A stretch of DNA of 61,276 bases, the filler included, from Globobulimina sp. (taxonomy: Eukaryota), in the NCBI GenBank assembly GCA_003354225.1. It is 19 parts of 19 records of this genome, joined end to end, with 100 filler letters (N's around TTAATTAATTAA, not from the genome) between each part and the next. Parts side by side here need not be neighbours in the genome. Positions count along the whole stretch, not along the records: positions 19,392 to 22,522 come from PIVH01003639.1; 18 more parts are not named here. The stretch is one strand, 5' to 3'. Made by a program: the position numbers and the translations under genes. Positions within the stretch are counted from its first letter, which is position 1. Every line of letters starts with the position of its first letter. The notes below the pieces were generated by a model that did not search any database, was not told the DNA's origin, and worked only from the letters and a program-made list of their open reading frames with translations. Below, piece by piece: positions 1-61,276 of this stretch.

Positions 1-580
1 TGAATGGGTTATAATTCTTGTTTGTAGCAAGTGTGCTGACTGCAGAGGCCTGATTGGTGAGTATTATATGGTGGTCATTGCCCAATAATGAGTTTCTGAA
101 TGGTATGGAAGTGGCAGTTTTGGATTTGCTGTGGGTTTTGGACAGTAATAAGCCCGCCGAAGGCGAGGAGGATAGGGCGGAGGGCGAGACTGTGTGTGAA
201 TGGATGGAGTTTTCATTGGGTAATATATGAATATCTTGGCGATTATTGGCCAGACTGTTGGGTTTGAATTTATTTTGATATTTGAGGATGTTGTGTTGTA
301 CGCGGATATCTTCTGAGGATAGGAACTGTAGCAAGGCGAATAACTCTTTGTTGCGCCCTTTGTATGATTGGTACCGAATGTATAGATGTTCATATTTTTT
401 CTGTGTTATAGTGTTTGTTGTTTTTGTATCTTTGTTGTTGCTCTGTGTTTTTGATGGACAAACACAAACCTTTAGTTTGGAATATTTGGTGGTGAGTTGC
501 TGACAAATTTGGTAGTATTTGTTTCTCGAATCTTTGCAGCTCGACAGTTTCTCATCAATTTCACGCGCATAGGCAAGCAT
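1..580 (-). CDS. Hypothetical protein, 3'-truncated at window start
   Basis: Minus-strand frame is open from 688 to 2 (absent from the ORF track because it has no stop). ATG at 580: MLAYAREIDEKLSSCKDSRNKYYQICQQL...SPSALSSSPSAG. No domain recognised. Confidence 0.45.
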   Translation of the reverse strand, partial: MLAYAREIDEKLSSCKDSRNKYYQICQQLTTKYSKLKVCVCPSKTQSNNKDTKTTNTITQKKYEHLYIRYQSYKGRNKELFALLQFLSSEDIRVQHNILKYQNKFKPNSLANNRQDIHILPNENSIHSHTVSPSALSSSPSAGLLLSKTHSKSKTATSIPFRNSLLGNDHHIILTNQASAVSTLATNKNYNPF

Positions 581-919
581 TTGATCACGACTTGAAATGA
601 TATTATGTACATATTGCAAATGTATCACAAAATACGGATAATTAGATGTGGCATTATACGCCGTTGTGACAGATTGGCAATATGTTACTTAACTATATAT
701 TGATTTTAAGGCTGATTTCCTGGTTGATTATATTCAGGATTTCATTGAGTATGTTTGTTGGTAGAGACGTTATAAATGAGTTCGTTCTGAAACGTGCAGC
801 CGTCACAGGTTGGTGAAAGTCCATGTTGCTGACTTCCAAAAGTTTTAATATAAGAGTTTTTTATTCAAAACAACATCTTCGACACCATCCAGGCAACCAT
901 CAAGCAACCATATACAAAA

Positions 920-2389
920 ATGATTAAAATAATATTTTTATCATTGTTTACAATGTCTAAATTATCACACGGGTTCACAACGCAATATTCTTTACAGGCA
1001 CCAGTCACACCACCAGGCCAAGAATTTGGTGCCTTTGGCCAATTGTGTCCTAATCCTGTTGCTGGACAAGTTAACTGTGCAACAACAACAGATACAGCAA
1101 CGGCTTCTGTCATAGATCCTGGATTTTTAAATTGTGGTAAACCAAATGATTGTTGTTTATGCGCATCCATAGAGTGTGGTTCCGCGACCACTCCATGTGA
1201 TACGCTTGCATTTGGTGAAAATGCAGCGTTTGGTGTTAAAGCAATTAACGTTATTGGCGGCGGTGTGGAGGGTGCTTCTATTGACTGTATCGGTTAAGTA
1301 ATAATTTTATTTATAATATATATATTAATTCATCATACTGTACCACCCCCAACAATATAGGAAGTACATCATGTGCCGATACACACATTACTGCGTTTGC
1401 AGCAGCAGAGCTATCGTGCGCCGGTGAGTATGCGTGTTATGGTGCATCCATGACATTTGATACTCCGTTTACTGGATTTGGAGTTGAATGCCCAGGTTTG
1501 TTTACATTCTACATTTCAATCATTTGTATGTAACTACAATTAAATAACAAAAACGTGTACGTAGTGAAAGGAGCCTGTGAAGGATTGGCGATGGAATTAT
1601 TTTTCCCACCGCCAGCAAGTGGCGTTGTATGTGACCCAGAAACGAGTACGGATATTATATTAGGAGGAGTTGAATGTTTTGCACCTGAATCCTGCTCAAA
1701 TTTACAATTTATAGTTAATAATCAAGGCTGTGATCGAGTGATAATTGAAGCCATACTATGTCCCGATGGTGCTTGTGCTGGTTTGTCACAGTAATTTGTT
1801 TTGTTTTAGATACAAATTAAAACGTTTTTGCAAATGTATACGTAATAATTTAAAAGGTGCGATCTTTGGCTTTATTGGTGACGTTGCCGTTGAATATTGT
1901 GAATTACCAGCCAGCGGAGCGCAGCCGTTTGGAATTGAGAGATGTTTTCTCAATTTACCAGAATTAGCATGTATTGGTGGCGAGTGTCAAAATCAGGTGA
2001 GAACATTAGTGGATCCAATGAATAATTTTGAGTTAATATGTGAGGGGCCTTCTGCCTGTTTAATGGCGGAATATACGATTGAGATAACTGCGTTAGCTCC
2101 GGAGCCAGTGCATTTTTTACGTATTTTATGTACTGCGACGAATGCGTGTCAAAATGCGAAATTTGTTGTTGCTAATTTTGCGCTAGAAACAGTTTTTGTT
2201 TCTATTGACTGTGTTGGTAAATTTGCATGCGATGGAACAGTTTTTGAAGGTGGTGCCGGAATAACTTTTGAACCGGTTATATGTGAAAATCGTTTATTTT
2301 GTGAAGGTTGTACGTATAACGGCGTTCCATGTGACGTGCCGGCAAATATACCAAACCCACAAATTCCAAATGGACCAATTGCTGTTTAA
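920..2389 (+). CDS. Secreted cysteine-rich repeat protein, 4 exons
   Basis: Signal-peptide-like N-terminus. GT-AG introns 1293-1360, 1496-1564 and 1781-1856 join the frames into one protein with recurring C-x-G-x2-(A/S)C motifs (CIGSTSC, CAGEYAC, CEGPSAC, CVGKFAC). Confidence 0.8.
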
Positions 2390-2757
2390 ATCATTATTAT
2401 TGCTTTCTATTTGTCGTAATATATATTCAATGTATTATTTTTTTATTATTTCTTTATTAGTTTAATTTGTAGCACTGATTGTTATATTTTTTCTTAATTA
2501 TTTTTTTCTGTTAGTGATTTATTTTATTTATTCTGAGTTGGTTTTACTACTTTCACAAATATCATTACGTGCATTGTTTGTTAACGAGTTGTAACAACAT
2601 TGGATTTTTGTAGATTACATAACTACTAATATACTAATATTTTATTAGTCATGTGATAAACAGAAATTTGCATTTCAGTTTTTTTTTCATAAACACAAAC
2701 TCACATTTTCTTTTTTCTTCACATTTCCCAAAAACAACGAACGACCATACCATCAAT

Positions 2758-3132
2758 ATGGAGGAGAAAAAAGAAGAAATAAAGGAAGAGTTGAAACAAG
2801 AGCAACAGTTCCAATATGAAGTTATACCAACATTAACATCTGATCAATTATCATCATTCAGCAAAAAATTCCAAGAGGTTTATAATTATAAATGTAAATA
2901 CGAGTTAAACGATAAAGGTTCGGTCACGTTTTATCCAGCACCACATGTTACAAAAGATGAATATGGCTCAAAAGTATTTAAAACTGATGCATTATGTAAT
3001 TCACATTTTGTTCGTGATAAAGTGGATAAATTAGAAGCTGTAAATGATTGGAATGAACAAGTAATTATTGATGATGATATTTGTAGTTTTATAACGTGTT
3101 GCAGTAAAGCATGGAGTCGACATTATCCGTTA
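2758..3132 (+). CDS. DUF4419-like protein, 3'-truncated
   Basis: Ends in SFITCCSKAWSRHYPL at the contig edge, resembling the F-x5-A(W/Y)-x2-HYPL N-terminal motif of DUF4419. Confidence 0.55.
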
Positions 3133-3232
3133 NNNNNNNNNNNNNNNNNNNNNNNNNNNNNNNNNNNNNNNNNNNNTTAATTAATTAANNNNNNNNNNNN
3201 NNNNNNNNNNNNNNNNNNNNNNNNNNNNNNNN
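3133..3232. other. Artificial contig linker (first of 18)
   Basis: 44 N + TTAATTAATTAA (stops in all six frames) + 44 N. Repeated at 6365, 9597, 12829, 16061, 19292, 22523, 25754, 28984, 32214, 35444, 38674, 41904, 45133, 48362, 51591, 54820 and 58049. Confidence 0.99.
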
Positions 3233-3366
3233 GAGGAAAGAAAGGAGGGGAGGCTAGTTCCGGTGGCGGTCGGCAAAAAGGAAGCATTGTTTTAACATCA
3301 GAGAGAACATTAAAACCATGGGTTAATCTCGGGATTAGCAGGTCTTCCTATTATAGGCGGAAGTAG
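3233..3366 (+). CDS. rep: Plasmid replication initiator (ColE2-type Replicase/PriCT family), C-terminal fragment
   Basis: Translates GKKGGEASSGGGRQKGSIVLTSERTLKPWVNLGISRSSYYRRK*, matching the GKKGG..S.GGGR and KPW..LGISR..YYRR tail of this family. Confidence 0.75.
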
Positions 3367-3955
3367 ATTTATCTATCAGACTGTCTATATGAGATTTTCT
3401 TTTTTGTATTTTTTTGTTTTCAATTGGTATCTCATTCTTTTTCGTTGGGTACTTTAATCTTGCAATCATTTCGCTTGGGTCCAACAGCTCATTAATTTCC
3501 AAGTTAAAGAATCCTACTTTCATGTGACCAAAATAACCACTATATAGATATGTTTGCCAAATTATTTTTTTGTCCTTCACTCTGTTAAATAGTAAAATAG
3601 ATATTACTTGCTCTCTTATTTTCCTTCTTAGTGTTCTCTCGTAGCGACTAGTTATTGTCCTTACTAGTTGTTGTTCTATTGTGCTCCCCCCTTGAGTTAT
3701 TTTTTTTGTAGACCTTACATAAATACATCTCATTATGGCTATTGGGTCTACTCCATAATGCGTTTCGCTCCTATGGTCTTCGGCTAGCAGCAGTACGCGC
3801 AGGTAAATCTCATCTATTTTTGATGATTTATCCCTGTTTTTATTTATGTATTCAATGCATAAATTCAGATCTCTATTTATGCTTTTTTTTCTATGAAAAA
3901 TAAATCCAAGTAAAAAATAAGGTAGTGATAATATAGTTATTAATGCTTTGATTTT
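3335..3955 (-). CDS. Small membrane-anchored transglycosylase-domain (GT51) protein
   Basis: Frame is open upstream of the listed ATG to 3955: TM segment LITILSLPYFLLGFIF, then AEDHRSETHYGVDPIAIMR (motif 1), QGGSTIEQQLVR (motif 2), RKIRE (motif 3), YLYSGYFG. There is no ATG before motif 1, so the start is uncertain. Confidence 0.8.
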   Translation of the reverse strand, partial: KIKALITILSLPYFLLGFIFHRKKSINRDLNLCIEYINKNRDKSSKIDEIYLRVLLLAEDHRSETHYGVDPIAIMRCIYVRSTKKITQGGSTIEQQLVRTITSRYERTLRRKIREQVISILLFNRVKDKKIIWQTYLYSGYFGHMKVGFFNLEINELLDPSEMIARLKYPTKKNEIPIENKKIQKRKSHIDSLIDKSTSAYNRKTC

Positions 3956-4131
3956 TTACTCGATATCTCTTTAAATTTATCGTCTTGGAAAACAGCCAAA
4001 CCAGAGGCATCAGCAGCTGTTGTTTTAAACTCACCATCTGTTTGTCTCTTCGCTTTTTTTAGGCTAGCAATCAGAGAGCTTCCTCTTTGTTCTCCTTTAG
4101 GATCTCCCAGGAACGTTATGTGAATGCTCAT
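3940..4131 (-). CDS. Small hypothetical bacterial protein (63 aa)
   Basis: MSIHITFLGDPKGEQRGSSLIASLKKAKRQ...; its stop overlaps the beginning of the transglycosylase frame, as in an operon. Confidence 0.5.
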   Translation of the reverse strand: MSIHITFLGDPKGEQRGSSLIASLKKAKRQTDGEFKTTAADASGLAVFQDDKFKEISSKKSKH

Positions 4132-4163
4132 TTTGTTTCTTATTAAATAATACCTTTCTATTG

Positions 4164-4829
4164 TTAGCAAAACATCGCCAACATTTCTGTTTCTACCCGT
4201 ATTAATTGCGCAGTTTGTTCATATTCTTTCTTCTCATTTTCTTCTAAACGTATGGCAGCATTTAAATGTGTATTTATTATACTTTCTGTAAATTCTACCT
4301 TGTTTAATTGGAGTGTATACTCAGGCACCACTATGAATACCTGGTCAGCCAATGCGACGGATACATTATGCGCAATGGCAGCGGTTATCGCTGACCGTTC
4401 TGATAAGAAATCATTTACACTGAACATGCCGGCCGTATTTCGTATGACAGCACGCGAAATTGATCTTATTTGGGTCTCATAATTTAAACCATATTTTGAA
4501 TACATTTCTGATAAATTTTCTTGTTGTAATTTGTACCAAAATGAAATATCAATACCCAATGATACACCCTCTTCATTTGATACACTTAAATCTAACTCAA
4601 TCAACTGATATAAGGCTGGAAATACGACTTTTTTCTTGTCAAAGCCCCAAACATATCGACCAACATCATATGCTTGACTTTGATCCACTGTATTTGTAAT
4701 AGTTGATTTTTTAAATGCATATTCGTCCCATTCTACGTAAGCAAATGAAGTAATAAACATTATTAATAAAATTAGGAATACGATAGCACCACAAATTAAC
4801 GATGTCCAACAACAGAAACCTTTGGCCAT
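4164..4829 (-). CDS. SPFH/Band-7 (prohibitin-like) membrane protein, probably 3'-truncated
   Basis: N-terminal TM, then SPFH core (GRYVWGF, IDISFWYKL, YSKYGLNYETQIRSISRAVIR, FLSERSAI). Stops just after the coiled-coil begins, at the junction with bacterial DNA. Confidence 0.8.
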   Translation of the reverse strand: MAKGFCCWTSLICGAIVFLILLIMFITSFAYVEWDEYAFKKSTITNTVDQSQAYDVGRYVWGFDKKKVVFPALYQLIELDLSVSNEEGVSLGIDISFWYKLQQENLSEMYSKYGLNYETQIRSISRAVIRNTAGMFSVNDFLSERSAITAAIAHNVSVALADQVFIVVPEYTLQLNKVEFTESIINTHLNAAIRLEENEKKEYEQTAQLIRVETEMLAMFC

Positions 4830-4956
4830 TATTCAACTCAGTTGTCACTCGATGTAGCTAAAAACTTTTTGGCAACAAAAAAGATTTTAATTAAATTAAC
4901 TTAGCCAACAAATACAAATTTAAATAAACACGTAAACACTCGAAACGAAACAAAAA

Positions 4957-6364
4957 TCAGTATTTTTTGTGCGTCTTTAATTTAATACTGCCTTTGTGAT
5001 GAACCACGGTTATATCCAAATTGTCCAATGCTTTAACTATTTTGCGTTTGATTTGATTATTATTCAATATATTTTCATGAATATCAAATGAAAATGATTT
5101 GTTAAGTGACCTACTTTTTTGCTTCTCCACTCCGCCCGTATATTTATCATCAGTCTCTATTTTCAGATTCTTTCTTTTCAAAAAAACATATCTATACCAA
5201 TAGGATAATGGTGCCACACACATAAAAACAACGACAACCACGCTCCAAATCTGTACTCGCCACACAATTTGTTCTGAAAAAGTAGTCGAATGAACTTTAA
5301 AACCAAAATCAATGCCATATGTAGCAGCTAACCAATGTATAAACCTCTCCATTGGCATTACTGTCCACCATACCGCATAAATAAACAAATCAAATAACAC
5401 TCTCGACACATAATCATTAATATAGACGTTGCCATTATGTGTTATCTGTTTTATCAATGACCGCCATAACACAACACCAGGCCCATTACCATGCAAAATA
5501 CAGGCTGTACCATTGGTTATTTTTGATCGTATCAGCACAGACGAAGGAGTTATTTGAGTATCAATATTAATCTCGAAGTCCATAAACTTCATTCCTCCCA
5601 TTGATACAAACAAATCATTGGTATAATCCAGTTTCATTGTTATATTTTTGTAGAATTGATGCAATTCCGCGTTGTGTTGCGCAAAATAACGTTTTGATAT
5701 TGTACCATCTTTGGATTTGGCCCCATTGACATCGTTGATATCAATAACAGGGAAATCGGATTTTTGCTGCTCATATTCATGATATTTAGTTAATTCTACA
5801 AAATAAGAGGTATAACATCGTTGATCTGACTGACTATCTGTACTAAATTCATTACCTTCGAAATCATTACACGAACCATTGCCAATAGAAACTAAATTTT
5901 GTACTCTGCGAAGCATTGACAACATGGCATCATGTCTGCCCATAATAGCACCGCTATTCGGACATAAAAACCATGGGAAAAATATATGTTTTTCCTTTTC
6001 GGTACGAGTCAATCGTTTATGTAGAAATGAATCGACATTTGGATCAGGCCAACAATCTTTGCCGGTGGCCATCACAATGTCGGCATTAAATGCCTTAAAT
6101 TTGCGCAATAAATCATTGGCTGTGCAAATAGGGACTGTGTCATACGCGTCTAATATGAGAATAATGTTATTAGTGTGTATATTGTCCATTGATTCAATGG
6201 ATTCGAGAAAACCATCGATTTTATCATTAAACCCGTTCCAAGGTTTATCAATTCCGATGAGTTGTAAATCCAAATCATATCTTTCAGAAAATGATATTAA
6301 ATGATGTGCAGGAATAGTACCAGTTGCATAACCTATCAGTTTTAATTTCTGTGGTTTGGGTGGC
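4957..6364 (-). CDS. PLOD/LH3-like glycosyltransferase domain protein with C-terminal TM, 5'-truncated
   Basis: Motifs ILILDAYD, FKAFNADIVM..KDCWPD, PNSGAIMG, SDQRCYT, KLDY...LF and ILHGNG; frame open to the contig edge. Confidence 0.75.
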
Positions 6365-6464
6365 NNNNNNNNNNNNNNNNNNNNNNNNNNNNNNNNNNNN
6401 NNNNNNNNTTAATTAATTAANNNNNNNNNNNNNNNNNNNNNNNNNNNNNNNNNNNNNNNNNNNN

Positions 6465-8501
6465 CCTGGATCGACTTATTTAACAATGCTAATATTTCAT
6501 GCAATTTTTCCGAAATAATTTTTTCATTTTGTAACTTATTTCTATTTTTATTCCCATCAAACACCGAATTCCATAACTCATCGTCATTCAACATCACATT
6601 AAAAGACTTCCGCAACTCACCGGATATATTTATTTCATAATGCGCGCCTTCTTCGATATACTTTTCATACAATAACTTGGCTTTGGTCTGAAATGGCTTC
6701 AAATCGCCATAAACGCCTTTCGATTTACGCCGGTGATGAGAGTGTGAATGGGAATGCGAGTTTGAATGTGACCGTTGTACATGCAATGAATCACTGCTAT
6801 TACGGTGTATTTGTATGGGTATCGGTATGGAGGGCAACTTGCAAACATCTGACTTTTGCGAAGATGTATTGGTCAAAGTTAAAACTGGCAGCGCATTGTC
6901 AACGGTTATAAGGATATGATCAATCGGTTTGCTCTCCGGCGTGATATGCAATGTAGTCGTATGAATACGCGATGGTTGCGGTGATGGGTCTTTTTTATTA
7001 CTATGCGTATCTGCTAACGGTGGCGGCGGTGTTTTGCTAAATATATTTTGTATCATTGGCGGAATGTGTTTCTGAAACACCACATTAATGCCTTTCGCGT
7101 CATGCTCACTGTCGTGGTTTTTGTCTGTTTTTGAGCCATAAACGATTAATGATTTAGGGATATCTGGTGGCAATTTGACGAGTTCCCTGCGATAGTCATG
7201 TTTGGTGGACAGGTAATCATTGAAATTATTGATGCAATATTCAGTGTATTCTGTAAATTCGACAATGGCCAATAAACATTCCACTGTATACAATGCAAGT
7301 TATTGCTATGTTATGTACGCTAATGCGTGTATATAGGATATAAAATGTCAAAGCGGTCTTAAAAACGTAGAAACGTATTTCTTTTACATGCTTGTTGTTT
7401 ACATCTGAATGTGCAGAAATGTTATAGCACTAAAAAAATATTAACTAAACTGGAGAACTCGTGAGCTAAATGGCTCATAAATGTATGAAACATAATGGAA
7501 TCTTCAAGCAGTTGGGTGAGAGAGATACGTTTATGTTTGGCAGCAGATTTGTGATGCGGTGTTGGGAGAGAATTAGTGGCCGTTAATTGTAGTGGCGGAT
7601 TGACATTATTTGATTGATTCTGTGCAGCTACAAATGCTTGTAACTGTAAAAGCGGTGAAAGGGATACTTTATTTTTATAAAATACCATAAAAGTCATAAC
7701 AATGATAATACAGAAATGTACCATACAAATGATATGCGACTCGATGAGAGTTAACAGCTCATATTCAAACTGCAGACATAAACATAACACAGAAAATGTA
7801 ACATTGGTTGCAAATAAAATGAATAAAACGATGAATATATATTTTGTGGCGTTGTGAATCCAAAATGTGTCGTGAAAGGAAGGAGTATTGAACCATAGAT
7901 ATATGATAAAAGAGTAAGGGATGGCGACCATAATAATATCCATACTCCACAAATGGACGTAGTATGATTCTGTGGCTGCATACACCTGCAATCTGATAAG
8001 GATACTAATCGCAACACTGATGGCATACAGTGGTAATATTATATACATTGCAATGAATTTAGTGTTTCCCCATTTTGAGCGGTTGATTAGATACCAATTC
8101 TTTGCGAGATACTCGCAATTGATGACTGAGCGCCATTTGTTATTCATAGAGGCGCGGACAAATTGGATGTCATAGCGGATGATCCAGAAACGCCACAACA
8201 ATGAATATACCAAACCGTATAAAATTATTGGATATGTTAAAGTGGTGGAAATGTTTAGAATTATGGAGTTTGCTGATATATTACAAATATAATAAAGTGT
8301 CCATAATACGCGATCGATGCAGATATGACTGAGACAGAGAGATAACACGATTAATGTCATTGTAACATGGCGTTTTGCGATGGCGGAGACAAATCGGTAT
8401 TTATAAAATAAATGTATTCCATATAAAGAAAGTGGAAAATAGATGCCCAACCAAAGGGCGATCGAGGACCAACCCACCCAGGTCGGCACTGTGTAATCCA
8501 T
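6465..8501 (-). CDS. 7TM-RGS protein, 3'-truncated
   Basis: About seven hydrophobic segments, then an RGS domain (LTQLLEDSIMFHTFMSHLAHEFS/MECLLAIVEF ... LYEKYIEEGAHYEINISGELR). Intron 7284-7450 restores EFSMECLL. Confidence 0.8.
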
Positions 8502-8661
8502 TAATAATGCTCGTGACAACTGTGTCAGTGTGAAATGATTAAAGTTAGTTAGTACTTTACTTGAAAAACTATTTTAATAAATATTTTATTTTTTTCGGAG
8601 AATCGCTGCTGTTTATTTAGTTGTGTTGCATTACTTATTCTGACAAATAAATAGCAGATCA

Positions 8662-9596
8662 ATGTCAAAAAAACGTACATATGATGTGTTACACATCGAC
8701 GATAAGTCATTACCACCTCGCAAAAGAATAAGATTAGACAAACCATTGCGTAAAATGACTGTTTCCGAGCTCAAAAAAGAGATTAAAAAAAGAGATAAAA
8801 ATCAGAAACTTTCAAAATTAAAAAAAGCCGCGTTAAAATCAACATTATTTAAACAAATTCAATTATCAGAATCCGAAATTGATAAATTAAATAGAACTGA
8901 AATTGTGAATGAACTCAAAATGCATAATGCATATCAAAACACTGTGCGTAATGTCTCGGATCGATATCCGAAAAACGTTGACAGATCTTCATGGAATAGA
9001 AATGATTTGGCGGATTACTTAAAATATATCAATTCCACTCCAAATGTTCTCCATAAAGGATATATTGACGATTTCGGTGTTGATAATACGAAGCATATCA
9101 CCAAAAATGAAATGATGCAAATGCCATTGTACAAAATCCAACAAATTTATGGATCACCAACTCATACCACAAAACGTGACAATCTCTATGAAGGATTGCT
9201 AGCACTTTGGGAATGAAACAAAGATATATTAAACTTTTTTTTATTGAAAATAATGGGATATTTTCCATCAAACCAAAAATTATGCAAATAAAAGTAGAGA
9301 ATGATAAAGTTTTGAAATTTCGTGATTTAAATGAATTTATGAAAATGAGTTTATGTGAAATACAATCAATGCGTAGTAAAACAGAAGAAAGGCTGAGCGA
9401 ATATAACAAGAATTACAACAAGAATTACAACAAGAACAAGATAAATATATCAAAATATTACAAAATCATTTTTTTACTGCTGCAGGTAATGGAATGTTAA
9501 GCATTAAACAAGAAATGAAAGAAAATGATAAAGTTTTAGCATTTCATAATTGTTCTGAACGAGTAGCCATTTACCAGTGTTGGTCCCAAAAGTCAC
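8662..9596 (+). CDS. SAP/Rho-N-like helical repeat protein, broken by two frame changes
   Basis: LRKMTVSELKKEIKKR...SKLKKAAL and IDKLNRTEIVNELK resemble HeH/SAP motifs. Coding continues in -1 frames at about 9213 and 9475. Confidence 0.45.
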
Positions 9597-9696
9597 NNNN
9601 NNNNNNNNNNNNNNNNNNNNNNNNNNNNNNNNNNNNNNNNTTAATTAATTAANNNNNNNNNNNNNNNNNNNNNNNNNNNNNNNNNNNNNNNNNNNN

Positions 9697-9796
9697 CCTC
9701 AGGAATTATTATTGCGGGTGATTGTGTCATGTTGATATCGCATTGGGGATAAGCAGCAACAGTGAATAATACGAATGCATACGAGATAAAATCCAT
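9697..9796 (-). CDS. N-terminal fragment of a possibly secreted protein
   Basis: MDFISYAFVLFTVAAYPQCDINMTQSPAIIIPE runs into the contig edge; signal-peptide-like. Confidence 0.3.
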
Positions 9797-11272
9797 GATC
9801 GAGTGAGGAGGGATTATTTGGTTAGTGAAAAAGTTGAAGTTTTTTTATGGCAAATGAAAGTGTAATTTGACCATCTACTTTGAGCAAGGCGTTTATACCA
9901 AATATTATGTTATGGGTCGATCACCAATGAATATGTAGACACTTCAATCGATATCATATTTTCGCGGCTCTTGACAAGAAACTATTATTCGCAATATTAA
10001 AGTGGTTGAATTGGTGCTGCTTTGTATGAATTATACGCCAAATTCTTGAGAGTTTTATATCATCACAACCGGCAATTATTGGTGATACATGGCCGCCGGT
10101 CAAGGTAAATGATGTTTGGTTGGTATTAATATTATTATTCGCACAGTTGTAAATTTGTAATGGTGTAAATGATGTTGAATCATTATAATCAGCATTGGAC
10201 AAACAAAGTGGGATATAGTCCATCTAACATCCTTTCCAATTCCCTACCTCAAATACTCAAACAATCGAAAAAAGCATTGCGTTGATGTCAGACTCAGAAA
10301 ACAGGTATATATGTATGCTAATTATATAACAAATACCATTGCTATATTGGTCATGGCTATCCGTCATATGTATCATTTGGAGATAAGCGGAATATCGGTG
10401 ATACTTTCTTGGCTCATTCTGATTTTTATTGTTTCTATACATTGTCAACATCGATCCGTTAGCATCAACATTCACAAAATATTTTTACAACCACTTATTA
10501 GAAGGCGATACAGTTCAAAAATATTCGAATGTTTGCCTGCATGATGGATATCTGTTGGATGATACACCCAAACAACCAATCAATATGCGGCAGATTATAA
10601 ATCAATGGATGCCGCATATATACATTGTTGTGGATTGTGAGTATTGTTTGGCAAATCTGCCACAGCTCTAATGATAGGCGAAAGTTTCGTGATGGCATAT
10701 TTTTTACAGACATTAAAACAAAAATGTTGGAAAATCCGAGTCAGTCATTGTCGTCAATGATGTTGGAAGTGTTGGAAGAATGTGGCTGTGATTCTAATTT
10801 ATCAGAAAGCAAAAGTATATTTATGTGGCTGTGCTTATATTTGATGGTTTGGATGAATTGCAGTTTGAGAAAATAGTAAAATATTAATAACATCGCGTAC
10901 GTCAAAGATTGAGTTTCTTTGTTGGTGTAGAAAATAATCGTTATGCTTTAAAACAATTGAAACCAAAAAGTTGTGCCAAATTATGGGTTGAAACCAAAAG
11001 ATTATGTAATGAGTTTAGATGGGTATGTTGGTAAAACACATTGAAGATAGAAAGCAATATGATAATAAGTTTGATATTAATATTCCTTCTGGCATTGTAA
11101 AATTGATCGTTTGTTATAATGTTAAACATCCAGATCTTTTTGCTTGTACTGTTTTTCAGTCACTAGCTGTGATTGTGAATGACTCAACAATTAAACATTT
11201 ATTTCACAACGAGTATTAAATGACATAGACTTACTATGTTATTATAGGAAAAATGAGGGTGAACATGAAAAA

Positions 11273-12547
11273 ATGAAAGAATGGAGCATCGATCACTTAA
11301 ATGGATATATTGACTTGTCAATGGCTGAAAATTATTTATGTTCTGATTTATTATCTGCAAAATTGCAGCAAGCTCAAAAGGAAATTATTATCACAGACTC
11401 AACATTGTATTATCCAGCAAGAGAGCCTTACCAACCATTTGCAAAACGAATCGCAACTTTTATACATAAATATATTGCACCATCAACACCGCAGCCATTG
11501 GATACTTCCAATATAATAATTAGCAATGGTTTGAGTGCATTTATACCCATTTTATTGAGATGTATTTCCGAAGCAAACGATATTATATTAGTGCCACAGC
11601 CATATTTATCTGATTTTCTTTGGGATTTTCGCAAATTAAATACAAATGCAACAATCATCAAAATTGCAACAGACAGCAAGCATAATTATGAAATACAAGA
11701 GCAAGAATTGGATATTTTATATTCGAAATTTGGCCAAAAAATCAAAGCATTGTTCATAACTTCACCAAACAATCCATTGTCAAAAATATATTCCCACTGC
11801 ACGCTCACAATGATTATGAACTGGTGTTTCCATAAAAAAATACATTTCATTTCTGATGAAGTTTACGCACTGTGTTCGTTGGGAAAATCCAAATTTGTGT
11901 CTTGTTTGAATCCCATCTCAATGGAAAATAATTATTTTCATTTTTTGTATGGATTATCAAAAGATTTTTGTTTATCTGGATTAAGGATTGGTATTTATTA
12001 TACATTCAATCAGCAAATAATAAATGCTTTGAAAGTGTATTTTTATTCATTTAATGCGCCCATTTATACGCAACAATTAGTTTGCAATGTATTTTCAGAC
12101 AAACAATGGATAAATGATTTTATTGACATAAATACGTATCGATTGAGGAAACGCTGTGACTTTGCATTGGAATTGTTGCAGAAATATAAGATATCATATT
12201 ATCAGCCGCAATGTGGGCTATTTGTATGGATAAATATCGGTAAATGGCTAGGCGAAATAAGACAGATTTTAGTGCGAAAGTGGAGCATTGTTTGTAGTGA
12301 AAATTTATTGGAGCTCGAGAAATTGTTTTACTTTGAATGTTTACGCGATGCAAATTTATGTATTGCGCCTGGACAGTGTTTTGGAATGGATATTGGCGGA
12401 TATTTTAGGATTTGTTTTGCCTTTGGACAGAATGAGGAAATAATTAAACACGCTGTTCAACGACTTGCACTGCAAATGAATACTAGCCATTTCATCAAAA
12501 AAGTTGTAAATGTATCATTAACGCAATTAAAGCGTTCCAAATTGTAA
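11273..12547 (+). CDS. ACC-synthase-like class I/II PLP aminotransferase with PTS1 (-SKL)
   Basis: GYIDLSMAENYL, ITSPNNP, ISDEVY, YGLSKDFCLSGLRIG (PLP lysine), APGQCF, GYFRICFA; ends RSKL*. A possible upstream exon joins in frame through a 35-nt intron at 11213-11247. Confidence 0.85.
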   Translation: MKEWSIDHLNGYIDLSMAENYLCSDLLSAKLQQAQKEIIITDSTLYYPAREPYQPFAKRIATFIHKYIAPSTPQPLDTSNIIISNGLSAFIPILLRCISEANDIILVPQPYLSDFLWDFRKLNTNATIIKIATDSKHNYEIQEQELDILYSKFGQKIKALFITSPNNPLSKIYSHCTLTMIMNWCFHKKIHFISDEVYALCSLGKSKFVSCLNPISMENNYFHFLYGLSKDFCLSGLRIGIYYTFNQQIINALKVYFYSFNAPIYTQQLVCNVFSDKQWINDFIDINTYRLRKRCDFALELLQKYKISYYQPQCGLFVWINIGKWLGEIRQILVRKWSIVCSENLLELEKLFYFECLRDANLCIAPGQCFGMDIGGYFRICFAFGQNEEIIKHAVQRLALQMNTSHFIKKVVNVSLTQLKRSKL

Positions 12548-12552
12548 ATTAT

Positions 12553-12828
12553 TTACAAGCGAGTATTATATGATAATAATGTGAATTTTGTGTCTTTTGA
12601 AAGCAATGTAACAGCAGCTTTGTAAGTTGTTTGTTCGACATCAAATGCTTTGCCATAATCTGCTTCATTTATCTTATATGATAATGTGTGATTATTTAAA
12701 TTCAAAGTCATTTCAATAATATCTCCATCTTGCAATATTTTACCATATTTCTGTCCAAGGCTCCCTTCCTTGCCAGGATCAGATAAATATCCACGATTAA
12801 GTGCGAATGCATAACTTTGATTTAAAGT
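12553..12828 (-). CDS. SPRY/B30.2-like C-terminal domain, 5'-truncated
   Basis: YGKILQDGDIIEMTLNLNNHTLSYKINEADYGKAFDV...YKAAVTL fits the GD.I...LD.....LSF..NG...G.AF pattern. Confidence 0.55.
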   Translation of the reverse strand, partial: TLNQSYAFALNRGYLSDPGKEGSLGQKYGKILQDGDIIEMTLNLNNHTLSYKINEADYGKAFDVEQTTYKAAVTLLSKDTKFTLLSYNTRL

Positions 12829-12949
12829 NNNNNNNNNNNNNNNNNNNNNNNNNNNNNNNNNNNNNNNNNNNNTTAATTAATTAANNNNNNNNNNNNNNNN
12901 NNNNNNNNNNNNNNNNNNNNNNNNNNNNATTGCGACCTTAAAAACCCAA

Positions 12950-14797
12950 ATGCAAAACAACAATATCGATAATAATGCGGTGAATAATAACAGCAGTAAC
13001 AGAGTGAAAATGTACCAACAAGAAAACGAAGAGTTGAATGACAAGATCGATGCACAAAATAAGAAAATCAAACAACTAAAGAAGCAAATCAATGGTATGG
13101 AGGAAGAGAATGACGAATATAAAATAGCGATCAATACAAAGAGCGAAGAGATTAAATTATTGAAAGAGAGAATGGATTTAAACCTTCATTCTGAGGATGA
13201 CAAATCTAAGCAATTGCAGCAAGACAATGAATCGTTGGAGTTCCAGGTCGAAAAACAGAAGAAAGACATTAAACGCTTAAAAGCTGAGATTGAGGAAGAA
13301 CAGGAAAATGTGGATAGGTACATATATATTATGTGCTTTCTGTAATTATGTCTATTTGTAACAGGGCGGAGAAGGAGAAGAGGAAAATTAAGGCGGAAAT
13401 GAATAAAAAGGACGGCGAGATTACAATTTTAAGGCACAAATTAGTACTTCGCGAAGAGCGAAAAGATTTGGAGTCCGGCACTGAAAATGATCAAATCAAG
13501 AAACTGAAAGCAAACAATCAAGAGTTGGATGAGGAAAATATGAAACAGCAGCTACATATTAAAAATCTCAAAGAGCAAATCAATAATTTACAGGAAGATG
13601 TGGCCAAAGAACAGGACCATTTTCATCGCATTGAGGTGGAATTAGACAAAGAAAAATCATCCACCCAAAATTACCAGCAATTGAAGGACATCCAAACTGC
13701 GAAAATGGCGCAGAAAGAGAAGGAAATTGAAGCGTTAATGGACGAGAGACAGACATTAAAACAAGAAGTGATTTCAATCAATGCGTTGTTGCAGAAACAC
13801 GATATGGAAAAAGAGAAAATATCCGCCGAGAAACAGGCGTTGTTAAATAAAGTGGAAAAGGAGAAAAATAATCAGGTTGCGTTGATGCAGCAATTCGACC
13901 AAATGGAAAATAAAAAAGCGCGCAGTGTGGAAGGTGTGCAGAGCGAATTAGATTCGCTAAAAGCGAAATATTCAGCGTTGGGAGCGCAATGTGAAGAGAA
14001 TGAGAGTAAACACAATGTGCTTCTTAGCGGCAAAGAGCAAGAAATTGCAAAGTTGGTGGATGAAAATAAGAGTTTGCAGAAGAAAGTGCAGACTGAAAAG
14101 AACCATTTGGACGCTGTGTTGCTCGAAGTCACTCAATTGGGTATTTTGCATGTTTTGTATAGCCCGTTTTTGTTAATTATTTTGTATATTTTACACAGAG
14201 GAGGAACAAAAGCGAAATGAGAGGGACAAAGTGACCAAAATCGCGGTCAAAGCGAAGAACGATTTGAGTAAATTGAATGTGCAAATTGAGATATTGAACA
14301 GCGACGTCTTTCGGATGAAGTCTTTGTTGTTGCTGTCAAAATATGAGCAAGTGGGTAAGAAGAAATATTATGGTTTTTTGGATTTTGCAGCAAAAGATTT
14401 GAGTGATAAGGCCTTGGCCAATGTGTATAAGAAATTGAAGGTAAAAGATAAGATATCGGCCACCGCGTTGGCGCCGTTATTGGGTGTCATTGTTAAATTA
14501 TATATTATGCGATTGGGCAAATTGAAAACAGGCAAAGCAAAATCAAAAGGGGCGGATGTGGCCGTTGATCGGCGGGCGATCGAACATTTGGGTGTATGGA
14601 TTATTCGGCAACATTCGAGCAAGACAAACAAATCAGAAACTATCACGATAGTAAATGATGCGAATCAGCAAATTAAAGGTAGCTATGCGGTGTATGACGG
14701 TTATGTGTTGAAAAAGGAAATGGCGACTTTGTTTGCGCATTGGTGTATGGAGTATGTTGAGTGTCAAGGAAGACATGAAAACAGTCAATTAAAATAA
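12950..14797 (+). CDS. Long coiled-coil protein with unnamed C-terminal domain, 3 exons
   Basis: Introns 13318-13364 and 14141-14198 join three ORFs in frame; E/K/Q-rich heptads; C-terminal domain resembles that of 23979-25278. Confidence 0.75.
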
Positions 14798-15335
14798 GTT
14801 TTTGTGTGTATATATTATTACTAATATTTTTTTTCTCTTTTTTTTTTTGTCATAAATTTAATTTTTTTTGTTGAATTAGTTTTGATGGTTTTTCTCATAA
14901 ATTGCATGTAATTTTTTTTCCTTTCGAAATCCAGTGAAAAAAACTAACACGGAAACGAATTTTATACCCAACTGCATTGTCTGTCATGTGCGATAGCAAC
15001 AGTTTCATTTAGAAGTTTTGAAGATATTCAGTTAGACAGTGTGTTTGGTCATAAATGTACCACTTATTATTTTAACACTAGTTATATATATATATTACCA
15101 CTCACAAGAGTCACAACGAGTGATATAAGTGGAATTCTGAAATGGTATCACCAATCACATTCTAAAATGAAAATTGATATAAAATATTAACAGATTTATA
15201 ATATAATTTGCTAATTAAACATTGACAAAAAATAAACAAAATGTATAAACAATAAAAATTGAAAAGCGGAATTGACATAAATCGATTATATAATGTCAAT
15301 TTCGGTCAATTACCATTCAATCAAGTGTCTGTGTG

Positions 15336-16060
15336 TTATATTGAAAGTGTTTTAATTTTATTTTTATATTCAATTATCCTCGTTCGATGATCAATTTTAT
15401 GAATACCAATTTGTTTCAAATCCGACTCATCCATATCCAGTACAATCTCAATATCATCAAAACCATTTTTTATTAATATTTCAAAATATTCACTTAACTC
15501 AACAATATCGGACAACCAAATTCTTATTATATCGTATTCACTCATTTGTTGAATATTTACTTCATGTTTCTCAATTTCATTATGGATATCACTGATTTTT
15601 TGTGTTAATATGCTAATTTGTTGTTTCATTTCTAAAATACTCTGTTGATAAATTTGTTGATTATAACATAAAGATTGTATTTGTTGTGTTGCCTGTTGCA
15701 CATTTGCATTGAACTGACGTTTTAACGAATTAACATCATTCACTCGCATTTCTTCCGTTTGATTTAATCCATTCTTCATATTTTGTTTTATTTGATTAAT
15801 TTTTTGATGAATATTCGAAATAGTACTTGGATCTCGAATACATTTCACCCGATACTGATTCAACGATATCGATTCAACGAACTCAATCGTATTATTATTA
15901 TTATCTTTTACACCGCCACTTATACCATCTGTTTGTCCATATGCATGCATTTCCATCTATGTACAGATCCAAACCCATAATTTGTATAACGTATACATGT
16001 AAAATAAGTAACCTTTCGTATATAAATACCTGTTGTATATTATTATTTAATTTGTTTTTC
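15336..16060 (-). CDS. Coiled-coil protein with C-terminal SAM domain, 5'-truncated
   Basis: IRIWLSDIVELSEYFEILIKNGFDDIEIVLDMDESDLKQIGIHKIDHRTRII is a typical SAM domain; probable intron 15957-16029. Confidence 0.75.
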
Positions 16061-16160
16061 NNNNNNNNNNNNNNNNNNNNNNNNNNNNNNNNNNNNNNNN
16101 NNNNTTAATTAATTAANNNNNNNNNNNNNNNNNNNNNNNNNNNNNNNNNNNNNNNNNNNN

Positions 16161-18747
16161 ATGATCAATTACGAAAAGAAAAATTCTCATTATCCAATTC
16201 CAGCAAAACAAGTCAACATTCAGCAGCATTTTGGATTGATATCATAGATAAAATTAGTAAAGATCCTGCTTATCTAAAATATTTGGTTAAAAATAAAAAA
16301 ATGACTGTAAATGACGTAAATGGGGATGGCAGAACATTGCTAACTCTCTCTGCATTAAAAGGGTCATATGAAATGGTGCAATTTTGTTTAAATGCAGGCT
16401 CTGATATAAATCATAGAGATAATGGCGGTGAGTCAGCTTTAGAGCATGCAAAATCGAACGGATATTATCATGTTGAACAATTATTATTATTCAGTGAGAT
16501 GAATGTAACCATTGGCAATAAAATAAAAAATACATCAAATGTTATGAATAAACAAAAAGGTATAAATCAAAATATATTACAGCAATTAAAACAAATTGGC
16601 GAACAAACAAAACAAATATTTGAAACCACAATAATTGAATTACTTATTAACATAATTAATAAAAAACTTTCATTCGATGATGTATTATTAAACTTATGCT
16701 GGGATATCATATGCAATAATAATTTAGATCCGTTATCTTCTGATTTATGGAAAACATTATCAACAACGAGCAAAAACATAATTAAATCTGGCAGCAAAAG
16801 AGATTGGTATTGGTTTAAAACCTTTGTAGTGCCATCCACAGTTAATTTTGTAATGTTGTTTTTTGTTTTTGCAGTGCACATTGCATCGTGTATATACGTT
16901 TCCGTGTTAACGTTTCTGTTTTTTGTTTTGGTGTATATATAAAGATTTGGTTCAGGAAGATTCAGATCGCAGAAAAAAGTTATACGAAAGAAGAAAAATA
17001 TAACGAAACTGAGACCAAACAAGAGCCACAAGAAAATGACGCATATTATCTATATTTTGAACTGTTAAAATTAGTTGAAACCGAAGCAACATTGCAATTG
17101 AATGAATTGGATAAAAATCTGAATAAATTGGCAAATAAAAACAACAATGATTGGAAAGAGTTGGTTGAATGGGAGATACCAACCGAATATGAGACAGTGC
17201 GTCAAGATGGCATTCCAAATGGTATTGAATCGCAGTATACACGTTCGCAGTTATTAGAAAAATCAGGAGCTACATTTAATGCGCATAAATTTTACGATCA
17301 TAATCAATATTTGTCTGAATTAATATTATTAGCACAAATTGTTAATGATGATTTTCAAACATCTGTGCAAAAAATATTTAATATTAATGATGATCAAAAA
17401 ACTGATGCTGACAATGCTAAAATGGCAATAAAATATAGCAAAGGACCCGTAAAGTTAATAGAAAGAGCACGTGCTAAGGCAGAAAATGATTATTCTGATC
17501 AATTATATCCAACCTCAGCCTGTGTACTGGACATGAATCGATGTTCATTATTTTTCAATGATATAAATGCATTGTTAGCAGCTTTACAATTATTTGTGAA
17601 CAAAATCAAATACTTTCAATCAGGATCAATAATCGGCATTGTTCGGAACAAAAATGGTTTCAAAGATTATGTCAAACAGACACAATACGCAGATATTAAG
17701 TTGAACGTATTAATAAAAGGAAAAAAGAATAATATTATTGGAGAAGTTCAGTTTCTTTTGGAAATAATGAAAGATTACAAAGACAAAGCACATAATTTAT
17801 ATTCGATACAACGACAACGAGAATATATTGAAAATTCAGTGTCAAAAATATTACCGATGTTATTGGATGAAGAGAAACAATTATTTATTCGAGGAGATAT
17901 GAACGATGTGGTTGGATTATATCGTTTGATGACAATTAATAATTTTACGTATCAAGATTTGATAAAAAGAAACAAAGAAAATCAAACAATATTGTTACAT
18001 TCGTGCGAGCTCGGAAATAATAAAATATTTATGTTTCTGCAATCCATATTAAGTAAAGATTTATTTATTAAATATTTATTTTTATCCGCTATTTACGATG
18101 ACAAACCCATTGAAATGGCAATCATGGAAAGTAATGCATTTATTGTTCAAAATGTATTTAAAATGAAACAAGTGCAAGAAAAATATAATAACGATGATAA
18201 TGAATTGTTTCGTTTATTTTTTTGGTTATTTGCATTTAATAAAAGTAGTGATATTATTGATTATGTGTTGTCGATATTAAATATATCAAATGATAAAGTA
18301 TCGTCAATGATGAATTATAAATATCCAAAACCATTAAAACCACCTCCAAATGGAGCAGCCGTATATCATCGATATAACATAATTTGTGAAGTTGTAAAAT
18401 GGAATAAATTAAATGGCTTAAAAAAATTTATATCAATAGTTGGCGAGAAAACATTTATTGAAGGCACATTTATTGATGATGGTTATGGTAGAAATGCATT
18501 GGAATATGCAATTATAAAAAATAAATTGTATATAATGAAATATATGTTAACAATGAAGGATATCAAAGCAAAATGTGGCAATGATAAGGATATGTTATTT
18601 CAAATTATTTCAACTATAAATAAAAATTATAATGAATCAATGGTATTATGTATAATAAATTCGTTACAATTAAATGAAAAAACATTAAAAGAATTGCAAT
18701 CATACAAACAAATTGATATCACCAAAATATTGAATTTATGTAAATAA
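16161..18747 (+). CDS. Ankyrin / RelA-SpoT-like nucleotidyltransferase / ankyrin protein, 5'-truncated
   Basis: ANK repeats (GRTLLTLSALKGSYEMVQFCLNAGSDINHRDNGGESALEHA); intron 16841-16944; core GPVK..RARAK, LDMNR, RNKNGF, YADIKLN, GEVQ, AHNLYSIQR; C-terminal ANK-like repeats (NQTILLHSC, GRNALEYAI). Confidence 0.8.
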
Positions 18748-19391
18748 TTCTTCACTGCCTCTTTTATTGCTAATAAAAGAAAATCGTTACTAAGCATGCG
18801 AAAGTCCGTTGTTTCGTTATTAGTTGTTTATATAATAAAAATACCACAAGATTATAGTGCTGGTTTGTTTGATTTTTTTGAATCCACTGAAACGTTGATG
18901 AATGTGAATGTGTTTTTAAATGTTGACCAATAAAATAATAATATATGATCCCCCGTTACAAATAAATAATCACAAATAGTAAACTCTGTCATTAGCTCTC
19001 CGATAATGCTGCAAATTTTAAAAAACTTCTTGGACTAACTTCTTTTTTGTATTCAGTTCGAAAAGTCACACCTTGTGACAATGCAAAAAATTAGTAGTAT
19101 ATTTAATATCATCATTTTATTATTACGATTTTATTGTGGTTCATTGTCCGATACTATTAACTATGGAGAGTATTAAAATGCATTCCAAAAGACTCAAGTA
19201 CCTGAGCTGATATTCCATTGATGATCTCTTTTGAGCGTACGTTTCTGTAATAAATAGAATTGCCAATTAAAAAAATAAAACATTGTGAAATNNNNNNNNN
19301 NNNNNNNNNNNNNNNNNNNNNNNNNNNNNNNNNNNTTAATTAATTAANNNNNNNNNNNNNNNNNNNNNNNNNNNNNNNNNNNNNNNNNNNN

Positions 19392-20543
19392 AACCAGAAA
19401 GAATCGATTGAGGATAGAATACGTGATAAGGTGTGTTACGGTGTCAATTTATTACGAAAAAGCCGCGGCGGTCGAATATCGTCGCATGACAAACATTTCC
19501 TAAAATTCTTATTATGCTTTCAAAATGAAAGAAATTACGCTGAAATGCTGTATTCTTCCAAATTAGTTATGAATATATTGCGGAAACCGTTAGGTATGAT
19601 GTTGTACATTTAATTTTATTGTAATATTATTTTATATTTTTAAAATATATATGTATAAGATATTGAATATAAGCGATTGCAATCAATAAATTCAAACATA
19701 TTGACATTGCACGTTGAAGAAAAGGATGAATGTAAAGACATTTCGTCGATGCATTCTTTATTAGAATGGGATTATAACAAATGGTATGGAGCAAGAAAAG
19801 CGATGTTTTGGCCAAATGATTTGAAGCCGTTAGCTGAAGAATGGACAAAATTAGGTTTGAGATTAACTGATCCAGAATTTACTCAAATTCGTAGGAAAGG
19901 AATGTTGGAAACAGATCGATCATTTTGCTCCGCTGAGGATTTGGCCATGGAATATGTTAATTTAATCGCCTATAAATTGGATCCTTCCTTTCAGAAATCG
20001 ATGAAAAATTTATTTCGGCAAAATCGTGAGAAATTAAATCTAAAATTTCCGACAGGAAATGCAGACATTGGTGTCCAGTCAGGTCCCGTTAAGACCAAAG
20101 CGAGGCAAAAAATTAAAATCATATTAAAATATTTCACCAAAAAATCGCCGCAATGTATGAGTGTGTTAGATATTGTACGGTGCGCAATTGTGTGTGATGA
20201 CGATGTCGAATTATGTTCGTTGTTTGAATTGATTATGAATACATTTAGTGGGCAGATATTGAGAGTGAAAAACGCTTTTGATGATGTTAAAAAAGGTGAT
20301 GATTCGCACGGGTATAGAGCTGTTATGATAAATATTGCATTTGGCGATGAAAATGTATTGCCAAAAGGTTTTAGATTTGTATGTGAAGCGCAATTGTTAT
20401 TGAATAAATATTATCAAGTTCGAAAAAATATGCATTTGGGGTATGGAGTATGCAGATCTGAAGATGGCGGAATATCACAGAATAAAAAACCATATTATGT
20501 CTTGGCTCAAGATAGTTGCAAATTTGGTAAATTAGATATATAA
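19392..20543 (+). CDS. RelA/SpoT-like nucleotidyltransferase domain protein, 5'-truncated
   Basis: Intron 19594-19659; core GPVKTKARQKIK, LDIVR, RVKNAF, GYRAVMIN, CEAQ, MHLGYGVCR. Confidence 0.8.
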
Positions 20544-20725
20544 CTTTTTTCTTTTTTTGGTCACATTGAGTTTGTATATTTTATTTGTTTGTGTGCTCTC
20601 AATGTGATTTAATTAATATTTTTTTTATAAACGTTTTCGTTGAACTCGAGCTCGGAAAATAAATTAAAACAATCAAGATACAAATTAAATCCATCAATTT
20701 GTGAGTTAGTAGAAACATATAATAT

Positions 20726-22522
20726 TCATTCCAGTTTATTTTTAATCTTTTTTAAGAATTGAGAAATACGTAAAAACTTGGGACGTTGATTTGATTCATG
20801 TTTCCATAACATTTTCATTAATGTGGCTAAATCGGGTATTTGCTTCACAAATCTATATATATTATCAAATAATCATTATATAAAATATGAAAATACAACT
20901 TATTTTAACTGTAAATGGTTAATTTGTGGTCGTAATTGCTCAGTAACCACTTTAACACCGGCTTGTTTTGGCAATAAATGTGGATAAGGTTCCAATTCAC
21001 TAAATATTTCATATAAAGTAATTCCAAATGAGTAAGCATCTGTTTTCTCCGTATATTCATTGGTGATAATTGATTCCGGTGCCATCCATTTGATAGGTTT
21101 TCGATGATGTCGATGATTATTTTTAGATTGTTTCAATCGACTCATTCCTAAGTCAGACACCACCACTCTCCAATTCTCATCCACCAACAAATTACGCGCT
21201 GAAATATCACCATGAATCACATTCTGTTGATGCAAATGTAAAATACCCAACGATGCATCAATACACATTTCAAGCTTCAACTGCAGCGATAACTGTTTAC
21301 AATGTTTGCGTTTTTTGATAATATCATGCAACGATCCATGCAAATAATACTCTGCATATTTCATGTACAGTACAGTATATATATTGATATTATATTTGGA
21401 ATTATCATACCAGTCACAATACAAATTTCAGGCGCTGTGCAAAATCCGTACATTCGAGCAATATGTTTATGTCCACCCACTTTCTGCATGAGCGAAGCTT
21501 CGCGTTTAAAGTTTTCCAAATCTCTCGCAGACAAACTCAAATATTTAACATTCAACTTTTTAACCGCCACATCAATTCCATTGTATTTTGCTTTGAATAC
21601 CTGTCCAACACAGCCGCTTCCAATAAACTCCTGTTCTGTGAAATCTATATCATAATATTTGATCTCCTGTGGAACAAAACATTTCAGCAAACGAATGGTA
21701 CTGAACCTCTCAAAATCATCTGGCGACACACTCCCTACATTGATATTGTAGCAGTTGTCTGTTGATTTGTATATCATATCATCCTGAGTCGAATCGATAT
21801 CATTGTCATTTTTAGCACGTACAGATTCCAAATGATTCAACTCATATTCTGCCGGATAGGGGCAATCGCGTCGAAATGTTGATTTCTGCGTTGATATTTG
21901 TTGATAATCATTCATGTCATCCTCATCCATTTGGATTATAGTGGATCTATGCTGCATTTCGTGATTTTCATCCATGTGAATATCTGCAGAGATGTTACTG
22001 TTGCTGTTGCGCTCTCGAATGGTTTTGAATGCAGTGTCTATTAAGATTTCAGCTGTTTCTTCTGACGATTTACTGTATACAAATGATAATCGATTCTTTG
22101 TTGCCAGTTTTGTTTCAGGTGGAGTTAAACTTAAACTTTCTTCCCGATCCACATCTTGTTCTTGTTGTACATGTTGTGGTGGTGGTTGTGTTTGTGTCTT
22201 GCCATTAATATTAATGTTGTCAAATCGAAACGTATTATCTGAATCGCCGATTTTGCCGGGAATTGCCATGTATTGATATGTGGATACCTCTGATCGCAAT
22301 GTGCCACATTCAAATTGAGGTTTAGATGGTAGATCGGATGCTTTCTGCTTTGGAACAGCTCTTTTTTTTGATACAAAACGACATGAAATATAAGTGATGC
22401 TAACTGACAATAATAAGAATGATAAAAATGATATTACTACAATTACCCAGATATCTCGGTTTGCAAATGATGATAATGTTTGATTGGAGGAGTATATTAC
22501 AAATGAACCACAACTGTTGTTT
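20726..22522 (-). CDS. Single-pass receptor-like TKL/tyrosine-kinase-like protein kinase, 5'-truncated
   Basis: TM segment (IWVIVVISFLSFLLLSVSITYI), GSGCVGQV, VAVK, HGDISARN, DLG, PIKWMAPE, DAYSFG; introns 21352-21410 and 20853-20909; last exon QRPKF, stop at 20726. Confidence 0.9.
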
Positions 22523-22754
22523 NNNNNNNNNNNNNNNNNNNNNNNNNNNNNNNNNNNNNNNNNNNNTTAATTAATTAANNNNNNNNNNNNNNNNNNNNNN
22601 NNNNNNNNNNNNNNNNNNNNNNTTAAATACGCTTTATATTTTTTCAAAATTTGCCGGTTCGTTTTTATTGATTCTAAATTATGAAAAATGGATTTTTATC
22701 TGACTTGAATTGCTCCTTTTTTTGTAGATGTGCCATTGTAAACAAATGTTATTC

Positions 22755-23929
22755 TCAAATGGCTGATGTTTTATATTCCCATTCATTTCCTGCTTCATAT
22801 ATCAAATCTTCTTTTTGTTCTTTTACATTTAAATCAATGTCTTCATTTTCAATTTTATCCGATGTTGATCCAAAAACACTTTGTATGTCGATACATTTTG
22901 GTTTTTTTGCTTTTGGCAATGACTGCAATTCTTGTTCATTATGCTCCCTTGGACGCTTATGTCCAATTGTTTGTGTATGGCTACTTAATGATTTTAGAGG
23001 TGGCGGCGCACTTAAACTAACCCGATTATTTTTATTCTGTCAAAATTAAGCAGAAACAATTAAGCAGAATTTGCTGTTATCTATTTTGTATTTTTATAAA
23101 TTAATATACAAAATACCTCTTCAGCATATTGATGATTAGTGGCATATGCATTGGAACCGCCAGTCTGATATCGATAATAAGTTCTACACATTTGTTGACA
23201 ATACGCATTATGTATATATGTATTGTATGTCGGAGCATCCATATTTGTGTCGAGGTAATTATAACGTGGTTGACTTAAATTTATATTATATTTATTTTTA
23301 TTTTTATTAATATTATTACTCGAATTTGCATTTTTTTGCTTTGGAAGTGGTCCATACTCGCTCCAATATTTAATGATTTGCGATGGCTCAAATCCGGCTT
23401 CTAACTGTTTATCAAATGCACACTCTCGCAATATGACAACAAAAATATAAATGCCATCCTTTCGAAAAGTATTAAATTGCGTAAGCATATATGAAAAATC
23501 TCTATCAGCGGTGACCACAACCAAAACAACTGGCGTTGTTTTCTGTAAATTATATGCAGCAATGTAAGAAAAATCATTCATAATACGGGCATCGACTATT
23601 TCCACCCCCTTAGTATCTAATAATGTATACATCGAAAGTGCTGCGGAATTCATATTCTTTGAGGTTGTATGTTTGACCCGAAATGATTCAGTTCGATACA
23701 ATTTCCATTTCATTTCAATATGAATATTTTTATTTTTATTGTCAAATGGTAAACCTTTTCTAACTGATTGGATGATATTTTTTTTTATTACGGCTTGATC
23801 GTTTAAACTTTGATTTTCATAGTCCCAAAAAATATGGATAAATTCTGGTGGGGCAGGTGGGAAACTGAAGTTTCCTTCTTTTCGTGGCGATATATTGGGA
23901 GTTGGATTGTTGCTGTTTTGCTGTGACAT
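22755..23929 (-). CDS. NYN (PIN-like, MARF1/LabA type) domain protein
   Basis: IHIFWDYEN, VDARI, VVVTADRDFSYML; intron 23037-23116 leads to a low-complexity last exon ending at 22755. Confidence 0.7.
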
Positions 23930-23978
23930 GATGGCAAATGCTATTTAGATTCAAAAACAATCCACACCCAAACCATAA

Positions 23979-25278
23979 ATGGCTTCTTTTTGGAGATGTT
24001 GGCCGGAGTCAGGCGATGAAGATGTTGATCAAATAAAGTTAGAATTATCCGACACTAAAGATAAATTACGAGAGGCCAAAAAAGAAATTGCCAGACTCAA
24101 ATTTGAAAAAATCACATTAATCAATAAAACCAGTATACCCATATCCACTGCATCCAATTCGCTTCACCGCGATGATATACCTGATATTAATTACTCCCAT
24201 CCCATACCAAATGTAAGTATACAATTAATCCTTGCACATGCCACATACCACCAACATAAAACAAATCCATCAGTTCGAATATAGTGACGCAACAATGATC
24301 ATCCATCCTGAAAATACAGCAACACAAGGCTCTGCATTGGAGAAATTGGAAGAAAAAGTCATGGAAAAATTTGAAAGAAAAACAGGAATAAAATTAAAAT
24401 ATCAAATATTAGCCGAAAATGATTCGGAATATGATGATGATGACGAATTAGAACAAAAATATAAACAACAAGTCAATGAAACGAATGAATTAATGAAGGA
24501 ATTGGATCGATTAACAATTGTAATGCAACAAACTGAAAATGCCAAAAATAGAGAAATTGATGCATTAAAAAATGAAATTTTACAATTAAACGAAAAACAA
24601 AAGTCCGGAATAAAAACACGTATGAAAACAGAATCGTTTTCAAAGTCCGTAGATCGAGATATTGCGGATATAGATTCTGACGATTCAGAGAATTATGAGG
24701 ATGATTTACAGAAAGAAACTACGAAAAAAACTAAGCAAAATCACTACGATAACACTGCGGAGCAAATTGAGATATTAAATAATGAGATTTTACGCAATAA
24801 TTCGTTAACATTATTGTCTGACGAGTTGGATATTAACGGTACGGGCGAGGATAAAGGGATAATATTATTTGTTCAAAAATATGTAAAATCAAAAACAGTG
24901 AATCAAATATTTACTAAATCACCCAATGCAGACTCTGATTGCATTGCAAATGCAACCGGATTGGTGAATGTGTTGTCGTTTGTGACTATATTGTATAAAG
25001 TGAAAGTGTTTCATGTCAAATATGGCAATTCGGGAAAGAATAAGAATCCAAAAATTGACAATGCTGAGATTAAAAATGCGGTGAAATATTTGGCTATTTG
25101 GATTGTACGGACTTATGGGAATAAAACAGGAGATAAATATTTTGATGGCAACACAAGAAAAGAATATGATATTTATAATTTTAAATTGAGCAAACACGAT
25201 TTTCAGAAGCATATGCACCAATATTTTAAAGAATTTCTTCAAAATAAAGCAAAACATATCGACTCTCACTGTGATTAG
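23979..25278 (+). CDS. Coiled-coil protein with unnamed C-terminal domain, 2 exons
   Basis: Intron 24213-24273 (GTAAGT..CAG) joins the ORFs in phase 0; C-terminal domain resembles that of 12950-14797. Confidence 0.75.
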
Positions 25279-25853
25279 TTATTCAGCTCTATTGTTATTA
25301 TTTGTTATTCAGCTCTTGTTTTTTATCTTTGATAATTTCATTTTATACTATATATATTTACTTTTTTCTCAACGTACACAAAGCAACAATGAAGTGTGAA
25401 AAATGTGGTTTCCAGTAATTTCAGAAAAATAAGTTGCAAAAAAATCGAGTTAATTAATGAGTTATAAATTAATGACTAAAATTAGAAATGCAAAATTAAC
25501 TAAGTACGGAGAAAAAACAAAAAAATAATAACTCAATACAAAAATAAAACAAAATAGGAAAAAATAATCTCAAATTTTTTTGCCATTCAGTTTCGCATTC
25601 ATACTAATACATAAACTAAAGTAAATAAAATAAAACGAAAAAGGTACAGGAGGAGAAAAAAAAATTACTAAAACAATATTCAAAAAAAAAAAAAAAGAAA
25701 AAGACACCACACAACACAGTAAGGAAAAATAAACATCTTATAAAATAAAATACNNNNNNNNNNNNNNNNNNNNNNNNNNNNNNNNNNNNNNNNNNNNTTA
25801 ATTAATTAANNNNNNNNNNNNNNNNNNNNNNNNNNNNNNNNNNNNNNNNNNNN

Positions 25854-26436
25854 CATTTAGTTCTTTCGTGATGTTTAAAATTTGTGTTGTTTTTATTTTT
25901 ATTTTTTTATTTATTTCACTGTAAGAACAATTTGCATGTTTTAAATATATATCAGAGATGTGTAAATTCAATAAAATCCATTGATAAATTTCATAAAAAT
26001 CTGGATCACATTTCATTAAATTATCATCATTTAACTTTTCGTTGTTTTGTATTTTGTTTATTTTTTCTCGTTTTTTGGAGGTTATTGATTTTGGACAAAA
26101 CTTGAGAAATAAGGCCGGGGAATGGCGGTATAATAACTGCCATGAATATGAATAATTAAACATTATGGATAGTATTTGTGATACCATGTCAATTAATATA
26201 GGTCGACGTCGTTTATTAATTTCATTTGAAGAAATGGTATATTTAGTAAGATATGATGAAAATGATGATGTATTCGTTGCTTTTAATTGCTCATTCATTT
26301 CACACAAATGTTTTGTTTCATATTCCAGTTCGATTTGTTTTATTTCTGCGTGGTTGGCTACAATTTCTTCTTGTTTTAAAGAATATTGTTGTTCAACGCG
26401 CTGCAACTCACTCTCCGATATCGATAAAACATTCAT
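25854..26436 (-). CDS. Hypothetical protein fragment (coiled-coil start), 3'-truncated
   Basis: About 194 open codons to the contig edge; preceded by a TTTATAG acceptor-like site, so it may be an internal exon. Confidence 0.45.
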
Positions 26437-26444
26437 TCTATAAA

Positions 26445-27224
26445 ATGACTGAAGTGAAGAGTGAAGAGGATGACATCAAAGAAACTGTTCCGATCACTCT
26501 ACCAACATCGCAAACATTGTCATCATTGAAAGTATTATTTATTCATGGTGGAGGTTGGGGCGCCAATAGAGACCTTTCTAAACAACCATTTGCAACATAT
26601 TTGCAATCACATTTTGACAGCACGCATATAGAAAATATGAAAAATACTGGCTTATTTGAGAAATGTATTCGCCAACAAACAGCAGCTATTATAAAATATA
26701 AACCTCATTTAATTGTTTGCAAATCGCAGGGTGGTCCCACTTTATTTCAATTGTTACACAGGAAAATATGGAATGGGCCATCAGTGCTATGCTGTCCTGC
26801 TATAGTTCCTGGGATTGATGATGTTAAATTGGTGGCAGACGTTCCATTTTTAATTGTGAGTGGATCCAATGACGTCGCAGTTCCATTATCGCGCATTGAT
26901 TATATTATGCAGGAAAATAAAGTATATGCGAATAATAATACAGTTCAAAAGTGTATTGTTGAGGATGATCATGGATTAAATACGCTGTTAGATGATGAAC
27001 AATGCCCTCATAACAATCTGTATAATCAAATTGAGAAATGTTGGAATATGTATCTCAGTATGGATGTAAATAAAAGACTGGAGATTGGAAAGTTTGCTGC
27101 AGATAAAATGCCTAAATATGACACAAATGCTGAAAATGATACTGATTGGTTCAGGAAAGAAACAAAAAGCAATCAAAACAATATTAATGGAGGCAATGCA
27201 TGTTGTTCTTGTAACATTTTGTGA
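26445..27224 (+). CDS. Alpha/beta hydrolase with C-terminal CaaX motif
   Basis: LFIHG, nucleophile elbow CKSQGG, SGSND, DDH; ends ACCSCNIL*. Likely ATG at 26445. Confidence 0.8.
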   Translation: MTEVKSEEDDIKETVPITLPTSQTLSSLKVLFIHGGGWGANRDLSKQPFATYLQSHFDSTHIENMKNTGLFEKCIRQQTAAIIKYKPHLIVCKSQGGPTLFQLLHRKIWNGPSVLCCPAIVPGIDDVKLVADVPFLIVSGSNDVAVPLSRIDYIMQENKVYANNNTVQKCIVEDDHGLNTLLDDEQCPHNNLYNQIEKCWNMYLSMDVNKRLEIGKFAADKMPKYDTNAENDTDWFRKETKSNQNNINGGNACCSCNIL

Positions 27225-27333
27225 TATTAAATAGTAACCTTTTGCTTATGAGCGAAAACTTTACTTTGTTTGAAGCAGAAACAATGACAAACATTTGAAG
27301 CAGTGGTGTTTCAAAATAGCAATACTTTTAGCA

Positions 27334-28983
27334 ATGAATGAAGAATTCGAAACACCAATGTCATTGTCACCCAACAACGGAAACAGTTGTTTGACATTAG
27401 ACGACTATAAATACGGTGGCATGGCCGAAATGACCCACATGTGCGACACATTACCGTCTCCATCCCAGCCAACAAATGATTTCATAGCTTCCATCTCGAA
27501 TGATTTACATAATAAGTTTGAAGATGTCGACCTAGATTGCGATAATTACATTACATACGAACAGTTCTTAGACGTCATTGGCGAATTTTATATATCCTCC
27601 TCCTCCTATATTGTTGATGATGGATACGTTATCATTTGGAATAAGATGCTAATTGAACAAAACTACCATTATGATTATAATAATGATATGTTATACATCC
27701 CCTTCATCCTAAAATATATGAAGCAATTCCTCATACAGTCCATCAACAAATTGAATATAAATCGAGCCAGCATACATAATCTAAATGCTTTTCATGATGA
27801 AATATTGTCCTTGTCATTAAAATTAATTTATTGCAGCAGTACTAACGACATTGCTAACACAGTGACCTGTGCCTCATTTGCATCTCGATCTGAATCGGGA
27901 TATTGCCACAACCCCAAAAGTGATCATATATTGATTCAAAAAGCCATCAAATCCTTTATCAAATTGGCCAATAACTTCCCGATAATTACGAAAGAGAAAC
28001 AGTTAATGGCTCCCATCAATGTGACTGAACAAATAGAGGATGATTTGTATGGTTATGCGCATGCGGATGGTTGTGATGTGAATGATTATCTAAATTTGAT
28101 GAATAATTTGATGGCAGCTCCCAAAGCCTTGAAAATGAGGGTGAAAAAGAAAAAATCTGTCAATCGTAAACGATATAATTTAGTATCCATCGACAATGAC
28201 AATCAACCGTTGTCGAGCCAAAGTGTGTCAGGTTCTGACAATGACGAATTCCAATTTGATGAATCTGAGTTTGATGAGATTGATATCGATGGAATAGAAT
28301 TGAATGAGATTTACAATCAGCACAAGAATAAGATATTCGATAAATATATTGTACAAAATCTAAGCATGAAACAGCTGATGAATGCATATCAAGTGAGCGT
28401 CATTGAAAAACAGAAAAGGGAGTTAATACTGCGAGCCATCACTGTTTTTGATTCGGCCACGCATAAAAATGCTCCAATTTATATGGAAATATCTAAAATT
28501 AACAGCTATCTAAAACAGCGTGGATTAACTGATAAAGACATAAAAATAGCATATGAATGCAGCGCTGCTTCGTTTGAGAAGAAAACAAATTTAAAATTAA
28601 CAAATAGTCCATGCAATAACGACGAAAGCAACGCAGAAAACAAAACAGAAAGCAACCCGGACATAATACAGATGAAGAGAAGGAATTCTTTGTTGGTTAA
28701 TAACGATTTGTTTTATATCAAGAAAAATAACAAAAACAATGCAAATGCAAAGGAAATCTGTGTGACAAAGACGTTCATCATTTGTCTAACATTGGTAATA
28801 TTATTCATAACCTTTCATTTTGGCATTGCGCAGATATTGACAGCAAAGTTGTACGTTGACAGTGATATTAATGTCGATGATATTGATTGGAATTATTTAG
28901 TTATGGTTGAAAATAATAAATGGTATTCATATATTTCTTTTCATTCGAATGATTGGACGCATTTATTATTTTTTATATTGTTT
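27334..28983 (+). CDS. EF-hand + Pex14-N-like + TM protein, 3'-truncated
   Basis: EF-hand FEDVDLDCDNYITYEQF; RELILRAITVF...NAP...KINSYLKQRGLTDKDIKIAY resembles Pex14_N; hydrophobic segments near the C-terminus. Confidence 0.65.
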
Positions 28984-29088
28984 NNNNNNNNNNNNNNNNN
29001 NNNNNNNNNNNNNNNNNNNNNNNNNNNTTAATTAATTAANNNNNNNNNNNNNNNNNNNNNNNNNNNNNNNNNNNNNNNNNNNNGGAAT

Positions 29089-29249
29089 TAATATTTGTTT
29101 TCCAGTTTTTGTAATATTATATGCATAATATTACTCTCCGTAATATTTCGATCGAATATTACAGCTCTAATATTATAATATCGGATTTTTATAATATTAC
29201 TATGGTAATATTACGTTCCATCTGATATGTAATATTAGGCATGTAATAC
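29089..29249. repeat. Cluster of about 10 palindromic (G)TAATATT(AC) motifs
   Basis: Copies near 29089, 29111, 29126, 29140, 29154, 29168, 29192, 29205 (perfect GTAATATTAC) and 29229, with dissimilar spacers; at the contig edge. Confidence 0.75.
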
Positions 29250-29598
29250 ATGCAAAAATCTTGACTTGCTGTTTTGTTTGTAGTCACTATTCTCTCAGTA
29301 AGAGTCTGCCCTTCACGTCATCAATACACAAACTCTCGAACCTTTTTTAATGATTGCAAACTGTCCCACCATTTCACGTACATCGGAATGTGACAGAGCA
29401 CAGTAGCTAGGTTTGTACATAATATTTGTTTTGGTTTCCCATGAATACGCAGATGTGATGAATGTAATGAATTATTTTTTGCCACATGCATTTTATGACA
29501 CATGTATGACGCTGTATATGATTATCAACCATGGATCAGATGCGTATGACATGTACAGTCATCAGTGGAAGTTGCACAATACATTTACAGAAACAGCA

Positions 29599-29761
29599 AA
29601 CGTCAAATACACTAGAGTGATTTGCGGAAATTTTGCCAAATGTACATTTTTTTGAATCTATATGACATTTTTTTGCATTAGTGTGAATTTGAAACGCATT
29701 AATCCAAAAAAATGTACATTTGGCAAACATTTCCGCAAGTCACTCTAGTGTATTTGACGTT
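29599..29761. mobile_element. MITE-like foldback element, about 59-bp arms
   Basis: Left arm AACGTCAAATACACTAGAGTGATTTGCGGAAATTTTGCCAAATGTACATTTTTTTG is the near-perfect reverse complement of the right arm ending TCACTCTAGTGTATTTGACGTT; about 44-nt spacer; no clear TSD. Confidence 0.75.
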
Positions 29762-30737
29762 AAGTGCACAAATCAATTCGATTGAATTGCATCACAAATT
29801 TTCTCCAAGAAAAAAAGCATACTCAAAATCAATGTCAACTAGATGAAGAACGGCTCGTCACAATTGACACACACACGCGCATTTGGTTCAACGGTGATGG
29901 AATCACAATCAACCAAACACACATAGTCGATCATATCAATCAACACAGAAGAAACAAGAAAATAATCATCAAATTCGCATTTCGGTGGAAAATATCATGC
30001 GATCATTGAAAAGAATCGCTATTTTACGCATAAATTCGCTATATATGTTTCAAAAACACTCGGCGACTGGGAGATTATACACACGTACATTAGAAGAACA
30101 CAGCAATTAAAACCCATCAGATCGATTTGGTGCTGTATACACCATCCATATTAGGTTTGTCAATTCTTGCATTGCATTCCGTCCTTAATTGTAGAAACAG
30201 TGTCTGTTATGTGCGGAGTTTAAGCATGTCTCATTCTGTATAACTTACGGGAAACACTTGATGTTGAAAGTTAAAATCTTCAACTATTAAAAACATCGGA
30301 TTTCTGCGGACTTGTTTGTCGACAATTATAAATATATTGGAGTGTATGTATACAGAAATGCAATACACGCAACATATTTATTTACAGCACAAAAAACTGC
30401 ATTTAATTCTTCACAGATATGATAGATAGACACTAAAAATGAATAACAAATAATGAAAACAATAGGTGCAAGCAAACACGCAAATTAACCCAGTCACAAC
30501 AACAACACACTTACATGTCGCACAATTCGAATGGTTCAGAAATTCACTCACACAATTAAGATATCTTTCATCTCCAGTGTCGTATGCTGCAACTCTGGCA
30601 TATTCAATGCCACCATCAGTGATTGTGCTCGTTCCCTCCGCCCAATTTCGGCATTATATGTTTCATATTTAAGCTGGATCTAATCTAAACTGATAAAGTG
30701 GTAAATATGAAAATCGAATTAAACATCCAAACAACTG

Positions 30738-31766
30738 CTACTCGGACAAAAACGCATTCAAACCTTCTTCAATTTGTGGCATATTCAGTTTAGCAAAATC
30801 ATACCCTTTCTTATACAACTCATCACTGATGCGCATATCTCCCCAAAGCCAGTAATCTGAAAACTTGAATGAATCCCGCAAACATACGTTCAAATTATAC
30901 ACCACATTCCCATTTGGCAATACTTTCTTTGTCACCAAATCCTCTTTGCCCATACTGCAATTTACATACAAAATACGGCAACTTTCTTTCTTGCAATTGG
31001 TCGCTGTAATAATACTTCTGTCACCCATCATCTGAGCAAATGCTCCATCGATACATTTATTCCCATTTATTTTCGAATAAAACCACTTTGATACCAGGAA
31101 GGGAAGGCACGCTGTGGCTATCATACTCTCAGCAAGATACTCACGCTTGAATTCCATGGAATAATTAACATTTGATAAATATTCGTCACCCCAGATATTC
31201 ACAGAGGTAACCCACATAATCCATTGATTATTTTCCAGCCAACGAGGCACACAATTCTGTTCTTTGCACCATTTGGTCACTCGATTATGATAATCATATG
31301 ACAAACCATGTATGACATTTGAGGTTGTGAACAAAGCCCCCAACCATCTTTGACTTGCAGCTTTCGGGACTGTAGACCATCCATTGGCATACCAATAATC
31401 CATGTCCCGACAACCGTACACAGTAGCAATGGAGTATCCTGCAGTGGCTGCACCACCTGAAATTCCCTCAAACGTGCATTTGTCACGAAACAATTCAAGA
31501 CCAAAATTCTCCAGAATGGCCTTCATTATCCCCATTTGATAGCTTGCAAGATTACCTGATGCTCCGAAAACGATTCTGTGCTTAAATAAGCTTTTGAGTT
31601 TGATTTGATGCCTTAATGATCTCTTTCTCAGTTTTCTCATTTTACGCTGTATCAACTTGTAACATACTACGATAACCAACAATGCAAACAGTATTCGTTT
31701 TGTAATCCTCAATTTTTTAATCAACCGTCGTATTTTAGCTGCTTGTAATTGATACATGTGTGCCAT
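30738..31766 (-). CDS. Patatin-like phospholipase (PNPLA-like)
   Basis: N-terminal TM; GASGNLASYQMG (oxyanion region), EGISGGA (GxSxG), ATACLPF, CIDGA. Confidence 0.8.
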   Translation of the reverse strand: MAHMYQLQAAKIRRLIKKLRITKRILFALLVIVVCYKLIQRKMRKLRKRSLRHQIKLKSLFKHRIVFGASGNLASYQMGIMKAILENFGLELFRDKCTFEGISGGAATAGYSIATVYGCRDMDYWYANGWSTVPKAASQRWLGALFTTSNVIHGLSYDYHNRVTKWCKEQNCVPRWLENNQWIMWVTSVNIWGDEYLSNVNYSMEFKREYLAESMIATACLPFLVSKWFYSKINGNKCIDGAFAQMMGDRSIITATNCKKESCRILYVNCSMGKEDLVTKKVLPNGNVVYNLNVCLRDSFKFSDYWLWGDMRISDELYKKGYDFAKLNMPQIEEGLNAFLSE

Positions 31767-32313
31767 TTTTAAGTCACAATTTGTTGATTGACAGTGGATT
31801 GTCTATTTTTAGCGATTATGTTATTTCACTTGTATAAAATGTGATTATTTTTATTTGCGCGTTTCAATCTTTTAGTTTCATCGTTGAGAGCCGGGATCAT
31901 GTTAATGCTGTCTGCACGCGTTGAGTATGCCATGATGTGTTGTTTTTAGTCAAAACTTTAAAGTTAATTCAGCACATAAATAATACAATACAACCTGATC
32001 ATAAATCAGAAAGTACATATGTGCGTGGTTTGTGATTTCTTGAAATTACAGTCAATTCCTTTCCGTTTCCGAAATTCCGACTGCAGCATGCCCGAACATT
32101 TTGATAATTATAACCACGCCAATGTCGACGTGAATATGACATGACTGTGAAATATCCTTGATGATCAGTGCTTTCAAGTTGAAATTTAATTTTGGGGAAG
32201 CATTTGAATTCGGNNNNNNNNNNNNNNNNNNNNNNNNNNNNNNNNNNNNNNNNNNNNTTAATTAATTAANNNNNNNNNNNNNNNNNNNNNNNNNNNNNNN
32301 NNNNNNNNNNNNN

Positions 32314-34599
32314 ATAGTGACATAAATAGTAAATAAAATAAATAAATAATAGTAAAATAATCGGGACATACGCAGTTATGGTATAATTTAAATATAATAT
32401 TTCGACTGATTTCCAATGTTGTTTATGAAATAAATAATTATAATCAAATGAGAATAAATTAGGCAAATATTGTGGTGCAATAAACCATTGCCACAGTAAT
32501 GAGAAATAATAATTTGAATCTGGGCAATTTATAAAACCAAAAATAAAAAAGAAAAATATGGATAATATCGCCAAAATTAAATAAGAAAGCATTAATTTGA
32601 GAACAGGCCATAACAAACCGATAACAAATAATGGCCACAAATCAATATCAAATGTATAAATAAAAAATTCAATCCATAATAATGAATCAAACATAGATCG
32701 AAACACAATCACTGTGAAGACAGTAATTAATGTTATTTGACATGAAATATTCATACCATTTATCTCATTATCAGATTGTGAAAATAACAATTCATACCAC
32801 ATAAATACTAAATATAACCAACGATAAAATAGAAATACAATAAAAAGTAATGTAAATTCAGTGCCACAGATATTGCTAAATGCCTCCGTTAATATAACCA
32901 AATATTTATACAATAAATAGAACATTTTACACAAAATTATGCTGCCACACATTATAAAATAGGGTACAAAGCAAATAGTGATATAATTTAAGAAAATAGT
33001 TTCGACACAATTCCATTTCTTCAGATTGAATGCAAAAGAAAAGGACCAATGGTTATGAAATAAATATTTTGCTGCAACAAACCATTGCCATATTATCTGT
33101 GGTGTTTTCTGTACTTTTGAATCTGAACAATGTCCCCAAATAATACCGACCGATAAAAATAAAAATACAGTACCAAATAGAAAATAAAATAAAAATAATT
33201 TGAATAAACACCAACACAGAGACACGACTGCAATCAATCCGTTTCTACCTAGACATTTCCGACATGAATTGAATGATATCTTCAATTTTTTGGACAGCAT
33301 TTTTATATTTTGTTTGACATTTTTTTTATTTTTTTTATGCTTTTTTATGTCAATGTCACTTTGTTCATTTTTATCGCTTATAACTTGATTATAATCATTA
33401 TCCATATTATAATCTGGAAATATAATATATTTCCCACAGAGTGTCTTTAAACCGCCTCGCAAAAATGGATTAAATATGTTATGTATTTTACTAAAATACA
33501 TAAAAAATTCAACACCAACAATGGGACAACATACTGCATCAAAAAGTGCATGAAATATCATGATAATAAATACCGAAAACAACACAATATCACAGCTAAC
33601 AGATGACGAAGACACTGAGTCAAACATTGAATTTTTACCAAAGAAGAACACGGACCACATACAGGTCAGATATACAAATCTAAAAACAATAATTGGTATC
33701 AAAATGATGTAAAACTGCTTAAAATGCTTCCATGTTTTGAGTATAAATTTGCTGAAAATTGTTTTTAGGTTTAACAAAATATGACGAATCAATGCAAAAC
33801 CAAATAGTAAGCCGATAAGAAATAAATACGGCAGGTAAGACATTATGAAATAGTTACAATATATGATAGGAAATGAAGTCCAATCTGTCCAATTAAATAC
33901 AAATTTTATTCTCCATTGGCCGGTAAAAATATGAATGATATATTTCCAACCAATAAACCATTGGAAGAATATATTTGGTGTTGATTTTATGCTATTATCG
34001 TCACAAAGAATCCATGGGATGAAAAATAATAAGATACAGAAAAATATTCCATATAATATATAGGATAAAAACAGTGCTATCAAAGGCCAAAATTGCATGA
34101 AAAACACATGATGAGATTTAAAAGGGATAAGTTTATAATACACACTCAGGAAAGTGAATATTGGTATGATTTGGGTGTCTAATGAATCAATGATGGAACG
34201 GCATAGAAATATTAAGTAAATTAGGAATAGTGTACATTGGCAGGCTGCAGAGGGTGGTGTGGAGGATGAGGCATTGATAAAACGCAAATAAGCTATGATT
34301 AATAGGTTTAAATAAATAAAGCGAAATAATGTGATGATGATTAATATGAATGGTAGAAAGCGTTTGATATTTAAATAATTTTTAATTTTTATGGCCCATT
34401 CTTCCTTGTATATGGATAGTAGCAATGAGTTACGTGTTGATAAACTTAATTTAGATTTTTCCTTTTTTTCGGTTGATTGACCAGTTCGTTTGAACCAATA
34501 ATTTTTCACTTTTGCAGGGATGGTTTTCAGTGTTAATAGTTGTTTCATGTTTGCACCAATTTCCAACTCGTTACCTTTTAAAGGTTCATCTTCCGCCAT
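32314..34599 (-). CDS. Polytopic membrane protein with three internal repeats, 3'-truncated
   Basis: About 762 open codons, highly hydrophobic; FR(F/W)xYL, C(x)DS/CDD, QWF and NY(F/I/T)(I/T) motifs each recur three times. Confidence 0.8.
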
Positions 34600-34725
34600 G
34601 CTTTAGTAGTAAGGTGTGTTTTTTTTTAGTTGGTGTATAAAACGATCACAGACGTCACTGTTTTCAGCGGCATAATAAATCTAAATAAAATATATTAAAC
34701 AAGAAATCAAATGAGACAAAAAAGT

Positions 34726-35212
34726 TTATTGTTTATTGCAAATCGTGACTTTGGCATATATTTTGTCCTTTGTTTCATTTTTTGTTTTTGGACAAGAATT
34801 TACTTTATAAACTACTTTATGCTGTTGCTGTAATTTGTTTATTGCTGCTTTTAATTTAGGTATATCTTCAATATCCATTTTAGAACAAAATTCTAAAGTG
34901 TAATTATAACATTTTGCAACATTTTGTTTCATTAATTCTGCAATATTTGCAATATCATGTTTAATGCGGGAAACATAAGTTGATGGCAACACCAATGTCA
35001 AATCATTATTAAATTTTGCATCTTTGATGGCATTTTGTAATGCTTTTAAAAGTGATACTTTTCGATTGCAAATATGAAACCAATCATCATTTTTGAATAC
35101 TTGTAAATATTGCAAATTTTTGATATTATTAAATATATTTTTAAAAAAATCAACATTATCACAACCTAGTGGGGTACAAGACCCTGTAACCCTTGGGAAA
35201 AACGTTATGCGA
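34726..35212 (-). CDS. Terminal exon of a hypothetical protein
   Basis: Frame open from an acceptor-like CTCGCAG at 35213 to the stop at 34726; no convincing upstream exon. Confidence 0.35.
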
Positions 35213-35543
35213 CTGCGAGTGCAAAGATAAAAATTAAAAACTGAAAGTAAGTACTAACTCAAAAACTTCAAAATTGAATGGCTGTTATCTTTCCCAAAAA
35301 ATAAGCAGGCAAATTCTTAATGCTAATTCCATCCATGTAGGTTAGTGAAGTACTTTGTGTAAAAATATAAAGCAGTTTAAAGGACCTTTTTCTGTCTTTT
35401 CTTTTTTTTTTTTTTTTCCAAATAAATGCAAGTAGCTCCATATNNNNNNNNNNNNNNNNNNNNNNNNNNNNNNNNNNNNNNNNNNNNTTAATTAATTAAN
35501 NNNNNNNNNNNNNNNNNNNNNNNNNNNNNNNNNNNNNNNNNNN

Positions 35544-36784
35544 GGTATCCATTCCATTAATTGAATCTCTTCATTAATATTCAAGATACTCGATTGCATT
35601 CGTTTGAATTTTGGGGTTTGTATTGTCAATACATTGGAATATATTTTATTAATATTTAATGCCGCTACACAAATACGAAAATCATATTTTGTTGATCCAA
35701 TTAATAAACCTGCTCTTCCCTTAATACTTACATCTGTCACTGGTTCTGCATGCTTGTAATCGTCTTTCTCGTCCACCTTATCCTCATAATCATCGCCATT
35801 TGCTTCATATAAATTGATCTCAGTTTGAGTTGGTTGTAATGATCGCAATACTTTCCATTTTTCAGCACCATCAGCAGTGCTTAATAAATATGGTTTAAAT
35901 TGTAATTGAAATTTTACCTTTGCGTTTTTTTGCAATTTAAATAAATCTGATTTCCACGAAATAATTGCTTGAGTTTGCTTAAATTTTATTTCATTAAAAA
36001 CTACATCAGAATCTAATATATTATCCATTTTTTGGGTGAATGTTTTAAATGATTGGAGATCTGCTTCATATTCCATTCTAGGCTGAGTTGGCAATGACAT
36101 ATCATTTTGAAAATATAATTTATAATTTAACAATTCGTGTTGTGATGATTCGATATGCTGTGTGATGGTAATTTGTTTTTCTGTGATATCTAATTTTTTG
36201 TCATTTATGATTTTTTTAAAATCAGCACTTGATTTCTCTAAAACTTGCAAGGATTGTTTTACTTTTATAGACTCCTTTTTTAATATCGATAATTTACTAT
36301 TTTTAAGCGTTTCTAATTTGGTCAACATCTCAGATTGTTGTTGTGTTAATATCTGCGATATTGTTTCATAATATTCATTGATTTTAACTTCTGCGCGTTT
36401 TGCATTGGTATGAACCGCTTCCATTGCTTGCTGTAATTTGGCTGTGTTTTGTTTTGTTGCTTCTTTATTTTTTGATAGCCCCAATATATAATTATTTTGT
36501 TCCGTTGTTAATACGACAAATGTTGATGTTGTTGCTGATAATGGATATAATGAGACTCCTGAACCCTGAATTTTGCGTAATTTATTTACAATTAAGCCAA
36601 CTTGGTATTTTTTAATGTCCAAATCTAATAATGTTGAACGTAAATCTTCCTCACCTAATTCAAATAATATATCATAATCAATACCCTCTTCGTCTAATTT
36701 TGCTCGAGCCTCTGAGGCATGTTTTGTTTGTTTTAAACACGATGATAAAAATTGACCTAATTGATCTGTTTGAGCACCTTCCAT
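35544..36784 (-). CDS. SAM-like + coiled-coil + FN3-like protein running into a probable TLDc domain, 3'-truncated
   Basis: KLDEEGIDYDILFELGEEDLR (SAM-like); B-box-C-terminal-like coiled coil; AIISW...YDFRICVAALN...YSNVLTIQT (FN3-like); SSILNINEEIQLMEWI (typical TLDc lead-in). Confidence 0.65.
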
Positions 36785-37019
36785 TTTTGAACTAAACGAT
36801 ATTCCTTGGAATTTTTTGGAATACACGTTTCAAAAACTGTAAAAGTGAGTCACAAAAGCTTTGAAAACGTGTAAAAGGAAAGGAAAGGAAATATTATTAG
36901 TTGGTTGTATCAAATCAATATTTATTTGTTAAATTGGGTTATAGACTGATACAATGAGAGAGAAAAATGGTTAAAACAGGAGAGAAAGAAAGAAAGAAAA
37001 AAAAAGGGAAAAAAACAAT

Positions 37020-38306
37020 TCAATTTTTAGATTGAGACATACAATTTTGTAAAAGAATAAATTTGCATGATGATGGTACAAGATTTAACTCATCAATTCC
37101 AGCTGCTTGATATGTTTTATTTTCCCAAATATCAATACACTCGCATAGCAATGGCATAGTATTATCGCTTAATGGCAATTGATTAAACTTCAATGAAACC
37201 GTATAATTCAAAGTTAAATTTTTATTTAGATATAAAATAGCAGCATCGCCAACATTTTTTGGCATAGGTTTATAAAATAACTGCGTTTCATTATTATTTT
37301 TGTTTTTTAACTCAATATATTCACTCCTAAATTCATTCGATATATTAAAATATAAAATTTCATCACCACCATTATTTAAATAGTTTTGATTGACACGAAT
37401 TGCATATTTATTTGAAATAATATTAAAAACAGTTTGTGACAAATTCGTCAAATTCATACCGATCACCAACGGCGATGACATAATGCTCCATAAACCAAAG
37501 TGTGCTTCGTTTTGTAATATCCTCGCCGTATCATTCTCATTTCGTATTTTTAATTTCCCGATATCGATTTCCAGCAAATCTAAATCAGTCCAAGCGCCGG
37601 GCTGTGCATATTGGCCAAAACCAATGCCACATTCAAGATTATGAATAAGTGAATTCCATCCTGGATTAATATCTGTGGATATCCTCCAGGAATTTGCTAG
37701 ATTTATGCACCAGGACTGCCAATTCGTTCTGCCATGTTCTGCATCATTCATACATTGGTTTCTGCAGTCACTAAACACCATTGGCCTTCCGGTGGCATTC
37801 ATAGTGTCACGGAATTGGAATATAATTTGAGTATCATTGCCTTGGACATTACAGTCATCCACTTTAAGCATATCAACATTCCAACTTGCAAATAATGCGA
37901 CATCCTGATATATAAAATTCTGGCTCGAATCTTTCTTATTACCGCAAGAAGCAACACATGCATTTGTATAATGGCCATAGAATAATCCTTTTGAATGTAA
38001 GTAATCAGTTACTTCAGCTACTCCGTTGGGAAAGAAATGTGGGTCGATTGATAAATAACCAGTTTGGTTGCGAAGCCATGTATTATTTTCAATTAAACAG
38101 GCACAGCCATCAATGTTTACGTGTTTATAACCTAAATCGCTTAAACCTGTCGAAATTAATAAATCACCAATTGACATTAAGACAGATGCGTTCCATGGCA
38201 TTTTACCATTATAGGTATCCCAGCCCATTACAGGTTTAACACCAACTCCATTATTTAAACTATTAGCTTTTAATATTATACTTATAAAAAGTGACCATAA
38301 AAGCAT
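37020..38306 (-). CDS. Secreted GH27 alpha-galactosidase-like glycoside hydrolase
   Basis: Signal peptide; LNNGVGVKPVMGWDTYN, DMLKVDDC (nucleophile), NSWRISTDI (acid/base), HFGLWSIMSSPL, C-terminal beta-sandwich. Confidence 0.9.
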   Translation of the reverse strand: MLLWSLFISIILKANSLNNGVGVKPVMGWDTYNGKMPWNASVLMSIGDLLISTGLSDLGYKHVNIDGCACLIENNTWLRNQTGYLSIDPHFFPNGVAEVTDYLHSKGLFYGHYTNACVASCGNKKDSSQNFIYQDVALFASWNVDMLKVDDCNVQGNDTQIIFQFRDTMNATGRPMVFSDCRNQCMNDAEHGRTNWQSWCINLANSWRISTDINPGWNSLIHNLECGIGFGQYAQPGAWTDLDLLEIDIGKLKIRNENDTARILQNEAHFGLWSIMSSPLVIGMNLTNLSQTVFNIISNKYAIRVNQNYLNNGGDEILYFNISNEFRSEYIELKNKNNNETQLFYKPMPKNVGDAAILYLNKNLTLNYTVSLKFNQLPLSDNTMPLLCECIDIWENKTYQAAGIDELNLVPSSCKFILLQNCMSQSKN

Positions 38307-38393
38307 GGTTTTGTGCGCACAGAAAAATGCAAGCACCAAAAACTGTTTTTGAAAGTCGGATTAATATTCGTTGCAACTGACACTCACAGTTCC

Positions 38394-38573
38394 ATGGCAC
38401 TAATCTCTTGTCTTTACACAGTCGTTTTTATGGTTGTTATTTTGGTGTTTACATGGCCTGTTTATATTTATTTTATGTTCAAATGGTATCGAAACCGAAA
38501 AGAAAGTAAAGTCACTAATTCAGTGCCATTTCATTCGTCTCAGCAACGATATCAAGGTTATCAACTCAATTAA
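38394..38573 (+). CDS. N-terminal TM fragment of a membrane protein
   Basis: MALISCLYTVVFMVVILVFTWPVYIYFMFKWYRNRK resembles TM1 of 7TM proteins; continuation unclear near the contig edge. Confidence 0.3.
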   Translation: MALISCLYTVVFMVVILVFTWPVYIYFMFKWYRNRKESKVTNSVPFHSSQQRYQGYQLN

Positions 38574-39011
38574 AAACTTAATGTGCTACAAAATATGTAA
38601 GTAATTGTTTATTATGTCCTTTTACATATAAATACGGTGACATAATTCAGTATTTATTCGTTTAGTCTGTTAANNNNNNNNNNNNNNNNNNNNNNNNNNN
38701 NNNNNNNNNNNNNNNNNTTAATTAATTAANNNNNNNNNNNNNNNNNNNNNNNNNNNNNNNNNNNNNNNNNNNNATGATTATGCGTGAGTGACTTTGCGAT
38801 TTTCCGGAAAGTTTCCACTATAATGCATGAGTATCATTCATTTTATTTTTAGCATTTGACATATATAGCAGCTGTCATCATAATTATTATAATGGATTAT
38901 TTTATACAAATTTTATAAATCTCATCTATATTTAGTAAACGTTCATAATTATATCATAAACAATCAGTATCCACCACCAAAATACCCAAACCATACATTG
39001 TGCCTTCAATT

Positions 39012-40475
39012 ATGTTAAAAAGCATATTAACAATATTATCAATATTGTTGCCATCTCTATTCAACGGCAGTAAACATGCACAAAGAAGACTACTCGGTGC
39101 CAGAAACCTACCTTATACATTACAAGAAATCGAACGATTGAATGATTTATTTATTCCAGCATTTAAAAAGGAGGGTTTCATTCATGTATTAATGTTTGGT
39201 GAAGAAAGTGATGCGATTAAATTCGGATTAAAGCAACGGTTTTGGCCTCAAGATGCAATTGAAAAATTGCTCAGAGAACAACCTGATTATAATTATCAAT
39301 CAGCTCAAATTAAACGAGTTGATCTATTGTCAGGCCATCCGGATCAATATCAGCTTACTATTACTTGTAACTTATTAAGTATGCAAAGCAAAGAAAAAAT
39401 ATTTTTAATTACGCCATCAATATTTACTCAATTTCTTGCTTTTGGTACAAAACTACCCCAATTGCAGATGAATAAATTTGCACAACCAAAAGTACAGAAT
39501 TTTATACAGCATCGCAAAAAGCAATTGGCGATATTGCATGATGGTAAGTTTAGTATCATTCCAGCTGCAGATGATCAAAAACATTTAATTTACGATGTTT
39601 ATAAAGCAATTCAAATTGGATTGGGATTGGACAGCAACTGGCATTTAAAGGATGATATTGATCAACTTCGCACTATTCCAGAATTATTTGACCATATACT
39701 TTCTTTCTACAATACTGCAATTTATATCATTTTTGCTGAGGATTATACAATGACTGTGGATACACTTAAATATGCACCTGCTGTGCATGGAGAACGTAAT
39801 ACATTAACTTTGATGTATTGGATTAGTTGTAAACAATGGAGTGCCATTGAAATCAAAAAACATTCTCCAGCATCCAAGAGAAAACCTGCAGTCCAGCACC
39901 AACATCTTGACGAAGTCCAACAGATAAAGTTTGCAGATATTAAACAAAAAGGATATACAGAAATAATACGGCTGGATGATATTGTTGGACAGATTGAAGA
40001 TCAATTTTTAAAAAAAGAAGCAATTGGTTATGCGGACACAATCAAAGAAAGAGTACAGAAAGATGAAGAACTGACTGATTGCTGGAATATGTATCAAATA
40101 TTTAAAACAACTCACCACAATGCTGCAATATTAAATATGTTTAACAAAGAAGGAGTATTAATTCAGGATGCAGCCGATTTTTTGGATGCAGTGGGTCAAC
40201 AAATTGGTGATGGTAAAACAGCAAATGATGTTTTAAGTTATTTAAGAAAGTCGGTTCAAGATGAAAATGATATGAATGTATTGAATGGTGGATCTGTAGC
40301 ATCAATGTCCGAATTGATTTCAAAAATATATAAAGTTAATGTTAGATTGTATCAGGATGACTATGGTCTTACAATGGAACGGAAATATATTGGAGATGAT
40401 GCAGGCAGAGCTTATCCAGATGTTAGAATATATCAGGATTCTAATGGCAAATATCATGCTGTCATAAAAAGCTAG
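39012..40475 (+). CDS. Secreted protein with RRLL motif and two degenerate OTU-like segments
   Basis: Signal peptide MLKSILTILSILLPSLFNG, then HAQRRLLG; C-terminal GGSVASMSELISKIYKVNVRLYQ...VRIYQDSNGKYHAV. The ORF is solid; the OTU call is tentative. Confidence 0.65.
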   Translation: MLKSILTILSILLPSLFNGSKHAQRRLLGARNLPYTLQEIERLNDLFIPAFKKEGFIHVLMFGEESDAIKFGLKQRFWPQDAIEKLLREQPDYNYQSAQIKRVDLLSGHPDQYQLTITCNLLSMQSKEKIFLITPSIFTQFLAFGTKLPQLQMNKFAQPKVQNFIQHRKKQLAILHDGKFSIIPAADDQKHLIYDVYKAIQIGLGLDSNWHLKDDIDQLRTIPELFDHILSFYNTAIYIIFAEDYTMTVDTLKYAPAVHGERNTLTLMYWISCKQWSAIEIKKHSPASKRKPAVQHQHLDEVQQIKFADIKQKGYTEIIRLDDIVGQIEDQFLKKEAIGYADTIKERVQKDEELTDCWNMYQIFKTTHHNAAILNMFNKEGVLIQDAADFLDAVGQQIGDGKTANDVLSYLRKSVQDENDMNVLNGGSVASMSELISKIYKVNVRLYQDDYGLTMERKYIGDDAGRAYPDVRIYQDSNGKYHAVIKS

Positions 40476-40614
40476 TTTGTTTAATTTGTACTTTAACGTT
40501 TAGATATTTTATAAAAATAATTAATTAATAACTCTTGTAATCTTGCAATCTCTTTGCAAACAAAAGAATTGATATTGAAGTTTTCGTGAAGTAAGTTAGT
40601 CATCAAACTGAAGT

Positions 40615-41646
40615 ATGGGAGCCTGTCTTAATAATCGTTTCGAATATACAGCAGCATCACAGAATTCCTTTGAGTCAAAATATAAAAATGTAATCAATAC
40701 ATTAACAAGTTGGTGGAATGAAAATCTCGAAGTATTGTCAGATGATAAGTATTTAGAATGCGCATTAACATTTTATAACAATTTGTTCACTAAAATGCAA
40801 TCTGTGAGAGACATATTCCTATCACGCAACATCGACATGAATGTGCAGGCACTAAAAATGTTGGGCATGTTCAGATGGATAATATTAACGTTAACTAATT
40901 CCTCGTTATCCAACAATACGATAATAGCCTTGCATCAATTAGGAACATTGCATGACAATCTCGGGCTTGTATTAGATGATTATTTGGATGCTGGTGATGT
41001 TTTCCATGAAACGATGAGCCACGTTTTTGCAAATACATATACTTTGCGAGTCAAATGGTGTTTTGATGTGTTGTATGAAATTATGGTCGGCGTTATGATG
41101 GGAAATGATTTTAGCAAATTATGTGAAACACAAACGGATAAATTAATGTTGCTATGGGGACACATTAATGAGCCTGGAAATTCAGTTTCTGATTGTTTGA
41201 ATAATCAGAACGTTATGACATATTTACAATTATTTATGAAAGAAAAATTTTGTATTGAATTATTTTTGTTTATTACTGATTACAGGAAATACAAATTAAT
41301 TACAAATAAAGATGCTATTATCAAATTTGGTGAGTATATGGAGGGAATGTATATTGATTTCAATTCGGAACAAGAAATAAATATAAGTGGAGAGTGTAGA
41401 AACGCATTTTATCAGAATTTGGAAAGTGTTGATGATAATGTACATACGTACACATATACACACATTACGTATGATGATTGCTATGAGGAAGTACTTCAAT
41501 TAATTGCAATGTCGGTTTTTCCATATTTCAAAAAAGCTATTAAAGGATGTGTTGATTCAATAAATGTGAAAGTTCCTCCGGCAAAATTAGCAAAAAAAAT
41601 TGATTTCGTGTATATCTCAAACAGATCCAATTCATTGCTTTTTTGA
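40615..41646 (+). CDS. N-acylated globin-RGS fusion protein
   Basis: MGACL start; globin about 40680-41100 (FYNNLF, RDIF, QALKML, LGTLHDNLG); RGS about 41180-41535 (FMKEKFCIELFLFITDYRKY, YIDFNSEQEINIS, EVLQLIAMSVFPYF); one intronless ORF. Confidence 0.85.
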   Translation: MGACLNNRFEYTAASQNSFESKYKNVINTLTSWWNENLEVLSDDKYLECALTFYNNLFTKMQSVRDIFLSRNIDMNVQALKMLGMFRWIILTLTNSSLSNNTIIALHQLGTLHDNLGLVLDDYLDAGDVFHETMSHVFANTYTLRVKWCFDVLYEIMVGVMMGNDFSKLCETQTDKLMLLWGHINEPGNSVSDCLNNQNVMTYLQLFMKEKFCIELFLFITDYRKYKLITNKDAIIKFGEYMEGMYIDFNSEQEINISGECRNAFYQNLESVDDNVHTYTYTHITYDDCYEEVLQLIAMSVFPYFKKAIKGCVDSINVKVPPAKLAKKIDFVYISNRSNSLLF

Positions 41647-42383
41647 GATACATTATATTATAGATGTAGCCAGATTTTATCTTGTTGTAAATATATATAT
41701 TAAATCTGGTTCATCATTCCCTTACTTATTTCTATTACTAAATCTGAGTGTTTTTGCTGGATATTAATAAATTAGTTGTACATATTTCAGATCATATATC
41801 GTTTTCAGGATTCGAACGCAAATATCAAGGCTGAGAAAAAAAAGCTCACAATTTTCAATAAAACTTGAAAAAACTTGCATTAAATATTGAAAGAAATCTT
41901 TGANNNNNNNNNNNNNNNNNNNNNNNNNNNNNNNNNNNNNNNNNNNNTTAATTAATTAANNNNNNNNNNNNNNNNNNNNNNNNNNNNNNNNNNNNNNNNN
42001 NNNGCAATCACAGTTATGTATTATTGTAAATACTGTCATTATTCATTAATAATAATATATTTATATAACCGTAATTACCGTATAAACAGAGACAGAGCCA
42101 ATGGAGCTACCACAAAAGGTGAATGTTGGTTGGCTATCTTATCCAAACCAAATAATGGTTGTTCTAATTCTATTAATTCGCAAAAATTTATCAACGCAAT
42201 AACAAACTGCAATATTCAGTCAATGAGCACAGTTAAAACACACTCTCTTTCTCTTATCCTCGCACAATAATTATTTACATATTAATTAAATTAAATGATA
42301 AGATATCCCGTCATCGCTCAGGATTCAGTGCTAAACTGCGCCGCAATGACTTATTATCACCGAGGACATCATTAAGAAACATT

Positions 42384-45132
42384 ATGAATACAATTACAAA
42401 CAACAAATCTGATACAAATTCCATTGAGAACAAATCCATTAACACTCAAAATGAAGCAGACCAACCCAATGAAATAGCCACTGATTCTGATTTAGATGAT
42501 AACCAATTTGGAATATTAAAGAAATTACCAACATGGAAAAAGTTAAAATTATCAGTTTATGAACGGAGACAACGATGGCGGCGCAAACAAAAAACTATAC
42601 AGCGCTTAAAACGAAAACAACAAAAAACTGTGAAACCAGTTGCAAAAACACCATCGGACCGCAAAATAAACAAAATAAGACTGACCAAACCGAGGAGTAC
42701 AGAGTGGACAGGCACCGCCTTTACATATTCCGATTTGGATTTCAGTTCCACCGATAATGACTTTGATGATATCATCAAAGGACCGAGTCCGCCGCCGAGG
42801 AAAATGATGAGTGCCGAACTCAAAGCGATGTGCGGCAATCTCATCAATGAGTTATTATCCAGTCCGCGTTCCTTTTATTTCAGCGATTATTTCCCATTTC
42901 ATAAGTGGGGTTTGACCGATTATAATGATTACTTTTCGGCAAATTACCTCCATTTAAATCTGGTCAAGCAACAGTTAGAACGGGACGAGTATGAAACGCC
43001 TGGCTTATTTGCTGCTGCTGTAAGGACTATATTTAACAATGCAACATTGTACCATTGGGACGGCGCAAAGCAATATCGAATTAAAGTCAAAGCGATGTTG
43101 TTAACGGAGGAATTCGAGGAGAAATATTTGGATATTTTGGTATGTGTTTTTGTTGCCATTCTTAAATTAAATGTGTTTTTTGCCATTTGAAGTAAAGCCA
43201 CACTCAAAAAATGCTTGTTTATGTCACATGTCAACCTCAGGCTGAAGATGAAGTCTCGCAAAAGATACGCCAACAACTCATTCACTCTCAGCAACAGCGA
43301 GAAGAGAAACGAGTGGAAGAGCGTAAGCATAAAATATCCTCCACGTCGTACGAGGCCTGTACAGAAACTGGAGACTATTCCGGCAGTGATGGTGACATTG
43401 AGGATGAATCTGATGATGATGACGAATACAGCGTGTCAAGGAAGACACATTTGACACATCACCAACCCTCCACCACCAATACAAGTATCACTATGAACAG
43501 CATCGCAGAGCAGAAACAAGGCACTGTTGCGGATGGGGACGAAATCTGTGAAATGTTGAAGAAATTACAACAATTAACCGACGTTACAGACGTACAAACT
43601 ATGAAAGAGACGAATGACTACATCAACAACATACGTTTGGAGCTAATGATCGCTCAGAAAATCAGCCGGGAATCGCCGCGTTTGCAGAAAATGAGATTTT
43701 TGAAGCAATTGCATGCCTCACAGTTGTTAATGGAAAAGAAACAAAGAGATATGATTTCGTACAGAACCAAGAATATGACGCCTCGGAATAACTACAATAC
43801 ATTTTTTCCGGATGAAAATTATACTGAAAATGCCTGGAATCGACGTAAAAACATCAGCCGTGACAGCAGCATAACTTCGCGCGGCTCGCATACTTTTATC
43901 CGTGCACACGATCTGAGCATCCGATATGCGGTCAACTTCCCCAAATCCATCACTATCAAAGCAAATAAGCGCATCGTCGACGACAACGAAGGTCAGTTAG
44001 TTAACAATCAAACTCTTATGGCATGAATAAAAATGCATAACACATCAAATATGACCATAAACGTTTGCTTGTTTGCACGAATTCTGATTACATACACTCC
44101 ACAAACAAAAAAAAAGGAACCGCATTGTCCAAAACCGTATCGGTAGAGTCTGTCCACTCTGTTGCTATATTGCAGGAAGGGGATGAATCTGAGACAGAAT
44201 TCGAACAGTTACCGTCGGAAATGACGGACGAGAAATTGATTGAGGAGCATACCGACGACCTATGGGCCGCGATGCCGTTGGTTCCAGTGGACATATTGGA
44301 GAAAGCAGTGAGTAATGACGGCGTGACCTTTGTTGAAAGCGAGTGTATAGTCTGTAATGATTTTAGTGGCGCACAGCATTTGTTGACCGATGAATATTTT
44401 GCCTACACATACTCGTACGTTAAAGGCCAATTTATGGCTCATTTTGGTCAGTTGCGAGTGGGCCGCGATGTGTTTGTGGATAAATTGCATTATATCTTCG
44501 ACAGCCATCAAGAATTAAGTTGGTTGCGACTGAATTTGACGAACTATTATGTGACACCGAAAAGTATCCTGCCGATGGAATGCATGAATGATACGCAGAT
44601 GAATGCGACACGGAATGCGTTGTATGGATTGTTGCAGATATTGCAGCCGACTGCGCAAAGTATGTCTGCTGCGGAGGTTATCTATCAACATAAGTTATAT
44701 TTGTATCAATTGTTGAAGCTATCGGGTGTTATTTTGGTCGATGAGCATGAGCCTGACTTGGATGAATACGACGAGTTTATATTATCTTTGGATGAGTTAT
44801 GGGCTTTAACCGACGATCAAAGCGACAGCGATATCGATGGCGAGGATCATTTGGATGTAATTGAGCCATTTGGCGGCCATGGCGCTGATCCGTTGTTGTC
44901 GTTAACTAAAACAAAGAGTAAACCCGGCAGCACGCCAGTTGTTGTATGCAATACCTTTAGTTTTGCAGACGTCTATGAAACACGGTTTGCATCGCATGAT
45001 ATGAACGATAATCGATATCGCAATGCGAATACATGCGATAATGATGAATTAATCCCATTTATTAACAGTGAATCAGATGAAGCCGAAGAGATAATTCCTA
45101 TGCCATTAAATGGGACAGATTATGCACATCAG
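42384..45132 (+). CDS. Divergent bromodomain-containing protein, at least 3 exons, 3'-truncated
   Basis: GLTDYNDYF..YLHLNLVKQQLERDEYETPGLFAAAVRTIFNNATLYH; introns 43140-43240 and 43992-44116 join three ORFs in frame. Confidence 0.7.
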
Positions 45133-45319
45133 NNNNNNNNNNNNNNNNNNNNNNNNNNNNNNNNNNNNNNNNNNNNTTAATTAATTAANNNNNNNNNNNN
45201 NNNNNNNNNNNNNNNNNNNNNNNNNNNNNNNNCGATACAAATCGGAAAAAGGACATACCGCAAACAAACATTTTGAGACAAAAAAGAAATAATGATACAA
45301 CACTTAACGGTCAATATAC

Positions 45320-46237
45320 TTAACGAACATATTGCATATCAACATTGATACTCTTCAAGGTTGAAAATATACAATAATTCGGAATTACATCTCCATTGGA
45401 ATTTAACACATCAAATTTATACTCATGCACATCACCATGAAGCACCCACCGAATGCAATTGTCATTAATAGAAAAATTATGAATATCGGCATATTTCCAT
45501 ACAAACCAAACCTTACCTCTCATCACAACGCGACACTCACCATTGGTGTCAATCATTATGTCCATATTACGATTATTATTTAAAGTATATGATTTATCAA
45601 AGATGTTGTTCTCATCAATTACATCGATATAACAATCGACATTGTCGTTGCAGAAGTAAACGGAATTATTGGTGTTATTACGATAATTATTATTATAATT
45701 ATTAGAATTATTATTCATATTATTATTATTCGGACTGTATTCACTGTAATCAACCACATTATTGGTATTATTAATATTATCCGTATGCATTTTATCCACT
45801 GCCGCTGATAACTGATTCATCCTTTTATCGTAGTTGAATTCCAACGCATCTCCAATTTCTTCGACCATACTCAACATTTGATGATATTCTTCGTTTAAAC
45901 TCTCTTCGTCGACGTTGTCGAAATGGTCTTTTCCATTCCTATTATCAAACACTAATTTCATCATTTTATCAAATAACAACATTTCGGTTTTAGTTTACGC
46001 ATCTTCGACCTCAATACCTTCCTCGCTCTCTTAATTTATATCCTCTTGTGCTTCTAATTCTGTTTTAACTTCTTGTGCATTGTTAACATTATCCGAATAC
46101 GTTCGATTGATATTTTTAGAATTTATATTATCAACATTAGCATTGCAGTCTGTCATGTTATTGTTTTTTTTCCATTCGATGTTTGGTGCAAATGAGAATG
46201 CTGACGCTTCGGTTTCTTCTTTTTGTTGGTTCGACAT
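45320..46237 (-). pseudogene. Asn-rich protein gene with two in-frame TAA codons
   Basis: ORFs 46031-46252 and 45320-45982 share a frame, bridged by EDIN*ESEEGIEVEDA*TKTEMLL; C-terminus is beta-rich, possibly PH-like. Confidence 0.5.
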
Positions 46238-46532
46238 AATCTGTATTACCAACTATCAAATAAAAAAACAGAGAAAATATTATGTTCACTTGACTTTAGA
46301 TCGATTTGGTTGATTGCAAATGAGTTGATTGCAAATGTGTTGTATATTTTAAGTTAAATTGAATTTGAATATGATAAACTGCTGAAAATATTATGTTTAC
46401 TTGACTTGAGATTTGAAATGTTCACATTTATTTATCATGTCGCACTCAATATGGCTGATGTCTGATGACAGCTGCGATTATTTCATAATTTTCTAAATTT
46501 ATCCATCGAGTTTGAAGTAACGTGAAAAAGAA

Positions 46533-47129
46533 ATGGATACTAACGTGCATTTATTAACAGCAGCAACATTCGTAATGACAGTGGGTGTTGCTTTTTATTT
46601 TCAATACAGATTTTCTAAAAAATCATCATCCAAAGAAACTAAAATTAAATACAAAACAGCACAAAGATTTCCAAATACTCAAATTGTAGAAAGTGATTCA
46701 TTTTATCTCAAATCTGGAGACACCAAATGTGGCCAAAAAAGTGAACAAGAATTAGCAACATTGCTTGAGAGAACATTGAAGAAAATGTCTTTCGAGGAAG
46801 TATATCTCAAAAGAATTACGGACAGAGAAAAGGTGTTTGAATATCATTTGAAGCATGGTGAAGCAATTAGAATTTTAACATCTATTTCCAACAAAAAAAA
46901 CAAACACAAAAACAAGAATAAGAGTACTGTGTTTTGCAGAAAAAATTTTAAAATCGGATTGGTTGATAAATATGGAAAATATGTAATTCATGCTCAATTT
47001 CCAAAGCTTGCTGTTGTTGATCATTCCAAAGGAACAATTGCTCAGAGCATTGATAAATTAATGGAACGAATTGAGAATATTTCGCAGGAAATGCAAGATG
47101 AGTATGATCTCATCGCAGACAATGAATAA
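46533..47129 (+). CDS. Hypothetical protein with N-terminal membrane anchor
   Basis: 198-aa ORF; hydrophobic residues 6-24 followed by a basic stretch. Confidence 0.6.
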   Translation: MDTNVHLLTAATFVMTVGVAFYFQYRFSKKSSSKETKIKYKTAQRFPNTQIVESDSFYLKSGDTKCGQKSEQELATLLERTLKKMSFEEVYLKRITDREKVFEYHLKHGEAIRILTSISNKKNKHKNKNKSTVFCRKNFKIGLVDKYGKYVIHAQFPKLAVVDHSKGTIAQSIDKLMERIENISQEMQDEYDLIADNE

Positions 47130-47283
47130 TTGAAAAACTATGAATCTTGTGTATGATTATAATTAATTGTTAAATCGCTTCGTCCATTCTACTCCAGCTT
47201 CAATTTCACGCAAAAACGCTTATTTCTTTACATCTCCTTGCGCTTTTTATAATTTTATCTGTTCGGCTTTTTATAAAACCAAA

Positions 47284-48361
47284 ATGTCACATTACAATCA
47301 CACCAAACGACATTACAATGAGAGTCATCCAAGATGGCACAACAACAATTACAACAGTAAGAATTGGACCCCTCGCAAATGGAGAGGATCAAGAGGCAGA
47401 GGGAGAGGATACAGAGCAAGAGGGAGAGGGAGAGGTAGAGGCCGTGGCAGAGGTCGTGGTCGTGGTCGTGGCCGAGGCCGAGGGCGTAATTGGCACAATG
47501 GACGTAACTACAATACCCATGGCAGAAATTATGATTTTCCATTTACAACGGATATCTCACGAATGAAATTAGATAAAAACATGGATAATTTTCTGCCTCA
47601 ATGTGACCGATATGCACCGGGTGGCTCAGAATGTGAGAATTTAGGAACAGCAACACCGGCATCTATTCGTTACATGAAATATCAAACATACTCAGCCACA
47701 GCGAGCCCAGTCTATGGTTTGTCGCAATACGAAGCACCAAACATTGCCACGTACACTGAGATTGAAAGTGAATACAAACAATATTTGCATGAATTAAACA
47801 TTGATGATAAGTATCCACGCTTAAAATATTATATTCGCTCAGAGTCGGATAAGAAAGATGTAATACATTTTGGTCAATTAAAATTATTATTATCAGAGAT
47901 CCGATTTTTAACCGAATACAATGAGTTGGGTGATGTGGTTATTTATGCCGGGGCTGCCCCGGGACATCACATCGAATATTTATCGCAGTTATTCCCTCGA
48001 CTTAAGTTTGAGTTATATGATCCATGTGAATTCAGCAAGAAATTGCATAACAATGAGAACATAGAATATCATCGAGAATATTTCACCAATAAATTAGCAA
48101 AAGAATTGGCCGAAAAATATCAAAAGAATGGCGAGAATATATTATTTATATCGGATATTCGGACTGCGGATCATCGACAAATGGAAGAAATTGAAAATGA
48201 ACAATGCATTGAAAGAGATAATAAATGGCAAAAAGAGTGGGTCCAATCCATGAAACCAAAGAAAGCTATGCTTAAATTTAGAATGCGTTAAGTAATTTAT
48301 TTTATATTTTCGGATTTGTATATACTCAGAAAAATGCGTGTTTTTATATATAGCATATCCG
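47284..48361 (+). CDS. Cap-specific mRNA (nucleoside-2'-O-)-methyltransferase, poxvirus VP39-like, with RG tract; 3'-truncated
   Basis: HFGQLKLLLSEIRFL, VIYAGAAPGHHI, FELYDP, LFISDIRT, MKPKKAMLKFR; intron 48287-48353 restores KFRMPYP. Confidence 0.85.
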
Positions 48362-48462
48362 NNNNNNNNNNNNNNNNNNNNNNNNNNNNNNNNNNNNNNN
48401 NNNNNTTAATTAATTAANNNNNNNNNNNNNNNNNNNNNNNNNNNNNNNNNNNNNNNNNNNNT

Positions 48463-48690
48463 CAAGGCGCTGCTACAACGATAAGAACCATCGCATTGAA
48501 TGATGAGGAATTTATTCGTTTTGGTGGTTCATATTTTGTGGATTGTAATGTTGCGAATGATAAATTACTAACTGATTTGTTTCCTGATGGTCATGATCCA
48601 CAAAGCAAACCACAATTTTTGTTATGGAATTTAACAAACAGTATTATTGAGAGGAAAATAAAAGCGCAATCTGTTGAATCTAATAATTGA
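48463..48690 (+). CDS. Short-chain dehydrogenase (RDH/WWOX-like) C-terminal fragment
   Basis: QGAATTIRTIAL...GGSYFVDC...LLWNLT matches the QGAAT..GG.YF.DC..LW tail of this subfamily. Confidence 0.6.
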   Translation, partial: QGAATTIRTIALNDEEFIRFGGSYFVDCNVANDKLLTDLFPDGHDPQSKPQFLLWNLTNSIIERKIKAQSVESNN

Positions 48691-48852
48691 TTTCAACCTA
48701 ATTAACAATGATATATACTGATTGATGACTAGATCACTGTAACAAAACACAAATAAGCTCATATTTTTGTCATTATGGAATTTTCTTTATCCTTGCACTG
48801 TCGCCTCGTGTCAGTGGTTGAGCTACTCGATCCGAAAACTTTTCTTAAGATC

Positions 48853-49798
48853 ATGTCAATCGAACTTACCAAAGCATGGGCGCACAATTATTATTGGATA
48901 AATATATCAATAGCACTTTGGTCTATGATGTCTTTCGTTGTAGCTATTATATTAATTATTGAGATAAAAATGTTTTACAATGAAATTTTATGCCGCGGCC
49001 ATAGTTCAGTTTGAAACAGAATTACCAGATTTAGAGCAACCACCTTCAAATTCGGTGTCACCAAAAAGTGGCAATAAGAATGATCAAAAAACCAAATCAA
49101 AATTAGTTTACATATTTCCAATAATTACATATTGTATATATTTTATATTCGGAGCATTCAGTATATTGTACAAACTTAATTTGTTAGGTACAGGCTGTAA
49201 ATATGGTACATTCGGTCGAGTTATTTTTTCTTTTGGAAAATTATTTATGTATTTTGTGTTTGTTTGGAGATTACATATTGTTTATACAAACTCAATGTTC
49301 GCGTACGGCACTAAAATATTAATCGCAATGACTATAATGATTATTGTTTGGGGTTTGGGCAATGTGATATTTAACGTTTTTACAACAACTAATCTTGTTT
49401 TACACAGTAATGGCAGTTTATATTGCAGCATAGATATGTATTTTCCTATGGTGATAAGTACTGTTTTATGTGATTCATGTACCTGTGTTTTATGTTGTTA
49501 TTTGTTTATCCGTCCATTGGTAAACGCGAATAAATTACAGGGTTTTCAAGGAAATAAATCACAAAGAATGTATAACATGACCGTGAAATACACAATTTTA
49601 ACATTTGTTGCTGTGATATCAACATTTATTATTTTCATTGTGGTTGGAATTGTAGATTTAGCCGGTTTGGTGGCTATAGATGTCATAGTGAATTGTTTTT
49701 GTATTATGCTGTTTAACAGTACTTATCATAAATTCTATGACATTTTGTGCTGTGGAGCAATTGAAATAGGATTTTCAATGATCCGTTGTTGCAAATAA
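48853..49798 (+). pseudogene. 7TM/GPCR-like membrane protein with a single frameshift
   Basis: TM1 lies in the frame of 48853; six more TMs lie in the frame of 48980. Removing one A at 48983-48985 gives a continuous FYNEFYAAAIVQF. Confidence 0.6.
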
Positions 49799-50076
49799 CA
49801 TATCCTAAAACAAGCTGTATGCACAACTGTAAACAATATATTGTAAATGCAAGTGAGTACAAACCCAATGCCAATATACTTTAAAATTAAACTAGAACAC
49901 AGAAAGAAGATCTTTTCTGTCGATATCAATACGTTTCCGGATCCTATCAGCATATTTAAATGATTTACTCGATAATGTTTGTAATCCAGACCGGCACTTT
50001 TCTTGATTGAACAATTTTCTTAGTGCAACACAAAAATAATTAGACAGTTCACAGCTAGGAAAACACTCAATTCCTC

Positions 50077-51408
50077 ATGGATGCTGTCCGGGATTCCATC
50101 ATTGCGAGTCATAATAAATTAATACAAGAATTAGAAGTGACATATTCAACTTATATCACTGCTTTGTTTCAACAAAAAGCGTTTATTCATCAAAAAATAC
50201 AAGAAAATCTTTATAAAGAACTATTTAAAATTGATAATATTGCGACAAAACACACTCAAAATAAACCACAAATATCAAGCAATAGAAAAAATTCCGAAGC
50301 ACAAATTAAGAGTCACATGGAACAACCCAATGTTGACAATATTGAAAAGCTCACAGAAAAACATGAAAAACATACAAAAGACACAGAATCGTTAAAACAA
50401 GACAAAATAATATTACCTGTAGGGGCAGATCATAAAAGTGAAGCAGAACTATTAAAACGTGCAGGCAATAAATTATTGAAACAAAAGAAATATCAAAGAT
50501 CAATTGTTGAATATACAAAAGCAATAAATTTAAATCCATTGAATGCAATATATTATGCCAACCGAGCCACTGCATATATCAAATTGAGGCATTATGCAAA
50601 AGCTGTGATTGATTCGTATGTGTTATGCATATTTCCTTTTACTTAATTCCATTATATGTCTGACTGTAATTGCTTCAGTCGCCAGGCCTCTATGATCGAC
50701 CACACTTATATCAAAGCATATGCTCGTGAAGCTTTTGCGGAATATCAAATGAATCATTATCAAAACGCGTATGATATATATCAAAATGCACTGAGAATAG
50801 CATCACCAGATAAGAATAAGAGACTGTATCAACAAATGCAAGATGGCATCAAATTATGTCAAACAGGAATACAGGACACAACACAAAATAAGTTGGTTGA
50901 TAAAAATAGGCGAGGGAAGGTTTTAAGTGAATGTAATAAAACATTTAAACAAAATCAATGTTTGCAAAAGCATATGGCTCAACATATATATATGTATATT
51001 ACATCAAAGCAAGCGGTCTGTCCTCATTGTAACAAACCGTTTGGAAGTAAGCAGGCGTTGTTGAAACATGTTGAAAATAATCACACTGTGATAATAAATA
51101 CAAAAGGATCAGAGTTGCAGTTATTTGACTGTCAATATCCATGCAGTGAATGCAACATTTCATTTCAAACACAACTTGAATTGGAAACACATATAAAACA
51201 ACATGGAAATGTAGGATTGAAGGAAATGGTTTGTTCCTCTAACAAACGAATAGAAGTTAATGCAGGATTTAATGACGGGAGTCATACAAAACAAACAAAG
51301 GATGATGAGATTGATGGGATGGAGATGCAGGTGATATATCCACAAAAATATTCTGGAAATGGTTTTTTGTATACATTGCATGTGCTAAAAACATCAGAAC
51401 AATATTGA
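50077..51408 (+). CDS. TPR + C2H2 zinc-finger protein
   Basis: TPRs (AELLKRAGNKLL...YTKAINLNPLNAIYYANRATAY); intron 50616-50678; fingers CPHCNKPF..LLKHVENNH and CSECNISF..LETHIKQH. Confidence 0.8.
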
Positions 51409-51533
51409 TTCGCATCTATCCAATTCAAAGCTCCTTGATCTGTCACTGCAATATATCTACTCAGACAGTCTTTATTCAATAATAACAATTGCAATAGAGT
51501 TTGTGCATTTAAGTGAATTGAAAGTAAAATCAC
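51381..51533 (-). CDS. C-type-lectin-like N-terminal fragment
   Basis: Hydrophobic leader, then RYIAVTDQGALNWIDANQYCSDVFST (W..A..YC); resemblance ends where it meets the opposite-strand TPR-ZnF gene. Confidence 0.4.
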
Positions 51534-51690
51534 TAATCGAATTAGTTTTCACTCGTCAACTTAACAATGGCGACTCCACCAAACTTGCAANNNNNNNNNN
51601 NNNNNNNNNNNNNNNNNNNNNNNNNNNNNNNNNNTTAATTAATTAANNNNNNNNNNNNNNNNNNNNNNNNNNNNNNNNNNNNNNNNNNNN

Positions 51691-51930
51691 ACATCGACAG
51701 AGCATCCGCATACTGTAGCTAACGTCGACATCGACAGCCCATTCTACATATATCGTAGCCAATGTCGACATCGACAGTCTATTCTATATCATAGCCAATG
51801 TCGACATCAACAATGTGTAGCCAACATCGATATCGACAGTGTATGTAACCAAAGTCGACATCGACAGTCACCATTGTACATTGTAGTCAATGTCGACATC
51901 GACAGCATATATTGTACGTCGACAGTCACA
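51691..51930. repeat. Array of about 8 imperfect repeats with core GTAGCCAATGTCGACATCGACAG
   Basis: Core with the GTCGAC palindrome recurs every 26-40 bp with variable linkers; begins at the contig edge. Confidence 0.85.
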
Positions 51931-52865
51931 TTTATCAAGTTAGTATGCTTATTATTGCTTCTATATTGCCTCCACTGCCTAGAAGTCGAAAAAGCAACAA
52001 ATCGAGAAATTCCAGTTTGCAACTTATTTGTAATGTTTAGTTTACAACTCCTGTTTTTTAGATTACTAAACTTCTTTCCAAGCAGGCATCCGAGATTCCA
52101 GATATTATTTCTAAAGTTACTAAAATCTATTTACAGTGGAGAGAAATTTTTTTAAATTTTTCCAATAAAATAAGTTTTTTCTGCAAAATGAGTTAAGTTA
52201 GGCCCACTAAATGTTTCCGTTACTAGCAAAAATAGATTTAGCTCGGTTTTGGAAGTTTTGAGAAATTGAATTTTCTATTATTACGTCATGTTGGTTCTTC
52301 TACGATTAGAGACTAAGTTAATAGATGATCGAAATATAAATACAGGTTTTCGTAGTGCAATACAAATGGTGAAAGAGATGCGACGGCACAATTTTACAAA
52401 AATTATCAAAAACCGTACAGTACAATTTTTTTCTATCACTACATATGTCAAGAAGGTACATTTTGCCACTCAGAATAGCTTAGGGATGATGGGGAAACTT
52501 TTCAGAAAATGGTTCCAAAACAATGTGAGTTAATATTTTAAAAATATTCAATAGATAACCATTAAAATGGTGGGAAAACACTCTTTTTGACCCCTGCTTG
52601 TTTTGTAATATTCTTTCTCTACTAGAAATAATTTTGTAAAAGTCAATTAATATGGTCTTTACAAACTTGTTTCTACCTTTTTTCCTTACTTTCTAATATT
52701 AAAACGGCGCTCAACGCAAAAATTAGGCTTGACAGAGAATTTTTTTTGAATTTTGTTTGAAAAAAATTATTTTAAAAAAATTTTCCGCTGTTGAATTTTT
52801 TTTGAAAATAGGGGCATTAAAAGGACACATCTGAGAGCATTTCTGGACTCTAAAGTAGTGTTAGA

Positions 52866-53289
52866 ATGAATGCATGTCAAAAAAATGTTGTCAATTCAGA
52901 GTCTATTACAAACCAATCATCATCGAGTATTCCTTGTGAAGTTGTTGCTGAGAAATCACCGGCCAAAGAACCATCAACAAAACGACAACATAGTAGTCCT
53001 CCTCAACAACAGTTGACAACCATTTCAAATGATGGGTTTGTTTTTTTTTGGTATAATACCTAATCTATCATAATTTATTTGCAGCGATGCTGTAGTGCAA
53101 ACTCGACAACCTCAACAAGAGGGTTCAGAACCAAAACGAATTCCTGGAAAACGTACAGTCACTTTTGCTCAACAACCTGTTACATCTATGCCCTTATTAT
53201 GTTCTTCCATAGCTAATGGTCATGCGAAAGCAGTTCTTACTGTTGATGTCAATGATGATTTAATGGTATCTGGCTCAAAAGGTACATAA
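52866..53289 (+). CDS. Low-complexity hypothetical protein, 2 exons
   Basis: Intron 53036-53084 joins two S/P/Q-rich ORFs in frame. Confidence 0.35.
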
Positions 53290-53560
53290 TAGTTTACATT
53301 TATGTATTGTTGTGAGTAGTAACAGTAGGACATAAGTGGTCCCAGTTTATATGTGTTAAAGTACGGGTTACGGTATACCCTGTATTTTCTGTATGCTTTA
53401 ACGTTGTGCCAAAACCACTTATGTCCTTCTTTTCCAAATGCAGTGCTTAATCGATGTTTGCCATCTATAACGTGCATATGCTAAAGCATATCCTCTTTTT
53501 CAGAGTGAAGAATGAGACGAGTATACCTTTTCCCCGTTTTTCCAATTGTCACTTCACTTT

Positions 53561-54131
53561 ATGAATTATTATGAACGATTACTGTTTGTTATTTATGCGA
53601 TGTCTTGTAATGCCTGTATAAAGTACTTGCAGTGGGTTTTTGTCTATTACTACGCAGATAATTTAATAAATGAGATAAGACATAAAATACATTTGAGTTG
53701 TAAAGCATGTTATCGTGAGAAAATGTTTAAATTAAGACCCGGAAAAAACCATAATTGTTTAAAATATGATGAGAATCTTATGTTGGCATATGAGAAATAC
53801 GGTCTAGATTGTATGAAAGAGTTTCCACAAAACCTATTGGGTAGATCGATTGTTGCCGAAAATTTTATGTGGGGTTTGAGAGAAGACTATATATATACCA
53901 GAAGAACATAGCCATATCCCTGGTGTAAAAAATAAGATTCCACTTGAATATTATCGTGACAACTTCTGGAAAATCCAAGAACTTGTTGAAAAACTCGAAA
54001 AGGAACTTAAATCTCATATATTTTTTCGTGTTCATAAGCCCTGTATGTTGTGTTATGACGAAAGAGTGTTTTTGACCCGTATCTATCACGATTTCAAATA
54101 TGTTTATGGCGTAAAGAAAAGGCTAATATGA
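53561..54131 (+). pseudogene. Cys/His-motif protein frameshifted in a (TA)n tract
   Basis: SCKACYREKMFKLRPGKNHNCL motif; after TATATATATA (53888-53897) coding continues in another frame as IPEEHSHIPGVKNKIPLEYYRDNFW...HKPCMLC...KKRLI*. Confidence 0.55.
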
Positions 54132-54210
54132 GTGACTAGAGCCTGATCTTATATAAAACTAATGAAGAGAGAAGAAGAGCTACGATTATATGCATTGTCA
54201 TTGTATCAAT

Positions 54211-54639
54211 ATGAATGTTAAATTACAGTTTGTTAAATTGTCGCCTAATGCTAAAACGCCAACCAGAGGGTCGGAAAGAGCCGCTGGGCTAGATTTGTAC
54301 AGTGCTTATGACTACATCATCCCGAGTAGCGGAAAGTGTTTGTGTAAGACAGACATTGGGTTCGCAATTCCAGATGGCTGTTATGGACGAATTGCCCCAC
54401 GTTCTGGTTTAGCTGTTAATTATTCCATAGATGTCGGTGCTGGTGTCTTAGATGGTGATTACAGGGGAAATGTTGCTATACTTTTGTTCAATTTTGGCAA
54501 TGAAGAATATCGGATATCCAAGCATGACAGAATTGGTCAAATAATTCTTGAACGGATTTTTATGCCAGAATTGCAAGAATGTGTTCATTTGGATCAAACA
54601 CAAAGAAACTGTTCCGGATTTGGCTCTACTGACAAGTGA
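54211..54639 (+). CDS. dut: Trimeric dUTPase
   Basis: All five motifs present: [36 protein letters not shown]. Confidence 0.95.
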
Positions 54640-54920
54640 GAGAAGATTATGACGAGTTTTTCGTAGTCAGTTGTTGTTATACAGTTAGGTTATTGTTGAA
54701 AAAATATTAGCTTTACAATGGTTTGTTCTAACTTTTCTGTGTTTATTTCATTGAATACCTTTTTTAAATTAGTAAATTAGTTTCTTTGTGTTTGATCCAA
54801 ATGAACACATTCTTGCAATNNNNNNNNNNNNNNNNNNNNNNNNNNNNNNNNNNNNNNNNNNNNTTAATTAATTAANNNNNNNNNNNNNNNNNNNNNNNNN
54901 NNNNNNNNNNNNNNNNNNNC

Positions 54921-55769
54921 AATACTTTGAAAAAATGGGATGAAAACACAATTTATAGCGATTATCCATTACCAAATAATGATATATTATTTGATGGGGA
55001 CATTGATGACAAATATGCAGAATTACGCCCATGGAATGCTTATATGAAATGGTTTCCTGTTTTGAGATATTATGGTTTGTTAATACAACAACTTAGATAT
55101 AAATATCGAATGGAAATGGTTTATTTCTTACAAAAATGGTTTAAGAATAGATTTATTATTTCAATACATTTGAGAACGGGCAGAAACGAGAATGGATTTA
55201 ATCGATATTCTCCGTCCGATAAAGATATCGTTTACCAAATAAAAAATAATATGCTGCGAATATTTGAATATTATATTCGTAATAGTACAAAATATAGAAA
55301 CATTCATAATTTTGGATTCTTTGTTTCAAGCGATTATTTTGGAGCAGTTTCTTTAATCAGGAATTTATTAAAAACTTTATGGAATAATATGACAAATATA
55401 TATACGGAATGGGATAAAATTGGCAATATAACCAATGTTAATTGGGATGAAATAGTTTTTACTCGAACAAAAGTTGAATGGTCCAATCAAAATAAATTTA
55501 CTTTTGGTAAAAATGGTCAAACAGCAGACTGTGTAATTGATGCAAAAGATGCATATATTGATAGTGAATTGTTAGGTTTTAGCGATGTTTTAATATTGCC
55601 ATATGTCTCAACATTTACTCGTTTGAGCAGAGCATTGATGATGAAACGGAAAAAGTTTATTTGTCATTCGGTCACAAATTCAAGGAAATACAGAGCAAAT
55701 TGGTTTTGTAAGGATTTTAAATCAAAAAAGCAATGGAAATATGAAATTGATTGCTGTAATAAAACATAA
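54921..55769 (+). CDS. GDP-fucose-type glycosyltransferase (NodZ/FUT8/FUT1-like motifs), 5'-truncated
   Basis: IISIHLRTG (motif I), FFVSSD (motif II), AYIDSELLGFSDVLILPYVSTF (motif III). Confidence 0.7.
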   Translation, partial: NTLKKWDENTIYSDYPLPNNDILFDGDIDDKYAELRPWNAYMKWFPVLRYYGLLIQQLRYKYRMEMVYFLQKWFKNRFIISIHLRTGRNENGFNRYSPSDKDIVYQIKNNMLRIFEYYIRNSTKYRNIHNFGFFVSSDYFGAVSLIRNLLKTLWNNMTNIYTEWDKIGNITNVNWDEIVFTRTKVEWSNQNKFTFGKNGQTADCVIDAKDAYIDSELLGFSDVLILPYVSTFTRLSRALMMKRKKFICHSVTNSRKYRANWFCKDFKSKKQWKYEIDCCNKT

Positions 55770-55894
55770 TAATGCAAAAAACACTAAACGTTAAACTTGA
55801 ATAGATCCTAACACAGAAATGGCGAGATATAATATTTAACAAAATGAACAATTTTTTGAGCGCTGTACAGTTTAATTCGAAATCAAAGACAACA

Positions 55895-58048
55895 TTATTT
55901 GCCCCAGAAATTTCTCCTTGAGGGATGTTCTTTGATTGATTGTTGTTTACAAAACTTTGACAATGCTTTGACATTTAATTTTTTTGCTCTATGCAATTGT
56001 CTTTGAATATGTACGATTATAACATTATTTCTTCGCAAATTGTAGGATACGTTTCGGAATAATTCAATTTTATCATACACATTAAATAACAATTCCATTT
56101 GTTTCGGATTTACTTTTTGCAATTTTGATATTTTTAATAATTCGTCCGCTTGAAATGCGTCCTTTAAAAAAACACCCAAATATGGTATTGCCGGCGCAGA
56201 TAAACTCCATAAACTTTCCCGTAACGAAGCATGATTCCTGGAATGGTCAATTAATTTTGCAATTTTTTGCATAAATTCTTTTAATTGAATCATATTTGTC
56301 AATATTTGTAAGTCATTATTAAAATATTTCATATCCGTACTGCTCAATGCCAAATATATCTGTACCGCACCATACATATTGCCCAACGACAACAATTCAA
56401 TCCCAATTCTACATATTTTTTCAATTGTTTTTTTTCGATTTTTACAACATTCGACAGCAATCTCAAACTTTGCCCAAACTGTAATTGATTCCATAAATAT
56501 TATCAATTCCGCAATGTTTGGAGCAGTGATATATTTATCTTTTTTTGTCCAAGCTTTCCGTAACAACTCACAAGGTCGAATTGCTGCAAACAAATCAAAT
56601 GCAATTAAGGTTATTTGTTGTGCAAATCCACGACAATGATCCAATAAAAATATTGCTTCTGAATTATCATTTGCGTGAAATATAGAAAATGCTGATTTTG
56701 TGTGCTGGACATCGTATGATTTCACCACATTTAAAGAATTTGAGTTTTGTTTTTTCTTTTCATCCATATTTTTATTTTTATGTTTCAGAGATTTGAATGG
56801 CAGTGATCTATGCAAACGTAATTCAAGTTCATTATAAGTATCATGCGCCACTTGTAATGTGTTTATTGTGTTACTTTTTTTTAATTGTTGTATTTCTTTT
56901 CTTTCACATGCCAGGAATTGATGGCTAGAATGTCGTTTTTGTAAAACATAATGGAAAAACTTTTGCTTTATTTCATCTTTTTTAGCAATCTTTTGATACC
57001 AACTCAAATCTGACGGAATATCTTTTGTTTCTTTATTACACAAATCCTGTTGAAAATAATCAGTTTCTTCATCAGAATCTTGGCTGTCGGACAAGAAACT
57101 ATTTAAACCATTTTGTAACATTATTTTTGAGCTGATATTGGCTGCCATTGTTGGTGAATTTGCTATATTTAAATCATTGTTGGCTAATGCTTGTAATTCA
57201 GAATTTAATTGTTTTTGTAATGAATACTGATCCCGATAGCTTTTAATTAATTTTTGTGTCGCTTTATAAATTGATAAATGTTCATTTCTGCCATTTGTTT
57301 GTTGCAATAGAAAAGAAATAAATTTATTCAATAATAATCTACATTTGCTACATTGTGCAAAATCTTCAAACCATAAGAAATTGACCCATTTTATACAGAA
57401 ATTAATAACTTTTAACGTTCCCGCTGTCTCATTCAATTCAAAGTTTTGGCAAAATGAATTAATTAATAATTGCATTAACTGTGACGATGTTGCAAATAAT
57501 CGATGCACAAGACACAATTCTGCTATTTTGCGATTATTTGTTAATGAATCCGTCAAATATGAATATATATCTATTTGCTCCGTATCTGTCCCTTCAATCA
57601 CTAATTCAATGACGCATTTCGCGCATAAATATACTGACAAATTATTATGTTTCCTCGATACCCCTTCAATCCAATATTCTTTCTCTCTCTCTTCTTCTTT
57701 CTCATCTTTATCGGCATCATGTTGATATTTTTTATTACACGAAATACATAAAATATTATCCTTGTTTCTGTTTATATTCATATCCATATTATATTGCCAT
57801 TCAACAACATCACAGTTACAATAAGCTCTCAGTACTCCACAGCACATATTTTTATGCATAGCATCATCGTCGCCAATTATGTCAAAACAATCAGTTTCGT
57901 CATATTGGCAAATATTATATTTCGTATTAAGTCTCAGCATAATACCATCTTTATAGTCATTTAAATATTGTTTCATTCCGCCGGATCGATCATTCTTTTG
58001 CCTTTTCCTTGTTTCTACAGATCGATTATCAAAAAACCAATATAAATT
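55895..58048 (-). CDS. RasGEF (REM + CDC25 domains), 5'-truncated
   Basis: LVHRLFATSSQLMQLL, KVINFCIKWV (REM); FAQQITLIAFDLFAAIRPCEL, APNI, GNMYGAVQIYLALSS, PAIPYLGVFLKD (CDC25); Cys-rich region upstream. Confidence 0.85.
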   Translation of the reverse strand, partial: NLYWFFDNRSVETRKRQKNDRSGGMKQYLNDYKDGIMLRLNTKYNICQYDETDCFDIIGDDDAMHKNMCCGVLRAYCNCDVVEWQYNMDMNINRNKDNILCISCNKKYQHDADKDEKEEEREKEYWIEGVSRKHNNLSVYLCAKCVIELVIEGTDTEQIDIYSYLTDSLTNNRKIAELCLVHRLFATSSQLMQLLINSFCQNFELNETAGTLKVINFCIKWVNFLWFEDFAQCSKCRLLLNKFISFLLQQTNGRNEHLSIYKATQKLIKSYRDQYSLQKQLNSELQALANNDLNIANSPTMAANISSKIMLQNGLNSFLSDSQDSDEETDYFQQDLCNKETKDIPSDLSWYQKIAKKDEIKQKFFHYVLQKRHSSHQFLACERKEIQQLKKSNTINTLQVAHDTYNELELRLHRSLPFKSLKHKNKNMDEKKKQNSNSLNVVKSYDVQHTKSAFSIFHANDNSEAIFLLDHCRGFAQQITLIAFDLFAAIRPCELLRKAWTKKDKYITAPNIAELIIFMESITVWAKFEIAVECCKNRKKTIEKICRIGIELLSLGNMYGAVQIYLALSSTDMKYFNNDLQILTNMIQLKEFMQKIAKLIDHSRNHASLRESLWSLSAPAIPYLGVFLKDAFQADELLKISKLQKVNPKQMELLFNVYDKIELFRNVSYNLRRNNVIIVHIQRQLHRAKKLNVKALSKFCKQQSIKEHPSRRNFWGK

Positions 58049-58471
58049 NNNNNNNNNNNNNNNNNNNNNNNNNNNNNNNNNNNNNNNNNNNNTTAATTAA
58101 TTAANNNNNNNNNNNNNNNNNNNNNNNNNNNNNNNNNNNNNNNNNNNNAATCCAATAAATTGCAATTCATGATCAATATAATTAATAATTTCCCCTTCAT
58201 TTATTTGCTTGGATTTTTGGTGCTGTTGATTGCCACCAAATATTTTTCATTTTTCATTCTTAATTCATTCATATGATGAGGTCGCCTCAGGGATTGAACT
58301 TGAATCTTCTGGATCCATACATCCAGCGCTCTACTTGAGCTAGGCAATAATTCATATGCATATCAATCAAATTCCGTTAAATATGCGAGCATGTGTTGCT
58401 GCAAATAAATAAACATAACTCCACTAAATATAATATATTACGATGAGACACAAATAATAATTTGTTTATAC

Positions 58472-59035
58472 CTCTTCAAAGGAGGTATATCCAAACCATG
58501 TGTTTGTTTCATATTTTATTGGTTGTTTGGTATCAGAATTTACATAGTTTTCAATGATCCAATCCACGTAAAAGGACATTAATTTCCGTTTGATTGCAGC
58601 AAAATAGCCAATACATATAAAGAACAAACTGAGTACAATTACTGCGATGTTTAATATACGAATTTCCTGTAAGGATTCATATGTGTCATTCATATTATTT
58701 ATAGATGCCACAAATAATAATAATGCGGCGCGTAAATAATTTTTTGGGATGAATGTGTAATATTCATTGTGAGCGTAGTATGGGATTAATTTCGCAATCT
58801 GTAGGCATGATATTTATGCGTAAAACAAATGCAAAACTGTTATGTATCTTAACCTTCATTAACCACAAACTGTTGGAAACACCAGGCCTATATGTCATTA
58901 TATGTTAAATTAAATGTAGATGGCAACAAATGTATAGATATAGATCCTAACCTCCATCCACCAGCAGCTAATGTGTCGTGAATAACAAATATGGAAATAA
59001 TTAGTTCGATAACAATGTTTATTACTTGCGGGCAT
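58472..59035 (-). pseudogene. Multi-exon membrane protein remnant
   Basis: Introns 58888-58951 and 58799-58853 join three exons in frame, with a donor at 58471; there is no in-frame start and the downstream exon contains stops. Confidence 0.35.
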
Positions 59036-59150
59036 TTAATTCATATTCAAATTTACTCAATATTTTGTTGATTATTTTATTTATGTTGAACGTAGATGGT
59101 AAGATTTGTTCCCTCCTATATGCACAGCACATTGAGCACAACGCAACATA

Positions 59151-59356
59151 TAACTTTTTTGGCTTAGTTTGTTTCGTTTCATTTCAACGATTGGCAAGGT
59201 TTTTAGGTTAGCTAGAGTACTTTTCAACCTAGTATTCGAAGTTGACCTAGTATTCGATGACCTATGTCAACTTCTAATACTAGGTTGAAAACCACTCTAG
59301 CTACCCAAAAACTTTGCTAATCGTTGAAATGAAACGAAACTAAGCCAAAAAAGTTA
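59151..59356. mobile_element. 206-bp palindromic (foldback/MITE-like) element
   Basis: Arms of about 95 bp (TAACTTTTTTGGCTTAGTTT...CAACCTAGTATT.GAAGTTGAC and its reverse complement) around an 11-nt loop; TA at both ends. Confidence 0.8.
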
Positions 59357-59697
59357 ATAGTGATTGCTGTTGATTTGCGAAAAACCAAATGCAAATGTAC
59401 ACTTTGTATTCAGTTTGCAAAACCAATGCAAATTTTATTTGCATAAAATCATATAAAGCATAAATCGATGGCAGGGATGATGGTGATGGCTATTTGTGCA
59501 ATACTAGAATTCTGCATTGCTTATCATATTATGGTCCATTTGCTCTAAATATTAGAACAAGACAAGAAATCATAATTGGTTTAGCATTGTTATATATATA
59601 TAGGCGATTCAAGCATATTCGATTATGGATTCATAATTCTATATTTATAGATTTATAATTCTATAATTATTAATAACATACAGTAACAAAAAAGAAG

Positions 59698-61170
59698 ATG
59701 GATCAGACATTATTGCAAATTAAACAAAAACCAAACGTTATTGAGCAGAGCTATGAATTGGCCCAAATGGACTGTTTAAACGCATCCAAAAAATATGTTG
59801 CAAAAATAATCTATTTAAACCAATTTGGATCAATGTCCATCAAAACGCTCCTTTCGACCATAATTCCTCTGTACTTGAAACAACATTTAAATGCATCACC
59901 ATTAGTCGTTGGAATAGCTTTATTTTCAGATGGGGCTATTTGCGGTATCAGAAGTGTATTGATATCATATTTAAGTAAATACATATCAATTGATAGTCAG
60001 ATCATATTCAGAGTATTTTCATCCATTATTGCTGTCATAGCAATGGCAAATTGTAAATCAACCCCATGGTTCATTGTTTGTGTGGCTTTAATTGCATTAT
60101 TCAACATTCAGGAAAGCACACCTTTGTGTTGTATATCATTGTTATTACCACCAAAAATAGCCAGCAAATATTCACGAATTGTAGCACTGGCGACTATTAT
60201 TTCCCAAGTGTTTGGAACTATTATTACCTCATTAATAATGGCATTCGGTTCAATGATTAATTTATTTTATATCTGTGCTGTAATGTTTGCTGTATTATTT
60301 GTGTTGAATTTGTGTTTTGGTTTAGGGAAAGACACCAAATTAATTGAAAAACAAATGCAATATTTTGACGAAACATTTTATGTAGAAAAGAAAAGACGAG
60401 AATCGCAAACTCATTCAACTAAATATATTGATTATGATCATGACGCAAAGTCCGCGATGATAGATTTTCCGATTTATGATAAGACCGCAAGAGAAATATT
60501 AATAAATAAAAATAAAAATAAACCAATGAATGCAAACATTGTTTTAAATAAAACGGAATGGAGCCTAATTGTTTTATTAATCCTTTTATTTTTTATTATC
60601 AATATGACAGCAAGCATTATGACTGGATGGTGTTTATTGTATTTGCGCACCGCATATCCGGATAAAAGTGTATGGCTCTCAACGTTGATGATTTCGGTGG
60701 TTTTGGTGGCTGGGACACTGGCAATTTGGCAATATCAATTTGCGTTAAATATGGTAAAGAAAATATTATTTGGTATTGAGCATTGTAATACAAAACAGAA
60801 AATTATTGGCAACTGCTGTTTGTTGTTGTTCTCAGTGATTCCTGCAATTTTACTTTGTTTATGGCCTCATACAAAATGTTATCATTTAGGATGGTTTGTA
60901 TTACCTCTTAGCGGATATTTCTATGCCTTCGGACTTGTTACTCCAAATATAATAATCATAGCGTTAAAAACAGAGCATTTACAATCACGATTGCTAGGGG
61001 TTATGTTTGGCATTGGAAATTTGGGAGCTGCATTGGCTGGATTATTCATTGGATTTCTGTGGAAAATATCAATCGATTGGGTCCTTTATTCGGCTGGATT
61101 CTGTTTATTTGTGATATTTGTCATTGCCATTTGCATGATTATCATTGCAAAACGTTTGGAAGTTGAATGA
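59698..61170 (+). CDS. Major facilitator superfamily transporter
   Basis: Two bundles of about six TMs separated by a long hydrophilic loop; IIPLYLKQHLNASPLVVG, QSRLLGVMFGIGNLGAALAG. Confidence 0.85.
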   Translation: MDQTLLQIKQKPNVIEQSYELAQMDCLNASKKYVAKIIYLNQFGSMSIKTLLSTIIPLYLKQHLNASPLVVGIALFSDGAICGIRSVLISYLSKYISIDSQIIFRVFSSIIAVIAMANCKSTPWFIVCVALIALFNIQESTPLCCISLLLPPKIASKYSRIVALATIISQVFGTIITSLIMAFGSMINLFYICAVMFAVLFVLNLCFGLGKDTKLIEKQMQYFDETFYVEKKRRESQTHSTKYIDYDHDAKSAMIDFPIYDKTAREILINKNKNKPMNANIVLNKTEWSLIVLLILLFFIINMTASIMTGWCLLYLRTAYPDKSVWLSTLMISVVLVAGTLAIWQYQFALNMVKKILFGIEHCNTKQKIIGNCCLLLFSVIPAILLCLWPHTKCYHLGWFVLPLSGYFYAFGLVTPNIIIIALKTEHLQSRLLGVMFGIGNLGAALAGLFIGFLWKISIDWVLYSAGFCLFVIFVIAICMIIIAKRLEVE

Positions 61171-61276
61171 AACACACAACAAATATATAACAAATGCATT
61201 GTAAACAAGGTTTTTGGAAGTTTTTAATTACTTGGAAAACAGTATCACACTTTTAATATCACATGATTTTTTGCAC

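Follow-up and report, generated by a model that had tools for sequence, protein, structure and literature searches.

A spliced gene of Globobulimina sp. was found to end in a predicted synthetase core of the RelA/SpoT-homologue (RSH) type, and dozens of divergent paralogues were found in the same assembly (48,370 contigs, 70 Mb). The best explanation, to which we give a probability of about 0.55, is that the gene product would be a repeat-gated cytosolic pyrophosphokinase making a 3'-pyrophosphorylated purine nucleotide. If active, the copies would represent an unexpected system of nucleotide signalling or defence in a non-photosynthetic eukaryote, and dozens of intact, spliced synthetases missed by Pfam would make eukaryotic alarmone signalling testable with single recombinant domains. 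No report of this foraminiferal family, or of foraminifera together with ppGpp, was found in a literature search that had most subscription papers and supplements outside its range.

Structure of the gene and architecture of its orthologues

The window, the whole stretch of 61,276 nucleotides analysed, was made up of 19 contigs, each about 3.13 kb long and unlinked to the others, with N linkers between them. The gene was located at the start of contig PIVH01003639.1 (G000:C3639; window 19392-22522), where a frame open from the first base passed through one intron to a stop codon at 20541-20543, 26 residues past the core, giving 361 codons with zero internal stops (Table 1). Its 5' end was lost at the contig edge, and the start of the gene lies before 19392; the gene as seen here is incomplete, being cut at its 5' side, and contains an intron of 66 nt. 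This intron was precisely skipped in three of the four runs compared (X1, X3, and X6, from three studies), and contigs of run X5 entered it from both sides. Because the runs carried no RNA record (RNA being a guess for X1 and X3), no expression level is claimed from depth. Among the differences listed between run X1 and the gene, at least 25 sites differed in 24 codons, of which 16 were silent and 8 residue-changing, with none at catalytic positions. The penultimate exon matched residues 1143-1211 of the relative P0185 at 83%, and a contig of run X3 extended 139 nt beyond the start of the gene's contig. The last exon matched its two best short relatives at 65-72%, and the ending of its C-terminal tail was common to P0002, P0091, and P0190. 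The convergent kinase gene downstream had an intron of its own (21352-21410), skipped in X1 and X3; nothing ties this kinase gene to the synthetase system.

Table 1. Features of the gene, its neighbour, and the second copy (window positions)
Feature	Position	Strand	Basis
Penultimate coding exon, helical linker before the synthetase	19392..19593	+	Frame open at contig start
GT-AG intron, 66 nt, phase 1, in-frame stop inside	19594..19659	+	Skipped in run contigs
Last exon: linker of about 90 residues, synthetase core, conserved C-terminal tail, stop	19660..20543	+	ORF and relatives
Predicted RelA/SpoT-homologue synthetase (Pol-beta nucleotidyltransferase) domain, Apk1/EAS type, 176 aa	19938..20465	+	AlphaFold2, fold search, residue table
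Tyr/Ser/Thr-type protein kinase gene, convergent neighbour	20900..22522	-	PK_Tyr_Ser-Thr, E 4.6e-36 and 2.1e-10
Second window copy: ankyrin repeats, helical region, core (17296-17823), weak C-terminal ankyrins	16163..18747	+	Ank_4, E 5.5e-11

Fourteen longer relatives matched the gene at 53-73%, all with the synthetase last; the orthologues came from three named foraminiferal genera and were about 1,500 residues long. A repeat profile found three to six copies of a 130-residue unit in these 14 proteins. Of 13 orthologues, 3 exceeded the cut-off for F5/8 type C families (PF00754 or PF22633), as did P0195, and three more matched below it, while the presumed 5' contig of this gene, C3163, reached 26.9 bits against a cut-off of 27.8. 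The nearest ESM Atlas clusters of the repeat unit were eukaryotic and NR2C2AP/F5_F8- and IFT25-like (0.94-0.95), so that a module for interactions inside the cell seems likelier than a lectin of the cell surface. One relative added EF-hands and one a weak UBA. Neither a hydrophobic signal nor a membrane segment was seen in any of the 14 orthologues (maximum 19-residue hydropathy 1.58), several of which lack a true start, and no export signal or secretion domain was found in them; PAAR, MuF, and LXG had no Pfam match in 13 orthologues, and NACHT/NB-ARC was absent from the 13 full-length orthologues at E<=0.02, the synthetase being C-terminal. What is new is that the flank of this gene would be made of discoidin-like repeats, with the synthetase last and no membrane segment.

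C3163, which carries the repeats, matched residues 309-1110 of P0185 at 44-46%, and the contig of the gene matched residues 1143-1504 at 68%. Joining the two contigs by DNA overlap failed as none was shared, so the link between them is one that we infer. The closest paralogue gave a direct answer: its contig C2062, with five repeats, overlapped C29868, which carries a core 60% identical to that of this gene, by 59 nt, and this proves the repeat-plus-synthetase architecture in this genome.

Fold and active site of the synthetase core

The motifs GPVKTKARQKIK (P at 20085), LDIVRC (D at 20169), RVKNAF, GYRAVMIN, EAQ (E at 20385), and HLGYGVCR were read in order in the plus-strand frame 19659-20543. 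The core kept residues K52, R56, K60, D78, R81, K111, Y126, N132, E150, Q152, and H166, and six of these aligned with canonical RSH rows, as the catalytic Asp (D78), the Glu-x-Gln pair (E150 and Q152), the G-loop Tyr (Y126), and the two phosphate-binding Lys (K52 and K60). An AlphaFold2 model on a 55-row alignment had a pLDDT of 93 and a pTM of 0.87. Foldseek matched it to RelQ (5ded) at E 3.6e-6, and RelQ was also the best match in VIA-align (Z 15.7, rmsd 2.7 Å, 155 aligned). All of the top 26 VIA-align entries were RSH synthetases, among them RelP (Z 14.8), SaEAS (8vx3, Z 12.6), CapRel (Z 12.4), and Tas1 (6ox6, Z 11.8) by fold score, and DNA polymerase X enzymes came next at Z 8.9 and below; FaRel2 scored Z 8.0. 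In aligned identity, Tas1 led the top structural rows (20%). The model almost certainly has the alarmone-synthetase (RSH) fold, and the intact residues predict that the enzyme domain is likely to be active.

Sequence databases did not name this gene. No Pfam family, ankyrin included, was found in the ORF at E<=1; RelA_SpoT (PF04607) matched neither window copy and nothing in the assembly, the best paralogue scoring 23.4 bits where the cut-off is 27; and NCBIfam, PHROGs, and a single-sequence PDB search gave no name. Since the Pfam model was blind to both copies, the label RelA/SpoT-like needed evidence from profiles and structure, which supported it, and with all top structural matches being RSH the label was right at the level of fold. 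Overall, the observation was confirmed: the motifs, the C-terminal position of the domain, the lack of ankyrins, and the different flanks all held for 19392..20543.

The second window copy, on the adjoining unlinked contig, was a distant paralogue of another subclade and fell in a separate 11-member clade in the tree. The two cores aligned with 48 identities in 179 positions (27%, E 5e-9). The same motif series had been claimed for both copies; it was true of this gene, but the other copy read GPVKLIERARAK, LDMNRC, RNKNGF, QYADIKLN, and EVQ. It also had a putative intron near 16841-16945, read from sequence alone.

Probable relationship to the Apk1/EAS clade

The nearest bacterial kin of the family are very probably the exported or toxic synthetases of the Apk1-EAS-RelV clade and not RelA, RelP, or RelQ, a relationship that is new here. 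Columns 50/56/81/83/128/130 of the alignment read R/S/(G,A)/R/S/H in nine of nine canonical synthetases, P/R/R/A/A/M in this gene, and mostly (P,G)/R/R/T/D/(K,N,M) in the EAS-like rows. The motifs had the form P-x-K-x3-R-x3-K, D-x-x-R-x-A, and Y-x-A-x-M (mostly Y-x-D-x-K in the family), and the canonical forms R-x-K-x3-S-x3-K, D-x-x-(G/A)-x-R, and Y-x-S-x-H, present in all nine canonical rows, were absent from this gene. The aligned piece of Tas1 carried P-x-K-x3-R-x3-K and D-x-x-R, as here. The active-site residues named for SaEAS are D121, R124, K154, N169, E182, and Q184 (PMC12691689), and a mapping that relied on partial alignments to PDB entries and on a bridging protein placed five of the six, with D121, R124, K154, E182, and Q184 corresponding to D78, R81, K111, E150, and Q152. 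The column of N169, four residues after the G-loop Tyr, held Met in this gene; Lys predominates there across the family, and the bacterial EAS-like rows carry K, N, M, or Q. An equivalence of the family's N132 to N370 of Apk1 was dropped because N169 of SaEAS falls four, not six, residues past the Tyr.

All 52 near-complete cores scored higher on an EAS-like profile than on a canonical one (medians 52 versus 8 bits; this gene, 40.2 versus 10.6), a comparison that is partly circular because the EAS-like set was picked by similarity to the family. The foraminiferal rows and 11 of the 12 EAS-like rows fell on one branch of a tree (SH-aLRT 96), and the 55 foraminiferal rows grouped inside that branch with a support of 88; this tree was built by a quick method without bootstrap or AU test, has long branches, and omits FaRel, FaRel2, CapRel, PhRel, and the fungal and Dictyostelium synthetases. 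When 301 genomes from a single bacterial phylum were searched with the family profile, 6 gave matches at E<=0.001, always in ORFs of 257-410 aa. In two genomes where RelA and SpoT had been located, the profile matched EAS-like genes only (E<=0.1). One such EAS-like protein, from Photobacterium, had Tas1 as its best PDB match (E 2e-5), aligned end to end with the family (probability 98.8), and by eye had a signal-peptide-like N-terminus, a feature known from RelV/VpEAS. Another relative, from a phage, was found in a prophage cluster with the order portal, synthetase, small ORF, and hydrolase, which is the arrangement reported for apk2 (PMC10083569). Against this ancestry, the overall fold ranked RelQ and RelP (Z 15.7 and 14.8) above SaEAS and Tas1 (12.6 and 11.8), and direct profile matches to Tas1 were weak: a 28-core profile favoured YwaC/RelP (E 0.007) over Tas1 (E 0.03), and a 55-core profile found only Tas1 (E 0.13) and SaEAS in the PDB, both weakly. 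Weak matches to the NCBIfam model XopAD were seen in 3 of 55 members, and a Mycoplasmopsis tblastn match was rejected as not homologous. Two uncharacterised bacterial synthetase-like ORFs of 350-410 aa (L106, G001:C100; L118, G247:C1) carried a (G/A)PLKT-R motif similar to the start of the foraminiferal core.

Apk1/Tas1, Apk2, SaEAS, VpEAS/RelV, and AaEAS resemble the gene in fold, donor-site pattern, five of six named residues, and tree position, whereas the foraminiferal family is eukaryotic, spliced, and present as dozens of paralogues, has neither export domain nor signal peptide, shows no adjacent immunity gene downstream, and is fused to discoidin-like, ankyrin, or WD40 repeats. RelQ/RelP and RelA/SpoT/Rel (PF04607; 5ded, 6fgj) give the best overall fold matches and share the catalytic D, E-x-Q, G-loop Y, and two lysines, but the core here is below Pfam detection and has no HD, TGS, or ACT domain. 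FaRel2 and CapRel share the fold, the catalytic D/E/Q/Y, and an N-terminal helical extension next to the core, and R64, S70, G93, and R95 of FaRel2 are P50, R56, R81, and A83 here. Synthetase-only RSH domains of eukaryotes have been described in fungi (Aspergillus, Gibberella), Dictyostelium, and diatoms (PMC3153485). Like these divRel SAS and the fungal RelA_SpoT-NACHT NLRs, the family consists of non-plastid, synthetase-only RSH proteins, some without hydrolase and some with repeats; compared by description rather than by sequence, those are Pfam-detectable and sporadic or form N-terminal effectors of NLRs, whereas the foraminiferal domain lies internally or at the C-terminus and has undergone massive expansion. 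The survey of the Apk1/EAS clade covered bacteria, and its main text holds no word starting with "eukaryot" (PMC12691689).

Expansion of the family

At least 73 distinct contigs of the assembly matched the family, with six protein searches giving cumulatively 41, 49, 62, 70, 71, and 73; this is a lower bound on contigs and not a gene count, since some contigs contain fragments, one pair or more seems to represent a single gene, and four are known from the search listing alone. The two hits among 19 contigs had been read as a sign of high copy number. The high copy number itself stood, but the rate was not representative: about 0.5% of contigs at this size rank matched the family, for which two of 19 has P of about 0.004 on the lower-bound count, so the two adjacent hits in the window were fortunate. 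The 52 near-complete cores were all distinct, with a median identity of 26% and a highest of 88%. Ten active-site residues (the kept residues listed above without H166) were retained in 48 of the 52 and in 140 of 153 cores from outside the assembly, and C82, R109, and N132 were near-invariant and peculiar to the family. Representatives of clusters at 50% matched the family in 7,245 cases at E<=0.001 and 2,408 at 1e-10, a set whose tail will include bacterial proteins; named relatives came from Nonionella, Bolivina, and Ammonia.

The partner domains varied widely. Ankyrin, WD40, Rdx, SAM, and FKBP were found in the same ORF in the assembly (flanks of 111 ORFs), and partners overall also included EF-hand and discoidin-like repeats. 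Among 42 long outside relatives, judged by the best five Pfam families per protein, ankyrin was present in 28 and nothing was detected in 12; RCC1, coronin-like WD40, WW, and CH occurred in a few. Expansion with domain shuffling, as originally proposed, was supported by the 73 contigs, the divergent cores, and these partners. Diversifying selection, raised in the same proposal, was not seen: whole-ORF pairwise dN/dS was 0.08-0.39 in 10 of 14 paralogue pairs, the other four being saturated, and the paralogues of these 10 pairs are under purifying selection.

Several members stood out. L034, L046, L064, and L066 (C4188, C11078, C25691, and C1845) and L129 (C2437) had lost catalytic residues with the frame kept and are possible pseudoenzymes. 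A 13-member clade (L037-L052) had the first motif K-x-K-x3-RAFYK, C-terminal SAM, FKBP, or WW neighbours, and the youngest duplications (77-89%). Three paralogues of a third subfamily (L141, G000:C18898, 65-1075, minus strand; L142, C809; L143, C2315), which were not in the tree, had a first motif closest to Tas1 and a phage Apk2-like protein and would be the best bridge sequences. The synthetase profile matched two stretches of P0007, and a coronin-like WD40 region was joined to the synthetase in P0016.

Proposed mechanism and alternatives

The gene would encode a cytosolic protein of about 1,500-1,650 residues in which several discoidin-like (F5/8 type C) beta-sandwich repeats come first, an extended helical stretch follows, and a pyrophosphokinase with an intact catalytic site forms the C-terminus. 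This pyrophosphokinase domain very probably traces back to the bacterial Apk1/EAS/RelV clade, and it has expanded into dozens of paralogues that differ in their sensor or scaffold domains. The N-terminal repeats would keep the enzyme off until binding of a partner or ligand frees it, a gating suggested by the reported toxicity of free EAS domains (PMC12691689) and by the variety of partner domains. The freed enzyme would use ATP to pyrophosphorylate a purine nucleotide at its 3'-OH, giving (p)ppGpp or (p)ppApp, which could serve as an intracellular signal or growth brake, comparable to nucleotide cyclases with their varied sensors. Products differ within the clade, being (p)ppApp for Apk1 and Apk2, (p)ppGpp for VpEAS and AaEAS, and both for SaEAS; sequence therefore does not reveal which product is made, and assignment to the Apk1/EAS clade means that assays must seek (p)ppApp as well as (p)ppGpp.

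A free purine nucleotide is the rather probable acceptor. Pyrophosphorylation of an RNA 3' end (tRNA-CCA, as by FaRel2/CapRel) or of another macromolecule, which would make the system one of translational control and not of a free messenger, appears improbable. The fold is common to CapRel (Z 12.4) and FaRel2 (Z 8.0), the residues after the G-loop Tyr depart from the canonical S-x-H, and C82, R109, and N132 are near-invariant positions peculiar to the family, all of which would suit such an acceptor; but two arginines reported for FaRel2, R64 and R95 (PMC11782079), are missing from the donor site, whose pattern fits Apk1/EAS although it does not by itself reveal the substrate, and the EAS-clade enzymes described in PMC12691689 use nucleotides. 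The chemistry of the gated pyrophosphokinase would be the same, and its role different, if these proteins were, as originally suggested, innate-immune or conflict effectors whose repeats sense an invader and whose synthetase depletes ATP/GTP and so brings death or arrest to the cell or to part of it, as Apk1 and the fungal RelA_SpoT-NLRs are thought to act. We regard this, the main alternative, as unlikely, even though the bacterial kin are described as toxins (PMC12691689, PMC3482391), RelA_SpoT is described as an NLR effector in fungi (PMC4986451), ankyrin was present in 28 of the 42 long relatives scanned and WD40 or RCC1 in 3, and a signal-resetting hydrolase was not found in the HD_4 search of the assembly. 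The low dN/dS of 0.08-0.39 (10 of 14 pairs), the conservation of orthologues across three genera (53-73%), and the age of the paralogues (median identity 26%) argue against it, as does the finding of no NLR-type NTPase (NACHT/NB-ARC) in the 111 flank ORFs or the 42 long relatives (best five families per protein).

Delivery of the enzymes into prey or symbiotic bacteria, where they would manipulate the stringent response, is very improbable: all 14 orthologues were without a hydrophobic signal or membrane segment (several also without a true start), and the proteins are large and multidomain with eukaryotic cytosolic partners, although they are kin of exported synthetases and the idea has been raised for fungal RelA_SpoT domains (PMC4986451). 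Hardly any weight falls on an inactive scaffold or a bacterial contaminant. Four of the 52 cores lacked catalytic residues and the assembly contains prokaryote-like contigs, but this copy retains all ten residues, and contamination at this locus was refuted by the spliced intron, the eukaryotic kinase neighbour, and the orthologues in named foraminiferal transcriptomes. Beyond the gated pyrophosphokinase itself, we tentatively suggest, at somewhat less than even odds, that a bacterial alarmone toxin was domesticated in foraminifera, and perhaps also in other protists, and became a large family of sensor-gated enzymes, with (p)ppApp or (p)ppGpp as messenger or brake and without a canonical hydrolase. 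Such a family might be used, for example, in dormancy, anoxia, or defence, and the discoidin-repeat protein would be one conserved, ancient receptor-enzyme.

Hydrolase candidates and probable non-host DNA

A Mesh1/SAH-like hydrolase, which the original prediction had thought worth seeking, was not found in host-like form: the HD_4 search of the fragmented assembly gave two candidates, prokaryote- or phage-like by eye, and the missing Mesh1 is weak evidence because of this fragmentation. A synthetase without a hydrolase has also been noted in other eukaryotes (PMC3153485). A Mesh1-like HD protein (L035, G000:C42220, 230-604, plus strand) was encoded on a 606-nt contig of 27% GC with a small, tightly packed upstream ORF; it has a phage-derived look, which makes it probable that the assembly includes DNA from outside the host. 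Elsewhere in the window, an ORF at 3335-3955 (minus strand), in a contig among eukaryotic ones, reads as what we take to be a bacterial transglycosylase of the penicillin-binding protein type. The region 47167-48291 (plus strand) carries RG repeats followed by what is presumably a sequence like the poxvirus-type cap methyltransferase/poly(A) polymerase small subunit.

What the first reader, a model, noticed from the sequence alone, without database searches (positions are those of the whole stretch)
40615..41646. Globin-RGS fusion: a candidate gas-sensing GTPase accelerator for heterotrimeric G proteins
Seen: one ORF with an MGACL start, a 3/3 globin with B10 Tyr (FY), CD1 Phe, E7 Gln and proximal F8 His, followed by a complete RGS box. 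Established: Tyr/Gln distal pockets typify microbial O2/NO-binding globins, RGS domains are G-alpha GAPs, and MGxC signals myristoylation plus palmitoylation. The globin-coupled sensors I know use MCP, GGDEF, kinase or cyclase outputs; I do not recall a characterised RGS output. Inference: a membrane-tethered haem sensor coupling O2/NO/redox state to G-protein shut-off, which would suit a protist of oxygen-graded sediments.
Basis: partly seen in the sequence, partly recalled or inferred. Interest (0 to 1): 0.9.

Follow-up and report, generated by a model that had tools for sequence, protein, structure and literature searches.

The report
Globin–RGS fusion family in foraminifera
This gene encodes a membrane-anchor motif, a haem-type globin and a G-protein "off-switch" (RGS) domain in one protein; it belongs to a large, undescribed family in foraminifera and may let these sediment protists couple oxygen or nitric-oxide levels directly to G-protein signalling.

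Summary
Window 40615-41646 (+) is one intron-free 343-aa ORF starting MGACL. It has an N-terminal 3-on-3 globin (B10 Tyr54, CD1 Phe68, E7 Gln78, E10 Lys81, F8 His113) and a C-terminal RGS box (residues 191-315). Pfam calls the RGS above its cut-off and the globin just below it. A family profile hits solved globins (HGbI 1.5e-19) and R4-type RGS proteins (RGS18 1.1e-19). An AlphaFold model (pLDDT 84.5) shows both folds. The gene is not a one-off: 49 of 101 representative relatives carry both domains. Every named one is rhizarian: Bolivina, Nonionella, Ammonia, Elphidium and Reticulomyxa, plus Plasmodiophora with the reversed order. Most come from transcriptome-derived protein sets. The proximal His (44/46), RGS Glu215 (45/46), the RGS "Asn thumb" (36/46) and an MG start are conserved. 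The window is eukaryotic nuclear DNA (a 59-nt GT-AG intron lies in a neighbouring kinase gene), not a giant virus. The best reading is a lipid-anchored haem sensor that gates an RGS domain. This mechanism is inferred, not shown: no G-alpha partner was identified, several canonical G-alpha contact residues differ, and there is no RNA evidence for this exact gene. Six library searches for the domain combination found no paper describing it. It is a new variant of known kinds.

The parts
40615..41646 (+). Complete intron-free CDS of the globin-RGS protein (343 aa, TGA stop)
   Evidence: ORF list. It is colinear from M1 to the C-terminus with the 348-aa orthologue P0001 at 64-66% identity. GC 0.31 and GC3 0.31 match the neighbouring genes.
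40615..40656 (+). N-terminal acylation motif MGACLN and disordered lead (aa 1-14): candidate N-myristoyl Gly2 plus palmitoyl Cys4
   Evidence: M1, G2 and C4 are invariant between the window protein and P0001. 32/46 aligned family members start MG. 27/49 two-domain representatives start MG, and 8 of those 27 have Cys at residues 3-7. pLDDT is below 50 for residues 1-14. The acylation rules are recalled knowledge and no modification was tested.
40687..41109 (+). 3-on-3 globin domain (aa 25-165). Key codons: Tyr54 40774-40776, Phe68 40816-40818, Gln78 40846-40848, Lys81 40855-40857, His113 40951-40953
   Evidence: PDB phmmer 3wfw_A at E 1.9e-5. Family profile against HGbI at 1.5e-19 and HGbRL at 4.4e-15. 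Model helices 24-37, 43-60, 62-69, 75-92, 101-115, 120-137 and 144-161. Foldseek globin matches at target TM-score 0.68-0.77. His113 is conserved in 44/46. The domain is 73% identical (103/141) to the orthologue.
41110..41184 (+). Inter-domain linker, mostly one helix (aa 166-185)
   Evidence: Helix 166-185 with 10-residue-block mean pLDDT 86-90. 52% identity to the orthologue. The region is bridged by contigs from two studies.
41185..41559 (+). RGS domain (aa 191-315) with a 17-residue insertion at about aa 270-286. Key codons: Cys213 41251-41253, Glu215 41257-41259, Asn256 41380-41382
   Evidence: Pfam RGS 30.5 bits against a cut-off of 23.9. Family profile against RGS18, RGS2, RGS1 and RGS4 at 1e-19 to 8e-16. 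Foldseek target TM-score 0.80-0.90 to RGS16, RGS8, RGS1 and RGS4. Glu215 is conserved in 45/46, Cys213 in 43/46 and Asn256 in 36/46. The domain is 59% identical (77/130) to the orthologue.
41560..41643 (+). C-terminal tail (aa 316-343), disordered in the model but conserved with the orthologue (KKIDFVYIxNRSNS); function unknown
   Evidence: pLDDT is below 50 for residues 324-343. Residues 321-343 are 65% identical (15/23) to the orthologue.

Best explanation
The gene encodes a lipid-anchored haem sensor with an RGS output, in a eukaryote.

Shown:
- It is a single 343-aa protein with a Met-Gly-x-Cys start, a 3-on-3 globin with an intact proximal His and a Tyr(B10)/Gln(E7)/Lys(E10) distal side, a helical linker, and an R4-like RGS domain that keeps the catalytic Asn thumb.
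- It belongs to a multi-paralogue family of Foraminifera, with a domain-swapped version in Plasmodiophora.

Inferred:
- Gly2 myristoylation and Cys4 palmitoylation place it at the inner face of a membrane, next to acylated G-alpha subunits.
- The globin binds haem through His113.
- Binding of O2 or NO, or a change in haem redox or coordination state (possibly Lys81-His113 hexacoordination, as in its nearest solved relative HGbRL), moves the E and H helices. This movement passes through the linker helix and changes how well the RGS domain engages G-alpha-GTP. Gas or redox state would then set the lifetime of G-protein signals, for example those steering pseudopodial motility or the switch between aerobic and denitrifying metabolism in oxygen-graded sediment.
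For: - Both domains are significant by sequence and by fold.
- The fusion is conserved. The orthologue is 64% identical over 99% of the length, with the globin at 73% and the RGS at 59%.
- 49 of 101 representative hits carry both domains, 46 as globin->RGS and 3 with RGS first.
- Every named source among the 21 proteins looked up is rhizarian: Bolivina, Nonionella, Ammonia, Elphidium, Reticulomyxa and Plasmodiophora. Most are transcriptome-derived sets (MMETSP ORFs, one marked 'type:complete'), so the fusion is read as one mRNA in relatives.
- Plasmodiophora P0112 and P0048 have both domains in reversed order, which argues for a functional link between the two domains.
- Functional residues are kept across 46 members: F8 His 44/46, RGS Glu215 45/46, Asn256 36/46.
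- Membrane anchoring is a family trait: 32/46 start MG. Two long members, P0026 and P0089, instead have a multi-helix hydrophobic N-terminus.
- The best solved RGS matches are GAP-active R4 types (RGS18, RGS2, RGS1, RGS4, RGS16), well ahead of axin at 3e-11.
- The best solved globin matches include HGbRL, itself a globin fused to a signalling domain.
- pTM 0.78 for the whole chain suggests a defined inter-domain arrangement.
- Ecology: the source paper for the Nonionella and Bolivina transcriptomes describes denitrification with NO as an intermediate in anoxic sediment (PMC8153729, passages read).
Against: - No biochemical step was tested.
- No G-alpha was found in the window's 40 Pfam-scanned ORFs, and none could be fetched for foraminifera. 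The only support for G-alpha in Rhizaria is a cited statement that Bigelowiella natans has more than 30 G-alpha subunits (PMC5784254, passage).
- Positions aligned with RGS4 N88, D163, S164 and R167 are L216, S300, V301 and Y304 here. The family consensus is L, N, H and K (RGS4 numbering recalled). The G-alpha-binding face is therefore not canonical.
- Asn256 is missing in 10/46 members and the F8 His in 2/46 (Tyr in the Reticulomyxa member P0060 and in P0098).
- The distal pocket is variable: E7 Gln 16/46, B10 Tyr 27/46.
- Pfam Globin is below its cut-off for this sequence.
- There is no transcript evidence for this exact gene.
Confidence: 0.5

Rival explanations
1. Membrane-tethered catalytic or buffering globin. 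The haem domain acts as an NO dioxygenase, a nitrite reductase or an O2 scavenger at the membrane, as proposed for acylated globin X. The RGS domain only targets or scaffolds it at G-protein-rich membrane sites and is not controlled by the haem.
For: The nearest solved globins are single-domain high-affinity globins (HGbI) and neuroglobin-like folds. The organism group produces NO during denitrification (PMC8153729). The acylation motif resembles that of globin X (recalled).
Against: The fusion persists across at least five foraminiferal genera, in many paralogues and in both domain orders. The RGS catalytic Asn and Glu215 are conserved. A mere targeting role would not need either.
Confidence: 0.2
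2. A haem/redox-regulated RGS-homology domain that is not a GAP. It binds G-alpha as an effector antagonist or GDI, or binds another partner such as a receptor tail or small GTPase module, as axin, GRK and AKAP10 RGS-homology domains do. Ferric neuroglobin acts as a GDI in a comparable way.
For: The non-canonical contact residues L216, S300, V301 and Y304. Axin and GRK5 also appear among sequence and fold matches. Neuroglobin is a redox-dependent GDI for G-alpha-i (PMC4842972, abstract and passages read).
Against: The best matches by a margin of 8 orders of magnitude are GAP-active R4 RGS proteins. The Asn thumb is conserved in 36/46 and Glu215 in 45/46.
Confidence: 0.17
3. Haem-free globin fold used as a dimerisation or regulatory module (like the non-haem globin of RsbR), with a constitutively active RGS.
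For: Pfam Globin is below its cut-off. Two family members have Tyr instead of the proximal His.
Against: The proximal His is present in 44/46. The hydrophobic pocket positions are conserved: CD1 Phe/Met/Leu/Val, E14 Met in 41/46, and G-helix Phe/Tyr in 45/46. The closest relatives HGbI and HGbRL were deposited as 'hemoglobin-like' proteins, and that they bind haem is recalled.
Confidence: 0.08
4. The gene belongs to a giant virus or viral insert, or is an assembly or gene-model chimera of two separate genes.
For: The window is AT-rich (about 27-39% GC), densely packed with mostly intron-free ORFs (66% covered by ATG ORFs of at least 100 aa), and holds a PF01358 (poxvirus VP39-type) gene.
Against: - A canonical 59-nt GT-AG intron in the neighbouring kinase gene restores a 436-aa ORF.
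- The PF01358 gene's relatives are protist 'cap2 methyltransferases', with the best hit a EukProt entry at 68% identity.
- There is no relative in 2.9 M viral contigs.
- The mimivirus-type AAAATTGA motif is not enriched: 16 found against 20.7 expected.
- The junction is bridged in two studies' contigs.
- The fusion recurs in transcriptome-derived proteins of several genera.
Confidence: 0.03

Closest known systems
Bacterial/archaeal globin-coupled sensors (HemAT with an MCP output, DosC/BpeGReg with GGDEF, AfGcHK with a kinase), and especially M. infernorum HGbRL (globin + Roadblock/LC7; PDB 3wfw/3wfx)
   Same: An N-terminal haem globin is followed by a linker and a C-terminal signalling domain. 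HGbRL is the best single-sequence PDB hit (E 1.9e-5). It shares B10 Tyr, E7 Gln, E10 Lys and F8 His in the alignment.
   Different: The output is a eukaryotic RGS domain, unknown among described sensors. The host is a eukaryote and the protein is lipid-anchored. The globin is not of the protoglobin-type sensor lineage (PF11563 12.9 bits against a cut-off of 25). The list of known outputs is recalled.
R4-subfamily RGS proteins (RGS18, RGS2, RGS1, RGS4, RGS16, RGS8)
   Same: Best sequence matches (1e-19 to 8e-16) and fold matches (target TM-score 0.80-0.90). The Asn thumb (N256) and Glu215 are kept. Cys213 stands where RGS2 has Cys106, and the family-consensus Asn stands where RGS2 has Asn184 (recalled numbering).
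   Different: L216, S300, V301 and Y304 replace the residues aligned with RGS4 N88, D163, S164 and R167. There is a 17-residue insertion at 270-286. A globin is fused N-terminally.
Plasmodiophora brassicae 'Globin family profile domain-containing proteins' (SPQ97292.1 / SPQ97291.1, 334 aa; tandem model XXQ34419.1, 644 aa)
   Same: Both domains are homologous to the window's. BLASTP gives the globin at 8e-5 and the RGS at 4e-4, with the same EINISG motif. Pfam gives Globin 92 bits and RGS 72 bits. The organism is also rhizarian.
   Different: The domain order is reversed (RGS then globin). The protein is uncharacterised and not discussed in any paper found.
Neuroglobin as a redox-dependent GDI of G-alpha-i/o
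   Same: A globin whose haem state controls a heterotrimeric G-alpha subunit (PMC4842972). Neuroglobin is among the sequence and fold matches of the globin part.
   Different: Neuroglobin is a stand-alone globin that binds G-alpha-GDP directly. Here a dedicated RGS domain is fused.
Globin X (N-myristoylated, palmitoylated membrane globin of animals) - recalled
   Same: An MG..C-type dual acylation motif on a globin.
   Different: Globin X has no signalling domain.
AtRGS1-type 7TM-RGS proteins, and O2/NO control of RGS4/5/16 by the Cys N-degron (ADO) pathway - both recalled
   Same: RGS activity is coupled to a sensor module or to O2/NO. The family members P0026 and P0089 have about 6-7 hydrophobic helices N-terminal to their RGS and globin parts.
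   Different: The proposed sensing would be by a built-in haem domain, not by a 7TM sugar receptor or by regulated degradation.

Membership tests
RGS domain (Pfam PF00615) | Profile score above Pfam's gathering cut-off | tested here: met
   30.5 bits against 23.9, E 5.3e-7, residues 191-307. 56 of 101 scanned family sequences match at E<=0.01.
RGS domain (Pfam PF00615) | All-helical RGS-box fold | tested here: met
   Foldseek gives RGS16 2bt2 at target TM-score 0.82, RGS8 2ode at 0.84-0.90 and RGS4 1agr at 0.88, on a model with pLDDT 84.5.
RGS domain (Pfam PF00615) | Catalytic 'Asn thumb' (RGS4 Asn128 equivalent; numbering recalled) | tested here: met
   N256 aligns with the Asn of RGS18 'EVNLD'. 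It is conserved in 36/46 members.
RGS domain (Pfam PF00615) | Remaining canonical G-alpha contact residues (RGS4 S85, E87, N88, D163, S164, R167; recalled) | tested here: inconclusive
   E215 is kept in 45/46. The other positions are C213, L216, S300, V301 and Y304 in the window protein, with family consensus C, L, N, H and K.
RGS domain (Pfam PF00615) | GAP activity toward a G-alpha subunit | not testable with these tools
Globin (Pfam PF00042, 3-on-3 fold) | Profile score above Pfam's gathering cut-off | tested here: not met
   17.1 bits against 22, E 0.0079. Other evidence compensates: PDB 3wfw_A at 1.9e-5, and the family profile against HGbI at 1.5e-19.
Globin (Pfam PF00042, 3-on-3 fold) | Helices A-C and E-H in a 3-on-3 sandwich | tested here: met
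   Model helices 24-37, 43-60, 62-69, 75-92, 101-115, 120-137 and 144-161. Foldseek gives neuroglobin at target TM-score 0.68 and Riftia Hb at 0.77, probability 1.00.
Globin (Pfam PF00042, 3-on-3 fold) | Proximal His F8 | tested here: met
   H113 aligns with the proximal-His position of HGbRL and HGbI. It is conserved in 44/46.
Globin (Pfam PF00042, 3-on-3 fold) | Haem binding and gas ligation | not testable with these tools
   Needs spectroscopy of recombinant protein.
Globin-coupled sensor (classical sense) | N-terminal globin plus C-terminal signalling domain in one chain | tested here: met
   46 of 49 two-domain representatives have this order.
Globin-coupled sensor (classical sense) | Sensor globin of the protoglobin-related lineage (Pfam PF11563) | tested here: not met
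   12.9 bits against a cut-off of 25, E 0.11. The best solved relatives are HGbI/HGbRL, plant non-symbiotic haemoglobins and neuroglobin.
Globin-coupled sensor (classical sense) | Ligand-dependent change of output activity | not testable with these tools
   Needs a biochemical assay.
Dually acylated (N-myristoyl + S-palmitoyl) proteins | Met-Gly start, permissive residue at position 6, nearby Cys (rules recalled) | tested here: met
   The start is MGACLN, and G2 and C4 are invariant with the orthologue. 32/46 members start MG. 8 of 27 MG-start representatives have Cys at residues 3-7.
Dually acylated (N-myristoyl + S-palmitoyl) proteins | Actual lipid modification and membrane localisation | not testable with these tools
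   Needs metabolic labelling or fractionation.

The most novel reading that the evidence does not exclude
Foraminifera, and more widely Rhizaria, have evolved a eukaryotic counterpart of bacterial globin-coupled sensors. This is a large family (at least 49 clusters at 50% identity) of lipid- or multi-TM-anchored haem-globin-RGS proteins that read O2, NO or redox state directly and set the off-rate of heterotrimeric G-protein signalling. That would give these protists a gas-gated G-protein network for moving and switching metabolism along sediment redox gradients. It would be the first direct haem-gas input into G-alpha regulation in any eukaryote.
Probability: 0.35. Interest if true: 0.85.

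Novelty: new variant of a known kind. Interest (0 to 1): 0.72.

Why it matters
Benthic foraminifera are among the few eukaryotes that thrive and denitrify in anoxic sediment. How they sense O2 and NO is not addressed in the foraminiferal papers I searched: no mention of globin, haemoglobin, RGS or G protein in the main text of PMC8153729, nor of those terms or 'oxygen sens' in PMC13561418. To my knowledge (recalled), eukaryotic gas sensing works through H-NOX guanylate cyclases, prolyl hydroxylases or Cys N-degron oxidation of RGS4/5, and no direct haem-domain input into heterotrimeric G-protein regulation is described. This family would add that link. It would extend the globin-coupled-sensor principle to eukaryotes with a new output. 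It offers a compact, testable protein of about 310 structured residues, and possibly a gas-switchable RGS tool. It also shows that domain-architecture databases hide the family: most members score as RGS only, because the globin falls under Pfam's cut-off.

Tried and rejected
- Giant-virus origin: considered because of the dense, AT-rich, mostly intron-free ORFs and a PF01358 gene. Rejected, as set out under rivals.
- Whole-genome search: no genome is held for this window.
- Sequencing runs: 5 holders from 2 studies, with no RNA holder listed. There is therefore no statement on expression of this exact gene. The laid records were short, low-depth contigs of unknown library kind.
- Complex prediction (globin 15-172 + haem against RGS 186-322): score 0.00, no verdict, controls not run, and the alignment was not used.
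- ESM Atlas: no usable hit.
- Earlier scan notes: nothing for this genome, sequence or word set. The only item returned (a Naegleria RGS-START case) is unrelated.
- Bacterial promoter/terminator scan of 40300-41900: below shuffle expectation and irrelevant for a eukaryote.
- NCBIfam: no hit.
- tRNA scan: none.
- TM N-terminus of P0089: a homology search found only itself and an isoform. Its AlphaFold model has seven long helices before residue 270 but pLDDT 40-74 there, so I ran no fold search on it and make no 7TM-receptor claim beyond 'multi-helix hydrophobic N-terminus'.
- Reticulomyxa genome paper: not held, so G-alpha content of foraminifera stayed unchecked.
- My first two-sequence domain HMMs were too narrow. 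I replaced them with 37-sequence family HMMs.
- The careful tree search did not finish, so only the quick IQ-TREE result is used.
- Supplementary files of the foraminiferal transcriptome papers were not opened. Their annotation tables may list these transcripts.
Full report
THE OBSERVATION. Window 40615-41646 (+) is a single 343-aa ORF that begins MGACL and ends in TGA. An in-frame TGA lies immediately upstream, at 40609-40611. Pfam finds an RGS domain above its curated cut-off: 30.5 bits against 23.9, E 5.3e-7, residues 191-307. It finds Globin just below its cut-off: 17.1 bits against 22, E 0.0079, residues 52-153. Protoglobin is far below at 12.9 bits against 25. A phmmer search of the PDB with the single sequence gives 3wfw_A at E 1.9e-5 over residues 44-162. 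This chain is the globin domain of the Methylacidiphilum infernorum 'hemoglobin-like flavoprotein fused to Roadblock/LC7 domain'. In that alignment Tyr54, Phe68, Gln78, Lys81 and His113 sit opposite the corresponding residues of the solved globin. Calling them B10, CD1, E7, E10 and F8 uses recalled globin numbering.

STRONGER TESTS WITH RELATIVES. A word-indexed search of 5.8 billion proteins found one close relative among 754 candidates. This is P0001: 348 aa, 64% identity, 99% coverage. The source labels it EP01084 Bolivina argentea. The pairwise alignment is colinear from Met1 to the C-terminus, and M1, G2, C4, Y54, F68, Q78, K81, H113, E215 and N256 are invariant. By domain, the globin is 73% identical (103/141), the RGS 59% (77/130) and the linker 52%.

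An exhaustive HMMER search of 1.84 billion representatives with this two-sequence profile gave 101 hits at E<=1e-3, 32 at <=1e-10 and 5 at <=1e-30. Many match profile positions ~22-320 in one stretch. Pfam was run on the window protein plus 100 of these 101 (the 3690-aa P0057 was left out). It matched RGS in 56 and Globin in 58 at E<=0.01. I then built domain HMMs locally from 37 family sequences. With these, 49 of the 101 representatives carry both domains, 39 the globin only and 13 the RGS only. At least 11 of the globin-only hits are MG-start fragments cut off at the C-terminus; most of the rest are unrelated tandem-globin proteins. Of the 49, 46 have the order globin->RGS and 3 have an RGS first.

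I made a 46-sequence alignment (A3) from the window protein plus 45 two-domain sequences. I left out 13 short fragments, RGS-first forms and near-duplicates, and added two cluster members. Used as a profile against the PDB, A3 gave:
- RGS18 1.1e-19, RGS2 5.4e-19, RGS1 2.1e-18, RGS4 8e-16, axin 3e-11;
- HGbI (3s1i) 1.5e-19, HGbRL 4.4e-15, plant non-symbiotic haemoglobin 1.2e-10, neuroglobin 4.3e-7.

AlphaFold2 with A3 gave mean pLDDT 84.5 and pTM 0.78, with disorder only at residues 1-14 and 324-343. The model shows the helix pattern of a 3-on-3 globin, a linker helix at 166-185 and an RGS bundle. Foldseek against the PDB matched RGS16, RGS8, RGS1 and RGS4 at target TM-scores of 0.80-0.90. It matched neuroglobin and Riftia haemoglobin at 0.68-0.77. 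Both domains are therefore real.

IS THE FUSION REAL? Contigs from public runs of two studies cover the inter-domain junction at nt ~41110-41185. They are X1 record 6 (40990-41898), X2 record 12 (40638-41177) and, from the second study, X3 record 21 (40896-41287, no differences). The library kinds are not on record, so this shows contiguity, not transcription. The relatives, however, come mostly from transcriptome-derived protein sets (MMETSP ORFs, one marked 'type:complete', and EukProt sets), where the two domains lie in one ORF.

WHAT GENOME IS THIS? The window is 27-39% GC. ATG ORFs of at least 100 aa cover 66% of it. It holds 36 masked 44-base N runs. Pfam on 40 ORFs shows eukaryotic signalling and housekeeping genes: alpha-galactosidase, bromodomain, RasGEF, SAM, ankyrin, C2H2 zinc fingers, TPR/BAG, MFS, aminotransferase, dUTPase and a kinase, plus one PF01358 (VP39-type) gene. 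I first suspected a giant virus, but the evidence goes the other way:
- There is no relative in the viral contig collection.
- The AAAATTGA motif is not enriched: 16 found against 20.7 expected.
- The PF01358 gene's relatives are protist 'cap2 methyltransferases', for example from Naegleria.
- The kinase gene at 20900-22269 (-) is interrupted by a 59-nt GTATGA...ATGCAG intron at 21352-21410. Removing it gives one 436-aa ORF reading ...ICIVTEYYLHGSLHD....

The window is eukaryotic nuclear DNA, most likely of a foraminifer related to the Bolivina-labelled source. The fusion gene's GC and GC3 (0.31 and 0.31) match its neighbours.

THE FAMILY. 21 proteins were looked up. Their named sources are Bolivina argentea, Nonionella stella, Ammonia sp. 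(MMETSP1384), Elphidium margaritaceum (MMETSP1385), Reticulomyxa filosa and Plasmodiophora brassicae. The Reticulomyxa entry is ETO32836.1, which UniRef names only 'RGS domain-containing protein'. At least seven differently clustered members carry the Bolivina label and four the Ammonia label, so the family is multi-paralogous.

A quick maximum-likelihood tree places the window protein with P0001 (support 100). The next relatives are P0002/P0103 (support 95). All of these sit inside a 13-row clade (support 100), and the Reticulomyxa member lies in another deep clade (the careful search did not finish).

Plasmodiophora P0048 and P0112 contain both domains in the reverse order. Pfam gives RGS at 16-112 and Globin at 144-246, repeated twice in the 644-aa model. 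BLASTP to the window protein gives 8e-5 for the globin and 4e-4 for the RGS. One caution on labels: several 'Nonionella' and 'Bolivina' entries are nearly identical (P0002/P0103, P0009/P0108, P0022/P0111). The species labels within that study may therefore be cross-contaminated.

CONSERVATION OF FUNCTIONAL POSITIONS (46 sequences).
- Globin: F8 His 44 (Tyr in 2), B10 Tyr 27 / Phe 15, CD1 Phe 25 (otherwise Met, Leu or Val), E7 Gln 16 (variable), E10 Lys 22.
- RGS: Cys213 43, Glu215 45, Asn256 36, Trp at position 302 in 38, Phe305 41.

By the RGS18 alignment and recalled RGS4 numbering, Glu215 corresponds to E87 and Asn256 to the catalytic N128. L216, S300, V301 and Y304 stand where RGS4 has N88, D163, S164 and R167. 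The family consensus at those four positions is L, N, H and K. Cys213 and the consensus Asn at position 300 are reminiscent of RGS2's Cys106 and Asn184 (recalled). The G-alpha-binding face therefore keeps its catalytic core, but its periphery is not canonical.

MEMBRANE ANCHORING. 32 of the 46 aligned members start MG. Of the 49 two-domain representatives, 27 start MG, and 8 of these have Cys at residues 3-7. Of the 22 others, 9 are N-truncated fragments and 3 have an internal MG that may be the true start. Two long Nonionella-labelled members instead have hydrophobic multi-helix N-termini. P0026 (908 aa) has about seven such segments before residue 275, then an RGS at 314-492 and a globin at 659-803. 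P0089 (661 aa) has seven long predicted helices before residue 270, but at low confidence (pLDDT 40-74). No homologue of that N-terminus was found. Being at a membrane is thus a recurring feature of the family, which fits action on lipid-anchored G-alpha subunits. The acylation rules themselves are recalled knowledge.

MECHANISM. The shown facts are the domain composition, the conserved residues, the family distribution and the recurrent fusion in both orders. The following steps are inferred:
1. Gly2 is myristoylated and Cys4 palmitoylated, tethering the protein to a membrane.
2. His113 ligates haem.
3. O2 or NO binding, or a redox or coordination change, moves the E and H helices. One possibility is Lys81 on/off ligation, as in the open and Lys-His closed forms of HGbRL (recalled).
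4. The linker helix passes this movement to the RGS domain.
5. The RGS domain accelerates GTP hydrolysis on a foraminiferal G-alpha to a degree that depends on the haem state.

I put about 0.5 on this chain as a whole. Two-domain reality and family membership are near certain. Haem binding is about 0.85, G-alpha as target about 0.6, and ligand-dependent control about 0.5 given the former. The source paper for the closest relatives describes constitutive expression of denitrification genes with NO as an intermediate in anoxic sediments (PMC8153729, passages read). This gives a plausible physiological signal.

AGAINST AND OPEN.
- No G-alpha was identified in the window or fetched for foraminifera. 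The only literature support is that another rhizarian, Bigelowiella natans, has more than 30 G-alpha subunits (PMC5784254, passage).
- The Reticulomyxa genome paper is not held.
- There is no RNA evidence for this exact gene.
- The distal pocket varies across the family.

COMPARISON WITH WHAT IS KNOWN. Functionally the protein resembles a globin-coupled sensor. It fails one defining feature of the classical family, the protoglobin-type sensor globin, so I do not file it as a member. Its RGS domain is a bona fide Pfam RGS, closest to R4 types. Neuroglobin's redox-dependent GDI action on G-alpha-i (PMC4842972, abstract and passages) is the nearest functional precedent for a globin that controls a G-alpha. 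Globin X, AtRGS1 and the O2/NO-dependent N-degron control of RGS4/5 are recalled parallels.

The library searches for the combination were:
- 'globin' + 'RGS domain': 5 papers, none on a fusion by title and abstract start; only PMC4842972 was opened;
- 'globin-coupled sensor' + 'G protein signaling' + 'eukaryot': 0 papers;
- 'globin' + 'RGS' + 'chimeric' + 'protist': 0 papers;
- 'globin domain' + 'regulator of G-protein signaling': 0 papers;
- 'Reticulomyxa' + 'RGS': 2 papers, neither describing a globin-RGS fusion in the passages returned for 'Reticulomyxa', 'RGS' and 'Rhizaria';
- 'Plasmodiophora' + 'globin': 4 papers, none on these proteins by title and abstract start; none was opened.

The library lacks most subscription journals, so an earlier mention, for example in surveys of microbial eukaryote globins, cannot be excluded. 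The sequences themselves are public under generic names.

VERDICT. This is a new variant of known kinds: a globin sensor module with a new output, or equally an RGS protein with a new input. It forms a sizeable rhizarian family that standard domain annotation largely hides. Interest 0.72.

Noticed in passing
window 6409-7299 (-): A second RGS-like fragment. A 296-aa open frame matches only the alpha5-alpha6 core of the family RGS profile (aa 204-270, 'LYEKYIEEGAHYEINISGELRKSF', E 2.4e-5 in the six-frame scan; Pfam RGS 17.8 bits, below its cut-off). It has no globin, its N-terminal part is low-complexity, and its 3' end runs into masked N runs. It may be an exon of a larger RGS gene or a decayed paralogue.
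   Followed up: partly
window 20900-22269 (-), intron 21352-21410: A protein-kinase gene is split over two frames by a canonical 59-nt GT...AG intron. Splicing gives a 436-aa ORF. This is the clearest evidence in the window that it is eukaryotic nuclear DNA.
   Followed up: yes
whole window: Gene density is unusually high for a protist with a presumably large genome. ATG ORFs of at least 100 aa cover 66% of 61 kb, most genes appear intron-free, and GC is 27-39%. The neighbourhood is rich in signalling genes: RasGEF 55895-57976 (-), bromodomain 42384-43190, SAM 15336-15956, ankyrin 16301-16942, and C2H2 and TPR/BAG 50077-51408.
   Followed up: partly
window 47284-48291 (+): A PF01358 (poxvirus VP39 / poly(A) polymerase regulatory subunit-type) gene. 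Its relatives are protist 'cap2 methyltransferases' (Naegleria, JGI names), and its best hit is a EukProt entry at 68% identity. It is therefore a cellular cap 2'-O-methyltransferase-like gene, not a viral marker.
   Followed up: yes
window, 36 runs of 44 N in pairs every ~3230 bases (e.g. 41904-41947, 41960-42003): Regularly spaced masked stretches. None falls inside the globin-RGS gene, but several clip neighbouring ORFs.
   Followed up: no
relatives P0002/P0103, P0009/P0108, P0022/P0111: Proteins labelled Nonionella stella and Bolivina argentea fall in the same 90%-identity clusters or are nearly identical in the tree. This suggests cross-contamination or shared material between those two transcriptome sets, so species labels there should be used with care.
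   Followed up: no
relatives P0026 (908 aa) and P0089 (661 aa): These family members have about 6-7 hydrophobic helices N-terminal to the RGS and globin parts. P0026 has the order TM-RGS-globin. This receptor-like variant has no detectable homologues of its TM part.
   Followed up: partly
window 40846-40888: In run X3 a 101-base contig of depth ~410 matches only these 43 bases, which encode the most conserved E-helix stretch (QALKMLGMFRWII). It has unrelated flanks, probably from a paralogue or another organism that shares the motif.
   Followed up: no
window 41560-41643: The C-terminal tail KKIDFVYIxNRSNS is conserved with the orthologue although it is predicted to be disordered. It may be a short linear motif of unknown function.
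   Followed up: no
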